A stretch of DNA of 64,000 nt from an uncultured Chloroflexia bacterium (GTDB lineage: Bacteria > Chloroflexota > Limnocylindria > Limnocylindrales > CSP1-4). The stretch lies in NCBI GenBank assembly GCA_963835945.1, contig CAWIHR010000068.1:2325-66324 (forward strand). The letters are read 5' to 3'. This document shows positions 1-64,000 of this stretch, one piece after another. How positions within the stretch are numbered: position 1 is the first letter of the stretch; the number at the start of each line of letters is the position of its first letter. The notes below the pieces were generated by a model. The model worked only from the letters and a program-made list of their open reading frames with translations, was not told the DNA's origin and ran no database searches. Made by a program: the position numbers and the translations under genes.

Positions 1-2180
<2,180 letters not shown>

Positions 2181-2184
2181 GCCA

Positions 2185-2919
2185 ATGAGCGACACGACCA
2201 CCTTCCGCGTGCACCGCTACAAGCAGGGCGATGCGACGTCCCACCATGACCGCTTCGAGGTCCCGATCGGGCCGCGCACCACCGTGCTCGACGCGCTCAC
2301 CGCGATCCGCCGCACGCAGGACCCAAGCCTGACCCTCCGCCACTCGTGCTTCCACGCCTCGTGCGGCACATGCGGCATGAAGGTCAACGACCGCGAAGTC
2401 CTCGCCTGCGTGACGAACGTCCGCGAGCTCGCAGCGTCCGAGGTCGTCGTGGAGCCGCTGGACAACGCCCCGGTCGTCAGTGACCTCGTGGTGGACATGG
2501 GGCCGTTCTATGCGCGGTTCAACGCAGTCGGGCGGCCGCTGGTGCGCGAGAGCGAGCTCGTCCCTGGCTCGTACCCCGCGCCGGGGATCGCCCACTCGAT
2601 GCGCTACGAGGACTGCATCGAGTGCGGCATCTGCGTCTCCGCGTGCCCGATCGCCGGCACCGATCCGGCGTACCTGGCGCCGGCCGCGCTGGCCGCCGCC
2701 GACCGGGTCAGGGAAGAGCCGCGCGGCGGCGACGTCCCGTTCGTCATGCGGCTCGCGGACGACTCCCACGGGGCGTGGCGCTGCCACCTCGCCTTCGAAT
2801 GCAGCGAGGCCTGCCCGTCGAACGTGGAGCCCGCGGTCCACATCGCGCAGCTGCGCCGCTCGCTGATCGGGCGCCGATGGCGACGGCCGTCAGCAGAGCC
2901 AGTGGGAGCACGGCGATGA
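2185..2919 (+). CDS. Succinate dehydrogenase/fumarate reductase-type iron-sulfur subunit (SdhB/FrdB-like)
   Basis: The 2Fe-2S motif is RHSCFHASCGTCGMKVNDREVLAC. Ferredoxin-type cysteine clusters are CIECGICVSACP and CHLAFECSEACP. The start lies 5 nt after the glpA-like stop. Confidence 0.85.
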   Translation: MSDTTTFRVHRYKQGDATSHHDRFEVPIGPRTTVLDALTAIRRTQDPSLTLRHSCFHASCGTCGMKVNDREVLACVTNVRELAASEVVVEPLDNAPVVSDLVVDMGPFYARFNAVGRPLVRESELVPGSYPAPGIAHSMRYEDCIECGICVSACPIAGTDPAYLAPAALAAADRVREEPRGGDVPFVMRLADDSHGAWRCHLAFECSEACPSNVEPAVHIAQLRRSLIGRRWRRPSAEPVGARR

Positions 2920-3342
2920 GCGAACGAACCGTCGGCACAGAGCGCCCTGCCTCGCGCGCGGCGGGTCGCCGGGGCGTTGCCGGCTGGGTCGACGTCCGCG
3001 GCCGCCGGCTCGGCGGCTGGGCGTTCATCCTCAACCGCTTGGCTGGCCTGGGCGTGCTCTTCTACCTGTACCTGCACCTTGATCGTGCTCTCGCAGCTCG
3101 CGGTAGGCGCCGCGGCGTGGAACTCTCTGCTCAAGAACTGGTTCCTGAACCCCGTGTTCCTCGCCTTGGACGTCGTGCTCCTGGCCGGGCTCCTGGTCCA
3201 CGGACTGAACGGGATCCGCCTGGCCCTCGTGGGCTTCGGGCTGGTGGTCGATCGCCAGAAGGCGCTGCTGCTGGCGCTGACCGTGATCGGCGGGATCGTG
3301 CTGGTGATCGGCGTCCTGATGCTCCTCGTTCACGGGGGTTGA
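2916..3342 (+). pseudogene. SdhC/FrdC-like membrane anchor subunit with a frame break near nt 3080
   Basis: ATG 2916 overlaps the upstream stop. The first helix WAFILNRLAGLGVLFYLYLHL is in one frame. The remaining helices, IVLSQLAVGAAAWNSLL..LLAGLLVHGLNGIRLALVGFG..IGGIVLVIGVLMLLVHGG, are in the +1 frame. Confidence 0.6.
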
Positions 3343-3346
3343 GGCG

Positions 3347-3772
3347 ATGACAGGACGGGTCGAGGAAGGGCCTGGGACAACCGGACGGCCGTCGGGGCTG
3401 CCGGAGCGCTGGGCACCCGAAGAGCGTGACACCCTGCCGGGAATCGGGTGGGGCTGGCAGGCGATCACGGGCGTCGTCGTGCTGTTCCTCGTGACGCTCC
3501 ACATGATCGCCAACCACTTCGTGGTCCAGGGCGGGCTGCGCGACTACCAGCAGGTCATCGACTACATCACCAACCCGGTGATCCTGCCGCTCGAAACGCT
3601 GTTCCTCGTCGTCGTGAGCTGGCACGGCCTGCTCGGGCTGCGCGCGGTGATCTTCGACTTTGGGCTCAGCGCCCGGGCGGAGCGCATCGTCACCCGGGCC
3701 TTCGTCGTCGTCTGGCTCGTCACGATCATCTACGGCCTGGCGCTCCTGGCCATTCTCGTCACGCGACGGTGA
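3347..3772 (+). CDS. SdhD-like second hydrophobic anchor subunit
   Basis: Three predicted TM helices are visible (ITGVVVLFLVTLHMIANHF, ILPLETLFLVVVSWHGLLGLRAV, VVVWLVTIIYGLALLAILV). Each of the first two contains a His residue. It lies directly after the SdhC-like gene. Confidence 0.55.
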   Translation: MTGRVEEGPGTTGRPSGLPERWAPEERDTLPGIGWGWQAITGVVVLFLVTLHMIANHFVVQGGLRDYQQVIDYITNPVILPLETLFLVVVSWHGLLGLRAVIFDFGLSARAERIVTRAFVVVWLVTIIYGLALLAILVTRR

Positions 3773-3826
3773 ACCGAGAGGGGAGCGGCGCGGCGGGCGA
3801 AGCGGAGAGCCGTCGGCGGTCACGCG

Positions 3827-4240
3827 TTGGTCGGTGTCGTGGTCGCCTCGCACTCCGCGCAGGTGGCGGACGGCTTGGTCGAGATGGCACTCCAGATGGC
3901 CCGCGAACAGGCGCCCGAGATCCGGGTGATCGCGGCGGGGGGAGCGATCGACGGATCGCTCGGCGAGGACCCGGCTCGCATCGCCGAGGCTATCGGGGAG
4001 GCGGACGCCGGGGCGGGAGTCGTCGTGGTGGTCGACTTCAACGGGGCGGTCCACGCCAGCCGCTTTGCAATCGAGAACCTGCTCGAGCCCGCGCTTGCCG
4101 AGCGGGTGCGGATCAGTGGCGGCCCGCTCGTGGAGGGGGCGGTGTTCGCGGCCGTGCAGGCGAGCGTCGGCGACAACCTCGAGGCGGTGCTCGCTACAGC
4201 CGAGGCGGCATCCTCCTACGACAAGCACGTCGCCGACTGA
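3827..4240 (+). CDS. dhaM: PTS-dependent dihydroxyacetone kinase phosphotransferase subunit DhaM (EIIA-Man-like domain only)
   Basis: The TTG-start ORF begins VGVVVASHSAQVADGLVEMALQMA, matching the DhaM N-terminus with the phospho-His (SHS) motif. It is 137 aa, with no HPr or EI domains fused. Confidence 0.7.
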   Translation: MVGVVVASHSAQVADGLVEMALQMAREQAPEIRVIAAGGAIDGSLGEDPARIAEAIGEADAGAGVVVVVDFNGAVHASRFAIENLLEPALAERVRISGGPLVEGAVFAAVQASVGDNLEAVLATAEAASSYDKHVAD

Positions 4241-4256
4241 GTTCGGCGCGCGTCCC

Positions 4257-5303
4257 GTGCGCATCGCCGTCATCGGCGCGGGTGCCGTGGGCTCCGTCCT
4301 CGCCGGCTGTTTAGCGTCGGCCGGCCACCGCGTCGTGCTCGTGGGCCGATCCGGCCCGCCCGAACCCACGCCCGGTACGCTCGAGCTCGTCGGGCCCGGG
4401 GACCGCCGCCGGTCGCTGCGGGTCGAACGCCTCGCCGCGTCCGGCCGGTTGCCGGGCACGGATCTCGACGCGGCGGTGCTGGCGGTCAAGCGGTATGACC
4501 TGCCGGAGGCCGCGGCCATCCTGGACACGTGGCCAGCCCTGGTCGCGGTCACGGTGCAGAACGGGGTCGGCGCCGAGGAGATTGTCACGGCCCTTCGTCC
4601 AGGCAGCCCTCTCGTCGCGGCCTCGCTGACCGCCGCCGCGGAACTGGGGCTCGAGGGCGAGGTGCGATGGCTGAGACGCGGCGGCATTGGGCTCGCGCCG
4701 GTGTCTCCGGAGGTCCTGGCCCGCCGCGCCGCCCGCGCGCTGGCAAGCGCCTTCGCGGCCGGTGGGATGCCGGCGCGGACGTTCCAGAATGCGGCGGCAA
4801 TGAAATGGTCCAAGCTGCTCGCAAACCTCGTGGGCAACGCCACGAGCGCGCTGCTCGACCTCGACGTCGGAGCGATCTACGCGGATCGCGCGCTCTTCGA
4901 CGTCGAGCGGCGGCAGGAAATGGAGGCGCTAGCCGTCATGGACGCGCTCGGTCTCCCTCTCGTGGCGCTCCCCGGCGCAGACGTTCGGATGCTGGTCCGG
5001 GCCTTCCGCGTGCCAGCTCCGATCGTCCGACCGATCCTCTCCCGAGTCCTCGGCGGGGCCCGCGGTGGCAAGGTGCCATCCCTTCGGATCGCCCTGTCGG
5101 AGGCCCCTGGGCCAACTGAAATGGCCTGGCTCAACGGCGCGGTGGCGTCGGCTGCCGAACGGCTGGGCGTGAGCGCCCCCGTGAATACTTCGCTGCACCG
5201 ACTGGTCGAGGAGGCTGCCGCCGACCCGGTGCGGCGGGCTTGGTTCCGCGGCCGCCCCGACCGCTTGCTCGCCGAGCTCGCCGATACTGCGGCGGCAGGC
5301 TGA
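4257..5303 (+). CDS. 2-dehydropantoate 2-reductase family (ApbA/PanE-like) oxidoreductase
   Basis: The GTG start gives VRIAVIGAGAVGSVLAGCLASAGHRVVLVGR (Rossmann fold). KWSKLLANLVGNA matches the ApbA_C signature. Confidence 0.7.
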   Translation: MRIAVIGAGAVGSVLAGCLASAGHRVVLVGRSGPPEPTPGTLELVGPGDRRRSLRVERLAASGRLPGTDLDAAVLAVKRYDLPEAAAILDTWPALVAVTVQNGVGAEEIVTALRPGSPLVAASLTAAAELGLEGEVRWLRRGGIGLAPVSPEVLARRAARALASAFAAGGMPARTFQNAAAMKWSKLLANLVGNATSALLDLDVGAIYADRALFDVERRQEMEALAVMDALGLPLVALPGADVRMLVRAFRVPAPIVRPILSRVLGGARGGKVPSLRIALSEAPGPTEMAWLNGAVASAAERLGVSAPVNTSLHRLVEEAAADPVRRAWFRGRPDRLLAELADTAAAG

Positions 5304-5335
5304 GTTCGGGGCGCGCCACCGTATACTCGTTCGCG

Positions 5336-5965
5336 ATGAGCCTCGTCACCCTGGTTCGGGACATCGCGATCGTGGTCGCCGCGTTCCTCATCGGGGGCAT
5401 TCCCTGGGGCGTGATCGTGGCTCGGGCAGCAGGTGGTCCGGACCCGCGGTCGATCGGGAGCGGCCGCACCGGCGGCGCGAACGTCGCGCGGGCGCTAGGG
5501 CTCAGGCTGGCAGTGCTGACCGGGTTCCTCGACGTCTGCAAGGGCATCGCGGCGGTGCTGATCGCGCGGGCGCTCGGTGCGGGCGCAGCGGTGGAGATCG
5601 TTGCGGCGCTGGCGGCGATCGTCGGGCACAGCCGGTCGCCATTCCTGGGCATGCAGGGCGGGCGTGGTGTGTCCGCCGGGTTCGGCGGCCTGCTCGTCAT
5701 CCAGCCGCTCGTCGCGCTGCTGATCGTCCCGGTCTTCGCGGTCGTGTTCCTCGCCAGCCGCTACTCCTCCCTCGCGTCGCTGACGGGCTCAGCGGCAGCG
5801 GGACTGGCGCTGGTGGCGATCGCCGCTATCGGCAGCCAGCCGCCCGTCTACTACGTCTACGCCGTGGCCGGGCCGCTCCTGATCTGGCTGTTCCACTACG
5901 ACAACATCGCTCGACTCGTGGCCGGCACGGAACGCCGGTTCGGCTCGCCGCCGGCCGCGCACTAG
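5336..5965 (+). CDS. plsY: Glycerol-3-phosphate acyltransferase PlsY
   Basis: Motifs seen are FLIGGIPWGVIVAR, DPRSIGSGRTGGANVARALG, IVGHSRSPFLGMQGGRGVS and a multi-TM profile. The internal ATG at 5336 is chosen over the longer ORF start at 5240. Confidence 0.85.
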   Translation: MSLVTLVRDIAIVVAAFLIGGIPWGVIVARAAGGPDPRSIGSGRTGGANVARALGLRLAVLTGFLDVCKGIAAVLIARALGAGAAVEIVAALAAIVGHSRSPFLGMQGGRGVSAGFGGLLVIQPLVALLIVPVFAVVFLASRYSSLASLTGSAAAGLALVAIAAIGSQPPVYYVYAVAGPLLIWLFHYDNIARLVAGTERRFGSPPAAH

Positions 5966-6035
5966 CGCGACAGCCGGATCGAAGCGGCGCCGGCCGCCGG
6001 TGCAGCGGCGTGCCCGCCGGTGCAGAATCGCGACC

Positions 6036-7760
6036 ATGCGAAGACTGTTGGGGACCCCCGCTTCGAGCGGGGTCGCACGGGGACCCTGGGCTCGCGTCGA
6101 GGCGCCGCGCGAGCCGGAGACGCGCGAGATCCTTCCCGCGCAGGCCACGGCGGAGCGCGCCCTGCTGGGCGCGGCGGCGGAGCGTGCGGCCGCCGAGCTC
6201 GAGGCGATCGGGGAGCAGGTCGCCGCGGAGGGGCACCCGGAGGAGGGGGCCATCTTCGACGCCCAGGCGCAGATGGCGCGGGATCCCGCGCTCGCCTCGC
6301 TGGCGGAGCAGGCCATCGAGGAGCGACACCTCGACGCCGTCGGGGCGGTCCTCCAGGCGGGACGTGAGCTGGCCGAGCAGCTGCGTGGGCTCGGTGACGA
6401 ACTGCTCGCGGCCCGGGCGGCCGACGTGGCCGACGTCGCTCTGCGGATCGCCCGCCGAGCCGCTGGCGTGCCGGACCCCGGCCTGCCGCGCCTGGACGTG
6501 CCGGCCATCGTGGTCGCCGAAGACCTGCCGCCGTCCGTGACCGCTACCCTTCGCCGGGATCGTCTCCTGGGGTTCGCTCTGGAGTCCGGCTCAGCCACCG
6601 CGCACGCCGCGATTTTGGCGCGTGCCTACGGGATTCCGGCCGTTGTTGGGGTGCAGGGGCTCCTGTCCGCGCTGGCTCCCGGCGACCTCGCGATCGATGG
6701 CAGCACGGGCGAGGTCTTCATCGAGCCCGACGCCGCGGCCAGCGCCGAGCTCGAGCGGCGCGCCGAGCAGTCGCAACGCGCGGACGCGCAGGCGCGCAGT
6801 GAGGCGTCGCTGCCGGCGATGACCCGCGACGGGGTCGAGATCACGCTGCTGGCCAATATCGGGACTCCCGACGAGGCGTCCCGCGCCGTGGCGCTCGGAG
6901 CCCGGGGCGTGGGCTTATTCCGGACGGAGTTCCTCTTCATGGAGCGCGCGAGCGAGCCGACGGAGGACGAACAGGCGGCGGCGTACCGGGCCGCTGTCGA
7001 GGCCTTCTCGCCGTACCCGGTGACCATCCGACTGCTCGACGTCGGCGGGGACAAGCCCATCCCGTACCTGCCCATGGCTCCGGAGGCGAACCCGTTCCTC
7101 GGCGTGCGCGCCCTCCGGCTGGCGGCCACACGACCCGACATCTTCCTAGCCCAGCTGCGCGCGACGATGCGGGCCGCCGTGGCGGGGCCCGTGAACGTCA
7201 TGGCGCCGATGGTCGCGGATGCCGGCGACGCTGCCACGCTGCTGTCCCTCGCGGCGCAGGCCCGCGCCGAGCTTGAGAGGCGGGGCGAAGCGTTCGCTCC
7301 CGTCGGGCTCGGTGTAATGCTCGAAATCCCCGGGGCGATCCTCGTCGGCGACAGCTACTTCGGGCGCCTCTCGTTCGCCAGCCTGGGCACGAACGACCTG
7401 CTGCAGTACACGCTCGCCGTCGACAGGGGGAACCCGGACCTCGCCCGGTACCAGGACTCCCTCCACCCCGCGCTGCTGCGCCTCGTGCGCGAGGCCGTCG
7501 AGCGGGCCGACCGCGCCGGGATCGAGCTGTCCGTCTGCGGCGAGATGGCGGGCGACCCCGCGGCCGCGCTGGCGCTGGTGGGTATGGGGATCCGCAAGCT
7601 CAGCATGGCAGCGAGCAGCCTGGCCGCCGTCCGGCGCGCCATCCGCGGTGCGGACGAGGCGCGGGTGCGCGAGGAGGCGCGCGCCGCGCTCGAGGACCTG
7701 TCGGCGGCCGCGGTCCGCGCCCGGTTTGGCGCGCTGGTCGGTGGACGAGACGGCGCCTAA
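6036..7760 (+). CDS. ptsI: Phosphoenolpyruvate-protein phosphotransferase (PTS Enzyme I)
   Basis: Motifs seen are GTPASSGVARG, the phospho-His region GSATAHAAILARAYGIPAVVG, GLFRTEFLFM, and SLGTNDLLQYTLAVDRGN with CGEMAGDP. Confidence 0.9.
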   Translation: MRRLLGTPASSGVARGPWARVEAPREPETREILPAQATAERALLGAAAERAAAELEAIGEQVAAEGHPEEGAIFDAQAQMARDPALASLAEQAIEERHLDAVGAVLQAGRELAEQLRGLGDELLAARAADVADVALRIARRAAGVPDPGLPRLDVPAIVVAEDLPPSVTATLRRDRLLGFALESGSATAHAAILARAYGIPAVVGVQGLLSALAPGDLAIDGSTGEVFIEPDAAASAELERRAEQSQRADAQARSEASLPAMTRDGVEITLLANIGTPDEASRAVALGARGVGLFRTEFLFMERASEPTEDEQAAAYRAAVEAFSPYPVTIRLLDVGGDKPIPYLPMAPEANPFLGVRALRLAATRPDIFLAQLRATMRAAVAGPVNVMAPMVADAGDAATLLSLAAQARAELERRGEAFAPVGLGVMLEIPGAILVGDSYFGRLSFASLGTNDLLQYTLAVDRGNPDLARYQDSLHPALLRLVREAVERADRAGIELSVCGEMAGDPAAALALVGMGIRKLSMAASSLAAVRRAIRGADEARVREEARAALEDLSAAAVRARFGALVGGRDGA

Positions 7761-7880
7761 GCGAGGCGCATGCACGCGCCGTGACCGTGCCCGTCGGGCA
7801 TCGGCTGCGTCGGTCGACGGGTCCTCGCCGCGTCGGCTCCCAGCGGGGACGGTCGTGGGGTGCGGTAAACTTGCCGGGCC

Positions 7881-8435
7881 ATGACGACGCGTGAGGTGAG
7901 GGGGCAAGGATCAGTGTCCGCCGACGATCTGCGCGCGAAGATCCGCGAGATCCCCGACTTCCCGAAGCCCGGCATCCTGTTCTACGACATCACGACACTG
8001 CTGAAAGACCCCGATGCGTTCAAGGGCGCGATCGATTTGCTGGTCGATCCGTACCGCGACCGACGCGTCGACGTCGTGGTCGGGATGGAATCGCGCGGCT
8101 TCATCTTCAGCGCGCCGATGGCCTACATTCTGGGGGTCGGGTTCGTGCCCGTGCGCAAGCTGGGCAAGCTGCCGGCCGAGACGGTGAGCGTGGAATACGC
8201 GCTGGAGTACGGCACGAACACGCTCGAGATCCATCGTGACGCGATCACGCCGGGCCAGCGCGTGCTGATCGTCGACGACCTGCTGGCAACGGGCGGGACG
8301 GTCAGCGGGACGATCGATCTGGTGCGCCGGATCGGTGGCGAGGTCGTCGGGCTCGTGTTCCTCGTCGAGCTGCGGTTCCTCAAAGGCCGTGAGCGCCTCC
8401 GCGGCTACGACGTGCACAGCATCATCCAGTACTGA
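7881..8435 (+). CDS. apt: Adenine phosphoribosyltransferase
   Basis: Motifs seen are IPDFPKPGILFYDIT, GMESRGFIF, and the PRPP motif VLIVDDLLATGGT. An alternative GTG start at 7914 sits behind an AAGGA. Confidence 0.9.
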   Translation: MTTREVRGQGSVSADDLRAKIREIPDFPKPGILFYDITTLLKDPDAFKGAIDLLVDPYRDRRVDVVVGMESRGFIFSAPMAYILGVGFVPVRKLGKLPAETVSVEYALEYGTNTLEIHRDAITPGQRVLIVDDLLATGGTVSGTIDLVRRIGGEVVGLVFLVELRFLKGRERLRGYDVHSIIQY

Positions 8436-8450
8436 CCGCGGGGCGCCCGG

Positions 8451-10082
8451 GTGAGCGATCGGGGTCGGGGCGACGCTCCGGACGACCGACGCCCGGGCGG
8501 GCAGGCGGAGCTGCCTTGGGCGGACAAGGGCTCCACCGACGCTGATGCAGCGATTGATCCGACGAGTCGAGCCGGCACCCAGCCTGCACCGTCTGGCGAG
8601 GCCGCAGCTCCCCCCGCTTTCGTCGCTACCGACGCGGTGCCTGAACCTGCTCCGGCCGACCTCGGCCGACGCAGCTTCTTCCGCGCGTTCAGCCGCGAGG
8701 CCGTCCAGGCGGCAGCGCAGCTGGTCGGCGCCGCCACGGCCCTGCAGCGCAGTTCGCTGGCTGCGACTGGAGAGCTCCTCGGCGGACGCCCAGCGTCCGG
8801 CGATCCGATCGGGCAGTTCCTCGAGCTGGACGACCCGCCGGCGCCGCCTCCGGTGGCGCAGTTCCGCAGCCCCTACCGGTACCGGGAGGGTGAGCTGACC
8901 CTGGTCGACCAGCGCCGGCTCCCCGACGAGCTGGTCGAGGTCACCTGCCGCACTGGCGCGGAGGTGGCTGGGTGCGTCCGCGACCGGCTCGTGCGCGGTG
9001 GTCCCGTCCTGGCGCAGGTTGCCGCGTACGGTGTGCTCGTCGCGGCCGAACGCATGCGCACGTCGACGCGGTTCATTCGCGTCGCGACCCTGCACGGCAC
9101 GATCAACGCCCTGCGCTCGTCGCGACCGAGCTCCCGTCCGATGGAGGCCGCGCTCGATCGGGTGCTGGCGACGTGGCAGCGCGTGGGCGAGGAGGCCTCC
9201 GGCGACCTGACCGCAGATGTGCTGCGCGAAGAGGCGGAAGCGATCTCGGACGAGGCCATGCTCGACCATGCCGCGCTCGGGCGGGCCGGTGCGGCCGCGC
9301 TGCCCGTCCCGCTCGAGCGGCATCTCGAAGTCCTCGTGCACGGCCCGGTGGGGGCGCTCGCCGGCGGAGCACTCGGAACCGCGGTGGCGGTCCTGCAGGA
9401 ACTGCAGGTGCAGGGCCGCGACGTCCACGTGTGGGTTCCGGAAGGGCGCCCCACGCTGCAGGGAGCGCGCATCACGGCCTTCGAGCTGGCCCGTCTCGAC
9501 ATCCGGCACACTGTCCTGGCCGACGCTGCCGCGGCCGGGATTATCGCCCGGGGGCGGGTCGATGCCATCTTCGTGGCCGCCGATCGCATCGCTCGGAACG
9601 GCGACGTGTCTGCGACGGTCGGCACGTACACGCTGGCGGTCGTCGGCGCTCGGCACGCTGTGCCGGTCTATGTCTGCGCACCGCTCTCGACAGTGGACCT
9701 GCGCGTGAATGACGCGTGGGGCTTCATGGAGGAGGAGCGCCCCGCCGACGAACTTGCCGATGTGAACGGTCGTCGCATTCCGCCGGCCGAGAGCCTCGTG
9801 CAGAACCCGGTGCTCGACGTCACGCCGGCGGCGTTGATCCGCGGGTTTGTCACCGAGTTGGGCGTGCTCGCACCGCCGTTCGAAGAGTCGCTCGAACGCG
9901 CCGTCAAACTGCGACAGTCGGGCCCGCCCGCCCCGCCCTCGCCCGAGGAGTCGCTACCGCCCGAGGCGTCGGCACTCGCCGCGGACGCCGCCGTGGACCA
10001 CGAGGCCGGGTCGGAGGGCTCCGAAACGACCGCTGCGCTGCCGTCGCCGCCGGCCGAGGATGAGGACGGCTGGGAGGGCTGA
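8451..10082 (+). CDS. eIF-2B alpha/beta/delta family protein, MtnA-like (methylthioribose-1-phosphate isomerase family), atypical
   Basis: The core YREGELTLVDQRRLPDE..ATLHGTINALRSSRP..VAADRIARNGDVSATVGTYTLAV..PVLDVTPAALIRGFVTELG matches the family. The motif position normally reading HCN(T/A)G reads HGPVG. There are extensions of about 140 aa at the N-terminus and about 70 aa at the C-terminus. Confidence 0.7.
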   Translation: MSDRGRGDAPDDRRPGGQAELPWADKGSTDADAAIDPTSRAGTQPAPSGEAAAPPAFVATDAVPEPAPADLGRRSFFRAFSREAVQAAAQLVGAATALQRSSLAATGELLGGRPASGDPIGQFLELDDPPAPPPVAQFRSPYRYREGELTLVDQRRLPDELVEVTCRTGAEVAGCVRDRLVRGGPVLAQVAAYGVLVAAERMRTSTRFIRVATLHGTINALRSSRPSSRPMEAALDRVLATWQRVGEEASGDLTADVLREEAEAISDEAMLDHAALGRAGAAALPVPLERHLEVLVHGPVGALAGGALGTAVAVLQELQVQGRDVHVWVPEGRPTLQGARITAFELARLDIRHTVLADAAAAGIIARGRVDAIFVAADRIARNGDVSATVGTYTLAVVGARHAVPVYVCAPLSTVDLRVNDAWGFMEEERPADELADVNGRRIPPAESLVQNPVLDVTPAALIRGFVTELGVLAPPFEESLERAVKLRQSGPPAPPSPEESLPPEASALAADAAVDHEAGSEGSETTAALPSPPAEDEDGWEG

Positions 10083-10948
10083 TGGTGACCCTCGCTCGAG
10101 CCCAGTCCAGCGAGCGGGGACTCGTGGTTCGGTTCACGACCGACCGGGTGCTCCTGCGCCAATTCCTCGAGCGGGACCGGCTGTTCGCCGCGTACGCCCT
10201 GTGCGACCTCGACGACCGGGAGTTTGCCCGAACCCGCTGGGGCGTCGCTTTCGACGGCCTAGTGCCGGAATCCCTCGTGCTCGAGTACGCCGGGCTGGCG
10301 CCGCAGCCCGTCTTCGTCATGGGCAATTCCGGCGGCGTCGAGGCCGTTCTCCGCGACCTCATCAGGCCCCGTGCCGCCTACGTCGCGATGTCGTACGGGG
10401 TGCTTCCCGCCGTGGAGCGCCTCTACCGCGTCGAGCCGGGACCCGAGATGATCCGCATGGCCGTGGATCGGGTGACGTTCCGCCCGCACGCTGGCCTGGC
10501 GGCGCGGATGGTGCCGGGCGAGATCGGCGACCTGAACCGCCTGTATGACCTTGGCTTCACGTCGTGGCTGCCGGCCTCGGCGATCGAGGAGGGCGTCTAC
10601 TACGGGATCCGAGTGCACGGCACGCTGGTCGCGGCCGCAGGCACCCACGTCGTCAGCCGCGAGGCGAGAATGGCGGTCGTGGGAAACGTGCTGACGCACC
10701 GGGAGCACCGCGGTCGCGGGTTCGCCAAGATCACGACCAGCGCGGTGACGCAGGAGCTGCTGCGGTCGTGCGACGAGGTCGTGCTGAACGTTCGCGCCGA
10801 CAACGCGCCCGCGATCGCCGCATATCGTACGCTTGGCTACGGCGAACACTGTCGCTTCGCTGAGCGGCTCGCCCACAGGCGTGCCTCGACCCTCGATGGC
10901 ATCATGGCACCGCTACGGCGCCTCTTCCCAGCCCGGAAGGAGCCCTGA
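10082..10948 (+). CDS. GNAT-family N-acetyltransferase
   Basis: The acetyl-CoA motif [20 protein letters not shown] and [18 protein letters not shown] are present. ATG 10082 overlaps the upstream TGA. Confidence 0.75.
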
Positions 10949-10977
10949 CCTTTCCGGCCCGCAGGAGTTCCACACAC

Positions 10978-12252
10978 ATGTCCGTCGCCCAACTGCCGGC
11001 CCACGATGTCGCCGACCTTGCGCTCGCCGCCGAGGGGCGACGTCGCATCGAGTGGGCCGAGCGAGAGATGCCGGTGCTGCGCCTGATCCGCGAGCGGTTC
11101 GAGCAAGAACGCCCCTTGGCGGGGGTGCGGATCGCGGCCTGCCTGCACGTGACGGCTGAGACCGCGAACCTGGTGCGGACGCTCCAGGCGGGCGGTGCGG
11201 CGATCGCGCTTGCCGCTTCAAACCCGCTCTCTACCAAGGACGACGTGGCGGCGGCCCTCGTAGCGGTATACGGCATCCCCACCTACGCCAGGCATGGCGT
11301 GGACCGCGACGGCTACTACGCGCACCTCAACGCGATCGCCGACACGCATCCGTTAGTTACCATGGACGACGGGTGCGACTTGGTGACGCTGCTGCACACG
11401 GAGCGCCCCGGGCAGGTCCCCGAGGTAATGGCGGGCACCGAGGAGACCACGACCGGGGTCGTCCGGCTCCGCGCGATGGCCGCCGACGGAGCGCTGGGCT
11501 ACCCCGTCGTGGCGGTCAACGAGGCCAAGACGAAGCACCTCTTCGACAACCGGTACGGGACCGGCCAGTCGGCCGTCGACGGGATTCTCCGCGCCACAAA
11601 CATCCTCCTGGCCGGTCGCCACGTGGTGGTGGCCGGGTACGGCTGGGTCGGACGGGGGATCGCTTCCCGGTTCCGGGGAATGGGCGCGCAGGTCGCGGTC
11701 ACGGAGGTCGACCCGATCCCGGCGATCGAGGCGCTCATGGACGGCTTCGTGGTGCTGCCGATGGCCGACGCGGCGCCCTGGGGAGAAGTCTTCATCACGG
11801 CCACGGGCGACCTCAACGTCATTCGCGAGGAGCACTTCCGCGTGATGCGCGACGGCGCGATCCTCGCCAACGCCGGACACTTCGACGCGGAGATCGAGCT
11901 CCCGGCCCTCCGCCGCCTGGCCGACGGCCGCGTCCGCGAAGTGCGCCCCGACGTCGACGAGTACGACCTCGGCGACCGGCGCCTCAGGCTGGTGGTCGAG
12001 GGCCGGCTGGTCAACCTCGGAGCTGCCGAGGGCCACCCCGCCGCTGTCATGGACATGAGCTTCGCGAACCAGGCGCTCGGTGTGGAGTACGTGGTGGCAC
12101 ACCACGGCGAGCTCGATCGCGCGGTCTACGCCGTGCCCGACGCAATCGACCGGGAGGTGGCCCGCCTGAAGCTCGAGGCGCTGGGGATCGGGATCGACGA
12201 GCTGACGCCCGAGCAGCGGGCGTACCTCTCGTCCTGGACGAGCGGCACGTAG
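10978..12252 (+). CDS. ahcY: Adenosylhomocysteinase
   Basis: Motifs seen are [53 protein letters not shown], the NAD fold [13 protein letters not shown], and GHFDAEI. Confidence 0.95.
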
Positions 12253-12265
12253 GCAGGAGTCGCAG

Positions 12266-13513
12266 ATGGCCGGGATCAGCATCCTCCAGGACGCCACCTA
12301 CCTGTTCACCTCGGAGTCGGTTACGGAGGGCCACCCCGACAAGCTGTGCGACCAGGTGAGCGACGCGATCCTCGACGCGATCCTGCACAACGACCCCGAC
12401 GCGCGCGTGGCCTGCGAGACCGCGACCACCAACGGCGTCGTGTTTGTCCTGGGCGAGATCACCACCAGCACCTACGTCGAGTTCCAGACCATTGTGCGCG
12501 AGACGATCAGGGACATCGGCTACACCGACGCGCGGTACGGCTTTGACTACCGGACGTGCGGAACGATGGTCTCGGTGCACGAGCAGTCGCCGGACATTAA
12601 GCGCGGCGTGGACGACGCCCTCGAGACCCGCGGCACCGGCGGCGAGGTCCACGACCAGGGCGCGGGCGACCAGGGCATGATGTTCGGGTTCGCCTGCCGC
12701 GAGACGCCCGAGCTCATGCCGCTGCCCATCGCGCTTGCGCACCGGCTGGCCCGGCGCCTGGCCGAGGTCCGTAAGGATGGCACGCTGCCCTACCTGCGCC
12801 CGGACGGCAAGACCCAGGTCACCGTGGAGTACGAGCGCGGCCTGCCGAAGGCCGTGCACACCGTCGTGATTGCGGCGCAGCACGACGAGGAAGTCGCCAC
12901 GGAACGTCTTCGGAACGACGTCATGGAATGCATCGTCTGCGAGGTTGTGCCGAAGGAGCTGCGGCGTCGCGACCCGGTCGTGCACGTCAACCCCACCGGC
13001 CGCTTCGTCATCGGCGGGCCGATGGGCGACGCGGGCCTGACCGGCCGCAAGATCATCGTCGACACCTATGGCGGCATGGCGCGCCACGGCGGCGGTGCAT
13101 TCAGCGGCAAGGACCCCTCTAAGGTCGACCGCTCCGCCGCCTACGCGGCGCGCTGGGTGGCGAAGAACGTGGTGGCCGCCGGGATCGCGGACCGGTTCGA
13201 GCTGGCGCTCAGCTACGCGATCGGCGTGGCCCGTCCGATCTCGGTTTCGATCGAGACGTTCGGTACGGGGCGCATCTCCGACGAGCGCATCGAGGCGTTG
13301 ATCCGGGCGCACTTCGACCTGCGGCCGGCGGCGATCATCCAGCGCCTCGACCTGAGACGCCCGATCTACCGCCAGGTGGCGGCCTACGGCCATTTCGGCC
13401 GGCCGGACCTCGACCTGCCCTGGGAGCGGATCGACGTCGCCGCGGCACTAGCCGACGACGCCGGCCTCCCGGCCCCCGGGGTCGTCCCGGCGGAGGCGAC
13501 CGTCGAGGCCTGA
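12266..13513 (+). CDS. metK: S-adenosylmethionine synthase
   Basis: Motifs seen are [58 protein letters not shown] and [19 protein letters not shown]. Confidence 0.95.
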
Positions 13514-13583
13514 GGGCGGATCGCCGGAACCCGCACCCGCCGAAGGCGGAGGCGAGCGGCGACCGGAAGAAAGGGAGGGCGGC

Positions 13584-14693
13584 GTGTACGTCGTGATCCT
13601 CGCGGGAGGGGGCGGGACGCGTCTGTGGCCGCTGTCGCGACAGGACCGACCCAAGCCGTTCCTGCCGCTCTTGGGCGGCGCGACACTCTTCCAGCGAACC
13701 GTGGCGCGGGCCTTGCCGCTGGTCGGCATCGATGGGATCTACGTGGTGGCAGAGCGGCGCCACGGGCCGCACGTGCTGGAGCAGGTGCCGGCGCTTCGGC
13801 CCGACCACGTGCTCGGCGAGCCGATGGGTCAGAACACGGCGCCGGCCATCGCGCTCGCTGCGGTTGCCGTCGAGCGGCCGCTGGGCGAGACGATGGTCGT
13901 GCTGCCGGCCGACGCCTGGATCGCCAACGACGATGCGTTTCGCGCTGCGCTGCGGGCAGTGGCGGAGGCCGACGGCCTGACCGGCGGCGCCCTCGACGTC
14001 GAGACACCCCTCGTGACGCTGGGAGTTCGGCCGGATCGTCCCGAGACAGGCTTCGGATACCTGGTGCCCCGCGCCGGTGTGGCGGCCCCGGGCGAGCTCC
14101 CCGCGTACCGGCTCGCGGCCTTCGTGGAGAAACCGGACGCGCGCCGCGCTGCGGATCTCCTGCGGATGCCTGGCATCGCCTGGAACGCGGGCATGTTCGC
14201 CTGGCGTCGCCGGGCCATCCTCGGCGCCCTCGAGCGCTTCGCCCCCGACATCCTCGAGGGCGTCCGCCTGGCGCTCGCGGCGCCTGGCGCGAACGAGCAG
14301 GGTGGTCTGCTCGACGGCCCCGAGGCCGCGCGCCGGTACGCGAGCGTGCGCTCCGTGTCGATCGACTATGCGGTGATGGAGGACGCGGCGCGGGCGGGCA
14401 CGGTGCTGATGGGCAGCCTCGATGCGGGCTGGAGCGACGTGGGGAACTGGCGGGCCGTCCGCGAGCTGCAGGCCACGTCGCCCGGGGGATCGTCCGGCAC
14501 TGCCATCGACCTCGACTCCCGGGATATCCTCGTGCGCGCCCTGGGCGGCCGGCTGGTGGCGACCATCGGGCTGTCGGATACCATCGTGATCGACACGCCC
14601 GACGCCCTGCTCGTCTGCGCCGCCGACCGGGCGCAGGACGTGAAGGCCATCGTGGAGCGCCTCAGGGAGGCGGGGGAGACTGACCACCTGTGA
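13584..14693 (+). CDS. Mannose-1-phosphate guanylyltransferase (GDP-mannose pyrophosphorylase type)
   Basis: The GTG start gives VYVVILAGGGGTRLWPLSRQDRPKPFLPL. GYLVP, FVEKPD, WNAGMFAW and SIDYAVME are also present. A GGGAGGG RBS lies upstream. Confidence 0.8.
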   Translation: MYVVILAGGGGTRLWPLSRQDRPKPFLPLLGGATLFQRTVARALPLVGIDGIYVVAERRHGPHVLEQVPALRPDHVLGEPMGQNTAPAIALAAVAVERPLGETMVVLPADAWIANDDAFRAALRAVAEADGLTGGALDVETPLVTLGVRPDRPETGFGYLVPRAGVAAPGELPAYRLAAFVEKPDARRAADLLRMPGIAWNAGMFAWRRRAILGALERFAPDILEGVRLALAAPGANEQGGLLDGPEAARRYASVRSVSIDYAVMEDAARAGTVLMGSLDAGWSDVGNWRAVRELQATSPGGSSGTAIDLDSRDILVRALGGRLVATIGLSDTIVIDTPDALLVCAADRAQDVKAIVERLREAGETDHL

Positions 14694-16168
14694 ACGAGCA
14701 GAGCGTGCAACGGCCACCCATCGTCTTTGGGACGGATGGATGGCGCGCACGGGTCGCGGACGAGTACACCTTCGAGAACGTTCGACGGTGCGCCGAGGGT
14801 GTGGCCCGCTATGTCACCCAGGAGGGAACCGCCGCGAAGGGCGTGATGGTCGGCTACGACCGGCGCTTCGCGAGCGAGTACTTCGCGCAGGCCGCCGCCG
14901 AGGTCCTGCTCGCGTTCGACATCCCTATCCTCTACGCCGCCGCCCCGATCCCCACCCAGATGACCTCGTTCGAGGTGGTCTCGCGAGGGACCGCCACGGC
15001 GATCATGATCACGGCCTCGCACAACCCCTGGACCGACAACGGCTTCAAGGTGAAGTCACCCTCGGGCGCCGCCGCCGGGCCCGAGATCCTCGCGGTCCTC
15101 GAGCGCACCATCTCGGAGCATGCGGGCTCTGCACCGCCGCGCCGGCCGTTCGCCGACGCCGAGGCAGCTGGCCTGGTCGAGCGGGTGGACCCGTTCGAGG
15201 GCTACCGCGATTACGTGGCACGCACGCTCGACCTTGAGCGGCTGCGGGCCGCAGACGTCAGCGTCCTTGTGGAGCCACTCTACGGCTCCGGCGCGGGCTG
15301 GATCCCCCGGCTCCTCGAAGGCGGCCGAATCCGGATCCGCGAGATCCACTCCGAGCGCAACCCGTACTTCGGCGGCATCAACCCGGAGCCGATCCGCCCG
15401 AACGTGGACGAGGCACTGGGCATCCTCGCCGCGGGCGGCTATGACCTCGGGCTCCTGCTCGACGGCGACGCGGACCGCGCCGGCGCGGCTGACGAGCGGG
15501 GGAGGTTCATTCATCAGCTGCAGGTCATGGGCCTGTTGATGTACTACCTGCTCGAGCACCGCGGCATGCGGGAGCCGGTCGTGTCCACGGTCAACGAGAC
15601 ATCGATGGTGGAGCGGCTCGGGCAGCGCTATGGCGTGGCGGTCCACGAGACCTCGGTCGGGTTCAAGTACGTGGGCCCCAAGATGATCGAGACCGGCGCG
15701 ATGATGGGCGGCGAGGAATCCGGCGGCTATGGCTTCGGCATGCACCTCCCGGAGCGCGACGGGATCTACGCCGACCTGATGCTGCTCGACCTGTTCCTCC
15801 GAGAGCGGGAACAAGGCCGCTGGCCTGTCTCGAGGGCGGTCGCGCACCTGCATGAGATCGCCGGACCGTCGTACTACCTGCGGACGGACGTGCACCTCGA
15901 TCGCGTGACGTATCCGCAAGTCAAGGATCGGCTCTGGAAGGAACTGTCCACCGAGCCGCCGGCCCGCATCAGCGGCGAACCGGTCGCGCGGAGCGTCACT
16001 CTCGTGACCAACGATGGCTTCAAGTGGTGGACGCCGGACGGATCGTGGCTGCTGATCCGGTTCAGCGGCACCGAGCCGCTTGTCCGCGTCTACGTCGAAG
16101 CAACGTCGGAAGCGAAGCGCGACGCGATGCTCGGCGCCGGCGAGCGGCTCGTCCGCGGCACCGCGTGA
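14690..16168 (+). CDS. Phosphomannomutase/phosphoglucomutase (alpha-D-phosphohexomutase family)
   Basis: FGTDGWRA, the active-site loop ITASHNPWTDNGFKV, the metal site LLLDGDADR, and GGEESGG are present. The start overlaps the upstream stop by 4 nt. Confidence 0.9.
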   Translation: MNEQSVQRPPIVFGTDGWRARVADEYTFENVRRCAEGVARYVTQEGTAAKGVMVGYDRRFASEYFAQAAAEVLLAFDIPILYAAAPIPTQMTSFEVVSRGTATAIMITASHNPWTDNGFKVKSPSGAAAGPEILAVLERTISEHAGSAPPRRPFADAEAAGLVERVDPFEGYRDYVARTLDLERLRAADVSVLVEPLYGSGAGWIPRLLEGGRIRIREIHSERNPYFGGINPEPIRPNVDEALGILAAGGYDLGLLLDGDADRAGAADERGRFIHQLQVMGLLMYYLLEHRGMREPVVSTVNETSMVERLGQRYGVAVHETSVGFKYVGPKMIETGAMMGGEESGGYGFGMHLPERDGIYADLMLLDLFLREREQGRWPVSRAVAHLHEIAGPSYYLRTDVHLDRVTYPQVKDRLWKELSTEPPARISGEPVARSVTLVTNDGFKWWTPDGSWLLIRFSGTEPLVRVYVEATSEAKRDAMLGAGERLVRGTA

Positions 16169-16182
16169 GGAGTGAGACCGAC

Positions 16183-17265
16183 ATGGGTGGTGTGCTCGAC
16201 GACGCGACCGCGATCGGGCGCTACGACAGCGAGGGCATGCTGGCGGCGATCCCGCGCCTCGCCGAACAGCTGACCGACGGCTGGGCGCGCTCGCGAGCGC
16301 TCGACCTGCCGGCATCGCACCGGGGACCGTCCGCCGTCGTGGTCCTCGGCATGGGCGGCTCGGCGATCGGGGCCGACTTGGTCCGGGGGATCTTCTCGGA
16401 TCGCCTGCGGGCCTCGCTCGTGACGGTGCGCGACTACGATTTGCCCCGTTTCGTCCAGCCGCCGATGCTCGTGGTAGCGGCGTCCCACAGCGGTGCGACC
16501 GAGGAGACGCTGAGCGCGCTCTCGCAGGCGATCCGCCGCGGCTGCCCGGTGGCGGCCATTAGCACCGGCGGGCCGCTCCTCGTCGCGGCTCGCACGGGCG
16601 GGCTTCCGTACCTCGAGTACATCGGCGAGTCCCAGCCACGTGCCTCCGTCGGCTCGGGCGTAGCGCTCTTGGCAGGGCTGCTCGAACGGGCCGGGTGCCT
16701 AGACGCCAGCGAGCAAGAGTTCGTCGACGCCGCGGAGGCGGTGCGCGAGATGGTGGCCCACTGTGAGCCCGGAGTCGCCACGGAGTCAAATCCCGCCAAG
16801 CAACTCGCCTGGTCGCTGGTCGACCGCCTTCCCGTGGTGGAGGCGGGCGGCTTCTTAGCGGCGGTTGCGCGGCGCTGGAAGACGCAGCTCAACGAGAACG
16901 GCAAGTCCATTGCCTGCTGGGAGGAACTGCCCGAGGCGACCCATAACGCGGTGGTCGGCTACGAGCAGCCAGAGACGCTGCACGAGCGCACGTTCGTCGT
17001 GCTGCTCGCGAGCCCGGACGATCACCCCCGGGTGGCTCTGCGGCGCGGCCTCTCGGCCGACTTGCTGGCGGAGCGCCAGGTGGGGCACGAGGTCGTGGTG
17101 GTGGGCGGTCGCGGACGACTCGCGCAGGCGGCATCGGCCATCGCGCTGGGTGACTTCGTGAGCGTCTACCTGGCCATCCTCTATGGGCTGGATCCCACGC
17201 CCGTGGCGGCCATCTCGTACGTCAAGGAGCGCCTCGCGTTGGCCGATCCGGACATGACCGAGTAA
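16183..17265 (+). CDS. Bifunctional phosphoglucose/phosphomannose isomerase (SIS domains)
   Basis: VVLGMGGSAIGADL and ASHSGATEETL are SIS-domain motifs. A C-terminal PMI/PGI-type segment is also present. The internal ATG at 16183 follows the upstream stop. Confidence 0.75.
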   Translation: MGGVLDDATAIGRYDSEGMLAAIPRLAEQLTDGWARSRALDLPASHRGPSAVVVLGMGGSAIGADLVRGIFSDRLRASLVTVRDYDLPRFVQPPMLVVAASHSGATEETLSALSQAIRRGCPVAAISTGGPLLVAARTGGLPYLEYIGESQPRASVGSGVALLAGLLERAGCLDASEQEFVDAAEAVREMVAHCEPGVATESNPAKQLAWSLVDRLPVVEAGGFLAAVARRWKTQLNENGKSIACWEELPEATHNAVVGYEQPETLHERTFVVLLASPDDHPRVALRRGLSADLLAERQVGHEVVVVGGRGRLAQAASAIALGDFVSVYLAILYGLDPTPVAAISYVKERLALADPDMTE

Positions 17266-17407
17266 GTCGTCCGCCCCGATCTTCTCTTGGCGCGAGGTGT
17301 AGTCTGGACGGACAAGCTGGTCGGCGACGGCCGCCCGAACGAGCGGTTGCCCGGCTGATGAGATGGGCTCGCGGACGGCGTTCGCGGTCCCCGGAGGTGT
17401 TGCCCAG

Positions 17408-17683
17408 ATGCATTCCACCCTCATCGGCAAGATCGAGAAGGCGAACCGGTACGCGCGCGAGACGGATCGGATCACGTTCCAGTCCCTGTCCCTGACGTTC
17501 CGGGGAGACAACGACACGCACGTCGTTTCACTCGATACCGATGGGTGGCATTGCTCGTGCCACTTCTTTGAGAGCTGGAAGAGCTGCGTCCACGTCCTGA
17601 CGCTCCAGAAGGTCCTCGGGGCGATGCTGCCCGAGGAGGCGCAGACGTCGATCTACGCCGCTGTCGAGGCGGCGGCCGTCTGA
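17408..17683 (+). CDS. Small stand-alone SWIM zinc-finger protein (91 aa)
   Basis: The CxCxnCxH signature is WHCSCHFFESWKSCVHVLTL. A GGAGG sits 8 nt upstream of ATG 17408. Confidence 0.6.
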   Translation: MHSTLIGKIEKANRYARETDRITFQSLSLTFRGDNDTHVVSLDTDGWHCSCHFFESWKSCVHVLTLQKVLGAMLPEEAQTSIYAAVEAAAV

Positions 17684-17737
17684 CCTTCCGTCCTGGAAGA
17701 CAGCCCTGCGGCGACGCCGCCGCAATTGGCGCATGAC

Positions 17738-17763
17738 GAGCCGGCCCGGAAGCGGGCCGGCTC
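17738..17763 (+). terminator. GC-rich hairpin downstream of the SWIM gene
   Basis: GAGCCGGCCCG-GAAG-CGGGCCGGCTC is a perfect 11-bp stem with a 4-nt loop. It lies 55 nt after the stop and has no U-tract. Confidence 0.45.
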
Positions 17764-17959
17764 GCTGTCGGCGGTGGGGATGTCACGCCCCAGAGCCCAG
17801 TTCGCCCGTCTTGGTCCCCCGAGAGCGACCCCGCGAGGAGACCGCGAACGCGCGTCAGGACGGTTGCCGTCGACGACGGACACGGCGGGGCGAAGCCGGC
17901 TGCTTGAGGTTCGTCGACTGCCCGAAGGACGTGAGCATCGCGGGCGGAAGGTGTGTGCC

Positions 17960-18221
17960 GCGCGAGGCGGAGAAGGTGCCCATCGAGCACCCTAATCGCG
18001 GAGGCGGCCGTGGTGAGCGTCCGACATGTGACTCCGGGAGGTCTCCAAGGCGTCCGTTGCCCCGGCGCCTGGCGCGTTCCTCGCGATCGACATGGTCCTG
18101 GAGCACGGCGCGGTGGCCCCTTGTTGGGCACAAGGGGCCACGATGGGTCAGACTCGTCGCAGAGCTGCCGCGAAGCGGCGTCGGCAAGGTGCCCCGGCGC
18201 CGCCTGGGGGCTGCAGAGTAG
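17960..18221 (+). pseudogene. Remnant of the 3' end of an AMP-dependent synthetase/ligase (acyl-CoA synthetase) gene
   Basis: LIAEAAVVSV in one frame and VRLVAELPRSGVGKVPRRRLGAAE-stop in another resemble the C-terminal subdomain of adenylate-forming enzymes (h-E-a-a-V-v-g-v ... P-r-t-x-s-G-K-i-x-R-R-x-L). No N-terminal body is present. Confidence 0.45.
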
Positions 18222-18235
18222 ACTGCACGAAACGA

Positions 18236-18370
18236 CAGAACAGGACCGCGGGATCCGCGAAGCCGGTGTGAGTCCGGCACAGTCCCGCTACGGTGACCAG
18301 CCACGCGGCCTGCCGGGCCGCGGCTGGAAGTCCGGTCGCCGGACCCGCGGTCGTGCTCGTACCTTCGTAA
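18236..18370 (+). promoter_or_regulatory. Cobalamin (B12) riboswitch upstream of the BtuF-like gene
   Basis: The core GCGAAGCCGGTGTGAGTCCGGCACAGTCCCGCTACGGTGA matches the conserved GGGAA-n-GGTG-n-A-n-TCC-n-GC-n-G-n-CCCGC-n-AC-n-GT element. It is followed by GCCACGCGGCCTGCC. It lies directly 5' of a B12/siderophore-type ABC operon. The boundaries are approximate. Confidence 0.7.
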
Positions 18371-18385
18371 GAAAGGGAAGGCACC

Positions 18386-19405
18386 GTGTACCCCGCTCGC
18401 CCCGGCCCGCGTCCCGTTTCCCCTCTTACCGCGCTGGCGCGTGGTCGTGCGCTGGCGGTCGCGTTGCTGCTGACCCTGCTCCTGGCGGGGTGCGGCTCGG
18501 CCACCACCCCGGCATCGGCCCCACCCGTGGCGGCTACCGGCGCGGCTCCGGCTTCCTCGTTCCCGCTGACGCTGCGCGACGACGAGGGTACCAGCGTCGC
18601 CATCCCGCACGCGCCAGTCCGCATCGTCAGCCTCGCCCCATCGATCACCGAGACGCTCTTCGCGCTTGGGGAGGGAGGCCGCATCGTGGGCGTCACAAGT
18701 TCCGACGACTACCCGCCGGCCGCGAAGTCGCTCCCGGAGGTGGCGAGCTACACCGGGGTGGAGACCGAGAAGGTCGTCGCCGCGCGGCCGGGCCTCGTCA
18801 TCGCCTGGAAGGGGATCACGTCGGCGAGCGACATTGCGCAACTCCGCTCGCTCGGATACCCAGTCGTCGTCCTCTATGCGACCACGCTGCCCGCCGTGTT
18901 CGCCGACATCGTGCTGGTAGGCGAGGCGACCGGTGAAGCTGGCCCCGCCGAAGCCCTCGCCGCTCGCCTCTCGGCCCAGGCGTCCGCCATCGCCGCCGCG
19001 GTCGCAGGCGAACCCCGACCGCGCGTCTTCTACGAGCTCGATGCCACGAAGTCCATCTACACGCCGGCGCCGGATGACTTCACCACCGACCTCGTGCGCA
19101 GGGCGGGCGGCGACCCGATCACCAGCGGCGTGGCAGGCGTGTACTCGATTTCGCTCGAGCGGCTGGTCGCCGACGACCCGCAGGTGATCGTGCTGGGCGA
19201 CGCGAACTACGGCACCACGCCCGCGATCGTCGCCGCACGACCGGGCTGGGGGGGCATGACGGCGGTCGTGGACCATGCCGTGCGCCCCGTCGACGACACG
19301 ATCGTCACGCGGCCCGGGCCGCGGATCGTGGAAGGGCTGGCTGCGCTGGCCGAGGCGATCCACCCGGGCGTGGCGCTCCCGTCGCTCGGGCCCGCGGTGC
19401 CCTGA
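18386..19405 (+). CDS. ABC transporter periplasmic-type substrate-binding lipoprotein, cobalamin/Fe-siderophore class (BtuF/FecB-like)
   Basis: The signal peptide carries the lipobox LLLAGC. RIVSLAPSITETLFALGEGGRIVGVT and RPGLVIAW are typical of the family. Confidence 0.8.
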   Translation: MYPARPGPRPVSPLTALARGRALAVALLLTLLLAGCGSATTPASAPPVAATGAAPASSFPLTLRDDEGTSVAIPHAPVRIVSLAPSITETLFALGEGGRIVGVTSSDDYPPAAKSLPEVASYTGVETEKVVAARPGLVIAWKGITSASDIAQLRSLGYPVVVLYATTLPAVFADIVLVGEATGEAGPAEALAARLSAQASAIAAAVAGEPRPRVFYELDATKSIYTPAPDDFTTDLVRRAGGDPITSGVAGVYSISLERLVADDPQVIVLGDANYGTTPAIVAARPGWGGMTAVVDHAVRPVDDTIVTRPGPRIVEGLAALAEAIHPGVALPSLGPAVP

Positions 19406-20499
19406 TGGTTGCCACTCCCCGGACGCTGCCCGCGATCTCGCCGGGGGCCCGGGAGGCCGCCGCGCTGCTGGCGCGGTCGCGCACGCGATCCGTCGCCCTC
19501 GGGGTTGCCGGGGTCGCGGTGCTGTTGGTGGTGCTCGTGGCCGGTGTCGGGCTAGGCGAGGTCGTGATCCGCCCAGGCGACACGGTGGCGATCCTCGCCC
19601 ACCGCCTGCTGGCCTGGCCGGTGGCGCGGACGTGGAGCGCCGCCGACGAGACGATCGTGCTGCAGCTCCGCCTCCCGCGCGTGCTCGCGGCGATCGCCGT
19701 CGGCGCCTCGCTGGCGCTGGCCGGGACGGCGCTCCAGGGCTTGTTGCGGAATCCACTCGCTGATCCGTACGTCCTGGGCACCGCGAGCGGCGCCGCGCTG
19801 GGCGCCGCGCTGGGCGTGCTGGTCCCGGTGCGCGGGCTGATCTTGGGGTTCGGGCTCCTGCAGGGCCTGGCGTTCGCCGGCGCGCTGGGCGCCGTCATCG
19901 TGGTCTACCGGCTGTCGCGGACTGGCCCGCTCTCCTCGATGACTGGGGTGCTGTTGACGGGCTACGCCGTGAGTTCGCTGTTGGCCGCCGGGCTGGCGAT
20001 CACGATGTGGCTGTCCGGTGACAACCTGCGCCAGATCTTCTTCTTCCTGCTGGGCGGGTTCGACGGCGTGGCCTGGCCGCAGCTGGCGGCGGCGCTGCCG
20101 GCGATGCTGCTCGGCGGCGCCCTGCTCTTGACGCGCGGCCGCGCGCTTAACGCACTGCTCCTCGGCGAGGAGACGGCCGCCCACCTCGGGCTCGACGTGC
20201 GACGAGAGCGGGTCTTGCTCCTCGCCGCGGCGTCGCTGGTGACGGCCGCGTCGGTGGCCATCGCGGGTCTGATCGGGTTCGTGGGACTCGTCGTGCCCCA
20301 CGTGGTGCGGCTCGTGGTGGGTCCCGACGGCAGGTCCGTCCTGCCGCTGTCGGCGATCTGGGGCGGCGCCTTCCTCGCCGCTTGCGACCTGCTGGCGCGG
20401 ATCCCTGGGGACATCCCGGTCGGGGTCGTGACGGCCCTGCTCGGCGCCCCCTTCTTCCTCTGGATCCTGCGCCGATCTCGCTCGGGGTACGAGCTGTGA
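19405..20499 (+). CDS. ABC transporter permease, FecCD/BtuC family
   Basis: RLPRVLAAIAVGASLALAGTALQGLLRNPLADPYVLG is present with about 9-10 TM helices. The ATG overlaps the upstream TGA. Confidence 0.85.
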   Translation: MVATPRTLPAISPGAREAAALLARSRTRSVALGVAGVAVLLVVLVAGVGLGEVVIRPGDTVAILAHRLLAWPVARTWSAADETIVLQLRLPRVLAAIAVGASLALAGTALQGLLRNPLADPYVLGTASGAALGAALGVLVPVRGLILGFGLLQGLAFAGALGAVIVVYRLSRTGPLSSMTGVLLTGYAVSSLLAAGLAITMWLSGDNLRQIFFFLLGGFDGVAWPQLAAALPAMLLGGALLLTRGRALNALLLGEETAAHLGLDVRRERVLLLAAASLVTAASVAIAGLIGFVGLVVPHVVRLVVGPDGRSVLPLSAIWGGAFLAACDLLARIPGDIPVGVVTALLGAPFFLWILRRSRSGYEL

Positions 20500-21305
20500 G
20501 TGCCGGAGGGGTTGAGCTCCGGGGCGTTCGTGCCGCATACCGCGGCCGCGAAGTCCTGCACGGGATTGACTTGTCCATCCGGTCCGGCGAGCGCGTCGCG
20601 CTGATCGGACCCAACGGCGCGGGCAAGTCGACGCTCTTGCGGTGCGTCAGTGGGACCGCGCTGGAGCGTCGCGGCGAGGTCCTATTGGACGGCGTGCCCC
20701 TCGCCGCGCTCTCACGCGAGGCGGTGGCGTGCCGCGTCGCCGTGGTGCCGCAGCAGGCCACCGTGCCGTTCGCCACGAGCGTCGAGCAGCTGGTGGCGCT
20801 GGGACGGATCCCGCACGAGCACCCGTTTCTGGGACTCCGGGACGCCGATCGGCTGGCCGTCGCGCGGGCCATCGAACGGGTCGGGCTGGCCCACCTCGTC
20901 GGGCGTGACGCCCGGGAGCTCTCGCAGGGCGAGCGGCAGCTGGCGCTGCTCGCCATGGCCGTCGCCCAGGAGGCCTCGTGCCTGCTCCTTGATGAGCCCA
21001 CCGTGCACCTCGACCTTCGGCACCAGGTCGCGACGATGGAGTTGCTGGCGGAGCTCAACGAGCGTGACGGGGTCACGGTCGTCGCCGTCCTGCACGACGT
21101 GGTGCTTGCCGCCCACTTCTTCCCGCGACTGGTGGTGCTCGACGAGGGGTGCATCGCGGCCGACGGGGGAGCGGAAACCGCGCTTGCCCCCGAGCTTGTT
21201 CGCCGGGTCTTCGGCGTCGACCCGGGCCTCGTGGCACACGGATCAATAGTGCCGTTCGCGCCCGCGAGGGCGGTGCCCGCGGTCGCACCCGGCCCTCCCA
21301 GTTGA
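20496..21305 (+). CDS. ABC transporter ATP-binding protein (FecE/BtuD-like)
   Basis: Walker A is GPNGAGKST. The signature is LSQGERQ. Walker B is LLLDEPTVHLD. GTG 20496 overlaps the permease stop. Confidence 0.85.
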   Translation: MSAGGVELRGVRAAYRGREVLHGIDLSIRSGERVALIGPNGAGKSTLLRCVSGTALERRGEVLLDGVPLAALSREAVACRVAVVPQQATVPFATSVEQLVALGRIPHEHPFLGLRDADRLAVARAIERVGLAHLVGRDARELSQGERQLALLAMAVAQEASCLLLDEPTVHLDLRHQVATMELLAELNERDGVTVVAVLHDVVLAAHFFPRLVVLDEGCIAADGGAETALAPELVRRVFGVDPGLVAHGSIVPFAPARAVPAVAPGPPS

Positions 21306-21339
21306 CCGGGGCGTTCCTCCGACGCTACGCTCGCACGCG

Positions 21340-22020
21340 ATGACCCGAATCGCGCGCTCGGCCGGCGTCCTGGCGCTGGCGATCGCGCTTTCCTGCGCGT
21401 GCGGCGGGACCACCGCAAGCGCACTCCCGGCCTCGTCCGGCGGTTTGTCTGCCGGGTCGTCCGCGCCCGCGCCGACGGGCATCCCCGCGCCGGGATCGGC
21501 GAACCCGGCCGACGCGTCGCCCGTTCTCGCGTCCGGACTGCCGGCCTCCGCATCAATCGAGCCCGGGATGGCCAGCCCGTCGGTCGAGTTGACGGGAGCG
21601 TTGGGATGCAGCGGGAACCAGAACAACCGCGTGTTCTTCGAAGCGATCGCCGGGCAGGTCACGTGGACGGTGTATTGCGCGGTCCTGCCGACCGGCTGGT
21701 TCGTGCAGGCCGGTTCGTTCTCGCTGCGCAACGGCGGGCGCCTGGACATCACGTACCGGGGCCCTGGCGGGGCGCTGCTGACGCTCGTAGAGGGCAACGT
21801 CTGCGGGGGACAGACGAGCGGGTGCCCCGTGAGCGGGCAGGCGGTCGGAACAGCGTCGTTCGGCGACCAGCCAGGGACGCTGCTGGCGCTCCCCTCGGGC
21901 TCGGGTTACGCGATCGACGTCAACCCGGGCACGAACCCGGCATGGTCGGCGACCGGCACGGGCCTGGATGAGGCCGCGTTCACGGGGTTGGCCGCCGCCC
22001 TCCTGCGCGTCGCGGGCTGA
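21340..22020 (+). CDS. Putative lipoprotein of unknown function
   Basis: The signal peptide MTRIARSAGVLALAIALSCACGG has a lipobox-like LSC. The linker is Ser/Ala/Pro-rich. The Cys-containing C-terminal domain has no recognisable motif. Confidence 0.5.
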   Translation: MTRIARSAGVLALAIALSCACGGTTASALPASSGGLSAGSSAPAPTGIPAPGSANPADASPVLASGLPASASIEPGMASPSVELTGALGCSGNQNNRVFFEAIAGQVTWTVYCAVLPTGWFVQAGSFSLRNGGRLDITYRGPGGALLTLVEGNVCGGQTSGCPVSGQAVGTASFGDQPGTLLALPSGSGYAIDVNPGTNPAWSATGTGLDEAAFTGLAAALLRVAG

Positions 22021-22076
22021 TCTACCGTCCTGCCCCTGCGCCGTGGCAGGGGATGACATAGCCCGCAGGGAGGCGC

Positions 22077-23336
22077 TCACCCGGGGTCGTGCGGGTCCTG
22101 CTCGTGGTCCGGGTCCTCGTCGAGGCTAGGCCGCAGGTCTGCGCGCGCGTGAATCTCTGTTAGCGAGTCGTGCAGTGGAGGCGGGACCGGGACGCGCACG
22201 CCGCGCCCCTCGCGCTGGGCAACCCGTCGAGCGGCCCGCACGGCGACCGTCCGCGGGTCCGCCGTCGCCCGGTTGAGGTAGTAGAAGAAGAAACTGGAGA
22301 TGACGGCGGCGACCGGGATGCCGAAGATCGCGCCCGCGACGCCGGCCACCTTGCTGCCCACGATCACCGAGCCCAGCACCACGAGGGGGTGGATCCCCAC
22401 CGTGTCGGCCATGAGCCGTGGCTGGACGACGTTCATCACGACCAGCCAGCCGGCCGCCATTACGATGAGCGTGGGAACGACGGACGCGGGCTGCGTCAGG
22501 ATCGCGTCGATCACCGGGGGCGCCCACGAGAGGAACGGCCCGAAGAAGGGGATGGCCTGCAGGACGCCGGACGCGGCGCCCACGACTGGGGTGTACGGCA
22601 GGCCGAGGAGCATCCCCAGCAGCGCGGCGAGCGCCCCGTACATCAGCCCCATGATCGCCTGCCCGCGCAGGAACCCCCCGAACGAGCGCGACACCGTCCG
22701 CTCGAAGAGCCGGAACTCCTCGGCGTATTGGGGCGGGACCAGCCGCGCCCCGAAGGTCAGGATGCGGTCGCGGTCGAGCACCATGTACAGCGACAGGAAC
22801 AGGATGATCAATAGGTTGCCCAGGACCCCCAGCCCCGCCAGTGCAAAGCTCGACACGGGTGCCGCCACCGCCGGGAGATTGTGAAGAAACGTCTGCACCT
22901 GGGCCGCCACGTCGACCTTGATGCCCAGCCGGTCAAGGCTGCCCTGGTTCGACTGGATGACGTCGAGCAGGCGTTTCTGCAGGCTCGGGGCGTTCGCGGC
23001 CAGCGCACTAATCGAGCCCGACACCGCCTGCGCGGCATAGATGGCCAGCAGCGACAGGGCGACGAGCAGGAGCCCGTAGGTCAGCAGGACGGCGAGCCCA
23101 CGCGGCAGGCCCGGCGTGATCCGCTCCAGCACGGTGGCGACGGGAGACAGCACGAAGGCGAGCAGCCAGGCCAGGAAGAAGACGAGGACGATCTCGCCGA
23201 AGTACAGGAAGACATTGGCGAGGAGGCCGACGAGGACCAGCGAGACGGCGAATGTGCCGATGACCAGCAACGCGTCCAGCCAGCGGCGCTCGCGCTCGGT
23301 GAAACCCATTCCCGCCCGGGGAGACTCGGGCACCAT
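22077..23336 (-). CDS. AI-2E family transporter (PerM/YhhT, UPF0118)
   Basis: It has about 8 TM helices. FGGFLRGQAIMGLMYG and IPFFGPFLSWAPPVI are typical of the family. Confidence 0.75.
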   Translation of the reverse strand: MVPESPRAGMGFTERERRWLDALLVIGTFAVSLVLVGLLANVFLYFGEIVLVFFLAWLLAFVLSPVATVLERITPGLPRGLAVLLTYGLLLVALSLLAIYAAQAVSGSISALAANAPSLQKRLLDVIQSNQGSLDRLGIKVDVAAQVQTFLHNLPAVAAPVSSFALAGLGVLGNLLIILFLSLYMVLDRDRILTFGARLVPPQYAEEFRLFERTVSRSFGGFLRGQAIMGLMYGALAALLGMLLGLPYTPVVGAASGVLQAIPFFGPFLSWAPPVIDAILTQPASVVPTLIVMAAGWLVVMNVVQPRLMADTVGIHPLVVLGSVIVGSKVAGVAGAIFGIPVAAVISSFFFYYLNRATADPRTVAVRAARRVAQREGRGVRVPVPPPLHDSLTEIHARADLRPSLDEDPDHEQDPHDPG

Positions 23337-23386
23337 GACGTGAGTCTACGACGTGGCACGGGGCGAACGGAGTCGGCCGGCCCCCG

Positions 23387-24427
23387 TCAGCGCCCGATGC
23401 GGCCCAACCCCATCCGGTCGTGGCAGACGGCCAGCGTCTCGCGCGCCATCGGTGCCAGCCGCTCGGCGCCCGAACGCAGGATCTCCTCGACGTAGCCAGG
23501 CCGCTCCAGCAGCGCGCGGCGCCGCTCCCGTGCCTCGGCGAAATACGCGACGATCCGCTCGGATAACAGCCGCTTGGTGTCGACGCAGCCCGTGCGGGCC
23601 GTGCGTTCCCCGTCCCAGATCGCCTCGTAGTCGGCCGGGCTGAAGAAGCGATGGAGCTGGCAGACGTTGCAGACGGCCGGGCGGCCGGGGTCCGTGCGGC
23701 GGATCCGCTCGGTGTCCGTGACCATACTCATGACCTGCCGGTGGATTACCTCGGGCTCGGCGAAGATGTCGATGACGTTGCCGAGCGACTTGGACATCTT
23801 GTTGATCCCGTCGGTGCCCCGCACGACCGGCGAGTCGCTGAAGACAGCCTCGGGCTCCACGAAGTACTCGCCGTAGCGAGCGTTCCACGCCCGCAGGATC
23901 TCACGGGCGAGCTCAAGATGGGCGGCCTGGTCCTTGCCGACCGGCACATACCTTGCGTGATAGATGGCGATGTCGGCCGTCTGCAGCACCGGGTATGTCA
24001 GCAGCCCCTGGTTCACGTCCTCCGGCTGCGTGCGCCGCTTCTCCTTGAACGAGGGCGTCCGCTCGACCCACGTCACCGGCACCACGGTGCTGAGCAGCCA
24101 ACACAGCTCCGTATGTTCGGGCCGGTCTGACTGGCGGAAGAGGACGGCGCGCTCTGGGTCGAGCCCCAGGGCGAGCAACCCGAGCGCCATCTCCTGCGTG
24201 TTGCGGCGGATGAGCTCGCCGTCGTGGGTGCTCGTCAGGGCGTGATAGTCCACGATGCAGTAGATCGCATCGTGCTGCTCCTGCATCGCGATGTATGAGC
24301 GGAAGGCGCCCAGATAGTTCCCCACGTGTGGCAGCCCGGAGGGCTGGACGCCGCTGAAGACACGACTGCGGGGCAGGCTAGCGGGTCCCTGGACGGGGGC
24401 GGCCGTGGGCTCGGGCGAGGTCGTCAT
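23387..24427 (-). CDS. trpS: Tryptophan--tRNA ligase
   Basis: The HIGH-type motif is SGVQPSGLPHVGNYLGA. KMSKS reads KMSKSLGN. The internal ATG (MTTSPEP) is preferred over the ORF start at 24532. Confidence 0.9.
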   Translation of the reverse strand: MTTSPEPTAAPVQGPASLPRSRVFSGVQPSGLPHVGNYLGAFRSYIAMQEQHDAIYCIVDYHALTSTHDGELIRRNTQEMALGLLALGLDPERAVLFRQSDRPEHTELCWLLSTVVPVTWVERTPSFKEKRRTQPEDVNQGLLTYPVLQTADIAIYHARYVPVGKDQAAHLELAREILRAWNARYGEYFVEPEAVFSDSPVVRGTDGINKMSKSLGNVIDIFAEPEVIHRQVMSMVTDTERIRRTDPGRPAVCNVCQLHRFFSPADYEAIWDGERTARTGCVDTKRLLSERIVAYFAEARERRRALLERPGYVEEILRSGAERLAPMARETLAVCHDRMGLGRIGR

Positions 24428-24512
24428 CGGCCCGGAGTGTAGCGGAGCGCGCCGGGTCCCGATTCGGGCCACCGCAGGCATCGGCGGAGCACTCGGGGCG
24501 ATCGGATCGTCG

Positions 24513-24544
24513 GCAAGCGGGCTCGTCAGCAAGCGGGCTCGTCA
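24513..24544. repeat. Perfect tandem duplication of a 16-mer (GCAAGCGGGCTCGTCA x2)
   Basis: Read directly from the sequence. It lies in the 5' untranslated region of trpS. Confidence 0.9.
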
Positions 24545-24721
24545 GCGGAGCGGTGGACACCGTCTCGAGCAGCATGCCCCTCGTACTGGTCGGCGGCGCG
24601 CTGCTCGTCCTCTTCGCCGTCGTGTTACTGCACCGGCACTCCGATTGCGGCTCACGCTCGGCACAATGGCCTCGAGACCGAGGCTTCTCCGACTCTCTGC
24701 GGTTGCCGAGTGCGGCTTAGC

Positions 24722-25684
24722 CTAGGGAGCCATCGCGTCACCGATTACGCCCGGTGAAGGCGCGGACCCGATCTGGCCAGTGATGCTCTCACTCACCGCG
24801 TCGTTCGCGGCATGCGCCACGCTGAAGGCCACGTGCAGGCACTCCTGGCTGGGACCAAGGGCAACAGTGCCTCCAGAAGTGGCGCACATGCCGGTGGCCG
24901 CGACCGGTGCGACGGGGACGGATTCGGGGTGTGCACCCGCGACCGCGAGAGCGCCTGGGACGAACGCCGGGCTGCCCGCCTCCTGGGTCACGACGACAAG
25001 CTGGGTGCCCGGCGCGCTCGCGGCGGCGAGGGTACCAACCGCGGTGGCCGAGCTGCCGCCGAAGTAGGCGGTGTCGTTGCCAAAGTCGGTCGTGTACGCG
25101 GCAGTGATCGTGCCGGGCATCGCGCGAGTGTCCGCCTTGATGCGCAGGTCGCTGACACTGAACGACTCGCGGTAGGTGGAGCTGCTCGTGCCAATGGTCA
25201 CTTCGAAGCAGCCGACTCCGAGGGCGCCTCCGACAGACAGGCCGGCACCGCTCGCGGTGAGACCAAGCGCATCCGGTCCATTGACAGTGCCGCCGGCTAG
25301 GCTCAGAGCGGAGGTCGACCCGGCGACCCCGGCAAGGCAGACCCGGACCCATTGGTTGGCCGCCCAGTCGCCGGCAGCGCCTTCGGTGAAGGTGTAGGTG
25401 CCGAGCGTGACGGCACTGCCACCGCGTGGTACTGACACAGTCTTAGAGACGGTGATTGTGCCCGGCGTCGCCGGTGCAGCACGCTCCGCAGCCGTTGGAC
25501 TCACGGTCGACGCGACCGGAGCGGCGGAGAGCACCGGAGCCGCCGTGAACGGCGTTGGCGCCGTTGAACCGCATGCTGCCGCTAGCAACATGCCTGCAAG
25601 CAGGACGATGAGGGGACCCATCGCTACCGCACATCTGGACGGATCGATCGCGATCTCGGTTCCGCGCGGGCCCTGCCGGCTCAT
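24722..25684 (-). CDS. Lipoprotein paralogous to the central module of the giant surface protein at 51923-55693
   Basis: The lipobox is MLLAAAC. The mature part aligns by eye over about 280 aa with residues encoded at about 52960-53830. Examples: GTITVSKTVSVPRGGSAVTLGTYTFTEGAAGDWAANQWVRVC versus GTITLSNTVSIPQGSKTPVTLGTYTFTEGTAGDWQANDWVQVC, and QECLHVAFSVAHAANDAVSESITGQIGSAPSPG versus QECLTVDFANSHSVGDPLSESISGLSGTAPSPG. The start is uncertain (25684 or 25621). Confidence 0.7.
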   Translation of the reverse strand: MSRQGPRGTEIAIDPSRCAVAMGPLIVLLAGMLLAAACGSTAPTPFTAAPVLSAAPVASTVSPTAAERAAPATPGTITVSKTVSVPRGGSAVTLGTYTFTEGAAGDWAANQWVRVCLAGVAGSTSALSLAGGTVNGPDALGLTASGAGLSVGGALGVGCFEVTIGTSSSTYRESFSVSDLRIKADTRAMPGTITAAYTTDFGNDTAYFGGSSATAVGTLAAASAPGTQLVVVTQEAGSPAFVPGALAVAGAHPESVPVAPVAATGMCATSGGTVALGPSQECLHVAFSVAHAANDAVSESITGQIGSAPSPGVIGDAMAP

Positions 25685-25939
25685 GGGTACTGCCCCCATA
25701 GCACTTCCGCTGAGGCGATTGTCCCACCATCGTCGATGGTTCGACCTCGGCGCGCGGGTTCCACGGAGCAATGCCCGGTGGGCGCGGCCGGCGGATTATG
25801 TCAGCGCGCACCGCAGGCAAGCCCGCTGCGCCGCTGATGCCCGGTCCACCACGACCAACTTCGGAGGCGTTGCCCTGCGACCTGTCACGCGGCTGCAGCT
25901 CCACTCGATACCATGGGGCGCGGTGGAGATCGGGCACCC

Positions 25940-26515
25940 ATGTTCATCCTGTACGCGATCGTCCTAGGGCTGCTGTTCGGGCGGCTGCTGGGCGGCCGGC
26001 TCGACGGCCTTGCCGGACTCTCGTTTCGGTGGGTCGGCGTCGCGATCGCCGGCCTCGCCGTGCAGGTCGTGCTGTTCAGCGCGCCCGTGGGCCGCGAGGT
26101 GCGCGACATCGGTCCGCTGCTCTATGCGGCATCCACGGGCGCCGTGCTCGTCTTCGTCCTCGTCAACCTGCGCATTCGGGGCATGGCCGTCGTCGCCCTG
26201 GGTGCGGGTCTTAACTTGCTCGCGATCATCGCCAACGGAGGCACGATGCCCGCCAGCCGAGCCGCGCTTGCGATGGCCGGCCTGGGGAAGAGCGGCGGGT
26301 ATGCCAACAGCAGGGAGCTCGCGTCGCCCGTCCTCGGCCCGTTGGGGGACGTCTTCGCCCTCCCAGCCGGCGTGCCGCTGGCCAACGTGTTCAGTGTCGG
26401 GGACGTCCTGATCGCGCTGGGAATCATCCTGGTGATCGTGGCGGCCATGCGTTCGCCGCTGCCTTCGCCGCCGGCGTCGCCCCCGACCGGCGGGGGTCCT
26501 GGTACTTCCTTCTGA
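25940..26515 (+). CDS. DUF5317-like integral membrane protein
   Basis: MFILYAIVLGLLFGRLLGGRL.. is followed by four or five TM helices. ANGGTMP and NVFSVGDVLIALG are motifs I associate with DUF5317. This is recalled from memory, not from a search. Confidence 0.5.
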   Translation: MFILYAIVLGLLFGRLLGGRLDGLAGLSFRWVGVAIAGLAVQVVLFSAPVGREVRDIGPLLYAASTGAVLVFVLVNLRIRGMAVVALGAGLNLLAIIANGGTMPASRAALAMAGLGKSGGYANSRELASPVLGPLGDVFALPAGVPLANVFSVGDVLIALGIILVIVAAMRSPLPSPPASPPTGGGPGTSF

Positions 26516-26717
26516 TCCGCACGCCCCTCGCCTGGTACCTGTGACTCATTGCCGGTGCACCTGCCGGGCCGATAGCGTGCGCCTGCAGCGATGGGCGCTG
26601 CCCGGCTGAGCCGGAAGTCGAAGGAGAGCACGAGGGCGATCCTGGCGCGCTTCGTGTTCGCCGCGACGGCGTCAGCCGCCGCGGGCAGGTCCTCATCGCC
26701 GGGGGTGCGGTGGTGGC

Positions 26718-26816
26718 ATGAAGCACAAGGCCCAGCTGGCGAAGTTCCGTATCCTGCTCGCGCTCGTGGCGATCGGCAGTTCAGCCCTGGTTCTCGAGGC
26801 GGGCCGCCGCTGGTAG
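26718..26816 (+). CDS. Possible 32-aa small membrane protein upstream of hom
   Basis: MKHKAQLAKFRILLALVAIGSSALVLEAGRRW has a basic N-terminus, one hydrophobic helix and a basic tail. It is below the ORF-track length cut-off. There is no RBS evidence beyond GGTGG. Confidence 0.25.
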   Translation: MKHKAQLAKFRILLALVAIGSSALVLEAGRRW

Positions 26817-26945
26817 CACGGGGCGCGCAGGCGCGGCCGGATGCGGCCGCGTGACGTTCACCGAGGGACCGCCGGACAGCCGGCGGTCTCGCGGTTTCCG
26901 GGGCGCCGCACATTTCGCGCCCGCGCTGGCCCTACAATCCCCCCG

Positions 26946-28184
26946 ATGACCGCGCCATCGACGGCCACCGGACCCAGCGCCACCGCGCGCCCGCTCCGCG
27001 TCGCGCTCCTCGGTCTCGGGACCGTGGGCCGGGAGGTGGCTCGCGGGCTGCTCTCCCGTGGCGGGCGCTTCCGTTCCGTGACAGGCGGGCGCGAGGTCAG
27101 CCTGGTCGCCGTTGCGGACCGTGACCCAACGCGGCTCGAGGGGCTGGACCTCGCCGGCGTCGAATGCGTCGACGACGGCGCGCGTCTGATCGGGGGACCC
27201 GATGTCGACGTGATCGTCGAGCTGATCGGCGGCGTGGATGGTGCCGGCCGGCTCGTGGCCGCGGCGCTCGATGCCGGCCACTGCGTGGTCACGGCGAACA
27301 AGGCGCTGCTCGCGCGGCGGGGTGCGGAGCTCGAACACTTGGCGCGCACGCGCAACGTCGCGCTGCGCTTCGAAGCGGCGGTCGGCGGCGGCATCCCCGT
27401 GCTCTCGCCCTTGGCGTGCGACCTCGCCGCCAACCGGATCACCGCGGTGCGCGGCATCGTCAGCGGGTCCACTAACTTCGTCCTGAGCTCGATGACAAGC
27501 GCCGGCGCTTCCTACGACGACGTGGTCGCGCAGGCGAAGTCGCTGGGGTTCCTGGAAGCCGACCCGAGCGCGGACGTTGAAGGCCGTGACGCGGCCGACA
27601 AGCTCGCGATCCTCATCAGGCTCGCCTTCGGTGTCTGGCCGGACGTGTCCGCGATCCGCCGCGCCGCGCCGGCGCTCTCCGGCGACGCTAGGCCAGGGAT
27701 CACGGCCGTCGACGGCCCGCTGCTCGACGCTGCCCGGCGCGAGGGCCTGGTCGTGAAGCTGGTGGCCGCCGCGACCCAGGCTCCCGACGGCCACATCGGC
27801 GCCTGGGTGCTTCCGGCTGCCGTGCCGTCGGCCGATCCCCTCGCCCGGACCGAGGGGGCGGAGAACCGCATCGAGGTCGACGGCGCACCCGTGGGGACGG
27901 TCGCGTTCGTCGGCCCCGGCGCGGGCGGCGTGGCCACGAGCAGCGCCGTGCTCGGCGACGTCTTGGCCATCGCGCGCGGCCGGGGATCGACCTGGAGCTG
28001 CTTGCCCGAGGCCGTCGCCCTGCCGGCCGACCGGCTGGTCGACGGCATGGACGCCAGCCGCCGCTGGCTGGCCCACGGCGCTGGCGGCACTTCGATGGTG
28101 GGGCCCGTGCCGCTCGCGGACGCGAGGCGCCAATTGACGACCTCTTCCGACATCACGCTCTTCCCGGTTCTGGAGATGCGCTGA
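26946..28184 (+). CDS. hom: Homoserine dehydrogenase
   Basis: LRVALLGLGTVGREVARGL, VVTANKALLA, GIVSGSTNFVLSSM, EADPSADVEGRDAADKLAIL and a C-terminal ACT-like region are present. Confidence 0.9.
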   Translation: MTAPSTATGPSATARPLRVALLGLGTVGREVARGLLSRGGRFRSVTGGREVSLVAVADRDPTRLEGLDLAGVECVDDGARLIGGPDVDVIVELIGGVDGAGRLVAAALDAGHCVVTANKALLARRGAELEHLARTRNVALRFEAAVGGGIPVLSPLACDLAANRITAVRGIVSGSTNFVLSSMTSAGASYDDVVAQAKSLGFLEADPSADVEGRDAADKLAILIRLAFGVWPDVSAIRRAAPALSGDARPGITAVDGPLLDAARREGLVVKLVAAATQAPDGHIGAWVLPAAVPSADPLARTEGAENRIEVDGAPVGTVAFVGPGAGGVATSSAVLGDVLAIARGRGSTWSCLPEAVALPADRLVDGMDASRRWLAHGAGGTSMVGPVPLADARRQLTTSSDITLFPVLEMR

Positions 28185-28187
28185 GCG

Positions 28188-29306
28188 ATGCGCATGAGCG
28201 AGGTGCTGCGGCACCTGCGGCAGCAGCAGGCGACCACGGGCGCGCGGCCACGACTGCTCCACCGTTATGCCGGCTTCCTGCCGGTGAGCTCGCTCACGCC
28301 GCCGCTCTCGCTCGGCGAGGGGTTCACCCCGCTCGTCCACGCCCGCACGCTCGGCCGCGCCATCGGCTGTCCAGAGCTGTACCTGAAGTTCGAGGGCATG
28401 AACCCGACCGGCTCGTTCAAGGATCGGGGCATGGTGGTGGCCGTGGCCAAAGCGCTCGAGGAAGGCGCCCGGGCGGTCATCTGCGCCTCCACCGGCAACA
28501 CGTCGGCATCCGCGGCGGCGTACGGCGCGAGCGCGGGCCTTGAGGTGATCGTTGTGCTCCCTGCCGGCCGGATCGCGGCCGGCAAGCTGCTCCAGGCGCA
28601 GGTCGCCGGCGCGCGTGTCGTCGCGGTGGACGGCAACTTCGACGACGCGCTGCGCGTGGTGCGCGAGCTGGCGGCGTCGGGCGCGCAGACCGGCCACCCG
28701 GTGACTCTCGTGAACTCGGTCAACCCGTATCGACTGGAGGGCCAGAAGACCGCCGCGTTCGAGGTCTGCGACGACCTGGGCGGCGCGCCTGACTACCTCG
28801 CGATCCCGGTGGGCAACGCCGGCAACATCAGCGCGTACTGGGCCGGCTTTTGCGAGTACCGCGACGCTGGCCTGGTCGAGACGCGGCCCGTCATGCTCGG
28901 GTTTCAGGCGGCCGGGGCGGCACCGCTCGTCCTCGGCCACCCGATCGAGAACCCCGAGACCGTGGCGACGGCCATCCGCATCGGCAACCCGGCCAGCTGG
29001 CACAAGGCGGTACGGGCCCGGGACGAGTCGGGCGGCCGGATCGATGCTGTCACCGACGAGGAGATCCTCGACGCCTACCGCGACCTCGCGCGGTACGAGG
29101 GCGTCTTCTGCGAGCCGGCGAGCGCGGCGTCCGTCGCGGGCGTGCGGAAGCTGGCGGCGGAGGGCGCCATCGACCCCGGCGGTACGATCGTCTGTGTGTT
29201 GACGGGGCACGGCCTCAAGGACCCGGACACCGCGCGGCGGAACGTGCTGCCCGGGGTCACCGCACCCTCAACCGTCGAGGGAGTCAGGGGGGCGCTCGGG
29301 TGGTGA
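28188..29306 (+). CDS. thrC: Threonine synthase
   Basis: GEGFTPL, the PLP-lysine motif [24 protein letters not shown] and GNAGN are present. Confidence 0.9.
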
Positions 29307-30463
29307 CGCGGCGTCGGCGGGGGACTGCACAGGTGCCCGCGGCGGAGGCCTCGCCGGCGACCGAGCTCGCACCCGGGTCCGAGTTGCCACCGCCAGTGGG
29401 CGCGGCGGACGCCAACGAGCTCCCCGCCGTGGAAGCCCCGGCCGGCGACGCTGCCGGTGCGGTCGACGTCGCAGCCGACGGGCCCGCCGGCCGGATCCAC
29501 CCCGCCCCCGAGCCGCCACCCTTCCGGGGCATCGTCCGACAGTGCGTGGTCGTCGACGTCCCCGCCAGCACCGCCAACCTCGGCGCCGGATACGACACGC
29601 TCGCGATGGCCCTCGACCTGGTTAATCGGGTCAGCGTCGAGGTCCTTGACGCTCCCTCGGTCGAGCTGTCCGTCGCGGGTGAAGGCGAGGGCCAGCTCGC
29701 GGGGGATCGGCAGAACCGCTTCGTCGTGGCCCTGGAGCTTGGCCTCCGGTGGGCGCTGGGCGAGGTCCCATCGGGCATCGGCTGGCGCATCGCGATGCGC
29801 AACGAGATCCCGCTGGCGCGCGGCCTGGGGTCCTCCGCAGCGGCCACCGTGGCGGGTCTCCTCGCAGCGGACGCGCTGACAGGCGGCGGCCTGGACGCGC
29901 GCCGCCAGCTCGAGCTTGCCTGCGAGCTCGAGGGCCACCCAGACAACGCAGCCGCGGCGCTGCTTGGCGGGTTTGTGGTAGTGGCCATGAGCGGCGGACG
30001 TCCCGAGGTCGTGCGCTTCGACGTGCCGGGCCGGCTGCGGGCGGTGCTGTTCATCCCCGAGCGGCATCTCTCGACCGCCGCCATGCGGGCCGCGCTTCCG
30101 CGCGAGGTGCTGCACCGCGACGCGGCCTTCAACGTGAGCCGTGCTGCGCTAGCCGTCGCGGCCATCGCGAGCGGCCGGTACGCCCTTCTGCGCGAGGCGA
30201 CCGAAGACCGCCTGCACGAGCCGTACCGCGCGGCCGTTTACCCGGAGCTTCCGGCGCTACTCGCCGCGGCCCGCGAGGCTGGCGCCCTCGGGGCATGCCT
30301 GTCTGGCGCCGGGTCGAGCGTCATCGCCTTTGCCGACGATGAGTCCACGCTGGAGGCGGCCGGGGAGGCGATGGCGCGCGTGGCGGCGGACCAGGCACTG
30401 GCCGGCAGGGTCCGCCCGGTCGCGCCGCGCAACGCCGGCCCCATCGTCGTCGAGGCCGAGTAG
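29303..30463 (+). CDS. thrB: Homoserine kinase (start uncertain)
   Basis: [16 protein letters not shown], the GHMP motif [12 protein letters not shown], and [12 protein letters not shown] are present. The catalytic body begins near GTG 29546. The upstream 80 codons are Ala/Pro-rich and may not be translated. Confidence 0.85.
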
Positions 30464-30470
30464 CGCTCGC

Positions 30471-31811
30471 TTAGCCCAACGGCAGCTCGATCACGAAGGT
30501 CGTGCCCTGCGGCGTCGAGGACTCGATCCGCACGTCCCCTCCGTTGGCTCGTGCGAGCTCGCGTGCCACGGTGAGCCCGATCCCGGTCCCTCCCGGCTGC
30601 CCGGGCCGGCGGGCGCGCGCTGGGTCTGCACGGTAGAAGCGCTCGAAGACGCGGGACTGCTGGTCGGGCGGGATGCCCGGTCCCGTGTCCGACACCCGGA
30701 TCCGAGCAACCGGGCCCTCCCTCGCCACGCTCAGTCGGACCGTGCCGCCCTGGGGCGTGTACACCGCGGCGTTCGTGAGCAGGTTTTGCAGCGAGCGCTC
30801 CACCTGTCGAGGATCCACGTGCGCCACCACGCTCGCGTCTCCGGCGCCCGGACCCAGCAGCGCCACGCCTTCCTGCCCGTAGAGCGCCTGCACGGCGGCC
30901 GCGCAGTCGGTCGCCAGCGCGAGCAGGTCCACACGCTCGGGCGATCGCAACAGGGCCGCCCCCTCGGCCGCCGCAAGGTCGTGCAGGTCGCCTACGAGCC
31001 TTGAAACCTCCCCCGCGGTCTCTCGTGTCGCCGCCAGCTGTTCGGGCGTCGCCGGGACCACGCCGTCTGCCAGCGCATCGAGCTGCGTGGTCAGCACCGT
31101 GACCGGCGTGGCGATCTCGTGCGCCAGGTCGCTAGCGGCCCGGCGCCGCAGCTGCTCGGAGCGCTGCAGGCTCTCGGCCATCGAGTTGAACGCAAGCGCG
31201 AGTTCGTGGCCCTCGCGGTCCGTGGGCACCGGCACGCGCGTGGCGAGGTCGCCGCCTCCCAGCCGGTGCGCGGCGGCGGCCAGCGACGAAAGCGGCCGTG
31301 TCATGCGCAGCCCCATCACCAGTGCAGCGGCCACGCTCACGATCACCGCGACCAGCCCCGCGATGAGCAACGTCTGGTCGATCCCGCGACGAAAGGCCAG
31401 CGATGCCGTCCGCACGGCGGCAACCGCAAGGCCGCGACTTTGAACGTCGAGCCGGCCGACCGTCTGCCCGCCGACCACGATCGGCGAGCTGTCGACTGGC
31501 CCTGCCTGCGCCGCGCCGAACCCGGCCGACCGTGCGAGGAGGTCCCCCGACAAGTCGTAGATGGCGATCGGCCCGCCCGCCGCGGTCACCAGTTGGCGCA
31601 CCTCGAGCCCCGTCAGCACGAGCGCCCCGTTCAGGCGATACTCGTCGGCGAGGATGGCCGCGGCCTGGTCGCGCCGACTGGTCTCCTCCTGCGACAGGTA
31701 CTGTGAGAACCGGGATCCAACGACGACGTTGACGAGGATCCCGGTCAGGACGATGACGACGGCGACGGCGCCGCCGATGGCGAGGGCCAGGCGGACGCCG
31801 AGGCGGTCCAC
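30471..31811 (-). CDS. Sensor histidine kinase (TM-HAMP-HisKA-HATPase_c)
   Basis: The H-box is SDLAHEIATPV. The N-box is NLLTNAAVYT. The G-boxes are DTGPGI and GTGIGLTVA. GTG 31811 sits 3 nt after the regulator stop. The longer ORF start at 31931 would overlap the regulator by 118 nt. Confidence 0.85.
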   Translation of the reverse strand: MDRLGVRLALAIGGAVAVVIVLTGILVNVVVGSRFSQYLSQEETSRRDQAAAILADEYRLNGALVLTGLEVRQLVTAAGGPIAIYDLSGDLLARSAGFGAAQAGPVDSSPIVVGGQTVGRLDVQSRGLAVAAVRTASLAFRRGIDQTLLIAGLVAVIVSVAAALVMGLRMTRPLSSLAAAAHRLGGGDLATRVPVPTDREGHELALAFNSMAESLQRSEQLRRRAASDLAHEIATPVTVLTTQLDALADGVVPATPEQLAATRETAGEVSRLVGDLHDLAAAEGAALLRSPERVDLLALATDCAAAVQALYGQEGVALLGPGAGDASVVAHVDPRQVERSLQNLLTNAAVYTPQGGTVRLSVAREGPVARIRVSDTGPGIPPDQQSRVFERFYRADPARARRPGQPGGTGIGLTVARELARANGGDVRIESSTPQGTTFVIELPLG

Positions 31812-31813
31812 AG

Positions 31814-32659
31814 TCAGGGTGTCGTGTGGTTGGCCCGGACGGGATGGACGGCCGGCTGGTCCGCCTCGCCTGGCGCGTCCACTGGCGCGACCCACCGGTA
31901 TCCCACGTCTGGGATCGTCTCGATCGCCCACGGCCTGGCCGCGTCGTCCCGAAACTTCCGACGGATGTTCCCCACGTGCACGTCGATGTTACGGGAGGTT
32001 TCCGCGTGGGGACCCGCCACTGCCTGGAGGAGCTGGTCGCGGTCGAGCGGCGATCCGCTAGCGCGGACGAGGGCGAGCAGCAGACGCGCCTCCGCCGGGG
32101 TCAGCCGGCCGCACAGCTCGCCGCATACATACGCCCTGGTCGGCGGCTCGAAGACGAGGCGGCCGCCTGCAAACGAGAGGCGAGCGGGTGCGTCGAGCGC
32201 GGAACCAGCACCGCCCGCCATCCGGACGCCCGTCCGGACCGGCGCTGGGATGCCCGCGCCGTTCCCGATGCCCGTGCCCGTCCGACGCAGGATCGCGTTC
32301 ACCCGCTCGACCAGCTCGTGCACGTTGTAGGGCTTGGGCAGGTAGTCGTCGGCGCCGAGGCGCAAGCCGGCGATCCGTTCGACGTCGCTGCGCTTGGCCG
32401 AGGTGATCAGGATCGGGACTTGCGAGTCCTCCCGGATCGCCGTGATCAGGGCCTCGCCCTGGAGCTTCGGCAGCATCAGGTCGACGACCAGGAGATCGGC
32501 TGGGTCCTCGTCGAACGCGTCGAGCGCCGTCCGTCCGTCCTCGGCCTCGCGGACCTCATAGCCGGCCCGCTCGAGGTACAGGCGCAGCAGCGCCCGCAGC
32601 CGAGCCTCGTCCTCGACCACGAGGATCCGGGCTCGCGGGGGTCTGGCGGCAGGATGCAT
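31814..32659 (-). CDS. OmpR/PhoB-type response regulator with a Gly-rich insert between the receiver and wHTH domains
   Basis: The receiver reads RILVVEDEARLRAL..DLLVVDLMLPKLQG. The wHTH reads LTPAEARLLLAL..NIDVHVGNIRRKF..IETIPDVGYRW. The insert reads TGTGIGNGAGIPAPVRTGVRMAGGAGS. Confidence 0.85.
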   Translation of the reverse strand: MHPAARPPRARILVVEDEARLRALLRLYLERAGYEVREAEDGRTALDAFDEDPADLLVVDLMLPKLQGEALITAIREDSQVPILITSAKRSDVERIAGLRLGADDYLPKPYNVHELVERVNAILRRTGTGIGNGAGIPAPVRTGVRMAGGAGSALDAPARLSFAGGRLVFEPPTRAYVCGELCGRLTPAEARLLLALVRASGSPLDRDQLLQAVAGPHAETSRNIDVHVGNIRRKFRDDAARPWAIETIPDVGYRWVAPVDAPGEADQPAVHPVRANHTTP

Positions 32660-32763
32660 CGCTGGCAATCGTAGCGGGACGCCAATAAGAAGCCGTGAAG
32701 GCCTTCCCTTCCGGCGACCCGTCCTGGCGCCTGCCCGCACCGCCTCCCGGTACAATCGCCGCC

Positions 32764-34020
32764 ATGCCTCTCGTCGTCCAGAAGTACGGCGGCTCGTCGC
32801 TTGCCGACGCCGACCGCATCCGCCATGTCGCCGGCCGCATTGCCGAGGAGCGTGCCACTGGCTCGTCGCTGGTCGTCGTGGTGAGCGCCATGGGTGACAC
32901 CACGGACCACCTGATCGAGCTGGCTCGGGAGATCACGCGTGACCCGGATCCCCGCGAGATGGACCGGTTGCTCGCCATCGGCGAATTCCAGAGCTGTGCC
33001 CTCGTCACGATGGCGCTGCACACGCTCGACGTGCCCGCGATCTCGCTGACGGGCGCGCAGGCCGGCATCCGCACGGACACCGCACACGGCCGTGCCCGCA
33101 TCGCCAACGTCGACCCCGCCCGGATCGTGCGCGAGCTCGAGGCCGGGAACGTCGTGATCGTTGCAGGGTTCCAGGGTTCGACCGACGACAGCCATACCAC
33201 GGGGGAGATCACCACGCTCGGGCGCGGTGGCTCCGACACGACGGCCGTCGCACTCGCGGCGCGCCTCGGCGCTGACCGCTGCGAGATCTTCACGGACGTC
33301 GAGGGGATCTTTACGGCCGACCCCCGCATCGTCCCGGACGCGCGGCTCCTGCCGGTGATCGGCTACGAGGAGATGCTCGAGCTGGCGCACCAGGGCGCCC
33401 AGGTCATGCAAACGCGCGCCGTCGAGCTCGGCTGGGTGAACGACGTCGAGATCGCGGTGCGGTCCACGTTCAGCGATCACCCCGGGACGCGCATCAAGGA
33501 GGACCCCGACGTGGAGCAGCGCAACAAGGTGCGTGGCCTCGCGAGTGACCGGAACGTCGCCAAGGTGACCGTGGTCGCCGTTCCGGACCGCCCGGGCATC
33601 GCGCGGAGCGTCTTCGCGCCGCTCGCCAACGACGGGATCAACGTCGACATCATCGTGCAGAACGTGGGGCACGAGGGGACGACCGACCTGTCGTTCACGG
33701 TGCCGCGCTCCGACCTCGACCGCGCCCGCCGGCTGCTCGAGCCGGTCGTTCGGGAGATGGGGGCACGCGAGCTGGTGGCGGACGAGTCGGTGGCAAAGGT
33801 GTCGATCGTGGGCGCCGGGATCCAGAACGCGCCGGGGTATGCCGCCCGCATGTTTGGGACGCTGGCCGACGAGGGAATCAACATCGAGATGATCTCCACG
33901 TCGGAGATCCGGATCACCTGCATGATCAACGAGTCGGAGCTCGAGCGGGCCTCACGAGCGCTCCATCGGGCGTTCCAGCTGGAGCGGCCTGAGCCCGAGG
34001 TGGCGAGCGCGTCCCACTGA
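32764..34020 (+). CDS. ask: Aspartate kinase
   Basis: MPLVVQKYGGSSLAD, VVVVSAMGDTTD, GRGGSDTTAVALA and tandem ACT domains at the C-terminus are present. Confidence 0.95.
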   Translation: MPLVVQKYGGSSLADADRIRHVAGRIAEERATGSSLVVVVSAMGDTTDHLIELAREITRDPDPREMDRLLAIGEFQSCALVTMALHTLDVPAISLTGAQAGIRTDTAHGRARIANVDPARIVRELEAGNVVIVAGFQGSTDDSHTTGEITTLGRGGSDTTAVALAARLGADRCEIFTDVEGIFTADPRIVPDARLLPVIGYEEMLELAHQGAQVMQTRAVELGWVNDVEIAVRSTFSDHPGTRIKEDPDVEQRNKVRGLASDRNVAKVTVVAVPDRPGIARSVFAPLANDGINVDIIVQNVGHEGTTDLSFTVPRSDLDRARRLLEPVVREMGARELVADESVAKVSIVGAGIQNAPGYAARMFGTLADEGINIEMISTSEIRITCMINESELERASRALHRAFQLERPEPEVASASH

Positions 34021-34023
34021 TCC

Positions 34024-34875
34024 GTGGAGGAGTGCGGCACAGCGGACCCTTGGGGCGACCCGGTGATCGAGCCCGCTTCCGAACCAGATGCCCGGGCGCA
34101 GCCATTTCCCGCGCGGCTCGAGCGTTTCGGTCGCGTCGCCTCAACCCAGTCGATCGTCGCCGGCTGGCTCGTGGCAGGCGAGCCCGACGTCTGTGTTGCG
34201 GTGGCCGATGAGCAGGAGGCAGGCCGGGGACGGCGTGGCCGGTCCTGGACTGCACCATCCGGCACCGCGCTCCTCCTCTCGGTCGGGTTTCGGCCGGCGT
34301 GGTTGCTGCCGGCCGATGCCTGGAAGCTGGCCGCGATCGTCGCGCTGGCGATGACCGACGCTGCCGAGGACGCGGCAGGCCTTCGCAACGGCACGCTCGG
34401 CCTCAAGTGGCCGAACGACCTGGTCGCGCCGGCTCCAGACGGCGGCCTTCGCAAGGTCGCGGGCGTGCTTGGCGAGTCGACGGTCCTGAACGGCTGGCTC
34501 GATACCGTCGTGGTCGGGATCGGCGTGAACGTGCAGTGGGCCGCGGCCGACTTTCCACCTGACCTGGCTGCCGGCATGACCAGCCTCTCGGAGGTATCCG
34601 GGGGCCGGCCCGTCGATCGCGACGCCCTGCTCGTCGGCTTCCTCGACCGGCTGGAGCCGCGACTCGAGGCGCTGCGAGGCGGACGGTTCGACGCCGGCGG
34701 GTGGGACGAGCGGCAACGGACGACCGGCCGCCGGGTGACGGTCGAGGTCGGCGGCCGCGAGATCGAGGGCATCGGCGAAGGGGTCGATTCCGGGACCGGC
34801 GTGCTGCTGGTCCGCACCGCGGAGAGGACCGTGCCGGTAGACGCGGGCGAGGTGGTCCGCTGCCGCGTGGCTTGA
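34024..34875 (+). CDS. birA: Biotin--[acetyl-CoA-carboxylase] ligase
   Basis: STQS, EQEAGRGRRGRSWTAPSG and LKWPNDLV are present. No N-terminal HTH is evident. Confidence 0.8.
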   Translation: MEECGTADPWGDPVIEPASEPDARAQPFPARLERFGRVASTQSIVAGWLVAGEPDVCVAVADEQEAGRGRRGRSWTAPSGTALLLSVGFRPAWLLPADAWKLAAIVALAMTDAAEDAAGLRNGTLGLKWPNDLVAPAPDGGLRKVAGVLGESTVLNGWLDTVVVGIGVNVQWAAADFPPDLAAGMTSLSEVSGGRPVDRDALLVGFLDRLEPRLEALRGGRFDAGGWDERQRTTGRRVTVEVGGREIEGIGEGVDSGTGVLLVRTAERTVPVDAGEVVRCRVA

Positions 34876-34933
34876 CGGAGGCCTGGCAGGGGGCGATCGG
34901 CGCGGGCGGCCGCGTAACAAGTAGACTGCGGCG

Positions 34934-35554
34934 GTGTTGAGGAAGGTAAGTGGTCGAGACGAGGAGGCCCTCGTCGTGTTCGACCCGGATCGGCCCGCGG
35001 TTGAGGCTGCCCGCCGCGACCCCAGCCGGTTCGAGACGCTGTATCGAAGGTACGTGGCCCAGGTCTACAGCTTCGCGGTCTACGAGCTTGCCGACCATCA
35101 CGCCGCCGAGGACCTGACCGAGCAGGTCTTCCTGCAGGCGCTGGCCGCGCTACCGCGCTTCCGGGAGGTACCGCGCGCGACGGGAACGTCGAGCTTCCGC
35201 TCGTGGCTGTTCCAGATCGCCCGGCACCTAGCGAGCAACGAGCGCCGGGCGGCTCGAAGGCACCCGATCGCCCCGCTCGACGCCGCCCTCGATGTCTCCG
35301 GCCAGGACGACCCGGCCGCGGCATCCGCCCGCCGCGACGAAGCGACACGTGCCTGGCGGGCGGTGGACCGCCTTTCCGCCGACCGGCGCACGGCCGTGAT
35401 CCTGCGTTTCGTCGACGAGATGTCGATCCCGGAGATCGCCGGCGTCTTGGGCCGATCGGAAGGGGCGGTGCGGGTCCTGCTGCACCGCGCGCTGCGGAGC
35501 GTCTCTGACGAGCTCCGGGAGCCGGGGGCACAGGCCCGCGGGGACGCCAAGTGA
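34934..35554 (+). CDS. ECF-type RNA polymerase sigma factor
   Basis: Region 2 reads FETLYRRYVAQVYSFAV..AEDLTEQVFLQAL. Region 4 reads RTAVILRFVDEMSIPEIAGVLGRSEGAVRVLLHRALR. Confidence 0.85.
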   Translation: MLRKVSGRDEEALVVFDPDRPAVEAARRDPSRFETLYRRYVAQVYSFAVYELADHHAAEDLTEQVFLQALAALPRFREVPRATGTSSFRSWLFQIARHLASNERRAARRHPIAPLDAALDVSGQDDPAAASARRDEATRAWRAVDRLSADRRTAVILRFVDEMSIPEIAGVLGRSEGAVRVLLHRALRSVSDELREPGAQARGDAK

Positions 35555-35922
35555 CAGACGTCCAGGACGACCTCGACCTGCGCGACCCAGAGCTTGCCCA
35601 CGCCGCCGAGGTGCTGTCTCGCAGCCTCGTGCGCTTTCATCCCTCGTTCCGTTTCGAAGAGGGACTCGCCGCACGGCTGCGACGCGCAGCCTGGCCCCGT
35701 GCGGTGCCCGCCGACCTCGAGGAGCCGCGGACGGCGTTGGTGCCGATGCCGCGAGTCCGTGCCTTTCCCCTGCCCGTCGCCCTCGAGCTCGCCGCGCCCG
35801 CGTCGTTCGGGCGTGTCGTCGGGCGGGTCCCTCGTCCCGTGCTCGTCGGAGGCGCCATCGCGTCAGGCATGTCGATCGCCGGAGCCGTCGTCGCCTGGTG
35901 CCGGCTGCGGAAGGACGCCTGA
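35551..35922 (+). CDS. Putative anti-sigma factor (single C-terminal TM helix)
   Basis: The GTG overlaps the sigma stop (GTGA). It is 123 aa with the helix VLVGGAIASGMSIAGAVVAW near the C-terminus. No zf-HC2 motif is present. The assignment is by position only. Confidence 0.4.
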   Translation: MTDVQDDLDLRDPELAHAAEVLSRSLVRFHPSFRFEEGLAARLRRAAWPRAVPADLEEPRTALVPMPRVRAFPLPVALELAAPASFGRVVGRVPRPVLVGGAIASGMSIAGAVVAWCRLRKDA

Positions 35923-38087
35923 TGCCGATCAACCTCCCCTTCCTCCCCCGGCGCCGCGAGTTCCCACCCGACCAGTGGACCCAGTGCCCAAGCTGCGGCG
36001 AGATGCTCTACAACAAGCAGCTCGAACGCAACTCGCGTGTCTGCGCCAAGTGCGGCCATCACTTCCGGCTTCGGGCGGAGGCCCGCCTCCGATTGCTCCT
36101 GGACCCTGATTCGTTCGAGGAGCATGACACCGGCCTCGAGTCCAACGACCCGCTGGGCTTCGTCGACCTGAAGACCTATCCCGACCGGCTGGCGGCCGCC
36201 CGAATCTCGAGCGGCCTGCGTGACGCCGCCGTCTGGGGAGTCGGACGGATCGACGGCCAGCCCGTGGCGATGTGTGTGATGGACTTCGCGTTCATCGGCG
36301 GGTCCATGGGTTCGGTGGTGGGTGAGAAGGTGGCTCGGGCGGCTGAGCACGCGCTGCAGGCCCTGATGCCGCTCGTCATCGTGTCGGCGTCCGGCGGGGC
36401 GCGGATGCAGGAGGGCACGCTCGCCCTGATGCAGCTGGCCAAGACCTGCGCGGCGCTCGAGCGGCTGGCGGCCGCCGGGATCCCCTACGTCAGCGTCATG
36501 ACCGATCCGACCACGGGCGGTGTCTTCGCCTCGTACGCCGTGCTCGGTGACGTCAACCTCGCCGAGCCTGAGGCACTCATCAGGTTCGCCGGCGAACGCG
36601 TCACCAGCGGGACCATCGCCGTCGAGTTGCCGCCCGACTACCAGCGCGCCGAGTTCCTGCTCGAGCATGGCTTCCTGGATCGGGTGGTGCCGCGCGACCG
36701 GCTGCGCGACGAGCTGGCCACGATCCTGGGCTACCTGCGGGAAGGGTCGCCGTGTTCCAGCGCGCCGCTTCCGGCCGGGTCCCTCGCCGCACGCGCCGCC
36801 GGTGACGGGCGCGAGCCCGGCTTCCGACCGTTCGGTTTCCTGAACACGAAGCTGCCCAACCTGCCGGTGCTCGAGGCCGGAAGGCGTGGGGCGGCGGCGC
36901 TCGGCGCGCATGCGGCCGAGGTGATCGGTGCCTACGCCGGCACCGGTGACGCGACGGGCGCGGGGCAGGCTGCCGCGGGTGTATCGGGCGACAACGGGAC
37001 CCCACCGTTCGGCGGCGCCAGCAGGCCGGGCCGCCAACCCGGCGGGGGCGTGGGCTCCGCGGGCGTCGCAGGCGGGGCATCTGCCGGCGCCGCCGTGTCC
37101 GTGTCGTCGCAGCCCCCCGACGCCGCAGCGCAAGAACGGGCGTGGGCGCGCGTCCAGGCGGCTCGCAACGTAAAGCGGCCGCACACGCTGGACCTCGTCC
37201 GCGCCATGGCCACCGACGTCGTGGAGCTCCACGGTGACCGGCTCTTCGGCGACGATCCCGCGATCGTGACCGGCCTCGCGCGGATGCCCGGCCACGCGTT
37301 CGTGTTCGTGGGACACCAGCGCGGCTCGGAGACGGATGAGAACATCCGCCGCAACTTCGGCATGGCGCACCCTGAGGGGTACCGCAAGGCGATGCGCCTA
37401 TTCCGGCTGGCGGAGCGCTTCCACCTGCCGATCGTCACGTTCGTCGACACCGGCGGCGCCTATCCGGGCCCCGCGTCCGAGGAGCGCGGCGTCGCCGAGG
37501 CGATCGCCCGCTCGATCGCCGTCATGAGCGGCCTCCGCACGCCAATCGTCAGCGTCATCACGGGAGAGGGCGGCTCGGGCGGGGCGCTTGGGATCGCCAC
37601 CGCGGACGTTGTGCTCGCGCTGGAGAACGCCGTCTACTCGGTGATCAGCCCAGAAGGTTGTGCGAGCATCCTCTGGCGGGACCCTGCCGCTGCACGACAG
37701 GCGGCTGCGTCGATGCGGATGACGGCCCAGGACCAGCTGGCGCTTGGCGTCGTCGACGAGGTCGTGGGCGAGCCGGCGGGCGGCGCGCAGGAGGATCCCG
37801 TGGCGATGGCAGCGACCCTCGCGACCCGGCTGTCGGAGCACCTCGTTCGGCTCGAGGCGCTGCCACTCGATGAGTTGCTCGAGCGCCGCTACGCGCGCTA
37901 CCGGAGCATGGGTGCGTTCACCACCGTTGAGCGCGAGATGCCCCCGGCCGTGAAGCGTCCCGACCTCGCCGGTCGCCTGCGCGACCTGATCGAGGCCGGC
38001 CGGGCGACCCTCGGCGTCCCCGAGGGCGGCCCCACGCGACCAGTCGTCGGGCCCGACGTCGACGCGCCGCTGCGGGAGGACCTGTAA
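35922..38087 (+). CDS. accDA: Acetyl-CoA carboxylase carboxyltransferase, fused beta (AccD) and alpha (AccA) subunits
   Basis: The N-terminal Zn-ribbon is CPSCGEMLYNKQLERNSRVCAKCGHH, followed by an AccD body (FIGGSMGSVVGEK). A Gly/Ala-rich linker of about 130 aa follows. Then comes the AccA body (RPHTLDLV..ELHGDRLFGDDPAIV..FGMAHPEGYRKA..TFVDTGGAYPG). It is a single uninterrupted ORF. Confidence 0.85.
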   Translation: MPINLPFLPRRREFPPDQWTQCPSCGEMLYNKQLERNSRVCAKCGHHFRLRAEARLRLLLDPDSFEEHDTGLESNDPLGFVDLKTYPDRLAAARISSGLRDAAVWGVGRIDGQPVAMCVMDFAFIGGSMGSVVGEKVARAAEHALQALMPLVIVSASGGARMQEGTLALMQLAKTCAALERLAAAGIPYVSVMTDPTTGGVFASYAVLGDVNLAEPEALIRFAGERVTSGTIAVELPPDYQRAEFLLEHGFLDRVVPRDRLRDELATILGYLREGSPCSSAPLPAGSLAARAAGDGREPGFRPFGFLNTKLPNLPVLEAGRRGAAALGAHAAEVIGAYAGTGDATGAGQAAAGVSGDNGTPPFGGASRPGRQPGGGVGSAGVAGGASAGAAVSVSSQPPDAAAQERAWARVQAARNVKRPHTLDLVRAMATDVVELHGDRLFGDDPAIVTGLARMPGHAFVFVGHQRGSETDENIRRNFGMAHPEGYRKAMRLFRLAERFHLPIVTFVDTGGAYPGPASEERGVAEAIARSIAVMSGLRTPIVSVITGEGGSGGALGIATADVVLALENAVYSVISPEGCASILWRDPAAARQAAASMRMTAQDQLALGVVDEVVGEPAGGAQEDPVAMAATLATRLSEHLVRLEALPLDELLERRYARYRSMGAFTTVEREMPPAVKRPDLAGRLRDLIEAGRATLGVPEGGPTRPVVGPDVDAPLREDL

Positions 38088-38879
38088 GTGGACGACCCGC
38101 TGCGGACACTCGACACCGAGGCGATCGTGGAGCCGCCAGCCGACCCGACGGATACCGTGCGGCCACCAGAGACGATCTTGCGGCTGGCCGACGACCTGCT
38201 CCCGGCCCTGATCGCCCGGCTCGACGCCAGCGGTTTGGGCGAGCTCGAAGTGCGCACCGCCGCCTGGCGCATCCGGCTGCGGAAACCGTACGACCGGCGC
38301 CACACGCTGCCGCTGCCCGAAGGACGCCGCCGGCGTGGTGGCGCGTTCGAGGTCGAACGGGCGGTGCGTGTGGACACGCGGGGCGCTGGCCCCGGCAGGT
38401 CGCAACACGGCGAGTCGGGCCGCGCTGACACTGACCGGGGCACCCTGGTCGACAGCAGTCATGCCACTGGCATCGGCCACAGCGTCCGTCGCTCCGAAGG
38501 TCGCCTCGACGTCGGCTCGGCCGGCGTCGGCGTTGACGTCGGCGGTGATCTCGACGCGAGCGCCAATCCCGCGAGCCCGGCTGACCTGTCCGTGCCTGCC
38601 ATCGCCACATCGCCCGCGGTCGGGTACTTCACGCCGCGCGAGGGGTGGACCACTGGCCGACATGTCCTGAGCGGCGACGTGGTTGGCTATGTCGACTGCC
38701 TCGGCGTCCGCCAGGACGTGGTTGCGCCCGCGGACGGGTTCTTAGGTCGCCTTCTTGCGCGGGCGGGGGAGGCCGTTGAGTACGGCCAGCCGCTCGCCCA
38801 TGTCGACCTGCCGCTGCCCGGCCCCGCCGCGTCCGCGCCCCCGAACGAGGCCCCGATGACCGGGTCGGAGGGAACCTAA
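38088..38879 (+). CDS. BCCP-like protein lacking the biotinyl-lysine (biotin-attachment-domain paralogue)
   Basis: The N-terminus LADDLLPALIARLDASGLGELEVRTAAWRIRLRKP and the C-terminal hammerhead SPAVGYFTP..GDVVGYVDCLGVRQDVVAPADGFL..AGEAVEYGQPL align with BCCP. The E-A-M-K position reads D-C-L-G. Confidence 0.65.
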   Translation: MDDPLRTLDTEAIVEPPADPTDTVRPPETILRLADDLLPALIARLDASGLGELEVRTAAWRIRLRKPYDRRHTLPLPEGRRRRGGAFEVERAVRVDTRGAGPGRSQHGESGRADTDRGTLVDSSHATGIGHSVRRSEGRLDVGSAGVGVDVGGDLDASANPASPADLSVPAIATSPAVGYFTPREGWTTGRHVLSGDVVGYVDCLGVRQDVVAPADGFLGRLLARAGEAVEYGQPLAHVDLPLPGPAASAPPNEAPMTGSEGT

Positions 38880-38880
38880 G

Positions 38881-40245
<1,365 letters not shown>

Positions 40246-40263
40246 ACGCCCCGAGGAGATGGC

Positions 40264-40773
40264 ATGACCGACGACCAGGCGAGGCCCGCGACGGCGGGCG
40301 ACCGGGCGCCCTCGCAGGCCGCCGACGTGACCCTCACGACACGCGAGATCGAGGCCCTCATCCCGCACCGCTGGCCGTTCCTGCTCGTCGACCGGATCGT
40401 GGAGTACGACCCTGAGCACAGCCGGATCGTGGGCCAGAAGGCCGTGACCTCCACGGAGTGGTTCTTCCAGGGCCATTTCCCCGGCCAGCCCGTCATGCCC
40501 GGCGTGTTGCAGCTCGAGGCGCTCGCCCAGACCATGGCGGTCTACGTCGCGAAGCAGCCCGGCTACGGCGACACGATGGGCCTCTTCGCGAGCATCGATG
40601 AGTGCCGCTTTAGGCGGATCGTCGTTCCCGGGGACACGCTTCGACTGGAGATCACGATGGAGAAGCTCGGCCGACGGTTCGGCAAGGGCCGCGCTGTCGC
40701 GAGCGTGGACGGCGAGGTCGCCTGTGAAGCCCTCCTCGCCTTCATCATCCCGCCGCCCGGCACGCTTCGCTGA
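40264..40773 (+). CDS. fabZ: 3-hydroxyacyl-ACP dehydratase FabZ
   Basis: IPHRWPFLLVDRI and FFQGHFPGQPVMPGVLQLEALAQ are present. Confidence 0.9.
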   Translation: MTDDQARPATAGDRAPSQAADVTLTTREIEALIPHRWPFLLVDRIVEYDPEHSRIVGQKAVTSTEWFFQGHFPGQPVMPGVLQLEALAQTMAVYVAKQPGYGDTMGLFASIDECRFRRIVVPGDTLRLEITMEKLGRRFGKGRAVASVDGEVACEALLAFIIPPPGTLR

Positions 40774-40790
40774 CGGCCCACGAGGAGACC

Positions 40791-41534
40791 ATGACGACCC
40801 GTATCGTCCTGCTGTCCGACATCCACGGCAACATCGCTGCGCTCGACGCCGCCCTCGCCGACATGCGTCGCGAGGCGCCCGACGTAGTCGCCGTGCTCGG
40901 CGACTACGTCATGAACGGCCCCCGTCCGGCCGAGGTGGTGGACCGGGTGCGCGAGCTCGAGGTACAAGGCGCGGCCGTCATCCAGGGCAACACGGACATC
41001 GCGGCCGCCGACCTCGACCTGGCCGCGGCATTCCCGTGGTTCGATGAGGTACCCCACGTCAACGTGGTGGCGGCCGAGTGGGCGCACGACCAGCTCGGCG
41101 ACGAGCGGCTCGACTGGCTGCGCCGCCTGCCGGCCGAGCGCCGCCTGCGGGTCGACGGCACCCTCGTGCTCTGCTGCCATGCCTCGCCGGGAAGCCAGAC
41201 CTACGGGTTCGGCGCGGACGTCGACGCGGCCACGGTCGTGGAACGGCTGGCGCGCACAGACGCGCGGATCGTGACGGTGGGGCACACGCACATGGCGGAC
41301 GTGCGGGACCTTGGCTGGAAGCAGGTGATCAATCCCGGGTCGTGCGGGTATGCGTTCGACGGCGACGCGGACGCTGCGTGGGCGCTGCTCGAGATCGACG
41401 GCGACGACGTGCGTGCCGAGCTGCGCCGCTCCGCCTACGACACGCGCCAGGTGAGCGACGAGCTATCCGAGCGCGGGCTTGCGGGCGACGTCTACCGTGC
41501 CGCAACCGTCCGCACGGGGCGCTACGTCCGGTGA
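40791..41534 (+). CDS. Metallophosphoesterase (YfcE/MJ0936-like)
   Basis: LLSDIHGN, VLGDYV, GNTD and VGHTH metal-ligand motifs occur in the canonical order. Confidence 0.75.
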   Translation: MTTRIVLLSDIHGNIAALDAALADMRREAPDVVAVLGDYVMNGPRPAEVVDRVRELEVQGAAVIQGNTDIAAADLDLAAAFPWFDEVPHVNVVAAEWAHDQLGDERLDWLRRLPAERRLRVDGTLVLCCHASPGSQTYGFGADVDAATVVERLARTDARIVTVGHTHMADVRDLGWKQVINPGSCGYAFDGDADAAWALLEIDGDDVRAELRRSAYDTRQVSDELSERGLAGDVYRAATVRTGRYVR

Positions 41535-41556
41535 GGCCAGCAAGACCGTATCCGAC

Positions 41557-42963
<1,407 letters not shown>

Positions 42964-43468
42964 TGACGAGCGCAGTCACGGTCGAGACGCGGCCCGAGGG
43001 CGGGTCCCTGGCCGATGCACCGGGAGGGCGCGGCGAGGTGAGGGCAGCGGGCGAGCGAAGGAGCCCGGACTCGGCGGGCACGGATCGGTCGGGTGCAGGT
43101 GGTGCGGGGTCCGATCGTGACCCGGGGGCGGAACAGGCTCGCGCGGCCGGCGGCGTCCAGACGGCGGGCGGTGCTGCCGCGGCCGACGACGACAGCGCGG
43201 ACACGATCCGCGGACACGCCGTGATCGCGCCGCTGACGGGCGTCTTCTACGGCGCCCCATCGCCGGGCGCCGCGCCGTACGTCACGGTTGGCACCGAGGT
43301 CGTGCCCGGCCAGGTGATCGGGCTGATCGAGGCCATGAAGCTATTCAACGAGATCAAGAGCGACGCGGCGGGCCGGGTGGTCCGCATCCACGCCGCCGAC
43401 GGTGCGCTCGTGCGGGCGAAGGAACCGCTGATCGAGCTCGAGCCATCCTGAGGGGGAGCGAGGGGACC

Positions 43469-44623
43469 ATGCAGCCACGCAGCGCGCGGATCACGGGATG
43501 GGGCCACTACGCCCCGGACCGGATCCTCACCAACGAGGACCTGTCCACGCTCGTGGATACCTCCGACGAGTGGATCCAGTCCCGCACCGGGATCCGGGAG
43601 CGGCGGGTCGCCGCCCCTTGGGAGTCCACTGCCACGCTCGCCTCCGTGGCCGCCCGCCGCGCGCTCGCCGTCGCCGACCTCGACGCGGCCGAGGTGGACA
43701 TGATCCTGGTGGCCACGGTCACGCCCGACTACGCATTCCCGTCAACGGCCGCCCTCGTCAAGGAGGCGGTCGGCGCGTCGCGGGCCGCGGCCATGGACGT
43801 GGCGGCGGCCTGTTCCGGGTGGGTGTACGCGCTTACCGCTGCGCACGCCTACATCACCAGCGGCATGTACCGCACAGTGCTGGTCGTGGGCGCTGAGGCG
43901 CTGTCGCGGGTGTGCGACTTCACCGACCGCAACACCTGCGTGCTGTTCGGTGACGGCGCCGGGGCCGTCGTCCTGCAGGCGTCCCAGGAGGCCGGCGGGG
44001 GCCTGCTCGGCTTTGAGCTGACGGTCGACCCGAGCGGCGCGTACAACATCTGGATCCCGGCCGGGGGCAACCGCAACCCCGTGACGGAGGATACCGTCGA
44101 GCGCCGCGGCCACTTCATCCGGATGGACGGGCGCGAAACGTACCGCTACGCGACGCGCACGCTCGCCCGCTCGGCGCTCACCGCGATCGAGCGCGCCGGG
44201 CTGACCGCCGACGACATCTCGCTGTTCGTGCCCCACCAGGCCAACATCCGCATTATCGAGTCGGTCGCGAAGCAGCTCGGCCTCGCGATGGACCGCGTGT
44301 ACGTCAACGTGGATCGCTACGGCAACACGTCCGCGGCGTCCGTGCCGATCGCCCTGTCAGAGGCCGTCGAGCGGGGCCGCGTCCATCCGGGAGACCGGCT
44401 CGTGTTCGTGGCGTTTGGCGCCGGCTACACGAGCGGCGCGGCCGTCCTCGAGTGGACCGCCGATCCGTCCGCGTCGTCGCGCGCCGAGGCGGTCGGCCCC
44501 GACGTGTCCATTCATCAGCCCGGGGACTGGGTCGGGGACGACCCGACCCCGGTCGCGCTTCGACCGTTCTTCGCGGCGAATGAGGCCGCTCATCTGCGGC
44601 CGGTCGCCCCCGAGCCCGTGTAA
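43469..44623 (+). CDS. fabH: 3-oxoacyl-ACP synthase III with a C-terminal extension of about 50 aa
   Basis: SDEWIQSRTGIRERR, the active-site AACSGWVYAL, VPHQANIRI and GNTSAASVP are present. Confidence 0.9.
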   Translation: MQPRSARITGWGHYAPDRILTNEDLSTLVDTSDEWIQSRTGIRERRVAAPWESTATLASVAARRALAVADLDAAEVDMILVATVTPDYAFPSTAALVKEAVGASRAAAMDVAAACSGWVYALTAAHAYITSGMYRTVLVVGAEALSRVCDFTDRNTCVLFGDGAGAVVLQASQEAGGGLLGFELTVDPSGAYNIWIPAGGNRNPVTEDTVERRGHFIRMDGRETYRYATRTLARSALTAIERAGLTADDISLFVPHQANIRIIESVAKQLGLAMDRVYVNVDRYGNTSAASVPIALSEAVERGRVHPGDRLVFVAFGAGYTSGAAVLEWTADPSASSRAEAVGPDVSIHQPGDWVGDDPTPVALRPFFAANEAAHLRPVAPEPV

Positions 44624-44692
44624 CCCGTACAGTTCGCGCATCGAGACCCGCACCGCGTCCCCCGGGTCCGAGACGGCATCGAGCGTCCGACG

Positions 44693-44938
44693 GAGGTGTC
44701 CGCGTGATCGATCTGTCCGACAAGAGCGCCATCGTCACCGGCGGTGCGCGCGGAATCGGGCGCGCCATCGTGCTACGCCTGGCTCGCCAGGGCGCGGACA
44801 TCGCGTTCCTCGACCGCGGGCCCGTCGAGAGCGCGGAGGCGACCCGCGGCGACGTGGAGGCGCTCGGCCGGCGCTGCTTCTGGGTCGAGGGCGATGTGAG
44901 TGACCCGGAGGCGGCCCCCGCGCTCGTCGCGCGCACGG
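44693..44938 (+). repeat. Direct repeat copy 1 (246 bp: 11 bp upstream plus the first 78 codons of fabG)
   Basis: It is identical to 48207-48452 at a constant offset of 3514 nt, except for two substitutions (ctcgaccgcggg versus ctggaccgaggg). Confidence 0.9.
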
Positions 44939-45453
44939 TCGAGACGTTCGGCCGGCTCGACATCCTGGTCAACAACGCCGGCGTGACTCGCGACGACCTG
45001 ATCATGCGGATGAGCCTGGACGAGTGGCGCACCGTGCTCGAAGTGAACCTCTTCGGCGCCTTCTACGCGACGAAGGCAGTCCTGCGGCCCATGCTCCGGG
45101 CGCGCTCCGGGCGCATCGTCAACATCTCGAGCGTGTCGGGTCAAGCCGGCCAGGCGGGTCAGGCGAACTACTCGTCGTCGAAGGCCGGGCTGATCGGCCT
45201 GACGAAGGCCACCGCGCGCGAGGTCGGCAGTCGCGGCATCACCTGCAACGCGATCGCCCCCGGCTTCGTCACCACCGACCTGACGCGCGACCTGCCTGAG
45301 GCGCTCCAGTCGCAGTTGCTGGCGCAGACCCCGCTGGGCCGCTTCGGAGCGCCGGACGAGATCGCCGCCGCGGTGGCGTTTCTCTGCTCCGACGAGGCCG
45401 CGTTCATCACCGGACAGGTGCTGGCGGTGGACGGCGGCCTGGTGATGATGTAG
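44704..45453 (+). CDS. fabG: 3-oxoacyl-ACP reductase
   Basis: VTGGARGIGRAI, NNAGV, and the SDR catalytic region SSVSGQAGQAGQANYSSSKAG are present. Confidence 0.9.
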   Translation: MIDLSDKSAIVTGGARGIGRAIVLRLARQGADIAFLDRGPVESAEATRGDVEALGRRCFWVEGDVSDPEAAPALVARTVETFGRLDILVNNAGVTRDDLIMRMSLDEWRTVLEVNLFGAFYATKAVLRPMLRARSGRIVNISSVSGQAGQAGQANYSSSKAGLIGLTKATAREVGSRGITCNAIAPGFVTTDLTRDLPEALQSQLLAQTPLGRFGAPDEIAAAVAFLCSDEAAFITGQVLAVDGGLVMM

Positions 45454-45594
45454 GGCGGCAATGGGGCGGCGTAGGTTCCCATGGCAGGCGCGCCCGGTGT
45501 CCTCGTCCAGATACGTCCGTGACACCGGACCTGGGCGCGGGGTGAGGCGCGAGCGGGCCTGAGAAGGCAAGGAGAGCCCTCGCTACGCTGGGAG

Positions 45595-46698
45595 TGTCAG
45601 CCACCAGCAGCAGGAGGACCCTCGGTGATCAAGTCTAGGCGTCAGCGCGCCCATCCCCACGGCACGAGCGCCCACAACCGGTTGATCCGCCGGCGGGCCG
45701 CTGCGATCGTTCGCGAAGCCGCGCCCGCCCTGTCCCGCGACGCCCGGCGGCGCCTCAGCATGGTCGACTGGCACCGGGCCCACGGTGGGAACGTGAGCCT
45801 GACCGCCCGTCACTACGGCGTCGGTCGCTCGACGGTGTATCGCTGGCTCGGGCGGTACGACCGGTTCCATCTCGAGACCATCGAGGACCGCGGCTCCGCG
45901 CTACGCCGCCGGCGTCGGCCGACCCCGACGCTCGCTTTAGCTGGAGGCCGTCCGCTCGATCCGCGAGCGCTATCCGCGCTCATAGTAAGGACAAGCTCCG
46001 GATCCTCCTCCGACGGGCCGGGATGGCGCTCTCGACCTCGATGGTGGGGCGGATCCTGGGCCGGCTGCTGCGGGCCGGCGATCTCCACGAGCCCCACCGA
46101 CGTCGGATGAGCGTCCGGCAGCGTCGCTGGCAGCGACCGTATGCGATCCGCAAGCCGGCCGGCTGGGCAGTCCAGTCGCCGGGCGACCTCGTCCAGCTCG
46201 ACACGCTCGACATCCGGCCCCTGCCCGGCCAGATCTGGAAGCAGTTCACCGCTCGCGATGTCGTGTCCCGCTCCTGACACCGTCGAGCTCGGGCGGCGGG
46301 CGACCGCCGCGGCCGCGGCGGCGGTCCTCGATCGCCTTGCGGAGCGGATGCCCCTCCGCGTCCGGGCCATCAGCATCGAGGACGGCTCCGAGTTCACGGC
46401 CGAGTTCGAGACCGCCTGTGCCGAGCGGGGGATCCGGCTGTTCGTCCTCCCGCCCCGCTCGCCCAAGCTAGAACGGGGCAGTCGAGCGGGCCACCCGGAC
46501 CCACACCGAGGAGTTCCACGATGTCACCGCTGCTGAGCCCGAGCTCGCCGCCTTCCAGGTCGAGCTGCGAGCCTGGGAGACCGTGTACAACACGATCCGA
46601 CCCCATCAGTCGCTCGGCTATCTCACCCCGGCCGAATACCTCGCCTTCGTCGGCATCGATGTGTATCGGACGTACTGAACGAGTACAGCGGATTGACA
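45595..46698 (+). mobile_element. Decayed IS481-like insertion sequence (about 1.1 kb); ends are tentative
   Basis: It contains a frameshifted HTH plus rve-type integrase gene. TGTCA at 45595 and its complement TGACA at 46694 are the only terminal inverted match I can see. No target-site duplication was recognised. Confidence 0.5.
45625..46678 (+). pseudogene. IS481-family (DDE/rve) transposase with at least three frame breaks
   Basis: The HTH piece is LTARHYGVGRSTVYRWLGRY. SPGDLVQLDTLDIRPLPGQIWKQFTARDVVSR, AISIEDGSEFTAEFETACAERGIRLFVLPPRSPKL and TEEFHDVT..WETVYNTIRPHQSLGYLTPAEY each lie in a different frame. Confidence 0.75.
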
Positions 46699-46721
46699 CG
46701 CTATGAGGCATAGCTCATAGT
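46693..46721 (+). promoter_or_regulatory. Sigma-70-like promoter with a palindromic operator, predicting a leaderless transcript for the XRE-NTase gene
   Basis: TTGACA (46693-98), a 17-nt spacer, then CATAGT (46716-21), then 6 nt, then ATG 46728. The spacer contains CTATGAG-n6-CTCATAG (46701-46720). Confidence 0.45.
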
Positions 46722-46727
46722 TTGGGC

Positions 46728-47705
46728 ATGGTGGACGCCTTGGTACGGCAGGTCGCGGCGCGAAGGCGCGAGTTGCGGATGTCGCAGGCGCAACTTGCTG
46801 CGTTGTCAGGTGTTCCCCAGAGCGAGATCAGCCGCATCGAGCGCGGCCGCACACAGCCCTCCATCGACCGATTGCGCCGGCTCGCGGACGCCCTCGGCGT
46901 GTCGGTGACCCTGGCAGCACGCGAGTCCGGCGTGCTACCGGAGGGAGCCGACGGCCGGCCGACCGGCAACGCGGACGATGCGGAGCACTCAATCCGCCCG
47001 CTACCCTCGGGACCCGAGTGGGACGCGGTCATCGCGGCGGCCGTGCGCCTACAGCGCCTGTTGCCTGACGCGACGCTCGTCGGGGGCACTGCGGCGAGCA
47101 TGCACGCGCGGCACCGCATGAGCCACGACGCGGACCACGTGCTGGGCGACCTGCGAGACCGCTTCGACCGCGTGCGGGCGGATCTGGAGGCTGCGGTGGG
47201 ATGGCAGACAGCCCGGGTCACGCGGCCCGTCCAGATCCTTGGGTCACTCGACGGCATCGAGACCGGCGTCCGGCAACTGCGGCGTAGTGCGCCGCTGGAG
47301 ACGCAGGAGATCGAGACCGACCATGGCACCCTGCGCCTGCCTACCAGGGCGGAGATCCTCCGAGTCAAGGCGTTCTTGGTCGTCGATCGGAACGCGACAC
47401 GTGACTACCTTGACGTCGCGGCACTCTGGGACGGGATGTCCCCGGACGCCGCGCTCGGTGCACTGGCCCCTATGGACGCCCTGTACCCGCAGCCCGGCGA
47501 TCCAGGGGCGGTGCGCCAGCAGCTGATCCGCCAGCTGGCGGATCCGAGGCCGTACGATCTCGACGAGCTCCGCTTGGCCGAGTACAGGTGGCTCGCCGCG
47601 CGATGGACCGACTGGGCGACCGTCGTCGAAGCCTGTGCCGACGCATCAGCGGAAATGCTCCGGGCGATCGCCGACGGCCTGCCGGGCTGGAACGACCTGG
47701 GATGA
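46728..47705 (+). CDS. XRE-family HTH domain fused to an AbiEii/AbiGii-type nucleotidyltransferase domain
   Basis: The N-terminus is LRMSQAQLAALSGVPQSEISRIERGRTQPSIDRLRRLADALGV. The C-terminal part has LVGGTAASMHARHRMSHDADHVL (the pol-beta NTase G-G..S-x-D-x-D) and ILRVKAFLVVDRNATRDYLDVAAL, as in DUF1814/AbiEii. Confidence 0.65.
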   Translation: MVDALVRQVAARRRELRMSQAQLAALSGVPQSEISRIERGRTQPSIDRLRRLADALGVSVTLAARESGVLPEGADGRPTGNADDAEHSIRPLPSGPEWDAVIAAAVRLQRLLPDATLVGGTAASMHARHRMSHDADHVLGDLRDRFDRVRADLEAAVGWQTARVTRPVQILGSLDGIETGVRQLRRSAPLETQEIETDHGTLRLPTRAEILRVKAFLVVDRNATRDYLDVAALWDGMSPDAALGALAPMDALYPQPGDPGAVRQQLIRQLADPRPYDLDELRLAEYRWLAARWTDWATVVEACADASAEMLRAIADGLPGWNDLG

Positions 47706-47968
47706 AGCACCGGCACCTCGTCCACGAGGACTTCACCCTGGCCGTCATCGATGACATCCTCGATCGTGGCACGCTCGTGGATTGGACCCCGTTGCTACGC
47801 GAGATTCGGCGCGACCCGAATGGGCCAGTGGCGGGACGAGTTGCGGACGTCATCGAGCACCACGCGATGTATGGCACCACGCGTGCTTGGGCCCGTTTCC
47901 TCCACGCCGAGCGATCAAGGGGCGCCGCCCCGCCCGACGGCGTCGGTGAGCCCAGATCAGGGGCCTGA
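47702..47968 (+). CDS. Hypothetical 88-aa protein translationally coupled to the XRE-NTase gene
   Basis: The ATG overlaps the upstream TGA (ATGA). It reads MKHRHLVHEDFTLAVIDDILDRGTLVDWTPLLREIRRDPNGPVAGRVADVIEHHAMYG. No motif was recognised. Confidence 0.45.
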   Translation: MKHRHLVHEDFTLAVIDDILDRGTLVDWTPLLREIRRDPNGPVAGRVADVIEHHAMYGTTRAWARFLHAERSRGAAPPDGVGEPRSGA

Positions 47969-48206
47969 CCGCGGCGCACTCGTCCGGGCACACGCGAATG
48001 GGGACGCTTCGACCCGGCACTCCGCCCGTGAGCAGGGGAGGGTCACATTCCGGTTCCTCGCCAGGTCGCGGCCATTATGTTTCGTCTGTCGCTATGTGCG
48101 CCGATCACAATCGGCGTGACTTCGCGCGGCCTGATTCGCCACAATTCCGTGCAACGCGCCCATCGCGCCGCGCAAGCCACGCCCGACCCCGCTCAGCGCC
48201 CCCAGC

Positions 48207-48452
48207 GAGGTGTCCGCGTGATCGATCTGTCCGACAAGAGCGCCATCGTCACCGGCGGTGCGCGCGGAATCGGGCGCGCCATCGTGCTACGCCTGGCTCG
48301 CCAGGGCGCGGACATCGCGTTCCTGGACCGAGGGCCCGTCGAGAGCGCGGAGGCGACCCGCGGCGACGTGGAGGCGCTCGGCCGGCGCTGCTTCTGGGTC
48401 GAGGGCGATGTGAGTGACCCGGAGGCGGCCCCCGCGCTCGTCGCGCGCACGG
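48207..48452 (+). repeat. Direct repeat copy 2 (246 bp)
   Basis: See copy 1. Similarity ends abruptly after gcgctcgtcgcgcgcacgg. Confidence 0.9.
48218..48452 (+). pseudogene. Truncated duplicate of the fabG 5' end (78 codons)
   Basis: VIDLSDKSAIVTGGARGIGRAIVLRLARQGADIAFLDRGPVESAEATRGDVEALGRRCFWVEGDVSDPEAAPALVART is followed by unrelated sequence. Confidence 0.85.
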
Positions 48453-48728
48453 CAAGAGACGGCCCCACGCAATACGGGACCAGGGGCCGCCGGGACACGG
48501 GTAGCCGTGGTGCTGGACGGGCGCGCTACCATTCCCGCTGAGCGCGGTCGGCGCGTAGGCCGGGTGATCGGGGACGTATCGGGCGATCGACGCAGCACGA
48601 AGACGAAGGAGTGGGTCGCGGGAAGGTCGTATCCGTCCCGCGTGATGTAGCGTCGAGGCGCCAAGGTGTGGCAGACTGCGGATCACAGGCGCGGGTATCC
48701 GAGCTTGCCGGCCGTCCGCGAGCCGGGG

Positions 48729-49529
48729 ATGGACCGCCGCAGGGGGCGGGCCGTCGAGGGCCTACCCGGAGGACGCGTGCAGAACAGCGTCTGGGATGAG
48801 CGTGAGCTTGTCCGACGATGCAAGGAAGGCTCCGAGGCGGCCTACGCTGAGCTGGTCCGCCAGCACGGTGTCCGTCTCGTCACGCTCGCGTACCGCCTAA
48901 CGGGCAGCCGCGAGACGGCCGAGGACGTGGTCCAGGAGACCTTCCTCGCCGCCTTCCGTGCCATGGAGCGGTTCGAGCCGAAGCCGGCGCTCGCTCCTTG
49001 GCTGACGACCATCGCCGTGCGGTTCGCCTCGAAAGCGACCACGCGCCAGCCCCGTCCGACCTCCCTCGACGCGCTGATGGGGTCAGACCCCACGGATGGC
49101 GGCCCGGCCTTCCAAGTGGTATCGACCGCGCCCGACCCCCATGCCAGCGCTGAGGCCGCCGAGATCCGCGCGGAGGTCCAGCGCGCGCTCGACACACTGC
49201 CGTTCAAGCAGCGGTCGGCGGTCGTGCTGCGGCTCGTCATCGGGATGGACTACGCCGAAGCTGCCCGCGCCATGGACGTGCCGCTCAACACATACAAGAG
49301 CCTGCTCCTGCGCGGGACTCGGCAGCTGCGCGAGACCCTAGGGCCGCGTGTTGTCGGGCCCCAGGCGGGGGACGGCGTCCCGGCCGAGGACGCGGCTATC
49401 ACCGTGCCGCTCGAGCCCACGTCGAGCGCGGGTCGCGACGACGGCAGGAATTCCGCCCTCATTGCTCGTCCACCGCTCCGAGCCCCTATCGACCGCGAGC
49501 CGGTCGAGATGGCGGCCGAGTCGGAGTAG
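48729..49529 (+). CDS. ECF-type RNA polymerase sigma factor (second copy in the window)
   Basis: Region 2 reads AYAELVRQHGVRLVTLAYRLTGSRETAEDVVQETFLAAF. Region 4 reads QRSAVVLRLVIGMDYAEAARAMDVPLNTYKSLLLRGTRQLR. The start could be 48666, 48729 or 48777. Confidence 0.85.
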   Translation: MDRRRGRAVEGLPGGRVQNSVWDERELVRRCKEGSEAAYAELVRQHGVRLVTLAYRLTGSRETAEDVVQETFLAAFRAMERFEPKPALAPWLTTIAVRFASKATTRQPRPTSLDALMGSDPTDGGPAFQVVSTAPDPHASAEAAEIRAEVQRALDTLPFKQRSAVVLRLVIGMDYAEAARAMDVPLNTYKSLLLRGTRQLRETLGPRVVGPQAGDGVPAEDAAITVPLEPTSSAGRDDGRNSALIARPPLRAPIDREPVEMAAESE

Positions 49530-49564
49530 CTGCTGCGGAACCCGACCGCGCCTCCCGAGGAAGA

Positions 49565-49593
49565 TTGACCATTCTACGTTGTGAACGTAGGAT
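49565..49593 (+). promoter_or_regulatory. Sigma-70-like promoter with a palindromic operator, predicting a leaderless transcript for the MNT/HEPN pair
   Basis: TTGACC (49565-70), a 17-nt spacer, then TAGGAT (49588-93), then 6 nt, then ATG 49600. The spacer contains CTACGTT-gtg-AACGTAG (49574-49590). Confidence 0.5.
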
Positions 49594-49599
49594 TGCTGC

Positions 49600-50469
49600 A
49601 TGGTCTCGATCTTCTCCTCGCATCGCGCGCTCGAGGCTCTGGCGGCGCTGGAACAGCGCGGCGAAGCCGGCCTCCGCTTGGCCGAGGTTGCCAAGGCCGT
49701 GGGCGCGCCCGTCTCGAGCACGCAGGTCGCCCTCGGCGTGTTGATGGAGGACGGCCTGGTTTCGACGGGGTCCACGCGTCCTCCCATGTATCGGATCGCG
49801 CGCGACGAGCGCGACTCTACGGAGAAGATCCTGGATGTCGCCATGCGGCTTGCCGACGGGGCTCGACTGCTGCACGCCGCGCTGCGCGTTAATCGTGCGG
49901 TCGAGTTCGCTGCCGACGACGCAGCGGGGTTGCTGCTCGTCATCCGATGGGACGCTGAGCCGCCCGACGAGGTTCTCCTCGACCGAATGCTGCGACGCAT
50001 CGATCTCGAGATCGCCCGCTTCGGCCACGACGAAGCGCGGGAGCGGCTGCGCGCCGGGGCGTCGCTGCGCGAGCGCGCCAGCCACGGTCGGGTCATTGTC
50101 GGCTCGGTGGACCGCTCATTCCCCCACCCGTTCCGCCATGGGTCTCCCGACGCGCAGCCGCTGGGCCGTCTCAATCCGGCGGTTGCTCGTCCGTCGCGCA
50201 GCGCCCTCGCTCGCATCGCTCGCCGGTTCGGGCTGTCCGAGGTTCGAGTCTTTGGCTCGGCCGTGCATGCGGACTTCCGGTCTGACTCGGACATGGACGT
50301 CATGGTCCGGCGGAAGCCCGGCATCCGGCGGACGCTCGAAGAAGAGCTCTCGCTGCGTCGCGCCCTCGAGGACCTGCTGGACCGGGACGTGGACGTGGTG
50401 GACGCACGCGTGCTCCGTCGGCCCATCCGGGAGAAGGTCGAGTCCGACGGGGTGATCCTCTATGGATGA
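49600..50469 (+). CDS. Winged-HTH N-terminal region fused to a minimal nucleotidyltransferase (MNT) domain; putative antitoxin/regulator
   Basis: The N-terminus is LRLAEVAKAVGAPVSSTQVALGVLMEDGLVS. The C-terminus is RVFGSAVHADFRSDSDMDVMV (G-S..S-D-x-D) with RRPIREKVESDGVILYG. At 289 aa it is longer than the roughly 100-140 aa typical of MNT proteins. Confidence 0.7.
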   Translation: MVSIFSSHRALEALAALEQRGEAGLRLAEVAKAVGAPVSSTQVALGVLMEDGLVSTGSTRPPMYRIARDERDSTEKILDVAMRLADGARLLHAALRVNRAVEFAADDAAGLLLVIRWDAEPPDEVLLDRMLRRIDLEIARFGHDEARERLRAGASLRERASHGRVIVGSVDRSFPHPFRHGSPDAQPLGRLNPAVARPSRSALARIARRFGLSEVRVFGSAVHADFRSDSDMDVMVRRKPGIRRTLEEELSLRRALEDLLDRDVDVVDARVLRRPIREKVESDGVILYG

Positions 50470-50890
50470 CCGGGACCGACAACACCTCCGCAACCTCATC
50501 GCGCATGCGCAGGCGGCGATCGGATACACGACCGCGCACGGTCGCGGCTGGTGGAAGAACGCGGAGACGCTCGATGCCGTCCTGATGCGGATCTCGCAGG
50601 TCAGCGAGGCCGCGACCAGGACCTCGCCCGAAGCGTTGGCGGAAGTGCCCGGCGTCGTCTGGCGAGACGTCAAGGGCGTGCGTGCCAGGATCGTGCACGA
50701 TTACCAGTCCATCGACGTGCTCGTGATCCGCGGCGTAGTTGCCCGTCAGCTCCCGCGCCTGGTCGCACGCGTGGAGCGGGCGCTTGCCGCGGACGAGAGG
50801 CGCAGACTGCCGCCCGACACGCTTTCCCTAGATGCCCCGCATACCGCTGCTCAGCCCCGGCGACGACCGGGTGGGCAGGCCTCGGCGTGA
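50462..50890 (+). CDS. HEPN-domain (DUF86-type) protein; putative toxin partner of the MNT
   Basis: The ATG overlaps the MNT gene by 8 nt. The R-x4-H motif lies in GVRARIVHDYQSIDVLVI. Confidence 0.7.
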   Translation: MDDRDRQHLRNLIAHAQAAIGYTTAHGRGWWKNAETLDAVLMRISQVSEAATRTSPEALAEVPGVVWRDVKGVRARIVHDYQSIDVLVIRGVVARQLPRLVARVERALAADERRRLPPDTLSLDAPHTAAQPRRRPGGQASA

Positions 50891-50975
50891 ACGCCGTGGG
50901 GTCACCCCGCGGCCGACCCATGACGAAGGTACTCCAAGCCGGGGCTGCAACCTTTCACGGGCATCGTGGCTTTCT

Positions 50976-51764
50976 ATGAATGTGACTACCTGCGCGGCTG
51001 CCCAGGACCTGATCGACGCCTTCGTGACCGGAGGCCTCCCGGACCCGGCTGCCACGTCGCTCGCCGACCACGTGCGGACCTGTCCTGCCTGCGCCGCGCG
51101 CCTCGGCAGCATTACTCGCCTCGTGGAGCTCCTAGCCGCACTTCCCGACGTGCCACCTACTCCTGACTTCGACGAGCGTGTCATGCTGGCCTCGCTCGCG
51201 GACCGGCGTCGGCGCCACGAGCATCGCAACTGGTTGGCCGATCTGTGGACGCAGATCCTGCGCGGCACGGTGCGCACGACGGGCACGTTCATGGCCACGG
51301 TCGCCATCGTTGCGGTCCTCGCCGTCGGTGGCGTGTGGGCGGCCTCGAACCTCGTGCCGGGCTTCGCCCAGCAGGTGGGCCTCGCGCCGCAGCCGACGCC
51401 GAGGCACGTGGCGGTCACGCTCGCGACGCCGTCTCCCACCGCGACTCCGGCGGCGAGGGCCACGCCCGCGCCGCTCGTCGTCGCGGCGACCACGAGACCC
51501 ACACCGGCGCCCACGCCTTCTCCCACCCAGCGGCCCACGCCCGCCGCGACGACGAGCCCGACCCCTTCGCCATCGCCTAGCCCGACCCCGGCACCCACTA
51601 GCACCGTGGCTGCTCAAACTGTCACACCACCGCCGTCCGCCTCGGCCACGCCGACCCCGACCGCGTCACCATCGCCCACACGCAAGCCGCGCCGCTGCCC
51701 GCCGGGCACCGCGTGCTACTCACCTACCCCGACGCCGGGTGCGGCGTCTCCCACATCGCCGTAA
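50976..51764 (+). CDS. zf-HC2 anti-sigma factor with a TM helix and a Pro/Thr-rich extracytoplasmic tail
   Basis: The H-x3-C-x2-C motif is in ADHVRTCPACAARL. The TM helix is GTFMATVAIVAVLAVGGVWAA. A PT-rich tail of about 130 aa follows (TPAPTPSPTQRPTPAATTSPTPSPSPSPTPAPT). Confidence 0.75.
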   Translation: MNVTTCAAAQDLIDAFVTGGLPDPAATSLADHVRTCPACAARLGSITRLVELLAALPDVPPTPDFDERVMLASLADRRRRHEHRNWLADLWTQILRGTVRTTGTFMATVAIVAVLAVGGVWAASNLVPGFAQQVGLAPQPTPRHVAVTLATPSPTATPAARATPAPLVVAATTRPTPAPTPSPTQRPTPAATTSPTPSPSPSPTPAPTSTVAAQTVTPPPSASATPTPTASPSPTRKPRRCPPGTACYSPTPTPGAASPTSP

Positions 51765-51922
51765 CAGCGAGGCGGGCAGTGCCCGTCTCGTCGTTCCGGG
51801 CCTTGCGCAAGGCGTTGTTGTACGTGTTACCGGGGTCCACGCAAAGGAGGGTGGAAGGAAGCCCCGGACCCGGCCCTGCGGGGTCGGACCATCAGCCCAA
51901 TCTCTCTAGGAGGTCTACGGAC

Positions 51923-54900
51923 TTGGGAATCACTAAGAGGGCGATCAGCGTCGGCGTCACTGCCACGATGCTCGCCTCACTCATTGGCGCAGCATTCGCT
52001 GGCGGCGCGGCCGCCGCTACCATGTCTGTCACGACCGAGCTGACGACCCAACCGATCAGCTCGATCAACGCACTTCCGACCGGAACCGCACTGGTCTCCT
52101 TCGTGCCGGTGCAACAGGTCGGCCCCAGCACGACCATCGATGTCAACTTCGGCGGCGGCCTCGGGACCATCGATCCCACGCCGGCCGATTGGCACCTGCA
52201 GCAAGGCACCACCGACGTCGCCTTCACGCTTGCCCCAACGGTCAGCACCAACGGGCAGGTCATTGGCTTCGTGGTGCCCGCTGGCACGACGCTTAATCCG
52301 GCGATCGCCGTGAGCATCGTCGCACAGACCCTCAATGAGGTCGACTACGGCACGAAGGCCGGCACCTTCGACATCACCGTGACCACGCCGCTCGGAGATA
52401 CCGGGTTCGCGACGTACACGGTCACGCCAGGGGCGGCAGCACTAGGCACCGTCTCGGCCAGCCCGACGTCCGTTGCGGCGGACGGCGTTAGCACCTCGAC
52501 CATCACCGCGACGGTCACCGATGCGTCCGCCAACCCGGTCGCAGGCGTGACCGTCAACTTCGCAAAGACCGGATCCGCTGTCCTCTCGGCGGCTTCCGCG
52601 GTGACCAACGCCAGCGGCGTTGCCACAGTCACCGTGACGGATGCCACCGTCGAGTCCTCAACGATCACGCCGACGGCAACGGGCGTTACGTTTACGCCCC
52701 TCACCGTGGCGGTCTCCTTCACCGCTGTGTCGGCCTCGGTGACCTGCACGCCCTCGGGCGGCCCCATCGGGAACGGCGCTCCAGTGAGTTGCGTGTACAC
52801 GCCCGGCAATCCGCTGACCACAGTAAGCTGGACCTCGACGAACTTCACGCCGACAACCAGCAGCACCGATAGCCAGACGTTCACCGCGGCCAACATGAGC
52901 TCGAGCACGGTCACCGGGACCATCACGGCCACCGGTTCGGGCGGGCTCGTCGCGACCTTCACCTATAGCATTAGCCCAACTGCCGTGGCTGCCCCGGGTG
53001 CGCCTACGACGGCTGGCACGATCACCCTGTCCAATACGGTCTCCATCCCGCAGGGGAGCAAGACCCCCGTCACCCTCGGCACGTACACCTTCACCGAAGG
53101 CACGGCGGGTGACTGGCAGGCTAACGACTGGGTGCAGGTGTGCTTCGCCGACAATGCGGGCGCAACCAACACCATGACCCTCGCAGGCGGAGTCGTCACC
53201 GGACCCGGTGCGCTCGACTTCACCGCGGTGGGCGCGGGCCTGTCGATTAGCAACGGCCCGCCCTGCTTCAAGGTGACGCTCGGCGGGAGCAGCACAGGCG
53301 TGGGTGCCTACCTGGAGTCGTTCCAGGTCAGCGGCCTGACCCTGACGGGCGTGGGCCCGACCGGGCTTGTCGCTGCACCCGGCACCATCGTGGGACCTGG
53401 CAGCACCTCTTACGCCACCTACACGTCCTCCATGCATGCGCTGACCCCGGCCGGTGTCTACACCGCGTACTTCGGCGGCGTTAGCGCCACCGCGAGCGGC
53501 ACGCTCGCCGATGCGTACAACTCGTCGAGCCCCGGGGTCGAGCCGGTCGTCGTCAACATGACGGCGGGCAGCAAGGCGTTCCAAACCCCCGGCACGCTGG
53601 TCGTGGGTGGCGCGAAGGCCGAGTCCGCTCCCATCGTCGCAGTCAGCACCGTCGTCGGCTCCCTCTGCGGCACCTTCACGCTTCTGGGCAACCAGGAGTG
53701 CCTGACCGTCGACTTCGCCAATAGCCACAGCGTGGGCGACCCACTCAGCGAGAGCATCTCCGGCCTGTCCGGCACTGCGCCCTCCCCGGGCTCGGTGAGT
53801 GAAGGGCTCGCACTGGCTCTGTATCCCTCTGGCGCAGCTGTCCCGCAGCTCCGCATCGGTGTCACCGATCAGAAGCCGGACAGCGTCAGCCTCTCTGAGC
53901 AGGCCGGCTCCAATGGCGTGATCGCAGTGGGCACGGTCATCACGCTGACCGCGCCCGCGGGGGTGCTCTTCACGAGCGCACCCATCCTTGACCCGGCCTC
54001 CTTTGAGTGCCCGGCGGTGGTCTATGCTGGGACCACCTATGAGGCCTTCCAACTGAACTCCAACATCGCGACGCTGTCGCTCGATCGGTCCAGCGCGACC
54101 TTCACCGTCGAGTACGCCGATCCGGCCTTCACCGTGAGCGGCGCGTCGAGCAACTGCGTCACCAGTCTCGTGTTCGACATGCAGTACGACGTGGCGTCGT
54201 CGAGCGTCGCGGGCGGCGCGATCAATCTGGCCGTGACGGCCGGCGCGATCCCCGTCGTCCCGGCGACCATCGAGAATGCCAGCGTCGGCGCGGGGATCGT
54301 CGTGAACGCCACGGCCCCCACCATCTCCATCGGACAGAATGACCAGGCCCTCGGCACGGTCAACATCGTCGAGAACGCGGCTGGGGCCCTCAGCGCGTCC
54401 GCCAATACGGACACGTTCTTCGTGTGCCTGACCAGCGGCGAGTACTTCACCCGACCCCCGTGGGCGGTCGTGACGGCCGGTAACCTGTTGCTCGGCCTGA
54501 ACGGCGTCCTGACGGGTGCTGGCGTGACCCAGTCGGCCGGCGTGCCGGTCAACATCTCGGGGCCTGGCCTCATCGTCAGCGCACCCAGCTACGCTAACCA
54601 GGCCTGCTATGGCTGGACCGTCTACAGCGCGAGCACCACGGCCTCGACCATCGCGATCGAGGGCGTGAGCGCATCGGGCACACCGACCGCCACGGCGCAC
54701 GTTAACGTGCCGACGACCGAACCGGTCGGGCTCGGTGGACTTGTCGCGGGAACGGCGCTGACGCCCGGACCCACGTACATGGCCATCGGCACCGCGTTCA
54801 GCCTGTCTTCTACCGCCGGCAACCTGATCAACATCGCGACCGTCGCCGTCCGGGCGTTTTCGTCCGGGATCACGGTCACCGCGCTCAGCCAGCCCTACAT

Positions 54901-55693
54901 CGCCCCAGGGACCGTGGCGGGCCCGGCCGGCAACATCAGCTTCGCTGAAACCGGCCCAAACCTCCTCGTTGCCAACGAGGAGATCGAGTGCAACCTGGTT
55001 CCGAACTTCCTCCAGGAGCAATTGCCGGAGCAGTTCGCGTGGGCGAACTCCAACGTGCTGCCGATCGTGAGCACCGGCGCCACGACCGGTCTGCAGGCGC
55101 ACCTGGTCAACACCGGCTCCACCTTCTTCACGCTCATGGTCGACCAGGCAGCAACTAACGGCTTGGGCGTGATCACGGTCAGCAACATCGAGTACAACGT
55201 GGTGTCCGACGCCCCGACGGGCAACGTGCTCATCGAGTGCTTCAACGGCACCGCCGATACCAGCGGCACCCTCGACCAGATCACCGCAACGCTCGGGGCA
55301 GACTTTGATCAGTACGTCTCGAACGCGATCATCGGCACCGCCCCGGTCTTGGGGAAGGTCGTGCTGTCGGCTGACTCGTCGCTCAGCATGAGCGGCCCGT
55401 TCAGCGTCACCACGAAGATCGTCAAGAAGGGCGGGTCGATCACCTTCCGCGTCCGGAGCAATCCGACGCTGGCCGGCGATAAGCTCGGCGTGTGGATCGC
55501 GGTCAAGAGCTCCAGCGGCAGTTGGAGCAGCTACACGCCTCACACCAGCGTGACCACCGACGTGACCGGGACGGCGTACTACACGTACACCTTCACGAAG
55601 ACGGAGTGGCTCGCTTTCCGGTTCCACTTCGGTGGTAGTGCGAAGCTCGCCGCGGCGAACTCGTACCCGTCGGTGTTCGGCCGGGTCGTGTAA
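51923..55693 (+). CDS. Giant secreted surface (S-layer-like) protein, about 1257 aa, with a bacterial Ig-like domain
   Basis: AGGAGG lies 9 nt before TTG 51923. The signal peptide is GITKRAISVGVTATMLASLIGAAFAGGAAAA. A Big_1-like segment reads ASPTSVAADGVSTSTITATVTDASANPVAGVTVNF..NASGVATVTVTD (about 52440-52700). Composition is Thr/Ser/Ala/Gly-rich beta-type, with no Cys-poor enzymatic motifs. A strong hairpin follows the stop. Confidence 0.75.
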   Translation: MGITKRAISVGVTATMLASLIGAAFAGGAAAATMSVTTELTTQPISSINALPTGTALVSFVPVQQVGPSTTIDVNFGGGLGTIDPTPADWHLQQGTTDVAFTLAPTVSTNGQVIGFVVPAGTTLNPAIAVSIVAQTLNEVDYGTKAGTFDITVTTPLGDTGFATYTVTPGAAALGTVSASPTSVAADGVSTSTITATVTDASANPVAGVTVNFAKTGSAVLSAASAVTNASGVATVTVTDATVESSTITPTATGVTFTPLTVAVSFTAVSASVTCTPSGGPIGNGAPVSCVYTPGNPLTTVSWTSTNFTPTTSSTDSQTFTAANMSSSTVTGTITATGSGGLVATFTYSISPTAVAAPGAPTTAGTITLSNTVSIPQGSKTPVTLGTYTFTEGTAGDWQANDWVQVCFADNAGATNTMTLAGGVVTGPGALDFTAVGAGLSISNGPPCFKVTLGGSSTGVGAYLESFQVSGLTLTGVGPTGLVAAPGTIVGPGSTSYATYTSSMHALTPAGVYTAYFGGVSATASGTLADAYNSSSPGVEPVVVNMTAGSKAFQTPGTLVVGGAKAESAPIVAVSTVVGSLCGTFTLLGNQECLTVDFANSHSVGDPLSESISGLSGTAPSPGSVSEGLALALYPSGAAVPQLRIGVTDQKPDSVSLSEQAGSNGVIAVGTVITLTAPAGVLFTSAPILDPASFECPAVVYAGTTYEAFQLNSNIATLSLDRSSATFTVEYADPAFTVSGASSNCVTSLVFDMQYDVASSSVAGGAINLAVTAGAIPVVPATIENASVGAGIVVNATAPTISIGQNDQALGTVNIVENAAGALSASANTDTFFVCLTSGEYFTRPPWAVVTAGNLLLGLNGVLTGAGVTQSAGVPVNISGPGLIVSAPSYANQACYGWTVYSASTTASTIAIEGVSASGTPTATAHVNVPTTEPVGLGGLVAGTALTPGPTYMAIGTAFSLSSTAGNLINIATVAVRAFSSGITVTALSQPYIAPGTVAGPAGNISFAETGPNLLVANEEIECNLVPNFLQEQLPEQFAWANSNVLPIVSTGATTGLQAHLVNTGSTFFTLMVDQAATNGLGVITVSNIEYNVVSDAPTGNVLIECFNGTADTSGTLDQITATLGADFDQYVSNAIIGTAPVLGKVVLSADSSLSMSGPFSVTTKIVKKGGSITFRVRSNPTLAGDKLGVWIAVKSSSGSWSSYTPHTSVTTDVTGTAYYTYTFTKTEWLAFRFHFGGSAKLAAANSYPSVFGRVV

Positions 55694-55746
55694 GAGTCCA
55701 ACCCATGTAGCATCTCCGGCAGCCCACTGACGGGCTCCGGTAGACT

Positions 55747-55778
55747 GAAGGGCCGGGGCGGCAACGCCCCGGCCCTTC
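55747..55778 (+). terminator. Intrinsic-terminator-like hairpin after the giant gene
   Basis: GAAGGGCCGGGGCG-GCAA-CGCCCCGGCCCTTC is a perfect 14-bp stem. GCGTTCTCGTG follows. Confidence 0.7.
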
Positions 55779-55809
55779 GCGTTCTCGTGCGATCAGACGG
55801 AGGCTGCTC

Positions 55810-57426
55810 ATGCGACGGGTCTCTGGGGCGCTCGCGGCCGCCTGGGTGCTCGGCGGTGCGCTGCTCCTCGTCGCGCCAGCCCGGACGTCTGCCGTGTCCG
55901 CGACCGGCAACATCCCGGGCGTGCCCCTGCCCGCGCCCCAGGTGTCGGGGCAGCTGGGCGGCCCTATCTACGACGTCGTCTATTCGGTCGACGTCCCGGC
56001 GGCGCGCGTTCTCTTGGTCTCGCTGTCGGGGACGCCCGGGACCGACTTCGACCTGTATCTCTTCGATGCGACCGCCACGGACATCTACGCAGAGCCCCCC
56101 GTCGGCCTGGTCGACAGATCGACGGGACCCACCAGTACCGAGTCGCTCACGTACCCGACCATCGGCGGCGGGCGCTTCTACGTCGATGTGAGCAGCGCGA
56201 CGAACGCCGAGGGCATGTTCCAACTCAGCGTGCAGGTTGCCACGGACACCACCCCGCCGCACGTCACGCTCAGCCTGGACGGCGGCGCGCCGGCCACGAA
56301 CGCCACCGCCGTGACGGCGACCGTGGTCGCGACCGACGACCTTTCTGGGGTGGTGGACATGCAGCTGAGCGGCGACGGCGCCAACTGGTCGTCTTGGCAG
56401 CCGTACACACCCACGGTTCCCTGGATCTTCCCGGCCGGCGACGGCCCCAAGAGCCTGTGGGTGCGGGTCCGGGACGGGGCAGGCAACTTGTCATCCCTCG
56501 CGAAGGCCACCATCGAGCTCATCACGACCGCCCCGGTGGTGGTCGTGCGCGAACCCGATCCGGCCAGCCCTGTCACAGGAACCCTGCCCACGATCCGGGT
56601 CACTTTCTCGGAACCGATCCGGGTGTCGTCGTGGTTGAACTCAGGACTCCTGCTGCAGGACTTCTCGGGGACCGTGCTCTACGGAACGTATGGCTGGGAT
56701 GCCGCGACTAACACGGGCTCCTTCACGCCGGCCTCGCCTCTAGTGGCGGGGGCCGCCTACTCCGTCTCGCTGGGCAGTGTTGTCGATGAGGCCGGGAACC
56801 CCCTCGTACCGATTGGGACGTGGGTCATTCGCCCGATGATCGTCCCGGTTGTGACGATGAGCCTCTCGCCACGCTTGACCAGTGTCGGTTCCACAGTCGC
56901 CGTGTCGGGCCGCGTCGAAGGCGGGCTCGGGGCGCCAGTGGTCATCGAACGGGCTCTGGCCGGTGGCCCTTGGGTGCAATTCGTCACCGTCTTCCCGACG
57001 CAGGATGGCTCGTTCACGACCGGCGCCGCGATCAACGCCAACAGCAGTTTCCGGGCCGCCGTTGCGGCCACGTCGACCAGCACCGAAGCCACGAGCGTTC
57101 CAGTCCGAGTGCTCGCACGTCGGGGCGTGGCGCTCATAGGCATCAAGCCTTCGGTCAGTCATGGGGTCGCGGCGTACGCACGCCTCTCCCTGACCGCCAA
57201 GGTGACCCCATCTGATCCCGCTGTCTCGGTCACACTGTCCATTGACCGGTACACCGTTGGACGCGGGTACGTGCCGCAGGTCGCCCTGACCCGCTCCACG
57301 GTTGGTGGTCGATACACGTTCTCGTGGCGCCCCGCCCCGGGCTCGTATCGTGTCATCGTGACGACCGCACCCAGTCTTGCGTACGCCAACGGGCTCTCGC
57401 CCACGTACCGATGGGTGGTGCGCTGA
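55810..57426 (+). CDS. Secreted protein with a pre-peptidase C-terminal (PPC)-like domain and SbsA/Big_5-like Ig domains
   Basis: The signal peptide ends ARTSA-VSA. The PPC-like segment is VLLVSLSGTPGTDFDLYLFDATA..GGGRFYVDVSS. Then DTTPPHVTLSLDGGAPATNATAV..DMQLSGDGANWSSW follows. The Big_5-like segment is PTIRVTFSEPIRVSS..TNTGSFTPASPLVAGAAYSVSLG..VDEAGNPL. Confidence 0.7.
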   Translation: MRRVSGALAAAWVLGGALLLVAPARTSAVSATGNIPGVPLPAPQVSGQLGGPIYDVVYSVDVPAARVLLVSLSGTPGTDFDLYLFDATATDIYAEPPVGLVDRSTGPTSTESLTYPTIGGGRFYVDVSSATNAEGMFQLSVQVATDTTPPHVTLSLDGGAPATNATAVTATVVATDDLSGVVDMQLSGDGANWSSWQPYTPTVPWIFPAGDGPKSLWVRVRDGAGNLSSLAKATIELITTAPVVVVREPDPASPVTGTLPTIRVTFSEPIRVSSWLNSGLLLQDFSGTVLYGTYGWDAATNTGSFTPASPLVAGAAYSVSLGSVVDEAGNPLVPIGTWVIRPMIVPVVTMSLSPRLTSVGSTVAVSGRVEGGLGAPVVIERALAGGPWVQFVTVFPTQDGSFTTGAAINANSSFRAAVAATSTSTEATSVPVRVLARRGVALIGIKPSVSHGVAAYARLSLTAKVTPSDPAVSVTLSIDRYTVGRGYVPQVALTRSTVGGRYTFSWRPAPGSYRVIVTTAPSLAYANGLSPTYRWVVR

Positions 57427-57624
57427 TATGGCACGTACCCAGCGAGCGGGAGTCGCTGAGCGCGCCGGGACTGGGCGGTGATTCGCACGGCATCGGTTGG
57501 TTGTCAGTCGGCCTTAGTGGCATGCTGTGGGGCCGAAGGGCTCTGCCTATGAGCACCCGCTCGCGAGCAGAATATGTGGATCCTCTCGCAGTGACGGTGT
57601 GCCGCCCGTAATGGAGGTAAGGCA

Positions 57625-60293
57625 ATGAACGGATCCCGGAGCCGACGGCTTGTCGGCGTGTTCGCGGGAGCGGCCCTCGTCGCGCTCCTGCTTCCTGTGC
57701 CGGCCAGCGCGCAGCCACAGGAGATGCTCGTGTTTACGACGCAGCCGGGCGGCGGGGCCGCCGGGACCCCATGGGCTCAGCAGCCGGTCGTCAAGGTGTT
57801 GAACGAGCTGAACCAGCAGGTCGTCACCAGCGATAACTCGACGGTCGTCTACCTGACGATATCGGCCAACCCGGCCGCCGGCACGCTCACCTGCGCGGGC
57901 AACACGTACGAGACCGTCACCAACGGCGTGGCCGCCTTCAGCGGCTGTTCGATCAACACGGCGTCCACGAACCCCTACTCGCTCTACGCCACGAGTAGTG
58001 CTGGCTTTACGCCTGCTACGAGTGCGGGGTTCTATATCACCGGTGGATCGGGCGGCACGTCAAACCACCTCGTCTTCCAGACCGCGCCGAGCAGCGGGAC
58101 GCCGGGCACCCCCTTCTCGGTGGTCGTCTATGTCGAGAACGCCTCCAACGCGCTCGTCTCCGACACCTCGAGCATCACCCTCACCCTTGAGGGTGGAACC
58201 GGGGCCGGCGGGCTCGTCTGCACGCCCACCAACCCCGTGCAGGCAGTGGGTGGCGTGGCCAGCTTCTCCTGCTATGTCCAACTGGGCTCCACGAACCCCT
58301 ACTACCTGTACGCCACGAGTAGCTCTGGCTGGAACCCCGCTACGAGTGCGGGGTTCTTGATCGGCGCGGGGGCCAACCACCTCGTCTTCCAGACCGCGCC
58401 GAGCAGCGGGACGCCGGGCACCCCCTTCTCGGTGGTCGTCTATGTCGAGAACGCCTCCAACGCGCTCGTCTCGGACACCTCGAGCATCACCCTCACCCTT
58501 GAGGGTGGAACCGGGGCCGGCGGGCTCGTCTGCACGCCCACCAACCCCGTGCAGGCAGTGGGTGGCGTGGCCAGCTTCTCCTGCTATGTCCAACAGGGCT
58601 CCACGAACCCCTACTACCTGTACGCCACGAGTAGCTCTGGCTGGACCCCCGCCACGAGTGCGGGGTTCTTGATCGGCGCGGGGGCCAACCACCTCGTCTT
58701 CCAGACCGCGCCGAGCAGCGGGACGCCGGGCACCCCCTTCTCGGTGGTCGTCTATGTCGAGAACGCCTCCAACGCGCTCGTCTCGGACACCTCGAGCATC
58801 ACCCTCACCCTTGAGGGTGGAACCGGGGCCGGCGGGCTCGTCTGCACGCCCACCAACCCCGTGCAGGCAGTGGGTGGCGTGGCCAGCTTCTCCTGTTATG
58901 TCCAACAGGGCTCCACGAACCCCTACTACCTGTACGCCACGAGTAGCTCTGGCTGGACCCCCGCCACGAGTGCGGGGTTCTTGATCGGCGCGGGGGCCAA
59001 CCACCTCGTCTTCCAGACCGCGCCGAGCAGCGGGACGCCGGGCACCCCCTTCTCGGTGGTCGTCTATGTCGAGAACGCCTCCAACGCGCTCGTCTCGGAC
59101 ACCTCGAGCATCACCCTCACCCTTGAGGGTGGAACCGGGGCCGGCGGGCTCGTCTGCACGCCCACCAACCCCGTGCAGGCAGTGGGTGGCGTGGCCAGCT
59201 TCTCCTGTTATGTCCAACAGGGCTCCACGAACCCCTACTACCTGTACGCCACGAGTAGCTCTGGCTGGACCCCCGCCACGAGTGCGGGGTTCTTGATCGG
59301 CGCGGGGGCCAACCACCTCGTCTTCCAGACCGCGCCGAGCAGCGGGACGCCGGGCACCCCCTTCTCGGTGGTCGTCTATGTCGAGAACGCCTCCAACGCG
59401 CTCGTCTCGGACACCTCGAGCATCACCCTCACCCTTGAGGGTGGAACCGGGGCCGGCGGGCTCGTCTGCACGCCCACCAACCCCGTGCAGGCAGTGGGTG
59501 GCGTGGCCAGCTTCTCCTGCTATGTCCAACAGGGCTCCACGAACCCCTACTACCTGTACGCCACGAGTAGCTCTGGCTGGACCCCCGCCACGAGTTCCTC
59601 GTTCTTGATCGGCGCGACCACCGAGCAGCTTGTCTTCGTCACCCCGCCGGGTGGCGGCGCGGCCGGGGCCGTGTGGTCCCAGCAGCCGGTGGTGGCTGTG
59701 GAGTACAACACTGGCGGCGTCGTCAGCACCGATAACTCGACAGTCGTTTACCTGGCGATCGCGACCAATCCGGGGTCGGCGGCACGCTTTCCTGCACGGG
59801 CGGCATTAACTATCTGCGTGTCACCAACGGCTACGCCGACTTCAGCGGCTGCTCGATCAGCGCGGGCTCCGCGTCGAGCTACTACACGCTCCAGGCCACC
59901 AGCAGCCCGTCGTGGACACCGGCCACGAGCAGCGCGTTCTACATCTCGGGCGGACTAACGCGGGTGACGCTCACCGACGCCATCGCCCCCGGGGTGGTGA
60001 AGGTCGGGACGTCCGGGTTCGGCACAAAGAGCCTCGTCGTCGCCGCGAATAGCTATGTCACCATCCTAGTAGGCACGACCCCGCAGTTGGCGGCGGGGAC
60101 CACCGTCACGATCTGGGTCAAGTCGAAGACGGTCGGCTGGCATCAGGTAACGAGTCGGCTCGTCGCTTCTGACGGCACGATCCGCTACTACGCGCGCGTC
60201 AACGGGTGGACCGGCTACCAAGTCAGGTTCGCCGGCAATGCGACCTACGCTCCGGCAGCGAGCCACGGGAGGATTGCCACCAACCCGAGCTGA
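57625..60293 (+). pseudogene. Secreted tandem-repeat surface protein (7 Ig-like modules plus a C-terminal module) with one frame break near nt 59775
   Basis: GGAGG lies before ATG 57625 and a signal peptide is present. The modules run type-A, five type-B of 104 aa each, then type-A. After NPGS the frame shifts, and GTLSCTGGINYLRVTNGYADFSGCSI..SAFYISGG..TVTIWVKSKTVGWHQV..VRFAGNATYAPAASHGRIATNPS-stop continues in the frame of ORF 59964-60293. Confidence 0.75.
58063..59622 (+). repeat. Five tandem copies of a 312-bp unit, nearly identical at the DNA level and in frame (104 aa each)
   Basis: Units start at 58063, 58375, 58687, 58999 and 59311. I noticed only a few substitutions: ctg versus cag in unit 1, tgc versus tgt in units 3-4, and gtctcc versus gtctcg in unit 1. 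The antisense ORF and the +1 ORFs also repeat every 312 nt in the supplied track. Confidence 0.95.
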
Positions 60294-60332
60294 CCCACCG
60301 CTTGGGCTAGGCCGCGGGCGCGGCCTGCTGGA

Positions 60333-60365
60333 CTGGAGCCGTGTCTCGTGGCACGGCTCCAGTTT
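60333..60365 (+). terminator. Rho-independent terminator after the repeat-protein gene
   Basis: CTGGAGCCGTG-tctcgtgg-CACGGCTCCAG is followed by TTT. It lies 40 nt after the stop at 60293. Confidence 0.75.
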
Positions 60366-60559
60366 CGTGTTAAGCATGCACGGTCGGTCGGCCGCCCCAA
60401 CCAGGCCCAGACACTGCGACACGACCACGCGGGCAAGTCGGCGACGGTCAGCGGCAGCGGAAGGACGTACAGCGTTCGCCGGAGTCTGGGTAACCCCCGA
60501 TCCAACGCCTTGGCCGAGACGAGCGCCACCCCGTCCCCCGACCAGGCGGGCGCCCGTCT

Positions 60560-61010
60560 GGTGCGCCTTACCCTGCGGGAGGTGCGGCCGGCGACGGGTC
60601 CCAGCTTGCCCTCTTCGCGCTCTTCGACTTCCTTGCCTGATCACCGATGACGAGGGAGGACGCCCTCGCCCGCGAAGCGGATCACCGGCGCCACGCCGAG
60701 ATCGAGGGCGCCATCCGCGATCTCAAGTACGACAACCTCAACCAGCTGCCGTCGGGGAAGCTCGCCGCGAACGGGGCCTGGCAGGCCGTGCCGGCGATCG
60801 CCCAACGTGGCCGGTGGACGGCCCGCATCGGGACGCCCCGCGGGCATCGTCACCACCAGGACCCTGCGCAGGCGGCGCTTCAGCCTGGCCGGGCGGTTCA
60901 CACCCCCTCGGCCCGCCGCCTGAGCCTGCCTCTGCCGGCCCGCTGTGGCCCCCGATGGGGAGCTTTGCCGCCGCCCTGATGCGCCTCCGGACGCCCCTCG
61001 CCCGCTCGGG
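60560..61010 (+). mobile_element. 3' remnant of an IS1380-like DDE transposase gene, multiply frameshifted
   Basis: LITDDEG, EADHRRHAEIEGAIRDLKYDNLNQLPSGKLAANGAWQAV, IVTTRTLRRRRFSLAGRF and LWPPMGSFAAALMRLRTP are spread over three frames. Together they resemble the conserved C-terminal third of IS1380-type transposases. No catalytic N-terminal part is present. Confidence 0.55.
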
Positions 61011-61572
61011 GATTCGGGCGGAAACCTGTCCGCGTCCGCTCCGGCGGCGCTCCAGCAAGCCGGCTCGGGCCTGCCAGCGGTGCTGCGGCGACCGCCACCA
61101 CGCCATCTGGTCGTCGGGCTCATCTGAGTAGCCGGCCAGAGGGCCGCTTCGGCTCCTACCGACCCCGGTCAGGCGGAACTACGTGGATCCGGCATCAGTG
61201 TCGCGGATCACCGTCGGCTTGGTCATTGGCACCGTCTGCCCAAGTCGCGAGCGAACAGGCCGGTGAATCGAGGCAGACGGTGATGGTCTTTGGGGTCGAC
61301 CACCGGGAGGAGCCGCTTGTCCTCAGGTCGGAGACGCAGGACCCGGCGCGGGTCCGGATGACCCCGGAACGGAATACCGAGCGGGGTGTTCGCCGCGGCG
61401 GCTGATGAATCGGGCCCGAGCCAAGCCGGCGAGCTGGGTGGCGTTGCCGAGAGGGACCGCGGCGCCGGGCGTTAGGTCGAGCAGCCAGCGCTCGTGGTCG
61501 ATTGCGGCGACAGCGTCGGTAGTGCCGTCGTCCTCGTAGCGGTTCGCACCCTGCCTCGCCAGGACACAAAGA

Positions 61573-61609
61573 GACGACGGGCGGGGGTCAGGGTCCCTCG
61601 CCCGTCGTC
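61573..61609 (-). terminator. Hairpin terminator for the minus-strand surface-protein gene
   Basis: On the minus strand, GACGACGGGCG-n15-CGCCCGTCGTC is followed by TCTTTGTGT. It lies 48 nt after the stop. Confidence 0.6.
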
Positions 61610-61656
61610 AAATCGCGGTGGGGGCAGCGAGCCCCCGGGTGGAGTCGGGTTGCGGG

Positions 61657-63099
61657 TTAGCGCTCGATGTGCTCCAGGAGGCGGCCGCGGAGGCGGGTGG
61701 CTACCACGAGCGCCAGAGAGGCGGCACCGAGGGCGCCGAGGAGCAGCAACAGGCTGCTGCCACTGGGTGAGCCACTGTCACCCCCGAGGGTGCTGGTCGG
61801 CGGCACGGAAGGGGCGGGCGTGCCCGTCGCGCCAGCCACGCTGCCCGTCTGCGTTGGAGTCGGCGTCGGCGGAGTCGGCGTGGGCGGAGTCGGCGTGGGC
61901 GGAGTCGGCGTCGGCGGAGTCGGCGTCGGCGGAGTCGGCGTCGGCGTCGAACAGAGCCACGGCTTGAGTTCACACACCGGCGACGGCGTGCGGGCGGGAA
62001 CCACCACCGTCTCCGCACCGCAGGCCGAAGTGGCCGACTTGTTGCTGTCGTCGCCGCTGTAGCTGGCGGTCCACTCGTAGGTGCCCGCTGCCGTGGTCGT
62101 GAAGCCCAACGGGGTGCTGTAGCTGCCGTCGCCGGTGATGTCACTGGCGGTATAGGTGTAGATGGGGTCACCCGAGCAGGTCAGATTGTCAGGGCCGTAG
62201 AGGCCGAAGACGATTGAGCCAGTCGGGGTCGAGCCGCCCGCAAGGATGGCCGTGTCGGTGAGCGTCACGCCCACCTCCCCGCCGGCGCTCGGGGTCGTGG
62301 TGAGCGACGGGCTGCTGGGAGCGGGGGGCGGCGCCGTGACTACTTCCGGCTCGCCGCAGCCCGCGCTGGCCGGACTATTGCCGCTGTCGTCGCCGCTGTA
62401 GCTGACGCTCCAGTCGTAGGTGCCCTTCGCCGTGGTCGTGAAGCCCGTCGGGGTGCTGTAGCGGCCGTCGCCGGTGATGTCGCTGGCGGTATAGGTGTAG
62501 ATGGGGTCACCCGAGCAGGTGAGATTGTCAGGACCGTAGAGGTCGAACGTGATGGTGCCGGTCGGGTTGAAGGCGCCCGACAGGATGGCCGTGTCGGTGA
62601 GCGTCACGCCCACCTTGCCGCCGGTGCTGGGGCTGGGGGTCGTCGACAAGGCGGGCTGGCATCCCGTCGGCAGGGTCGCCGTGGCGTACCACGGACCTGG
62701 GTAATTGCCTTTATCACCCCACACGAAATTCGAGGCCTCGAGGCTGAGTGAGGTGTAGGGGCTGCTCGGGGTGAAGGAGCCGGACCAGAACCAGCTGTCG
62801 GCACTTGAGAAGGACGCGGCGGTGGTGACCGGGGTGTAGTTGCTGCTGCCATTGATAGCGTATGAAATGGTGAAGGTCGCGTCCGCCTGCCCAATGGTGT
62901 CGACGGTGGTCCAGTCAGTTACCGTGTACTCGACGACGCCGGTGCAGGTCGCGCTGGCTGCCACCGACGCTGAGTGCCCCAAGGCGATGCCGGCCGTGGC
63001 CGGAATGAGCACCGCGAGAAGAGCGACCACTGTGGCCAAAGTGAGCGCGCGGGCGCGGACCCGCGCCCGCGCGCTGGGCGGCGTGAAGAGTGCGTGCAT
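61657..63099 (-). CDS. Secreted surface protein with two duplicated Ig-like modules, a (PTPTP) repeat stalk and a C-terminal hydrophobic anchor
   Basis: The signal peptide is ALTLATVVALLAVLIPATAGIALG. Two modules of about 113 aa share VGVTLTDTAIL.G...PTG.I.F.LYGPDNLTCSGDPIYTYTASDITGDG.YSTP.GFTTTA.GTY.W..SYSGDD. The stalk is TPTPTPPTPTPPTPTPPTPTPPTPTPPTPTPT. The tail is SSLLLLLGALGAASLALVVATRLRGR. A GAGGGGAG RBS is present. Confidence 0.75.
   Translation of the reverse strand: MHALFTPPSARARVRARALTLATVVALLAVLIPATAGIALGHSASVAASATCTGVVEYTVTDWTTVDTIGQADATFTISYAINGSSNYTPVTTAASFSSADSWFWSGSFTPSSPYTSLSLEASNFVWGDKGNYPGPWYATATLPTGCQPALSTTPSPSTGGKVGVTLTDTAILSGAFNPTGTITFDLYGPDNLTCSGDPIYTYTASDITGDGRYSTPTGFTTTAKGTYDWSVSYSGDDSGNSPASAGCGEPEVVTAPPPAPSSPSLTTTPSAGGEVGVTLTDTAILAGGSTPTGSIVFGLYGPDNLTCSGDPIYTYTASDITGDGSYSTPLGFTTTAAGTYEWTASYSGDDSNKSATSACGAETVVVPARTPSPVCELKPWLCSTPTPTPPTPTPPTPTPPTPTPPTPTPPTPTPTQTGSVAGATGTPAPSVPPTSTLGGDSGSPSGSSLLLLLGALGAASLALVVATRLRGRLLEHIER
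61856..61945 (-). repeat. Six tandem copies of a 15-bp unit (GGAGTCGGCGTSGGC) encoding the PTPTP stalk
   Basis: Read directly from the sequence. It is in frame within the 61657-63099 gene. Confidence 0.9.
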
Positions 63100-63532
63100 C
63101 GATAAGCTCCCCTCGATGAAGACAGCCGCCGGATAGGTCGACGGCGGAGGGTCCCTGAACCTTCCGGGTATGAGTCTTGTCCGTTTGGGCCTGCACGTCT
63201 AGTACTTTGAGCGCCAATTCGCGACGCGTCCACGCACGACGAGCCCGGGAGGGGCCACTTTCCGTTGACCTTGGGCACCGCCCGGTCCTGGGTGGCCTAG
63301 GACGAAGGTCCCCCGGACGGGCGATCGCTCTCCTGGTGGGAAAGGCCAACGATGACGCGGAGGGCGGATCTGCCAGACCGTCTGGTGGCATGAGGGGCCG
63401 GTAGGTGCCGAGGACCTGCGGGAGCGATGAGGGCCTCGGCGACACGCGGGACCCCCACAGGCCATGACCGCCAGGGGTCTCGTCGACGGCTGACGACGTC
63501 GCGCTCGTCCTGTTCTGTCATGATCCCGGCGG

Positions 63533-64000
63533 ATGCACGTTCCTCCCCGCATCGGTTACGCTGATCTCCATGTTCACCCCAGCGGCGATGCCGTCAGCGC
63601 CGCGACGCCGATGGCGGTGTACGCCGCGCTGCGGGCAGTGATCTGCGGGTCGCGGTGCTCGCCGACCACGACCGCATCGACGTGGCCCAGGCGCTCGTCG
63701 CCCGGTCGCGCGAGCAGGGAATCGCAATCGAGCTGGTCGTCGGCGAGGAGATCACCACCCGCGAAGGACACCTGTTGGGGATCGGCGTCACGGCCCTCGT
63801 GCCGGCCGGGTTGTCCCTTGCCGAGACGGTCGCCGCCGTCCATGTGCAGGGCGGGATCGCCGTGGTTGCCCATCCGCTGCTGCCGCCCTACCTGGCGGCA
63901 TCCGCCCACCGACTCGTTGAGCTGACCGAAGGCGACCCCCACTGTCGACCCGACGCTCTTGAGACGATGAACCCGGTGGGAGCGTGGGTGCCCGGCTGGC
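63533..64000 (+). pseudogene. PHP-domain phosphoesterase; the 3' end lies outside the window and there is a frame break near nt 63638
   Basis: YADLHVHPSGDAVSAATPMAVYAALRA is in the ATG-63533 frame. SDLRVAVLADHDRIDVAQALV..ELVVGEEITTREGHLLGIG..VHVQGGIAVVAHP follows in the +1 frame. This is the canonical order of PHP metal-ligand motifs. Confidence 0.65.

What the first reader, a model, noticed from the sequence alone, without database searches (positions are those of the whole stretch)
38088..38879. Lysine-less BCCP paralogue encoded between the carboxyltransferase and biotin carboxylase genes (bacterial BADC-like protein?)
The protein has the BCCP N-terminal segment and the C-terminal biotinyl-domain fold signature (SPAVGYF, GDVVGYV, VEYGQPL). 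However, the invariant E-A-M-K biotinylation motif reads D-C-L-G, so it cannot be biotinylated at the canonical site. A canonical AccB with EAMKLFNEI exists 4 kb downstream. In plants, non-biotinylated BCCP-like BADC proteins are described as negative regulators of heteromeric ACCase. A prokaryotic analogue embedded in the acc operon would be a plausible regulatory or scaffolding subunit.
Basis: partly seen in the sequence, partly recalled or inferred. Interest (0 to 1): 0.6.

Follow-up and report, generated by a model that had tools for sequence, protein, structure and literature searches.

The report
Biotin-less carrier-protein twin in ACC operon
Between the carboxyltransferase and biotin carboxylase genes, this uncultured peat Chloroflexota bacterium keeps a strongly conserved copy of the biotin carrier protein that has no lysine to hold biotin, so it is probably a non-catalytic fifth subunit of acetyl-CoA carboxylase, a role so far described only for plant BADC proteins.

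Summary
ORF 38088-38879 (+) encodes a 263-aa protein with three parts: an AccB-type N-terminal module, a disordered linker, and a C-terminal biotinyl-domain fold (AF2 pLDDT 96-98; best PDB match E. coli BCCP 1BDO). E-A-M-K is replaced by D-C-L-G, and the domain holds no lysine at all.

It is not a relic. dN/dS against an 82%-identical relative is 0.055 for the domain and 0.075 for the N-terminal module, against 0.06 for accC. All 245 family members examined carry x-x-L-G. All 33 sampled genomes of the class Limnocylindria have the gene, and all 58 MAG loci place it between accA and accC, with a true EAMK accB 4.5-5 kb downstream.

New context:
- The best hit lacks the lysine in at least 73 of 99 other Chloroflexota genomes examined, and in the contexts checked the gene lies between efp and xseA. 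That slot is empty in this genome.
- Twenty of the 30 best Armatimonadota hits also lack the lysine.
- This genome has only one biotin carboxylase.

Most likely the protein binds AccC and AccB as a non-catalytic ACC subunit. Whether it acts as assembly glue or as a brake is untested. It is analogous to plant BADC, probably not orthologous. In this assembly the canonical accB start is out of frame with its body, which I could not verify.

The parts
38088..38879 (+). Lysine-less BCCP paralogue ('pseudo-BCCP', called X in this report), 263 aa
   Evidence: ORF. 745 homologues found, and the 120 listed all lack the lysine. Profile match to E. coli AccB 4HR7_B at E 2e-16. Whole-gene dN/dS 0.43, but 0.055-0.075 in the two folded modules.
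38163..38285 (+). N-terminal AccB-type module (residues 26-66): helix 26-48 plus beta-hairpin 52-65, homologous to the biotin-carboxylase-interacting N-terminus of AccB
   Evidence: AF2 pLDDT 87-88. Aligns with E. coli AccB [26 protein letters not shown]. Conserved block RLAD..LP.LIARL..S.LGELEVR...WR.RLR. dN/dS 0.075.
38286..38591 (+). Disordered Arg/Gly/Asp-rich linker (residues 67-168), variable in length across the family
   Evidence: pLDDT 42-61. dN/dS 0.57. Family lengths range from about 150 to 360 aa.
38592..38810 (+). Biotinyl-domain fold without lysine (residues 169-241), with a thumb about 4 residues shorter than in AccB
   Evidence: pLDDT 96-98. Foldseek top hit 1BDO, TM 0.79, rmsd 1.8 A. 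Gaps at the thumb. dN/dS 0.055.
38694..38705 (+). D-C-L-G hairpin tip in place of the E-A-M-K biotinylation motif. Leu and Gly are invariant in the family.
   Evidence: L205 and G206 invariant; 245 of 245 members read x-x-L-G.
35898..38087 (+). accD-accA fusion (carboxyltransferase beta and alpha in one 729-aa ORF); its stop abuts the start of X
   Evidence: Pfam Zn_ribbon_ACC, Carboxyl_trans and ACCA; TIGR00515 and TIGR00513. The fusion is seen in only 5 of 52 related loci.
38881..40245 (+). accC (biotin carboxylase), the only one in the assembled genome
   Evidence: NF006367 at 635 bits. Single match in the window's genome assembly.
42835..43451 (+). Canonical accB (EAMK at 43329-43340). In this assembly the ATG at 42835 is out of frame with the body because of a 1-nt deficit near 42860.
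   Evidence: PF00364 at 47.7 bits and TIGR00531 at 88 bits. Alignment to L001. Translation.
34024..34875 (+). birA, class I biotin protein ligase (no HTH domain), conserved upstream of the operon
   Evidence: PF03099 and PF02237 only. Synteny.
40264..45453 (+). Rest of the operon: fabZ 40264-40773, metallophosphoesterase 40791-41534, fabF about 41557-42963, accB, fabH 43469-44623, fabG 44704-45453

Best explanation
The gene encodes a functional, non-biotinylatable paralogue of AccB (a 'pseudo-BCCP'). It is made together with the carboxyltransferase and biotin carboxylase and acts as a non-catalytic subunit of the cell's only acetyl-CoA carboxylase.

Shown: it keeps the AccB N-terminal module and the biotinyl-domain fold. 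It has Gly where the biotinyl-lysine should be and no other conserved lysine. Both folded modules are as constrained as accC. It is universal in Limnocylindria and always sits between accA and accC, with a genuine accB in the same operon.

Inferred: through the retained N-terminal module it occupies BCCP sites on AccC and/or pairs with AccB, giving mixed AccC-AccB-X subcomplexes. Because it cannot carry carboxybiotin, it can only shape the assembly, stoichiometry or activity of the complex. Tight translational coupling to accDA and accC, and universal presence, make me lean towards a constitutive assembly or scaffold role ('glue') rather than a conditional brake. The sign of its effect is not known.
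For: - Fold and homology.
- No lysine: 245 of 245 members read x-x-L-G, and 196 of 245 have no Lys in the domain. No Lys column exceeds 44% in the family alignment.
- Selection: dN/dS is 0.075 for the N-terminal module and 0.055 for the C-terminal domain, against 0.06 for accC, 0.57 for the linker and 1.36 for the tail.
- Distribution: 33 of 33 sampled genomes of the class have a strong match. There are 163 clusters at 50% identity with E <= 1e-30.
- Synteny: all 58 MAG loci show accD/accA-X-accC, and 45 of them reach an EAMK accB downstream.
- Coupling: TAA|GTG junction and Shine-Dalgarno motifs.
- The genome has a single biotin carboxylase, so ACC is the only obvious partner.
- Lysine-less relatives elsewhere keep the same N-terminal module.
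- Plant precedent: lysine-less BCCP homologues bind BC and BCCP (PMC11926652, PMC12706156, PMC13585458).
Against: - No interaction, stoichiometry or activity data exist, and no transcript data were found.
- No multimer modelling was possible.
- In the other Chloroflexota loci I inspected, the related lysine-less genes sit beside efp and xseA, far from acc genes. The family's ancestral role therefore need not be ACC-specific.
- The shortened thumb and the strongly conserved new hairpin (D-x-L-G-V-R-Q-E/D-V) could reflect a new binding function that this model does not predict.
Confidence: 0.6

Rival explanations
1. Competitive brake (the BADC inhibitor model). X competes with holo-AccB for AccC and titrates ACC activity down. 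Its effect is set by the X:AccB ratio or by a signal such as pH or acyl-ACP.
For: X and AccB carry homologous N-terminal modules, so competition for one site is plausible. AccB is encoded 4.5 kb further down the operon, so the ratio could be tuned separately. Plant BADCs are described as competing with BCCP for BC (PMC13585458, PMC12706156).
Against: X is translationally coupled to the catalytic subunits and is present in every genome of the class. That fits a constitutive subunit better than a conditional inhibitor. In-vitro work on plant BADC is reported to favour an assembly role (PMC11926652).
Confidence: 0.2
2. A role independent of ACC, inherited from the efp-linked ancestors. The lysine-less carrier fold is an adaptor for another process, and its place in the acc operon of Limnocylindria is only a historical relocation.
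For: In the other Chloroflexota contexts examined the gene lies between efp and xseA with no accC nearby. The efp-xseA slot is empty in this genome, which suggests the gene moved. The hairpin is conserved in a new form.
Against: efp-accB linkage is an old arrangement for genuine accB in many bacteria (my own knowledge), so the efp context gives no functional clue. All copies keep the AccB-type N-terminal module. In Limnocylindria the gene has stayed wedged between accA and accC across the whole class.
Confidence: 0.1
3. Regulator of gene expression or a decoy for BCCP-binding proteins. X uses the AccB N-terminal domain to autoregulate the operon, or it binds BirA or PII without being consumed.
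For: From my own knowledge: E. coli AccB represses accBC through its N-terminal domain (James and Cronan 2004). PII proteins are reported to bind BCCP (PMC12706156). birA is conserved just upstream.
Against: BirA here is class I and has no DNA-binding domain, so a BirA-repressor circuit is unlikely. Nothing in the sequence suggests nucleic-acid binding. The constraint on the whole biotinyl-like domain goes beyond what an N-terminal-only function needs.
Confidence: 0.06
4. X is still a carrier. It is modified at another residue or by another cofactor and takes part in catalysis.
For: The fold and the hairpin are strongly conserved.
Against: There is no Lys in the domain of this protein, and none in 196 of 245 relatives. 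No Lys column is conserved anywhere. Cys at position 204 occurs in only 44 of 245 members. The tip residue is an invariant Gly.
Confidence: 0.02
5. X is a decaying duplicate of accB with no function.
For: It falls below the curated Pfam and TIGRFAM cut-offs.
Against: dN/dS is 0.055-0.075 in both folded modules. The ORF is intact in 33 of 33 genomes and in 58 loci. There are 163 clusters at 50% identity.
Confidence: 0.02

Closest known systems
AccB / BCCP of heteromeric acetyl-CoA carboxylase (TIGR00531; E. coli structures 1BDO and 4HR7)
   Same: The three-part architecture is the same: an N-terminal BC-interacting module, a flexible linker and a C-terminal flattened beta-barrel biotinyl domain. 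The family profile aligns to E. coli AccB along its whole length. The structure matches 1BDO. The gene sits directly upstream of accC, the classical accB position.
   Different: E-A-M-K is D-C-L-G, with Leu and Gly invariant, and there is no lysine. The thumb is about 4 residues shorter. The linker is Arg/Gly-rich rather than Ala/Pro-rich. The protein scores 24 bits against the 115-bit equivalog cut-off. A genuine AccB coexists in the same operon.
Plant and green-algal BADC proteins (biotin/lipoyl attachment domain-containing; Arabidopsis BADC1-3)
   Same: Both are BCCP homologues of about 25-30% identity that lack the biotinylation motif and coexist with true BCCP. BADCs are non-catalytic partners of BC and BCCP in heteromeric ACC (PMC11926652, PMC12706156, PMC13585458).
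   Different: X is bacterial, encoded inside the acc operon and translationally coupled to CT and BC. It groups with bacterial lysine-less AccB paralogues, so it is probably an independent origin; I did not compare it directly with BADC sequences. The papers I could read call BADC 'unique to the plant htACCase' (PMC11926652). The function of X is untested.
efp-linked lysine-less AccB paralogues of other Chloroflexota, and accC-linked ones of Armatimonadota (undescribed in the papers I could search)
   Same: Both have the AccB N-terminal module, the biotinyl fold and Met-to-Leu plus Lys-to-Gly/Asn/Arg/Gln changes at the hairpin. In both trees all lysine-less proteins fall on one side of a single split, with support 93 and then 58.
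   Different: Those genes lie between efp and xseA, away from acc genes. They are shorter (about 135-190 aa) and score at most 87 bits against the X profile, while Limnocylindria members score 96-240 bits.
Epsilon subunits (AccE/PccE) of actinobacterial acyl-CoA carboxylases
   Same: They are small non-catalytic subunits encoded beside carboxylase genes that act as 'glue' for holoenzyme assembly (as summarised in PMC11926652).
   Different: From my own knowledge, they have an unrelated fold and are not BCCP homologues.

Membership tests
AccB / BCCP (TIGR00531, functional biotin carrier) | Biotinyl-lysine in the (E/V)-A-M-K-(M/L) hairpin | tested here: not met
   D-C-L-G at residues 203-206. 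All 245 family members read x-x-L-G. There is no Lys in the domain.
AccB / BCCP (TIGR00531, functional biotin carrier) | Score above the curated equivalog cut-off | tested here: not met
   24.1 bits against 115.2. The window's true AccB also falls short at 88.3 bits, so this model is strict for this lineage.
AccB / BCCP (TIGR00531, functional biotin carrier) | Biotinyl-domain fold (flattened beta-barrel) | tested here: met
   AF2 pLDDT 96-98. Foldseek 1BDO with TM 0.79 and rmsd 1.8 A; 2EVB, 4HR7 and 9A87 also match.
AccB / BCCP (TIGR00531, functional biotin carrier) | N-terminal BC-interaction module followed by a flexible linker | tested here: met
   The profile aligns to residues 29-55 of chain 4HR7_B. 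A helix plus hairpin is predicted. By eye, about 48% identity to the N-terminus of the relative's AccB.
AccB / BCCP (TIGR00531, functional biotin carrier) | Full-length 'thumb' between strands 2 and 3 | tested here: not met
   There are 4-6-residue gaps at the thumb relative to the window's AccB and to E. coli AccB.
Pfam Biotin_lipoyl (PF00364) | Score above the gathering threshold | tested here: inconclusive
   The window protein scores 18.7 against 22.1 bits. Many relatives carry a precomputed PF00364 hit, and the structure matches.
Plant/algal BADC | BCCP homologue that lacks the biotinylation motif and coexists with true BCCP | tested here: met
Plant/algal BADC | Physical association with BC and BCCP, and an effect on ACC assembly or activity | not testable with these tools
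   This needs co-purification or reconstitution. No multimer prediction was available.
Plant/algal BADC | Common descent with plant BADC genes (orthology) | not tested
   No BADC sequence was at hand. X nests among bacterial lysine-less AccB paralogues, which argues for an independent origin.
Chloroflexota/Armatimonadota lysine-less AccB paralogue group (undescribed) | AccB architecture with Leu at the Met position and a non-Lys residue at the tip; groups apart from canonical AccB | tested here: met
   The split is recovered with support 93, and with support 58 after masking the hairpin and realigning.

The most novel reading that the evidence does not exclude
In these lineages the bacterial multi-subunit acetyl-CoA carboxylase would be a five-component enzyme. 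Limnocylindria would have moved the gene from the efp-xseA slot into the acc operon. The plant BADC solution would then be a convergent re-invention, not a plant novelty.
Probability: 0.35. Interest if true: 0.75.

Novelty: new variant of a known kind. Interest (0 to 1): 0.6.

Why it matters
Acetyl-CoA carboxylase is the committed step of fatty-acid synthesis. The bacterial enzyme is treated as a four-protein machine, and non-biotinylated BCCP-like subunits are described as unique to plant plastids (PMC11926652).

A bacterial counterpart that is conserved, strongly constrained and embedded in the operon would show that such 'dead carrier' subunits arose in bacteria too. It would also give a simple, recombinantly tractable system (five genes and one ligase) for settling the glue-versus-brake dispute about BADC.

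It would also correct annotation. Databases label these proteins either as working biotin carboxyl carrier proteins or as hypothetical proteins.

Tried and rejected
- Single-sequence Pfam and NCBIfam scans gave only sub-threshold hits. A family profile and a structure model were needed.
- Pseudogene or relic: rejected by dN/dS and distribution.
- Alternative biotinylation lysine: rejected, because no Lys is conserved and the domain has none.
- Link to the accD-accA fusion: rejected, 47 of 52 loci are unfused. My first AccA query was cut out of frame and was corrected.
- Expression evidence: no RNA run holds the gene.
- Checking the accB frame problem with public data: only related strains are present as contigs. 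One of them shows the intact state, so the window's own state stays unverified.
- Papers I could not obtain: Salie 2016, Shivaiah 2020 and Conrado 2024. Statements about BADC therefore rest on later papers that cite them.
- Modelling X with AccC as one chain was not possible. The two genes are in different frames, and no complex prediction was on offer.
- No direct comparison with BADC sequences was made.

Full report
**1. The observation**

Window 38088-38879 (+) is an open frame of 263 codons that starts with GTG. Its start directly follows the TAA of a 729-aa accD-accA fusion (35898-38087). Its own TAA lies one base before the GTG of accC (38881-40245). GGGAGG (38074-38079) and GGAGGG (38867-38872) each lie 8 nt upstream of the two starts, so the three genes look translationally coupled.

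BLASTP against the window's own AccB aligns GYVDCLGVRQDV with GLIEAMKLFNEI (27% identity, E 7e-5). The true EAMK is at 43329-43340. The protein has a single lysine, K66 in the N-terminal part.

**2. Is it a BCCP-type protein?**

The single sequence falls below the curated thresholds: PF00364 18.7 against 22.1 bits, and TIGR00531 24.1 against 115.2. A profile of 64 homologues matches full-length E. coli AccB (4HR7_B) at E 2e-16. That match includes the N-terminal [15 protein letters not shown]... segment.

An AlphaFold2 model built with that alignment has three parts:
- a helix (26-48) plus hairpin (52-65), at pLDDT 87-88;
- a disordered linker (about 67-168);
- a C-terminal beta-domain at pLDDT 96-98.

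The best PDB match is the E. coli BCCP biotinyl domain 1BDO (TM 0.79, rmsd 1.8 A). Other BCCPs follow, including Arabidopsis BCCP1. The 'thumb' is 4-6 residues shorter than in AccB.

**3. Is it functional?**

The homologue search gave 745 hits, and the 120 listed all lack the lysine. The representative library holds 163 clusters at 50% identity with E <= 1e-30.

Across 245 members the tetrapeptide is always x-x-L-G: DVLG 148, DCLG 44, EVLG 19, DLLG 13, DMLG 10, and others. Of these, 196 have no lysine in the domain. No alignment column exceeds 44% Lys.

dN/dS against an 82%-identical relative (L001) is as follows:
- N-terminal module: 0.075
- C-terminal domain: 0.055
- linker: 0.57
- tail: 1.36
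- accC, for comparison: 0.06

Both folded modules are therefore under selection as strong as that on the catalytic subunit.

**4. Distribution and synteny**

Source names place the family in Candidatus Limnocylindria/Limnocylindrales (Chloroflexota), and the closest public runs are peat metagenomes. All 33 sampled genomes of the class have a strong match of 96-240 bits.

All 58 MAG loci show the order (aspK-birA-sigma/anti-sigma)-accD-accA-X-accC-fabZ-(metallophosphoesterase)-fabF-accB-fabH-fabG. All 45 loci that reach far enough have an EAMK accB 4.5-5 kb downstream.

accD and accA are fused in only 5 of 52 loci. X is therefore not tied to the fusion.

**5. Wider family**

Translating the best hit to the X profile in 99 Chloroflexota genomes outside the class showed that 73 also lack the lysine. 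They read DVLG, EALN, EVLN, QSLN, ESLN, EALQ and others, and they keep an AccB-type N-terminus.

In the 12 wider contexts inspected, 11 from outside the class, those 11 genes are not near acc genes. In the two contexts examined in detail, the order is pepP-efp-[lysine-less BCCP], followed by xseA in one of them. These genomes also have canonical EAMK BCCPs and accC elsewhere.

The window's own genome has pepP-efp-xseA with nothing between efp and xseA. It has only one biotin carboxylase. X is therefore the only lysine-less copy here, and ACC is its only obvious partner.

In Armatimonadota, 20 of the 30 best hits also lack the lysine. One of them (LALG) lies just upstream of accC-nusB.

A maximum-likelihood tree (88 sequences, 128 columns) gives these results:
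- The Limnocylindria X clade has support 100.
- All lysine-less proteins fall on one side of a split, with support 93.
- Limnocylindria AccB groups with other Chloroflexota AccBs.

After masking the hairpin and realigning with MAFFT, the same split is recovered, but with support of only 58. The X clade then has support 92. A single origin is suggested, not established.

**6. Mechanism**

Shown:
- an AccB architecture that cannot be biotinylated at the canonical site or at any conserved lysine;
- strong constraint on both modules;
- obligatory co-occurrence with AccB, AccC and CT in one operon.

Inferred: X uses its AccB-type N-terminal module to bind AccC and/or AccB and so forms mixed subcomplexes. 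It cannot shuttle carboxybiotin, so it can only affect assembly, stoichiometry or activity.

The plant BADC literature offers both readings. One is competition with BCCP for BC (PMC13585458, PMC12706156). The other is 'glue' that promotes BC-BCCP assembly (PMC11926652). Tight coupling to the catalytic genes and universal presence make me lean towards a constitutive structural role. The sign of the effect is open.

**7. Comparison and novelty**

As a functional AccB it fails the defining test, because it has no biotinyl-lysine. It works like BADC by analogy, but membership by descent was not tested and looks unlikely. The papers I could read describe BADC as unique to the plant enzyme (PMC11926652). 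My searches found no paper on bacterial lysine-less BCCP paralogues, though several key papers were not held.

Earlier notes of this scan reached the same reading on related genomes. They are not independent support. I re-derived the class-wide synteny and the efp-linked relatives before I read the detailed notes.

**8. Caveat on the true accB**

Compared with the relative L001, the window differs at two sites about 43 nt apart:
- An extra A at about 42817 removes the fabF stop.
- One base is missing near 42860, in codon 10 of accB.

As a result the accB ATG (42835) is out of frame with the body. One contig from a related strain in a public peat run shows the intact state at both sites, but no run holds this exact strain. 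This may be an assembly error. If it is real, the organism would lack a normally initiated AccB.

Noticed in passing
window 42810-42870: Relative to the close relative L001, the window has an extra A at about 42817, which abolishes the fabF TGA stop so that fabF reads on to 42963. It also lacks one base near 42860, in codon 10 of accB. As assembled, the canonical accB start (ATG 42835, MTTTNELLA...) is therefore out of frame with the EAMK-bearing body. A related-strain contig in a public run has the intact state.
   Followed up: partly
window 35898-38087: accD and accA are fused into one 729-aa ORF through a Gly/Ala-rich linker of about 130 aa. This is a minority state: 5 of 52 related loci are fused and 47 are separate.
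   Followed up: yes
window 40791-41534: A calcineurin-like metallophosphoesterase gene is conserved between fabZ and fabF in most loci of the class. It is absent from most loci of the EMLG-type subclade (L083-L103). Its role in a fatty-acid operon is unexplained.
   Followed up: no
window 32695-35922: Aspartokinase, a class I birA, and an ECF-type sigma factor with a small downstream ORF (putative anti-sigma, 35551-35922) are conserved directly upstream of accD across the class. The putative anti-sigma ORF overlaps the start of accDA.
   Followed up: partly
L249 (G000:C18:117773-121327): The window's own genome has pepP-efp-xseA with a gap of only about 46 nt between efp and xseA. This is the slot where other Chloroflexota carry their lysine-less BCCP paralogue.
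   Followed up: yes
L105 6806-7213; L107 near 7001; L219-L248: Armatimonadota genomes also encode lysine-less BCCP-like proteins (LALG, FALG, QAMG, EALG and others). In L105 the gene lies just upstream of accC-nusB, with a small unannotated 125-aa ORF in between.
   Followed up: partly
G000 (whole assembly, 85.7% complete): Only one biotin carboxylase gene was found, and the only small AccB-type BCCP genes seen are the accB and X in this window; the other PF00364 matches in the assembly were not examined. ACC therefore appears to be the organism's sole biotin-dependent carboxylase.
   Followed up: partly
window 37398-38663 (-) and others: Long antisense ORFs (for example 421 aa on the minus strand) overlap the gene. 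They are typical chance frames of high-GC DNA. Homology and dN/dS support the plus-strand frame.
   Followed up: partly

Follow-up and report, generated by a model that had tools for sequence, protein, structure and literature searches.

Nucleotidyltransferase (NTase) toxins of the MenT/AbiEii type have been studied through few examples, which are paired either with large AbiEi-type antitoxins or with the rare MenA1. In AbiEi-AbiEii (Streptococcus agalactiae, Lactococcus), MenA3-MenT3 and MenA4-MenT4, the toxin belongs to an NTase superfamily with all four DUF1814 motifs, and the genes form a bicistronic unit that is autoregulated via inverted repeats in its promoter. The DUF1814 motifs have been defined as hG[G/S]-x(9-15)-DhD, motif II including an Arg (motifs I/II), a Lys in hydrophobic context followed by an Arg (motif III) and +DxxD (motif IV) (PMC3985639), and the phospho-acceptor of DUF1814 toxins is found two positions ahead of the first Asp (PMC10435456; bioRxiv 10.64898/2026.01.19.700257). 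MenA1-MenT1 of Mycobacterium tuberculosis (Rv0078B-Rv0078A) combines a DUF1814-type NTase toxin with a very small, non-DNA-binding partner (MenA1, 68 aa), has its antitoxin gene upstream, and shows neither an HTH nor autoregulation (PMC11375011). In HepT-MntA (HEPN/MNT), an overlapping two-gene operon that includes a pol-beta-fold NTase with an N-terminal HTH, a minimal NTase is the antitoxin and a HEPN RNase is the toxin.

The locus described here lies in a stretch of 64,000 nucleotides (the window) from an uncultured Chloroflexia bacterium, and encodes an HTH-NTase fusion protein followed by a small protein. By analogy, the module appears to be functionally closest to MenA1/MenT1, a likeness of function and architecture only, since sequence comparison detects no similarity between the small protein and MenA1. 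The window module is toxin-first, with an XRE HTH on the predicted toxin, unlike MenAT1, the gene order of which is that of 70 of 80 relatives of the window module. MenA1 itself is sparsely represented, with 21 homologues found (PMC10435456), in contrast to more than 3,000 clusters at 90% identity in the window small-protein family. The preliminary description of this DNA had chosen AbiEi/AbiEii for comparison, which proved misplaced: the nearest relatives form a huge set of pairs of a small protein and an NTase of approximately 236 aa, with no AbiEi gene. Neither an AbiEi gene upstream of the fusion gene (COG5340/AbiEi) nor an AbiEi domain in the fusion was found, an IS remnant lying upstream and the partner being the downstream 88-aa ORF, so that classing the module as an AbiE system would be incorrect. 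The partners in this family (approximately 75 aa) are unrelated to AbiEi by sequence search, and the HTH of the window module is of XRE type and located on the predicted toxin, as opposed to the winged HTH on the AbiE antitoxin; likely shared with AbiE, MenAT3 and MenAT4 would be promoter-repeat autoregulation, which is predicted for the window module, and antitoxin-induced auto-phosphorylation. The pair WP_096427036.1 and WP_096427035.1 on the conjugative plasmid pKF715A (Pseudomonas putida KF715) is directly homologous: the NTases are 54% identical, the genes overlap, and the MxHRHL...AAIDD...RG...DW core recurs in the small protein, while the small gene is upstream and neither protein has an HTH. 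These two proteins were named by PGAP 'AbiEii/AbiGii toxin family protein' and 'hypothetical protein', respectively, and no functional study of the pair was found. As to HepT-MntA, the window NTase differs by its DUF1814 class, with an additional helical lobe at the C-terminus as well as motifs III/IV, and by a partner that is not a HEPN protein.

Organization of the locus

Both ORFs reported earlier (325 aa, 46728-47705; 88 aa, 47702-47968) are present (Table 1) and share an ATGA (47702-47705), through which the small gene is translationally coupled to the fusion gene; the 4-nt overlap is also kept in two related loci (L001, L002). The existence of full-length homologues (P0001-P0019, 58-90% identity), the nearest in Chloroflexota / Candidatus Limnocylindrales MAGs, establishes the fusion as a real gene, for which an alternative TTG start is found at 46722. 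Its product, labelled 'XRE-family transcriptional regulator' by annotation pipelines, consists of an XRE HTH and a DUF1814/AbiEii/MenT-type NTase. The Cro/C1-type HTH that had been recognised by eye scored above the gathering cutoffs for Pfam HTH_3 (aa 10-61, E 3.2e-17, 62.7 bits, cutoff 23) and HTH_31 (E 4.5e-13, 49.8 bits, cutoff 27), and its PDB profile matches were SinR, HigA and controller (C) proteins. In the AlphaFold (AF2) model of the fusion (pLDDT 85.7), the HTH domain reached a pLDDT of 85-96, and packing of the HTH onto the NTase domain was not indicated, the 28-residue linker between them being disordered and non-conserved.

Table 1. Features of the locus, with positions in the window
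Feature	Position	Strand	Basis or comment
Left copy of 246-nt direct repeat, 5' end of intact fabG (44704-45453)	44693..44938	+	Repeat comparison
Frameshifted IS (transposase) remnant, between fabG and module	45625..46678	+	HTH_28 and rve_3 in different frames
Sigma-70-type promoter, TTGACA-17-CATAGT	46693..46721	+	10/12 matches
Inverted repeat CTATGAG-N6-CTCATAG, presumed XRE-HTH operator	46701..46720	.	Between -35 and -10, overlaps -10
HTH-linker-NTase fusion gene, 325 aa	46728..47705	+	ATG start; stop codon included
XRE/Cro-C1-type helix-turn-helix domain, aa 10-61	46755..46910	+	Pfam HTH_3, HTH_31
Flexible linker, aa 62-89	46911..46994	+	pLDDT <50; length and sequence variable among homologues
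DUF1814/AbiEii/MenT-type NTase domain, aa 96-325, predicted toxin	47013..47702	+	Homology, PF08843 relatives, Foldseek
Catalytic motifs I/II, G119-G120 ... R130-M-S132-H-D134-A-D136	47082..47135	+	Invariant in 31-sequence alignment
Motif III (K214 ... R221) and motif IV (R225-D226-Y-L-D229)	47367..47414	+	Invariant in 31-sequence alignment
Small partner gene, 88 aa, predicted antitoxin	47702..47968	+	ATGA overlap with fusion gene; homologues adjacent to NTase
Right copy of direct repeat, truncated recent duplicate of fabG 5' end	48207..48452	+	99% identity to left copy

The promoter was the only promoter-like site in the region 46400-48300, in which 0.1 would be expected by chance (shuffles). 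Three related loci (L001, L002 and L011) share its TTGAC and CATA(G/C)T blocks but not the flanks. As the ATG at 46728 lies 7 nt past the -10 box, the fusion mRNA is probably leaderless. The palindrome previously noted upstream of the fusion gene was recovered inside this promoter; its arms are 7-nt perfect in the window and 8-nt in L001 (CTATGAGC/GCTCATAG), and the repeat is kept in L001 and L002 and partly in L011. Promoter and repeat form an island of conservation across four loci, the proteins of which are only 58-90% identical.

Upstream of the module, the profiles HTH_28 (45625-46110) and rve_3 (46508-46675) were split over different reading frames, in agreement with the dead IS described before; no transposase-family gene call was found at this position in L001 and L002. 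The module had also been described as an insertion bracketed by direct repeats. The 246-nt repeats are real, but an insertion bracketed by them is not supported, as the module occupies the same site in relatives, after fabH-fabG and before an ECF sigma gene. Since the left copy belongs to an intact fabG, the right copy is a 5' fragment, and relatives have the module without the repeat, the possibility that the repeat is a target-site duplication or an att site was rejected; the right copy is 98.4% identical to the genome's own fabG1 and approximately 70% to the fabG2 paralogue found at that place in relatives, and the repeat is, as judged from these sequences, a local fabG duplication and not an insertion scar. 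Within this lineage, inheritance of the module is vertical and confined to a single chromosomal location, a pattern less characteristic of addiction or defence modules. Toxin-antitoxin (TA) genes are found nearby, namely HepT/MntA in the window (49600-50890, with the MntA-like gene at 49600-50469 encoding an HTH and a pol-beta NTase) and PemK and PIN genes in relatives. The surroundings are thus TA-rich and not demonstrably a phage-defence island, contrary to the 'typical defence-island context' proposed earlier; the NTase domain found no match in a phage collection.

Classification of the NTase domain

The initial assignment of the C-terminal domain as AbiEii-type held in part: the sequence strings on which it was based are real and belong to a domain with all four DUF1814 motifs, but a direct match to PF08843 (AbiEii) was not obtained for the window protein, even at E<=1 (Pfam). 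Motifs I/II were found as V-G119-G120 ... R130-M-S-H-D134-A-D136, and motifs III and IV as K214-AFLVVD-R221 and R225-D226-Y-L-D229; the K-to-R spacing of 7 equals that of K173/R180 in AbiEii, and the Lys-to-Asp spacing (K214/D229) that of K137/D152 in MenT1. Motifs III and IV were found in 83 of 83 loci and an intact DxD in approximately 79, the second catalytic Asp being replaced by Asn in some loci. The PADLOC AbiEii profile gave an E-value of 0.21 for the window protein, too weak to stand alone, Pfam and NCBIfam together returned HTH families alone and no NTase family for the fusion, and a PDB sequence-profile search with the 31-sequence alignment gave HTH proteins alone, with no MenT or AbiEii match. 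Because PF08843 misses the window protein, the assignment needed relatives and a structure model. Two relatives, 56-58% identical to the window NTase domain, passed the PF08843 cutoff of 22.5 bits (P0119, 32.5 bits; P0035, 23.4 bits), and the domain is approximately 60% identical to thousands of stand-alone proteins of approximately 236 aa. In the AlphaFold model, the C-terminal domain is predicted to have a pol-beta NTase N-lobe and a helical C-lobe, like the solved MenT and JHP933 structures; a structure prediction had been suggested in the preliminary description. Top Foldseek matches in the PDB were MenT1 (8an5/8an4), JHP933 (4o8s/4ok0) and TglT/MenT3 (6j7p), all with probability 1.00; the best, MenT1 8an5_B, had a modest E-value (4e-4) and a TM-target of 0.63, with an NTase identity of 18-20% in the structural alignment. 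The predicted class of the domain rests on the four motifs, the PF08843-passing relatives (56-60% identical) and this model.

The position of S132 was occupied by Ser in all eight sequences viewed by eye and in 75 of 76 regex matches. It lies in the loop joining the helix after the GG motif to the DxD strand, two residues before the first catalytic Asp (S132/D134, compared with T39/D41 in MenT1), and its location matches the phospho-acceptors MenT1 T39, MenT3 S78 and AbiEii T65, making S132 a candidate auto-phosphorylation site by analogy.

A small partner protein conserved across phyla

The 88-aa ORF is a real gene and a conserved partner of the NTase, as had been surmised, with 11 close and thousands of distant homologues. 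At 90% identity its family falls into more than 3,000 clusters, and at 50% identity into 564, all labelled 'hypothetical'. The conserved core corresponds to aa 1-70, the last approximately 18 aa being variable, and contains an invariant N-terminal H-R-H-L, followed by A-A-I-D-D, R-G and D-W motifs; Thr12 is nearly invariant. No motif had been recognised in this ORF by eye, and the small proteins indeed gave no match in Pfam, NCBIfam, PADLOC or PDB sequences, nor did profile searches detect an HTH, HEPN, other domain or toxin signature. A search of all PDB chain sequences (E<=10) with a 30-protein profile of the family found two unrelated chains but not the MenAT1 complex entry 8an5, and hence no sequence link to MenA1. 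No functional study was found for any member of the NTase subfamily or the small-protein family.

To survey co-occurrence, as had been proposed, 80 genome loci spanning many phyla were sampled for partner adjacency. In each of the 80 loci, a homologue of the small protein was encoded next to the NTase gene and in the same orientation, so that a partner of less than 100 aa without DNA-binding domain, adjacent and co-oriented, was present throughout. The small gene was located downstream in nine loci, fused in frame in one and upstream in 70, where it abuts or overlaps the NTase start and thus takes the usual antitoxin position. Most family members have an NTase without HTH, the small partner always being present. 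The occurrence of the partner in 80/80 loci, with or without a fused HTH, implies a two-component module, and the 'single-chain toxin-antitoxin' of the preliminary description could not be upheld.

Several rearrangements of the module were recovered. AbiEi-NTase-small triple fusions, in which an AbiEi domain precedes the NTase and the small domain is at the NTase C-terminus, are represented by three rare relatives (P0024, P0058 and L066); the small proteins align to the tail of these fusions. In an AF2 model of P0024, the small domain and the NTase C-lobe had a pLDDT of 88-98 (tail 93-98), with the AbiEi part and the catalytic N-lobe poorly modelled, and a Foldseek search with this model gave no significant match. 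Small-NTase and NTase-small fusions were also found (P0292 and P0371), and P0321 has an XRE HTH joined to its small protein, which is the usual antitoxin architecture. In four loci (L007-L010), the NTase is a frameshifted C-terminal remnant and the small ORF is intact. In some loci the small gene is preceded by a long stop-to-stop extension; these extensions, considered as possible HTH domains, appeared by eye to be non-coding, Arg-rich open frames instead. Among the recovered loci, fusions of the NTase to an HTH (XRE, HTH_17) or to AbiEi were restricted to those with the small partner downstream or fused, suggesting that the DNA-binding domain serves regulation and not neutralisation. The combination of HTH fusion and toxin-first order is a variant so far found mainly in Chloroflexota, and from the sequences the HTH appears to be a lineage-specific addition.

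The module has a patchy distribution over more than 10 phyla at approximately 55-60% identity, which implies horizontal transfer. Pairs were found on plasmids, including pKF715A, and some adjoin IS elements. Conservation as a unit in unrelated genomes, with overlapping genes, is as expected of a TA module.

Proposed mechanism and alternative explanations

Taken together, the two genes probably form, at a moderate level of confidence, a bicistronic toxin-antitoxin operon of the MenAT/AbiE superfamily in an unusual arrangement, with an NTase toxin that regulates its own expression and a small antitoxin. This corresponds to the alternative architecture raised at the outset (a neutralising small ORF beside an autoregulated NTase), which the comparative data favour; the TA-rich surroundings and the occurrence on plasmids lend support to a TA system as such. 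Toxicity and neutralisation are ascribed entirely by analogy; MenA1 sets a precedent for a MenT antitoxin that is small and does not bind DNA. The promoter at 46693-46721 would drive a probably leaderless mRNA from which the fusion is translated first. By analogy with MenT1/3/4 and AbiEii, the NTase is predicted to transfer nucleotides onto the 3' ends of tRNAs and thereby halt translation. The operon would be repressed through binding of the HTH to the inverted repeat at the -10 box. The small partner, translationally coupled via the ATGA, would most likely neutralise the NTase by direct binding, and may push Ser132 into the active site, resulting in toxin self-phosphorylation as proposed by analogy with MenA1 and AbiEi. 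More speculatively, a small protein bridging two NTase chains (compare the MenT1:MenA1:MenT1 trimer) would dimerise the HTHs and act as a co-repressor.

In most TA systems the DNA-binding domain is on the antitoxin, not on the toxin, and the fused HTH therefore fits reversed polarity equally well. The HTH-NTase would then be both antitoxin and regulator, as MntA is, which nucleotidylates a toxic small protein, for example on Thr12. The strikingly invariant HRHL N-terminus of the small protein, the NTase gene coming first in this clade (the usual antitoxin position) and the neighbouring MntA-like gene, which belongs to an antitoxin family with HTH and pol-beta NTase, are in line with such an arrangement. 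It is nevertheless considered quite improbable, because in fold and motifs the NTase belongs with DUF1814 toxins (MenT1, MenT3, JHP933) and not with minimal MNT antitoxins, the small gene is first in 70/80 genomes, and the small protein lacks a HEPN or other toxin signature. Retention of an intact small ORF beside a destroyed NTase in L007-L010 would be lethal if the small protein were toxic; this decay, the HTH on the small protein in P0321 and the Ser at the phospho-acceptor place all point to the NTase as the toxin. That the fused HTH neutralises the NTase in cis, leaving the 88-aa ORF as an accessory or effector, is very improbable: fused single-chain systems are known elsewhere, HTH and NTase do share one polypeptide, and the AbiEi triple fusions indicate that whole systems can fuse, but the linker is disordered and non-conserved with no HTH-NTase packing indicated in the model, most family members lack the HTH and still have the small partner, and the restriction of HTH/AbiEi-NTase fusions to loci with the partner downstream or fused suggests a regulatory role.

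An explanation outside TA biology is regarded as unlikely. In it, a self-regulated enzyme and its adaptor would serve housekeeping or the response to stress, one example being an NTase acting on RNA or small molecules, with a small subunit that sets specificity or activity. That related Chloroflexota stably keep the module in place between fabG and the ECF sigma gene, that sequence conservation across phyla is very high (55-60%), which is unusual for fast-evolving defence genes, and that phage genomes gave no matches would agree with it; MenAT1, too, showed no clear physiological role beyond toxicity (PMC10435456). Against it stand the horizontal transfer implied by the patchy distribution, the location of pairs on plasmids and beside IS elements, the clustering with other TA genes, the decay of NTase genes with retention of the partner, and the D-to-N replacement at the second catalytic Asp in some loci, as expected of a costly toxin. 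Within the preferred TA reading, a more far-reaching version is put forward only tentatively and is itself doubtful: the 'HRHL' small protein may be an unrecognised, widespread minimal class of antitoxin that induces toxin auto-phosphorylation on the conserved Ser, the Chloroflexota toxin being the operator-binding repressor and the antitoxin a co-repressor that bridges two toxin chains.

Implications

The locus points to a far larger, unannotated family of partner proteins whose members, in many phyla and also on plasmids, invariably accompany a single NTase subfamily. Both halves of the module are missed by annotation pipelines, which return 'XRE-family transcriptional regulator' and 'hypothetical'. 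With the HTH on the toxin or on the small protein, AbiEi-NTase-small fusions and either gene order, the family offers a natural series for separating regulation from neutralisation. If the small protein is an antitoxin, it would provide a compact tool for studying how a protein of approximately 70 residues switches an NTase from tRNA to self-modification. If the toxin-borne HTH acts as proposed, this would be a TA circuit whose repressor is the toxin itself, and the roles in transcriptional control would be inverted in the Chloroflexota variant.

Domain composition of the fusion protein

The gene pair encodes a 325-aa fusion of an XRE helix-turn-helix (HTH), a linker and a putative nucleotidyltransferase (NTase), followed by an 88-aa small ORF. 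Residues 10-61 of the fusion matched the XRE/Cro-C1 HTH (Pfam HTH_3, E 3.2e-17). Pfam returned nothing beyond this HTH, PF08843 (AbiEii) being absent even at E ≤ 1, NCBIfam returned HTH families alone and the PADLOC AbiEii profile gave E 0.21, while the small ORF had no match in Pfam, NCBIfam or PADLOC. Of the two Pfam profiles that the preliminary description had proposed to search, HTH_3 matched and PF08843 did not, and because the fusion lacked an AbiEii profile match, this assignment had to be reached by other routes.

A search of 5.8 billion proteins produced 3,416 matches to the fusion. The top 19 were full-length XRE fusions (58-90% identity) from Chloroflexota / Limnocylindrales MAGs, and below them were very many stand-alone proteins of ~236 aa with ~60% identity to residues 96-325. 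Two stand-alone relatives (P0119 and P0035) scored above the gathering threshold of PF08843, with P0036 slightly under it; one of the relatives tested against PF08843 carries the NCBI name 'AbiEii/AbiGii toxin family protein'. All four DUF1814 motifs defined by Dy et al. (PMC3985639) were invariant in a 31-sequence alignment (G119-G120 ... R130-x-S132-x-D134-x-D136; the Lys/Arg motif K214 ... R221; and the +DxxD motif R225-D226-x-x-D229), so that HTH and NTase motifs had been correctly described as lying on one polypeptide. The best PDB matches of an AlphaFold model built on this alignment (mean pLDDT 85.7; disordered linker at residues 62-89) were MenT1 (8an5_B, E 4e-4, TM-target 0.63), JHP933 and TglT/MenT3 (probability 1.00 each). 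Predicted fold and motifs identify the C-terminal domain as an NTase of the DUF1814/MenT/AbiEii type; since a sequence-profile search of the PDB returned HTH proteins only, it represents a divergent subfamily that can be recognised from its fold and motifs.

The small partner family

An initial search with the small ORF recovered only 11 close homologues, several of which share contigs with fusion homologues, with an identical 4-nt overlap. The first wider link to the NTase came from the tails of two proteins in the 31-sequence alignment (P0024 and P0058; 513/514 aa), in which an AbiEi N-terminus is followed by the NTase domain and then by a tail plainly homologous to the small ORF. Partners were then surveyed with each species represented by a single genome; an NTase relative was present in at least 519 genomes, and the six-frame ORFs of the best 80 loci were compared with a small-protein HMM. 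In all 80 a homologue was found beside the NTase gene and in the same orientation (E 1e-6 to 1e-35): in 70 it lay directly upstream, where it abuts the NTase start or overlaps it, in nine it lay directly downstream, and in one it was fused in frame. Across these best 80 loci, members of this NTase subfamily invariably have the small protein as partner, a co-occurrence that the preliminary description had proposed to survey, and the idea of a single-chain toxin-antitoxin (TA) system was not borne out.

The family is marked by an invariant N-terminal H-R-H-L, then T-L-A-A-I-D-D, R-G and D-W. A profile search gave 3,111 clusters at 90% identity, none with a Pfam domain and all named ones being 'hypothetical protein', and an exhaustive HMMER search against 1.84 billion representatives gave 564 clusters at 50% identity; searches of Pfam, NCBIfam and PDB sequences found nothing for the family. 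Pseudomonas putida provides a cultured example of a canonical pair: on its conjugative plasmid pKF715A, the gene for a 75-aa 'hypothetical protein' overlaps that for an 'AbiEii/AbiGii toxin family protein'. This plasmid is an IncP megaplasmid, and an ISL3 transposase gene directly follows the pair.

Among recovered loci and proteins, N-terminal DNA-binding fusions to the NTase occurred only where the small partner was downstream or fused. They comprised XRE-NTase (the window, proteins P0001-P0019, loci L011 and L026), HTH_17-NTase (P0020) and AbiEi-NTase fusions (P0024, P0058, L066); in P0321 an XRE-like HTH was carried by the small protein. The catalytic lobe was often truncated or degenerate in small-NTase and NTase-small fusions (small domain, then truncated NTase, in P0292, P0300 and P0338; degenerate GG/DxD motif and C-terminal small domain in P0371). 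Canonical pairs had no recognisable DNA-binding domain on either protein, and resemble MenAT1, for which no autoregulation was seen (PMC11375011).

Predicted roles of the two proteins

Four non-experimental observations point the same way, to the NTase as toxin and the small protein as antitoxin. The NTase fold and motifs are those of the proven toxins MenT1, MenT3 and AbiEii. The small gene precedes the NTase gene in 70 of the best 80 loci, the first gene being the usual antitoxin position in TA operons. In four contigs from different samples (L007-L010), the same frameshifted C-terminal NTase remnant (profile positions 134-233), with HTH and catalytic lobe missing, is followed by an intact small ORF encoding an identical protein; a cell could tolerate this state with an antitoxic small protein, but not with a toxic one. 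Lastly, Ser132 sits in the loop joining the post-GG helix to the DxD strand, two residues ahead of the first catalytic Asp, and there coincides in position with the auto-phosphorylation acceptors MenT1 T39, MenT3 S78 and AbiEii T65, antitoxin-induced modification of which neutralises the toxin (PMC10435456; PMC11375011; bioRxiv 10.64898/2026.01.19.700257). The secondary suggestion of the preliminary description, a neutralising small ORF and an autoregulated NTase fusion, is the best reading of these predicted roles. In four further loci (L028, L031, L072 and L043) with stand-alone, otherwise intact NTases and the small partner still present, motif II reads DAN or DEN where DAD is usual, Asn having taken the place of the second catalytic Asp; attenuated toxins would be expected to show such a change, and these NTases may be of that kind.

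Promoter and genomic context

Features of the module, its surroundings and relatives
Feature	Coordinates	Strand	Details
246-nt repeat, left copy	44693-44938		
IS remnant	45625-46678	+	HTH_28 (45625-46110), rve_3 (46508-46675)
Promoter	46693-46721		TTGACA-17-CATAGT
Inverted repeat	46701-46720		CTATGAG-N6-CTCATAG
Fusion gene	46728-47705	+	325 aa; ATG 46728, stop 47703-47705; alternative TTG 46722
Small ORF	47702-47968	+	88 aa; ATG overlaps fusion's TGA as ATGA
246-nt repeat, right copy	48207-48452		truncated fabG copy
ECF sigma gene	48666-49529		
HepT/MntA pair	49600-50890	+	289 and 142 aa; 8-nt overlap
Possible anti-sigma-like ORF	50832-51764		after ECF sigma gene
1326-aa ORF	51713-55693	+	Thr/Ser/Ala/Val-rich repeats; anti-sigma-like ORF upstream
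fabG genes compared in L001	5825-6574; 11280-12029		
NTase remnant and small ORF, L007	920-1475		
NTase remnant and small ORF, L008	2422-2977		
pKF715A pair (L091)	2278-3202		P. putida KF715, NZ_AP015030.1

The promoter was the sole sigma-70-like one in 46400-48300 (0.1 expected by chance), and the inverted repeat lies between its -35 and -10 boxes, overlapping the latter. When the window was aligned upstream with L001, L002 and L011 (proteins 58-90% identical), the promoter-palindrome block formed a conserved island amid unalignable sequence, with the start codon 7-8 nt past the -10 box in all four. The palindrome reported earlier is therefore real and conserved in the aligned relatives; as a putative operator, the block and its spacing would fit autorepression via the fused HTH, and the short -10-to-start distance would fit a leaderless transcript.

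The module had also been described as an insertion between direct repeats, which was not upheld: relatives carry it at the same site, between fabH-fabG and an ECF sigma gene, with PemK or PIN genes, and a target-site duplication was rejected because the repeat copies the genome's own fabG 5' end. The right copy is 98.4% identical to the 5' end of the window's fabG1 and ~70% to fabG2, the full-length divergent paralogue that relatives carry there (76-77% to fabG1). This suggests local duplication or gene conversion, then deletion, in this genome, and given its shared position the module is not a recent insertion. The dead IS noted beside it was confirmed; its transposase is frameshifted, since HTH_28 and rve_3 do not share a reading frame and Pfam finds nothing in the ORFs that separate them. 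No transposase-family gene was called at this position in L001 or L002. The NTase family occurs on a few plasmids and had no match in the phage genomes searched.

A second NTase-type TA pair, 1.6 kb downstream, encodes a 289-aa MntA-like HTH_IclR + Polbeta/NTP_transf_2 protein and a 142-aa HepT-like HEPN protein. As in the fusion, an HTH is joined to the NTase; in the HepT/MntA family, however, the NTase is the antitoxin. The 1326-aa ORF has the look of a large, ECF-controlled surface protein.

Relation to known systems

Lacking an AbiEi gene, the module is not an AbiE system. It would function most like MenAT1, with a small antitoxin and a MenT toxin, but is not MenAT1, because the small proteins have no detectable homology. 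None of the findings is at odds with established TA biology. The toxin-borne HTH with a minimal conserved partner merits specialist experiment, for which the pKF715A pair, from a cultured host, offers a convenient model. The most useful product is that a large and so far unannotated partner family could be recognised, together with its set of natural domain rearrangements.

Follow-up and report, generated by a model that had tools for sequence, protein, structure and literature searches.

In a 64,000-nt stretch of DNA from an uncultured Chloroflexia bacterium (Limnocylindrales; CSP1-4; contig CAWIHR010000068.1 of assembly GCA_963835945.1), hereafter the window, a gene for an ECF sigma factor and a gene for a zf-HC2 anti-sigma factor are separated by an MNT/HEPN gene pair. 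A preliminary description of the locus offered two readings: either a toxin-antitoxin (TA) cassette inserted into a sigma/anti-sigma pair and uncoupled the stoichiometry of two co-translated genes, or the four genes form one composite regulatory unit. The question is which of these describes the locus, and what the intervening DNA does to the circuit around it.

Gene content of the locus

Open reading frames and Pfam matches place all four described genes on the + strand in the order ECF sigma, wHTH-MNT, HepT-type HEPN and zf-HC2 anti-sigma, and the gap, given earlier as about 1.45 kb, measures 1446 nt from the sigma stop at 49529 to the ATG at 50976. The arrangement is genuine, though for the most part unremarkable. 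Its features are:

48667..48677, + strand: conserved element TGTGGCAGACT, about 100 nt 5' of the sigma start
48777..49529, + strand: ECF sigma factor gene, 250 aa from GTG 48777 (Pfam and TIGR02937)
49562..50890, + strand: type VII-like toxin-antitoxin cassette comprising promoter, operator, wHTH-MntA and HepT, delimited by homology
49565..49593, + strand: cassette promoter TTGACC-17 nt-TAGGAT, the sole sigma-70-like site nearby
49574-49590, + strand: operator palindrome CTACGTT-GTG-AACGTAG, with perfect 7-bp arms, inside the promoter spacer
49600..50469, + strand: wHTH-linker-MNT gene, 289 aa (Pfam HTH_IclR and Polbeta/NTP_transf_2)
50462..50890, + strand: putative HepT-type HEPN RNase toxin gene, 142 aa (Pfam HepT-like, E 4.4e-11)
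50946..50984, + strand: promoter-like element of the anti-sigma gene, with conserved geometry
50976/50982..51764, + strand: zf-HC2 (ZAS-type) membrane anti-sigma factor gene (Pfam zf-HC2)
51759..51867, + strand: structured RNA leader, spanning the anti-sigma stop codon and lying 5' of the first surface-protein gene

Longer sigma ORFs are possible from 48666 or 48729; the start is most likely GTG 48777, which follows the Shine-Dalgarno (SD) sequence GGAGGA at 48768-48773. Both SD and GTG are kept in all orthologues, and gene callers picked the equivalent start in L013, L017 and L103. The ORF at 48666-49529 contains Sigma70_r2 (Pfam, E 2.8e-16) and Sigma70_r4_2 (E 1.3e-11) only, the composition of an ECF (group 4) factor, and scores 77 bits against TIGR02937 sigma70-ECF, where the cut-off is 42.9. 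The tail after region 4 (~60 aa) is non-conserved and unalignable among 12 orthologues. Upstream of the gene, 19 of the 21 orthologous loci share the core GGCAGACT, whose position relative to the GTG is -107 to -215 (-35 in L007); the window's copy, TGTGGCAGACT, could serve as an extended -10 promoter (TG-n-CAGACT) or as a leader element.

The anti-sigma protein scores 26.1 bits against zf-HC2 (PF13490; cut-off 22.2) and carries the HxxxCxxC motif of ZAS proteins as HVRTCPAC at residues 32-39 (51069-51092), followed by one hydrophobic segment (~residues 103-123) and a Pro/Thr/Ser-rich extracytoplasmic tail. A longer ORF opens at 50832; the start GTG 50982 is conserved across loci, and ATG 50976 is confined to the closest relatives. 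Another pair in the window, at 34934-35922, had been cited for comparison as an adjacent sigma and anti-sigma; its ECF sigma factor was confirmed, and the 123-aa ORF overlapping it by 4 nt is only plausibly an anti-sigma factor because a Pfam search returned no match for it.

The MNT/HEPN cassette

The promoter and operator attributed to the MNT/HEPN module were both found. Across 8 independent loci the loop and flanks differ, but the promoter hexamers and the palindrome arms are conserved. A search of 48300-52100 (3.8 kb) for sigma-70-like sites gives TTGACC-17-TAGGAT alone, where 0.1 would be expected. The MNT ATG, 6 nt past the -10 in a leaderless design, is conserved in those loci as well, and the whole, from promoter through HepT, occupies ~1.25-1.3 kb.

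HepT/MntA systems are defined by the motifs GSX10DXD in the MNT protein and RX4HXY in the HEPN protein (PMC7641770), and the cassette has both. In the MNT protein, a putative MntA-type adenylyltransferase antitoxin and autorepressor, HTH_IclR spans residues 9-55 and Polbeta/NTP_transf_2 residues 205-288, the latter with the GSX10DXD motif GSAVHADFRSDSDMD at residues 219-233 (50254-50298); G219, D231 and D233 are invariant among 30 homologues and S220 is kept in at least 90%. An AF2 model (pLDDT 91.7) superposes its C-terminal domain on the MntA structures 7bxo/6m6u/5yep, and structure comparison matches its N-terminal domain to wHTH regulators; no structural match was found for the full-length model or for the middle domain of ~120 aa. 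The HEPN protein carries RX4HXY, with its acceptor tyrosine, as RARIVHDY at residues 74-81 (50681-50704), kept in all 7 cassette homologues compared, and is variable past ~residue 115. Both proteins exceed the Pfam gathering scores as an adjacent PF01909-type/PF01934 two-gene operon, and the pairing is retained in every context examined, with a truncated HEPN in L016. The two genes share an 8-nt overlap; in Shewanella oneidensis SO_3166/SO_3165 the MNT gene likewise lies 5' of the HEPN gene and overlaps it (PMC7641770).

The cassette also departs from these systems. MNTs have been stated to be <150 aa (PMC7641770), whereas that of the window is no single-domain protein of this size, with 289 aa divided among an N-terminal IclR/MarR-like winged helix, the middle domain and the MNT domain; this architecture of ~288 aa is common to ~96 protein clusters. 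The leaderless promoter of the window's cassette also contains a putative palindromic operator, and both proteins fall below the NCBIfam equivalog cut-offs of 60 (43.8 bits for NF047752 MntA, 20.8 for NF047751 HepT). In the proposed mechanism, the N-terminal winged helix of wHTH-MntA would contact the palindrome, so that the protein represses its own cassette, and the MNT domain (GSX10DXD) would AMPylate Tyr81 of the HepT RX4HXY motif, keeping the RNase inactive in type VII fashion.

The limits of the cassette are the same wherever it is found. Homology among its copies (L001, L013, L015, L016, L017, L019 and L021) begins at 49562-49572 and ends at 50764-50820 regardless of flanks, and in every context the left limit is the cassette's own -35 hexamer. 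Conversely, nucleotide homology to the cassette-free loci L002 and L011 stops at 49333-49348, within the sigma tail, and restarts at 50903-50910. Six unrelated gene neighbourhoods also harbour the cassette (Rieske/TPR, CSD/PfkB, glycosyltransferase, polysaccharide, group II intron and microcompartment). Its movement is not explained by any recombinase, target-site duplication or terminal repeat, and such flanking inverted repeats as were found are weak. Judged by these boundaries, the MNT/HEPN unit is a discrete mobile cassette and, as its genes and control signals are read here, a compact, mobile, self-regulated variant of HepT/MntA that is defined in this work.

Empty sites, cargo turnover and the anti-sigma promoter

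In 14 loci the sigma orthologue is followed by an orthologue of the anti-sigma gene. Where the sigma stop can be placed (12 loci), it lies 13, 30, 306, 793 or 1416-4333 nt before the anti-sigma -35 box. The comparison with relatives proposed in the preliminary description reveals sigma and anti-sigma adjacent with no insert in L025 (stop 1831, TGCAAC 1845; 13 nt) and L029 (stop 2021, TGCAAC 2052; 30 nt), in agreement with its suggestion that a TA cassette had inserted into the pair. At these empty sites 48-65 nt separate the two genes and hold the conserved promoter-like element. A single gene order with conserved spacing in all orthologues would have opposed insertion; instead, MNT/HEPN genes occupy the gap in only 5 of ~17 orthologous loci (the window, L103, L001, L013/L014 and L017), and the sigma-to-MNT spacing in cassette-bearing loci varies (67-70 nt, 0.9 kb, 1.8 kb and 3.1 kb).

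The remaining cargo is diverse. It includes DUF5674, VapBC (PIN plus an AbrB-like gene), AbiEii, DUF433/DUF5615, DUF6036, XRE regulators, lipoproteins, a second ECF sigma and an IS481-like element, and the cargo states are scattered across the sigma tree. More specifically, L026, which has cargo, and L029, which is empty, are sisters in that tree (100/99) and are homologous in nucleotide sequence exactly as far as the sigma stop codon. Minus-strand genes are found among the cargo of several relatives, and next to the anti-sigma promoter in L024 and L006; co-transcription is therefore not obligatory.

The promoter-like element of the window consists of TGCAAC (50946-50951), 18 nt, CTTTCT (50970-50975) and 6 nt before GTG 50982. 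This geometry, TGCAAC-N18-CWTNNN-N6-GTG, is identical in 13 of the 14 anti-sigma loci, empty sites included; in the exception, the error-prone L011, the spacer is 2 nt shorter. The full motif has a single match in each of the 13 loci, always 5' of the anti-sigma gene, with no match elsewhere in the scanned loci, and TGCAACYTY occurs only once in the whole 64-kb window. The element looks like an ECF promoter (AAC ... sGyCWT) whose transcript would be leaderless or nearly so, and we infer that the neighbouring sigma factor recognises it. A hairpin at 50955-50969, within the spacer, is not conserved.

Two described systems resemble this promoter. TGCAAC...CGTCT-type promoters are among the sigma-E targets of Streptomyces coelicolor (PMC6767563), with a TGCAAC/GGAAC -35 and a CGTCTT-like -10; the anti-sigma promoters of L022 (TGCAAC-N15-CGTCTT) and L013 (TGCAAC-N15-CGTCAT) are similar. 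They differ in their 15-nt spacer, against 17 nt in S. coelicolor, and in an anti-sigma start codon 9 nt past the -10, for a near-leaderless transcript; in the window's clade the -10 is moreover degenerate (TGGCTT, as opposed to CGTCTT/CGTCAT elsewhere). In Corynebacterium glutamicum, the ZAS-type anti-sigma gene rshA likewise lies 3' of an ECF sigma gene, sigH, with its own promoter between them, which is SigH-dependent and provides negative feedback (PMC3489674). Those two genes lie side by side and share a transcript as well, whereas the window pair is parted by 1.4 kb of foreign DNA, its anti-sigma factor is membrane-anchored, and the sigma dependence of its promoter is proposed on sequence grounds.

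This promoter bears directly on the earlier suggestion that insertion broke the co-translation of sigma and anti-sigma. That suggestion finds no support: the empty-site loci already have a promoter-like element between the genes. Translational coupling, with a start that abuts or overlaps the stop and no promoter between, is not the arrangement found. Because a promoter that looks ECF-type precedes the anti-sigma gene in every locus, sigma and anti-sigma appear never to have been translationally coupled in this lineage.

Probable history of the locus and its meaning

The history that we favour, with a probability of about 0.78, is as follows. The sigma and anti-sigma factors would be a cognate pair conserved across Limnocylindria-like Chloroflexota, adjacent in its minimal form (L025, L029), in which the anti-sigma gene, and probably also the downstream surface-protein genes, would be driven by an ECF-type, near-leaderless promoter 13-30 nt past the sigma stop. 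The stretch between stop and promoter would be a recombination or insertion hotspot where small accessory modules, mostly toxin-antitoxin, come and go, and the cargo of the window would be one mobile cassette. Because the anti-sigma promoter is intact, the sigma/anti-sigma circuit is probably largely unaffected by the insert, which would contribute no more than read-through transcription started at the sigma and cassette promoters.

Chromosomal integration hotspots, or 'islets', carry TA or defence modules between conserved core genes. This locus shares with them conserved flanks, variable and mostly TA cargo, rapid turnover among close relatives and the lack of a dedicated integrase; it differs in that the flanks are a normally contiguous regulatory pair and that the right boundary always preserves the anti-sigma promoter.

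In all five cassette-bearing gaps the cassette abuts the anti-sigma promoter and points in the same direction, which could reflect old co-residence or a functional link as opposed to repeated insertion. Under old co-residence, MNT/HEPN would be ancestral beside the anti-sigma gene, lost by deletion or replacement elsewhere, and the copies in other contexts would have escaped from this site. The cassette is indeed always nearest the anti-sigma gene with extra cargo stacked on the sigma side, a pattern consistent with cargo entering at the sigma stop codon. The MNT tree places L017, from a sigma context, basal to a 50-row clade and joins the window and L001 cassettes as sisters (100/99); however, sigma-context cassettes are not monophyletic in it, that of L013 clustering with the other-context cassettes of L019 and L015. 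The MNT paths from the window to L017 and to L001 are 0.41 and 0.40, while the corresponding sigma paths are 0.93 and 0.14 (~7-fold apart), and therefore MNT and sigma did not co-diverge. The clean 13-30 nt spacer at empty sites and the unrelated cargo of L002, the sister of L001, also count against ancestral residence, which we consider unlikely.

A functional link would mean that MNT/HEPN was recruited into the sigma/anti-sigma circuit: the autorepressed cassette promoter might, for example, read into the anti-sigma gene, such that TA activation alters anti-sigma dosage and surface-protein expression. The composite four-gene unit of the preliminary description survives in one respect, the abutment of cassette and anti-sigma in four lineages (sigma identity down to 59-67%), with the cassette on the same strand and 22-63 nt from the -35 box, and no convincing terminator was found in the HepT-to-anti-sigma interval, whose one hairpin is the non-conserved one in the promoter spacer. 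Against it, most orthologous loci hold other cargo or none, the cassette is autonomous in its six unrelated contexts, a minus-strand gene adjoins the anti-sigma promoter in L024 and L006, and that promoter is unchanged with or without the cassette. Such a unit is thus improbable, yet still conceivable because of the cassette's position directly 5' of the anti-sigma gene in those four lineages.

Separate promoters, the apparent absence of translational coupling and the second ECF sigma gene, which lies within the gap of L006, would also suit a zf-HC2 protein that regulates another sigma factor, its linkage here being inherited synteny only. This is very improbable: the order sigma then anti-sigma has held in 14 loci despite complete cargo turnover, L025 and L029 have the two side by side, and the anti-sigma promoter appears to be of ECF type. 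Mis-assembly of a metagenome bin, worth raising for an uncultured source with frameshifts in related long-read bins (L011), has a negligible chance of explaining the junctions, since an independent ENA contig from another sample (L103) has the same four-gene order and 67-nt spacing with an MNT 91% identical, the cassette is found at this position in three more assemblies, and GC content is even across the junctions.

Downstream, the leader at 51759-51867 is followed by the first gene for a surface protein (SD 51909, start TTG 51923). It is 70-91% identical in nucleotide sequence across 11 loci, with 95.5% of cells paired as opposed to 37-52% in slid controls and compensatory changes in 22 cells, a level equalled by 0 of 500 shuffles; an Rfam search gave no match.

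The empty sites, together with the exact junctions and the turnover of cargo, document that a sigma/anti-sigma pair can tolerate being split by kilobases of mobile DNA, likely because the anti-sigma gene keeps its own promoter, and this is relevant to annotation pipelines that call anti-sigma partners by adjacency alone. The cassette, compact and with all parts in 1.25 kb, is therefore an easy target for bench tests. Two conserved non-coding elements, the anti-sigma promoter and the surface-gene leader, are also exposed in a poorly studied phylum. Far more speculatively, and in our view with little chance of being correct, the Limnocylindria gap might be a dedicated TA/defence docking site at which read-through from the cassette feeds TA activation into anti-sigma dosage and surface remodelling. 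If this were so, TA activation, for instance by phage attack, would reach the sigma-dependent leaderless operon of the anti-sigma and surface-protein genes.

Gene order and the gap between sigma and anti-sigma genes

The four genes lie where the preliminary description had placed them, and the gap between the sigma stop codon and the anti-sigma gene is 1446 nt, as claimed. The features of the locus are as follows.

48666 to 49529, + strand: ECF sigma factor (ORF from 48666; conserved Shine-Dalgarno sequence and GTG start at 48777; stop at 49529)
49600 to 50469, + strand: wHTH-MNT protein, 289 aa (IclR-like winged helix at the N terminus, minimal nucleotidyltransferase domain at the C terminus)
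50462 to 50890, + strand: HepT-like HEPN protein, 142 aa, overlapping the MNT gene by 8 nt
50976/50982 to 51764, + strand: zf-HC2 anti-sigma factor
Downstream of the anti-sigma gene: Big_1 surface protein, 1326 aa

The G+C content is about 70% across the region, without a compositional break. The pair at 34934-35922, which had been cited as an example of the normal arrangement, stands only in part, as its ECF sigma factor (206 aa) was confirmed but the adjoining ORF has no Pfam match. This latter ORF (123 aa) lies 3' of the sigma gene with a 4-nt overlap and has a C-terminal hydrophobic segment.

Orthologous loci (designated by L numbers) were gathered by sigma-protein pattern scans of genome and metagenome collections and by exact-protein look-ups; they derive from uncultured Chloroflexota labelled Chloroflexia or Limnocylindrales, and several of the metagenome bins contain frameshifts. 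The sequencing runs retrieved in a run search were DNA metagenomes with low word shares; RNA runs were not among them. Searches by tblastn with the window proteins delineated a conserved backbone of a fabG-like SDR, sigma, anti-sigma, a Big_1-type surface protein and a Big_5/PPC protein. The distance from the sigma stop codon to the anti-sigma promoter box (TGCAAC, a -35-like element upstream of the anti-sigma GTG) varies from 13 to 4333 nt, and therefore an empty site exists. The check for relatives lacking the insert, proposed in the preliminary description, is answered by two such sites, L025 (13 nt) and L029 (30 nt).

Table. Distance from sigma stop codon to anti-sigma promoter box, and gap cargo, in the window and compared loci
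L025: 13 nt
L029: 30 nt
L022: 306 nt
L002: 793 nt; DUF5674 protein, with a second small domain fused to it or next to it
Window: 1416 nt; MNT/HEPN
L009: 1816 nt; Big_1-like gene
L013: 2247 nt; MNT/HEPN
L006: 2638 nt; second ECF sigma and XRE regulator, both minus strand
L001: 3042 nt; remnant of the L002 cargo, then IS481-like element, then MNT/HEPN
L007: 3806 nt; two lipoprotein-like paralogues and XRE regulator
L024: 4121 nt; AbiEii-like pair, DUF433-/DUF5615-like genes, minus-strand ATPase (translated ORFs judged by eye)
L017: 4333 nt; AbiEii, DUF433, DUF5615, then MNT/HEPN
L003: AbrB-like gene and PIN toxin; ATPase_2/DUF234 gene
L004: DUF6036 nucleotidyltransferase pair

The insertion site is found between the sigma stop codon (or the non-conserved sigma tail) and the anti-sigma promoter. 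More specifically, L026, which carries cargo, and the empty L029 are sister loci on the sigma tree (100/99), and their nucleotide homology breaks off exactly at the sigma stop codon. Between the window and the cassette-free L002 and L011, homology is lost at 49333-49348 and returns at 50903-50910. Gap states are scattered across the sigma tree; thus, the gap is a hotspot with fast turnover of small accessory modules, most of them toxin-antitoxin cassettes. The earlier proposal of an insertion between the two genes is supported by the empty sites and the cargo turnover, and is sharpened to that of a hotspot.

All sigma orthologues carry a tail of 40-90 aa after region 4 that is unalignable between lineages (49349-49529 in the window), and the left junction of the window's variable region falls within this tail. 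In the compact locus L025 (1-4479) the fabG, sigma, anti-sigma and Big_1 genes follow one another directly, and sigma has accessory DNA on neither flank; the window sigma gene lies between inserts at 44.7-48.5 kb and 49.5-50.9 kb. The upstream DNA includes a degenerate IS481-like element (45498-46697) with 73% nucleotide identity to that of L001 (9343-10546), which sits inside the sigma/anti-sigma gap; both are apparently frameshifted. Toxin-antitoxin-like modules are stacked in the gap at L017 (2270-5013; AbiEii, DUF433 and DUF5615 by Pfam), and lookalikes judged by eye are stacked with an AAA-type ATPase at L024 (7814-11670).

The window also carries TGTGGCAGACT at 48667-48677, 5' of the sigma gene. 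Of 21 orthologous loci, 19 keep the GGCAGACT core, in most cases 107-215 nt 5' of the sigma GTG, and the element may act either as an extended -10 promoter or as a leader element. A second motif, GGGAAs-N15-18-CGTs, precedes the sigma gene in the window's clade, in L003-L006 and in L013; sigma autoregulation through it is not claimed because it was not found in L017, L022, L024, L025 and L027.

Boundaries, contexts and probable function of the MNT/HEPN cassette

The preliminary description assigned the cassette its own promoter and operator, in agreement with the sole sigma-70-like site in 3.8 kb, TTGACC-17-TAGGAT at 49565-49593, whose spacer is filled by a perfect palindrome with 7-bp arms (CTACGTT-GTG-AACGTAG). 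Because the cassette ATG lies 6 nt 3' of the -10, its mRNA is probably leaderless. Eight independent loci keep both promoter hexamers (-35 and -10), the palindrome arms and the 6-nt spacing to the start codon, and the palindrome loop and flanks differ among them. When the window is compared at nucleotide level with each of the other cassette copies, homology starts at 49562-49572, which corresponds to the -35 hexamer, and stops at 50764-50820, near HepT residue 100-120, irrespective of the flanking genes. Sequence comparison thus defines the cassette as discrete and mobile.

The cassette ends were searched for terminal repeats and target duplications and yielded weak inverted repeats alone (e.g. 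49372-49389 with 50880-50897, 83%), which were rejected because they lie off the homology-defined boundary (49562). As candidate terminators, two weak hairpins were not above shuffle level; one of the two, at 50955-50969, was discarded because it is not conserved and sits within the spacer of the anti-sigma promoter. An Rfam scan of 48400-52200 gave zero matches.

The wHTH-MNT architecture (about 288 aa) is common to about 96 protein clusters, only about 12 of which are covered by the contexts described here. The cassette occupies the sigma gap in the window, L001, L013/L014, L017 and L103, an independent assembly with the window's gene order and an MNT protein 91% identical. Elsewhere it adjoins Rieske and TPR genes (L015), CSD and PfkB genes (L016, with HepT truncated), a glycosyltransferase cluster (L019/L020), a polysaccharide cluster (L021), a group II intron reverse transcriptase (L102) and microcompartment genes (L104). 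At L102 (2343-5366) the cassette is directly 3' of the reverse transcriptase (RVT_1 and GIIM), and the intron is a possible hitch-hiking route. At L016 (5860-6293) the HepT gene is interrupted (a 69-aa call, two tblastn pieces) beside an intact wHTH-MNT gene, which may reflect toxin decay or an assembly error.

Alternatively, the four genes could form a composite regulatory unit, as the position of the cassette directly upstream of the anti-sigma promoter and co-directional with it in four lineages would suggest. This reading is weakened by the many orthologous loci without the cassette, its presence in six unrelated contexts and the minus-strand cargo that adjoins the anti-sigma promoter in L006 and L024.

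The MNT tree pairs the window cassette with that of L001 as sisters (100/99), clusters the L013 cassette with those of L019 and L015, and places that of L017 as basal. Measured from the window, L001 and L017 have equal MNT path lengths (0.40 and 0.41) whereas the sigma paths differ about 7-fold, so the cassette has not simply co-diverged with the locus. Independent acquisition in the window and L001, raised by equal 75% MNT identities, was withdrawn because the tree makes these cassettes sisters; the non-congruence of MNT and sigma still holds for L013 and L017. Ancient residence of the cassette with repeated loss is consistent with its occupying the position nearest the anti-sigma gene, but does not fit these incongruent divergences.

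The MNT domain contains GSX10DXD at residues 219-233 and HepT contains RX4HXY (RARIVHDY, residues 74-81), the two motifs by which type VII HepT/MntA systems are defined; MntA of such systems AMPylates a tyrosine adjoining the RNase motif (PMC7641770). An AlphaFold model of the wHTH-MNT protein (pLDDT 91.7) has three parts; the C-terminal domain matches MntA structures 7bxo, 6m6u and 5yep, the N-terminal winged helix matches IclR, ArsR and MarR regulators, and structure comparison of the model found no full-length counterpart of the middle domain. The winged helix would bind the palindrome and autorepress the leaderless cassette promoter, and the MNT domain would neutralise HepT. The equivalog scores, 43.8 and 20.8 bits, fall short of the cut-offs of 60, and the antitoxin is twice the size usual in the HepT/MntA family; the cassette is therefore not a typical member but a variant that would work like the family.

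The putative anti-sigma promoter and the probable downstream leader

The upstream geometry TGCAAC-18 nt-CWTNNN hexamer-6 nt-GTG is found in all 14 anti-sigma loci, empty sites included, with exceptions in L009 (8 nt and ATG) and L011 (a 16-nt spacer, in an error-prone long-read bin). The pattern has one match in each of the 13 fitting loci and none elsewhere in the loci scanned, and TGCAACYTY has a single occurrence in the 64-kb window. In ECF promoter notation the element reads TGCAAC-N15-(C/G)G(T/C)C(A/T)T, with CGTCTT in L022 and CGTCAT in L013, closely similar to the Streptomyces coelicolor sigma-E regulon promoters (TGCAAC/GGAAC...CGTCTT; PMC6767563) although with a spacer 2 nt shorter. 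We infer that the neighbouring sigma recognises this promoter.

By this evidence the anti-sigma gene's own transcription signal is not removed by the cassette. Since the putative promoter is kept in every anti-sigma locus, including empty sites, sigma and anti-sigma were not translationally coupled before insertion, and the suggestion that the insert uncoupled them is not upheld. The closest documented design is sigH-rshA of Corynebacterium glutamicum, where rshA is under a separate SigH-dependent promoter (PMC3489674). That the sigma and zf-HC2 proteins are a non-cognate pair is unlikely, given a gene order conserved through complete cargo turnover and their adjacency in L025 and L029. Mis-assembly of the cassette into the locus is excluded by the independent contig L103.

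At 51759-51867 (the anti-sigma 3' end and the following 150 nt) nucleotide conservation exceeds that of the flanking coding sequence, with 70-91% identity in 11 loci. A structured RNA of three helices here takes in both the stop codon of the anti-sigma gene and the leader ahead of the first surface-protein gene (Shine-Dalgarno sequence at 51909, TTG at 51923); 95.5% of cells are paired versus 37-52% in slid controls, 22 cells contain compensatory changes, and no Rfam family match was found. The element resembles a structured leader, specific to the lineage, that separates the anti-sigma gene from the surface-protein genes.

A literature search for toxin-antitoxin modules lying as inserts between sigma and anti-sigma genes turned up no published example. 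The novelty is modest, the locus being a variant on known kinds.

Follow-up and report, generated by a model that had tools for sequence, protein, structure and literature searches.

Genomic organization of the sigma factor/putative surface protein locus

We identified a cluster of genes for three large exported proteins (P1, P2 and P3) downstream of an ECF-type sigma factor gene in a 64,000-nucleotide stretch of DNA (hereafter the window) from an uncultured member of the Chloroflexota, a soil and freshwater bacterium of the class Limnocylindria. The features of the locus are listed in Table 1.

Table 1. Features of the locus (positions in the window)
Feature	Position	Strand	Remarks
ECF-type sigma factor	48666..49529	+	Pfam Sigma70_r2 and Sigma70_r4_2; TIGR02937
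Predicted MNT-HepT toxin-antitoxin pair	49600..50890	+	between sigma and anti-sigma factor genes
MNT (HTH and nucleotidyltransferase)	49600-50469	+	Pfam Polbeta/NTP_transf_2 with HTH_IclR
HepT	50462-50890	+	Pfam HepT-like; overlaps MNT gene
zf-HC2 anti-sigma factor	50832..51764	+	Pfam zf-HC2, 26.1 (cutoff 22.2)
Conserved structured leader	51754..51922	+	from anti-sigma stop codon to P1 start
Leader hairpin H1	51759-51799	+	16 bp; contains anti-sigma stop codon
Leader hairpin H2	51800-51813	+	followed by two more helices, then RBS
P1, 1256-aa exported protein	51923..55693	+	intact ORF; TTG start, AGGAGG 8 nt upstream
P1 Big_1/Invasin_D3 domain	52448-52708	+	Pfam
C-terminal module of P1	55346..55690	+	extreme C terminus; hmmsearch with family profile, E 2.7e-27
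Strong terminator- or attenuator-like GC hairpin downstream of P1	55747..55778	+	perfect 14-bp stem, GAAGGGCCGGGGCG/CGCCCCGGCCCTTC
P2, 538-aa exported protein	55810..57426	+	intact ORF; five beta-sandwich domains
Two tandem module-like domains of P2	56821..57423	+	aa 338-438 and 436-538; hhalign
P3, repeat protein	57625..60293	+	889 aa if repaired; 1-nt frameshift at 59773-59777
P3 104-aa repeats	57954-59616	+	312-bp tandem array; 5.3 copies, 97% identity
C-terminal module of P3	59955..60290	+	ends SHGRIATNPS; hmmsearch E 4.6e-42
IS1380-family transposase fragment	60647..60979	+	NCBIfam NF033539, E 3.2e-7; profile positions 325-368 of 419 only

The initial annotation had placed a zf-HC2 anti-sigma factor immediately upstream of P1 and an ECF sigma factor further upstream, and Pfam matches confirmed both. 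The sigma factor contains regions 2 and 4 and scored 77.6 bits against NCBIfam TIGR02937 (sigma70-ECF; cutoff 42.9); together with the above-cutoff zf-HC2 match of the anti-sigma factor, this assigns the predicted pair to the ECF type with a zf-HC2 anti-sigma factor. The anti-sigma factor may start at 50832 or at a Met at 50976. Its N-terminal domain is 50-70% identical across related loci, always encoded directly 5' of a P1-like gene, and its extracytoplasmic tail is Pro/Thr-rich and of low complexity, with no sensor domain. The sigma and anti-sigma genes are adjacent in related loci and are separated here by two overlapping genes which, based on their Pfam matches, are predicted to encode an MNT-HepT (type VII) toxin-antitoxin pair. 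The toxin-antitoxin insertion annotated on the left of the cluster is thus present, but it is not a private one, because L005 (75% and 80% identity) and L018 (71% and 57% identity), both distant relatives, carry the pair at the same sigma/anti-sigma site; the closest relatives, L001 and L002, lack it.

About 40 Limnocylindria genomes share the gene order SDR, ECF sigma factor, anti-sigma factor, P1-like, P2 and P3-like. In 25 related loci a sigma factor orthologue occupies the same position, and the synteny that links the sigma/anti-sigma pair to the surface genes is kept in at least 25 genomes, which makes the proposed ECF link more than a local coincidence. In at least 35 of 41 Chloroflexota loci an ORF ending in the module described below stops just 5' of the P2 orthologue, making the P1-type gene and P2 almost invariant neighbours, and proteins of the P3 type (with the 104-aa repeat) adjoin P2 in 30 related loci, nearly always downstream on the same strand. 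No secretion-machine genes were found within the conserved cluster of the related loci. The loci differ in their content, namely in the N-terminal part (about half) of P1, in the repeats of P3 and, with respect to the regulators, in the allelic type of the P1-P2 block. Surface block and regulatory genes thus form a mosaic; in L005, for example, the sigma factor is 89% identical and P2 41%, and the P1 module is divergent as well. The annotated transposase debris on the right flank is real (the IS1380 fragment), but the reading as an island does not hold in the sense of a mobile element, because the locus and its gene order are kept throughout the class.

P1, P2 and P3 are exported proteins without a recognizable anchor

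Each of the three proteins has a single N-terminal hydrophobic segment followed by an Ala-rich site, in agreement with the signal peptides annotated before. Outside these segments, hydrophobic stretches are limited to two short ones in the middle of P1, and a lipobox, an LPXTG-plus-TM tail and a C-terminal TM segment are lacking in all three proteins. The earlier statement that known wall anchors are missing also held: a regex search found no LPXTG-type motif near the C termini, and SLH, CWB2, LysM and other Pfam wall-binding domains were found neither in the whole proteins (E ≤ 0.1) nor in the isolated modules (E ≤ 10). With a pI of 4.2-5.3, few charged residues and an all-beta architecture, the composition of P1-P3 is adhesin-like or coat-like.

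P1, to which a protein in public data (P0038) is identical, is acidic (pI 4.17) and rich in Thr, Ala, Val, Gly and Ser. Its N-terminal half is hypervariable, and the nearest relative has nothing comparable: compared to the L002 orthologue, aa 33-598 have no match, the C-terminal half including the module is about 35% identical, and the module 64.5%. Like S-layer proteins, P1 is acidic, large and exported, has no other anchor and is preceded by a structured leader. However, few or no cysteines and signals for very high expression, both expected of S-layer proteins, are not found. P1 contains 12 Cys, and its TTG start is present in all 43 metagenome loci with a recognizable start and in the aligned genome loci; each of these is atypical of a very abundant S-layer protein. 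The codon usage of P1 is unexceptional within the window.

P2 (homologues n = 242) has full-length orthologues with 35-68% identity in 41 Chloroflexota genome loci. It contains PPC, OmpL47-type/Big_3_3-like and Big_5 domains; Pfam confirmed the annotated PPC and Big_5 domains as well as Big_1 in P1. The N-terminal PPC domain is near-invariant, and an AF2 model of P2 reached a pLDDT of 90.6.

While P1 and P2 are intact, as annotated, P3 is not a single ORF. Its initial reading frame (57625-59958) is out of frame after approximately 59772, and the tail is found on a separate ORF of 109 aa (59964-60293). Homologues align on each side of 59773-59777 in different frames, and one added base in the run CCGGGGTC restores a protein of 889 aa. 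The public record carries the same break, because the public protein P0002 is identical to the 109-aa ORF product.

The three proteins share a C-terminal module that belongs to a new domain family

The initial annotation had proposed that P1 and P3 end in a similar module, with looser copies in P2. A composition-adjusted BLASTP comparison of the two tails was not significant (E = 26). However, their Smith-Waterman score of 72 was reached by 0 of 2000 shuffled sequences (32.2 ± 6.4), internal P1/P3 segments used as control scored at most 38, and an hhalign comparison of the P1- and P3-tail families, both small, gave a probability of 93.3% (E 2.8e-7, 82 columns, 28% identity). In P2, the copies are undetectable by pairwise Smith-Waterman comparison to the P1 and P3 tails (p 0.06-0.45). 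At the profile level, aa 338-438 are a clear copy (96.8%, E 2.8e-10) and aa 436-538 a weak one (68.8%, E 4.5e-5), and the remaining three beta-sandwich domains stay below 1%. These comparisons support a real module that is homologous in P1, P2 and P3.

The module is approximately 105 aa long, and 1.84 billion protein representatives include 228 relatives of it. Its conserved signature consists of SGF, P.LAG, IW, GW, DGT..YY, GW and SHGR, and the alignment of the P3 module family (A1) has an invariant tail. The annotation had left room for a match to a well-known anchoring domain; searches of Pfam and NCBIfam returned no match of any kind, PDB sequences gave chance matches only, and none of the Pfam Big families scored even at E values up to 10. 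Modelled on its own with AF2, the module has eight strands (moderate confidence, pLDDT 72.6), the same number as domain 4 of P2, which was modelled at pLDDT > 90. Foldseek matched the model to RhoGDI, CARDB, SoxY and antibody V domains with TM scores of 0.55-0.63 and no specific structural relative, placing the predicted fold among generic Ig-like/E-set beta-sandwiches. The eight-strand sandwich is shared with Big_1, Big_3_5, Big_5, Big_12/13, CARDB and RhoGDI folds, and the G(D/N)..Y/A..S motif in the last strands is reminiscent of Big_3_5; what sets the module apart from generic bacterial Ig-like domains is its own signature, a strong bias to terminal positions and the missing Pfam Big score.

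Among 156 copies analyzed for position, 133 are C-terminal (about 85%), 15 are N-terminal, sitting just behind the signal peptide, and 8 are internal. All carriers have N-terminal signal peptides. The module is kept by proteins with otherwise unrelated bodies and is found N-terminally on I42-inhibitor proteins. Module proteins are also encoded away from any P2. In L036, L021 and L034 the P1-type and P3-type tails have exchanged gene positions. Judged by these tail swaps and the N-terminal copies, the module is a portable domain.

The P1 gene is preceded by a conserved structured leader

The stretch from the anti-sigma stop codon to the start of P1 is conserved at the nucleotide level across related loci. 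In the RNAalifold structure 94.9% of cells are paired, compared to 33-49% in slid controls, and 36 cells are compensatory, compared to 12.9 ± 2.9 in shuffles. A covariance model built on the leader found one plus-strand match per locus in 31 loci, and H1 is 99.1% paired in 54 independent metagenome sequences; the compensatory changes and G-U pairs fit a plus-strand RNA only. An Rfam scan of 47500-61800 at E ≤ 1 returned only chance hairpin matches, leaving the leader without an Rfam family. Among related loci whose P1-P2 spacer could be folded, most have a hairpin there that is equivalent to the one after P1.

The only ECF-like promoter candidate, GTAAC-N18-CGTC at 51761-51787, overlaps H1, and 0.9 such sites are expected by chance per window. 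A member of the ECF regulon would be expected to share a promoter with AAC at -35 and CGT at -10 with the sigma gene itself; upstream of 23 sigma factor genes, neither a counterpart of the candidate nor a shared motif was found.

Structured 5' UTRs stabilize the mRNAs of abundant surface-layer proteins (PMC3666127). As in the Lactobacillus slpA leader (PMC3666127), a long structured leader precedes the gene of a large exported surface protein, which is followed by a strong hairpin. In contrast to that leader, H1 extends over the anti-sigma stop codon, P1 starts with TTG and no Rfam family applies. The P1 leader may act as a stabilizer, a processing site or an attenuator.

Possible function of the shared module

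The sigma/anti-sigma pair precedes three predicted Sec-exported beta-sandwich proteins which all end in a lineage-specific Ig-like domain. We tentatively read the locus, with somewhat less than an even chance of being right, as a Limnocylindria cell-surface protein operon in which the shared domain attaches or assembles the proteins and expression is coupled to the ECF pair. The module would be the cell-proximal domain, binding a conserved envelope component, which could be a wall polymer or P2, and would in this way retain P1-P3 at the envelope with no need for a membrane anchor or a sortase. Exposed to the outside would be the N-terminal parts, which are hypervariable in P1 and expand by repeats in P3; the ECF pair would govern expression, and the amount of P1 compared with its neighbours would be set by the leader RNA and the strong hairpin downstream of the gene. 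We infer a role of the module in attachment because it is homologous in the three proteins and far better conserved than the rest of P1, and because P1-P3 have no other anchor. The portability of the module, its regular place just 5' of P2, the adhesin- or coat-like composition, the conserved gene order and the conserved leader and hairpin also fit the operon reading. Against it stand the generic Ig-like fold and moderate-confidence model of the module, the 12 Cys, conserved TTG start and ordinary codon usage of P1, and the failure to establish an ECF-type promoter.

The module could also be one more structural Ig-like spacer, spread in the cluster by duplication and domain shuffling and without a special role in attachment or sorting. 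Its generic fold, the composition of P1-P3 almost wholly of such domains and the F..G(D/N)..Y/A..S motif, similar to the final strands of widespread bacterial Ig families, fit a spacer. We consider this unlikely, though deserving of serious attention, as a spacer does not explain why the module is much more conserved than the neighbouring P1 domains, why it is so predominantly terminal, why the similarity is specific to it and does not extend to the other P2 domains, and why otherwise unrelated proteins all retain it.

An improbable alternative is that the module docks on P2, or on other copies of itself, with P2 as the base and P1 and P3 as exchangeable outer coat subunits, in analogy to dockerin-cohesin pairs or two-component S-layers. 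P2 would suit such a role with its tandem module-like domains and near-invariant PPC domain, as would its almost constant pairing with a P1-type gene and the joint divergence of P1 module and P2 in L005, where the sigma gene did not diverge. Linkage alone, however, would also give co-inheritance, and module proteins also occur apart from any P2. In Clostridium thermocellum, sigI/rsgI pairs regulate dockerin-cohesin display. Both systems link an alternative sigma/anti-sigma pair to exported proteins with a terminal module and a putative scaffold partner. The module is Ig-like and not a Ca-binding dockerin, its docking is a proposal, and the anti-sigma factor ends in the Pro/Thr tail instead of a sensor domain.

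We regard as very improbable a C-terminal secretion or sorting signal read, and perhaps cut, by a dedicated export machine. The resemblance to the T9SS CTDs of Bacteroidota lies in the beta-sandwich fold, the size (CTDs are about 80-100 aa), the mostly extreme C-terminal position on diverse Sec-exported surface proteins and the signal peptides of all carriers. Yet the N-terminal and internal copies do not suit a position-dependent signal, which makes the secretion determinant considered in the initial annotation unlikely, and P2 carries two copies in tandem. The module was rejected as a T9SS CTD: it matches no CTD or other sorting-domain model in Pfam or NCBIfam and is not strictly C-terminal, no T9SS genes occur in the cluster, and phylum and envelope type differ. 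Chloroflexota are usually considered to have no outer membrane, which also counts against such sorting.

That the P1/P3 resemblance merely reflects biased composition (Thr/Ser/Ala/Gly/Val-rich beta strands), as the BLASTP result would allow, is hardly credible given the composition-preserving shuffles, the significant profile comparisons with negative internal controls, and the coherent family, mostly of terminal copies, retrieved by the joint profile.

For the attachment or assembly domain that we favour, the closest parallels are the non-covalent wall-binding modules of monoderm surface proteins, SLH, CWB2, LysM and WxL (PMC5817068). As in those systems, a terminal module is common to otherwise unrelated exported proteins without a membrane or sortase anchor, the exposed parts are variable and several carriers are clustered at one locus. 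The module differs in having no sequence match and in being a single Ig-like sandwich rather than SLH/CWB2-type repeats, and its binding is a proposed one. The regulatory arrangement has a counterpart as well. SigK-RskA of Mycobacterium tuberculosis adjoins and controls mpt70/mpt83, genes for exported or surface proteins. There, too, an ECF sigma factor and a zf-HC2-type membrane anti-sigma factor lie next to such genes; the targets are FAS1-domain proteins unrelated to P1-P3, and control by the sigma factor is putative here. The module is a new domain family within a familiar kind of system. Because the three proteins share a tail domain and the cluster is conserved throughout the class, the cluster may well be a lineage-specific way to hold variable proteins on the cell surface.

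The Exported Proteins End in One Domain Family

Each of the three exported proteins encoded at the locus (P1, P2, and P3) has one N-terminal hydrophobic segment, and a lipobox, an LPXTG tail and a C-terminal membrane segment are absent from all three, in agreement with the signal peptides and the lack of an LPXTG anchor described in the initial annotation. Pfam domains were recognized in P1 (Big_1) and P2 (PPC and Big_5), and P3 contains a 312-bp tandem array (5.3 copies, 97% identity). The original gene calls for P1 and P2 were retained, whereas the single ORF called for P3 has a broken frame. The break lies in a G run (59773-59777, between 59772 and 59778) inside CCGGGGTC, leaves the tail as a separate ORF of 109 aa, and is identical in the public copy of the contig. 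A second single-base frameshift, near 44690 (44689-44692), interrupts the full-length copy of the dehydrogenase gene, and frameshifts are abundant in the closest related contig and likewise in related long-read MAG contigs. An assembly error is therefore plausible for both frameshifts, and for P3 a real pseudogene and a homopolymer sequencing error are equally likely.

Features of the locus and associated features elsewhere in the window
Feature	Position	Strand	Remarks
Predicted lipoprotein gene	24722-25771	-	LLAAAC lipobox
Second ECF-type sigma gene, then 895-aa ORF	34925-38087		sigma gene 34925-35554
Short-chain dehydrogenase, full-length copy	44630-45450		
HTH-XRE gene	46722-47705		between the two dehydrogenase copies
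Short-chain dehydrogenase, partial copy	48149-48526	+	123-aa N-terminal fragment, adjoins sigma
ECF-type sigma factor	48666-49529	+	
MNT/HepT toxin-antitoxin pair	49600-50890	+	HTH-MNT and HepT, between sigma and anti-sigma
zf-HC2 anti-sigma factor	50832-51764	+	
Structured leader	51754-51922		
16-bp hairpin H1	51759-51799		takes in anti-sigma stop codon
5-bp hairpin	51800-51813		after H1
Spacer, anti-sigma to P1	between 51764 and 51923		158 nt
P1	51923-55693	+	1256 aa; TTG start, AGGAGG 8 nt upstream
GC hairpin after P1	55747-55778		core GGCCGGGGC...GCCCCGGCC
P2	55810-57426	+	538 aa
P3	57625-60293	+	broken ORF; 889 aa with one base added
IS1380 fragment			3' of P3
Exported protein gene	61657-63099	-	480 aa
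15-bp tandem repeat	61856-61946		within the 480-aa protein gene

By BLASTP the tails of P1 and P3 were not significantly similar (E = 26), a result which, taken alone, speaks against the shared C-terminal module that had been proposed. As this comparison was uninformative, shuffled Smith-Waterman and profile comparisons were used instead. The uncorrected Smith-Waterman score of the two tails was 72, compared to 32.2 ± 6.4 in composition-preserving shuffles (none of 2000 reached 72), and internal segments of the P1 and P3 proteins, used as control, scored at most 38. Comparison by hhalign of small family alignments, seven P3-type tails and two P1-type tails, gave a probability of 93% (E 2.8e-7) over 82 columns. 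The looser copies described for P2 failed pairwise tests against the P1 and P3 tails and were recovered with a 134-sequence module profile at residues 338-438 (96.8%, E 2.8e-10) and 436-538 (68.8%, E 4.5e-5); three control domains of P2 (PPC and two further sandwiches) remained below 1%. The shuffle and profile tests indicate that P1, P2, and P3 all end in one domain family, the module, which forms a tandem pair in P2. The proposed similarity was thereby upheld, and chance resemblance of the tails is essentially excluded.

The module also proved to be undescribed, as had been suggested: Pfam and NCBIfam gave no match, permissive thresholds included, and PDB sequences gave only chance matches to antibody chains (E at least 0.41). 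AlphaFold2 on the joint alignment predicted an eight-strand sandwich with moderate confidence (pLDDT 72.6), for which Foldseek returned only generic Ig-like folds (RhoGDI, CARDB, SoxY, and antibody V domains; TM 0.55-0.63). The signature of the module comprises SGF, P.LAG, IW, GW, DGT..YY, and GW, and a basic residue ends the last strand. A word-indexed homology search with the P1 tail retrieved a single relative; with a profile, 228 were identified among 1.84 billion representative proteins at E ≤ 1e-3. A position census covered 156 module copies in 154 family proteins. The module lies at most 12 residues from the C terminus in 133 copies, directly after an N-terminal signal peptide in 15 and internally in eight, and the proteins with an N-terminal module include some annotated as I42 protease inhibitors. 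A protein with an N-terminal module at locus L051 was considered as a second ECF association and not counted, since a stretch that looks tRNA-like by eye separates it from the sigma gene. A distant module copy is found within a CHAP-Dockerin_1-PD40 protein at locus L050 (5179-8307; Logan SRR29763697), the neighbourhood of which appears by eye actinobacterial rather than Limnocylindria-like, so that the family may extend beyond Limnocylindria.

Gene Order Is Conserved and Gene Content Is Mosaic

P2 was scanned against one genome per species, and local profile searches were performed on the resulting loci. Full-length P2 orthologues (35-68% identity) were found in 41 loci, all in Chloroflexota MAGs labelled Limnocylindrales or uncultured Chloroflexia. 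The recurring order is dehydrogenase, ECF sigma, anti-sigma, P1-like, P2, P3-like, with the sigma gene found in 25 of these loci and P3-type proteins in 30, and in at least 35 the ORF ending immediately upstream of P2 carries the module at its end. P0119, a distant module variant, occupies the same position in the same cluster, and at locus L036 the protein at the P3 position has a P1-type tail, indicating that module subtypes move between gene positions. The link to the sigma/anti-sigma pair drawn in the initial annotation thus recurs across related genomes. The locus, described there as a variable island, is not a mobile one: its gene order is conserved and its content varies. Its right flank is indeed transposase debris, the IS1380 fragment, but the toxin-antitoxin pair is no local insertion: MNT/HepT also stands between sigma and anti-sigma at L005 (4936-6205) and L018 (6016-7258), and the P2 proteins of these three genomes are only about 40% identical. 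The pair is missing from closer relatives, and six other loci have more divergent copies, placed upstream of the dehydrogenase gene.

At the nearest relative, L002, P2 is 68% and sigma 64% identical to the window. The P1 signal peptide (62%) and the P1 module (64.5%) are conserved to a similar degree, whereas P1 residues 599-1256, module included, are about 35% identical and residues 33-598 have no detectable counterpart. At L005, sigma (89%), MNT (75%), and HepT (80%) are close to those of the window and P2 is only 41% identical. Such mosaic identities across 48666-57426 (compared with L005, L032, and L002) suggest that recombination has occurred between the regulatory genes and those for the surface proteins.

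The dehydrogenase gene, the neighbour of sigma in other genomes, is present in two copies in the window. The full-length copy is 97% identical to that of L002 and lies 3 kb upstream; the arrangement around the HTH-XRE gene points to an insertion accompanied by partial duplication. Downstream of the cluster, 12 related loci (L039, 15156-17960, and 11 others) have a GAF-GGDEF diguanylate cyclase gene; it is absent from the window, where the IS1380 fragment follows P3 instead.

The AlphaFold2 model of P2 (57 homologues) has five beta-sandwich domains and high confidence (pLDDT 90.6), and conservation within the family peaks in the N-terminal PPC domain. Foldseek returned generic multi-Ig proteins, with an archaeal S-layer protein at rank 6, and the P2 profile weakly matched the S-layer protein SbsC via the Big_5 region. 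The mature part of the predicted lipoprotein and P1 residues 348-629 share 50% identity (E 2e-62), so that a block of the P1 variable region also occurs as a membrane-anchored paralogue 27 kb away. Its own lipoprotein signal led us to reject this gene as a silent cassette for P1. The 480-aa exported protein contains Big_3_5-like repeats (weak and below threshold) and a (PTPTP)n linker encoded by the 15-bp repeat, and is anchored in the membrane at its C terminus, another means of keeping a protein at the surface in this genome. The second ECF-type sigma gene and the ORF behind it may be another sigma-linked envelope protein pair.

A Structured Leader Precedes P1

The spacer between anti-sigma and P1 is conserved in nucleotides, while the flanking proteins are only 40-70% identical. 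RNAalifold predicted hairpin H1, the 5-bp hairpin and two further helices. In the first alignment 94.9% of cells were paired, compared to 33-49% in slid controls, and both-sided changes occurred in 36 cells, compared to 12.9 ± 2.9 in shuffles (none of 500 reached 36). With a covariance model, 31 loci each yielded a single + strand copy, invariably at the anti-sigma/P1 junction, and no further copies were found elsewhere in 756 kb. A 21-nt core pattern retrieved 75 metagenome stretches, of which the model matched 62. Among 54 distinct metagenome sequences H1 is 99.1% paired, with compensatory changes at three pairs and frequent G-U pairs (at pair 19:33 in 33 sequences). Since a G-U pair becomes a mismatch on the opposite strand, and also in a DNA palindrome, these pairs argue for H1 as a + strand RNA; the alternatives, H1 as an ECF promoter or as the palindromic DNA site of a dimeric regulator, were ranked lower. 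Single-sequence folding was not significant by itself (z -1.57) and Rfam gave no match. The conserved signal upstream of P1 is thus a structured leader, which on comparative grounds is a well-supported new candidate cis-regulatory RNA.

P1-type genes start with TTG in 21 aligned genome loci and at all 43 recognizable starts in the metagenome (62 stretches with enough downstream sequence), and the signal peptide that follows is conserved at the nucleotide level. A strong GC hairpin lies 3' of the P1-type gene in most loci with a foldable spacer, usually with a second hairpin in front of it. The GC hairpin resembles a terminator or attenuator, although its T tract is poor. An ECF-like GTAAC-N18-CGTC overlaps H1 (chance expectation 0.9 per window) and lacks an equivalent ahead of the sigma genes, and dimer-motif enrichment revealed no ECF-type motif common to the regions upstream of sigma and P1.

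Discussion

P1, P2, and P3 share a homologous terminal domain that is better conserved than the rest of P1, and they have no alternative anchor. The module genes are linked in a conserved manner to P2 and to sigma/anti-sigma, and a structured junction element is conserved with them. We tentatively propose, at slightly less than even confidence, that the module holds or assembles the three proteins on the cell surface, that their variable N-terminal parts would face outward, and that the ECF pair and the RNA element would control expression. The main rival, a module that is purely a structural spacer, is on the unlikely side. A more specific version of surface retention, in which the module docks to P2, is quite improbable. 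Of the 'attachment or secretion determinant' first suggested, attachment appears plausible, but a sorting signal is very unlikely, since module copies also occur N-terminally, internally and in tandem. P1 is possibly an S-layer protein, but its 12 cysteines, TTG start, and ordinary codon usage (the last not discriminating as a proxy for high expression) weaken the case.

The module is a new domain family inside a familiar kind of system. It is unlikely that all parts of a wider proposal hold jointly, namely a new Limnocylindria-specific surface-display system in which P2 would be the conserved base, P1 and P3 exchangeable hypervariable outer proteins docking via the shared beta-sandwich, the sigma/anti-sigma pair would act through the new structured RNA at the anti-sigma/P1 junction, and lineages would exchange the P1-P2 block as a cassette, in the manner of antigenic variation.

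Limnocylindria are uncultured and form an abundant part of soil and lake communities, and the contigs related to the window come from samples of this kind; no literature was found on this gene cluster or on Limnocylindria envelopes. We consider the locus moderately interesting because it is conserved throughout the class, has a mosaic surface block and contains a new RNA element. It provides a class-wide marker set for the Limnocylindria surface proteome, consisting of a domain profile, a conserved partner protein, and an RNA element, and a candidate way in which large variable proteins may be retained by a Chloroflexota lineage that has no obvious sortase or SLH system. A recombining surface block could matter for interactions with phages or predators.
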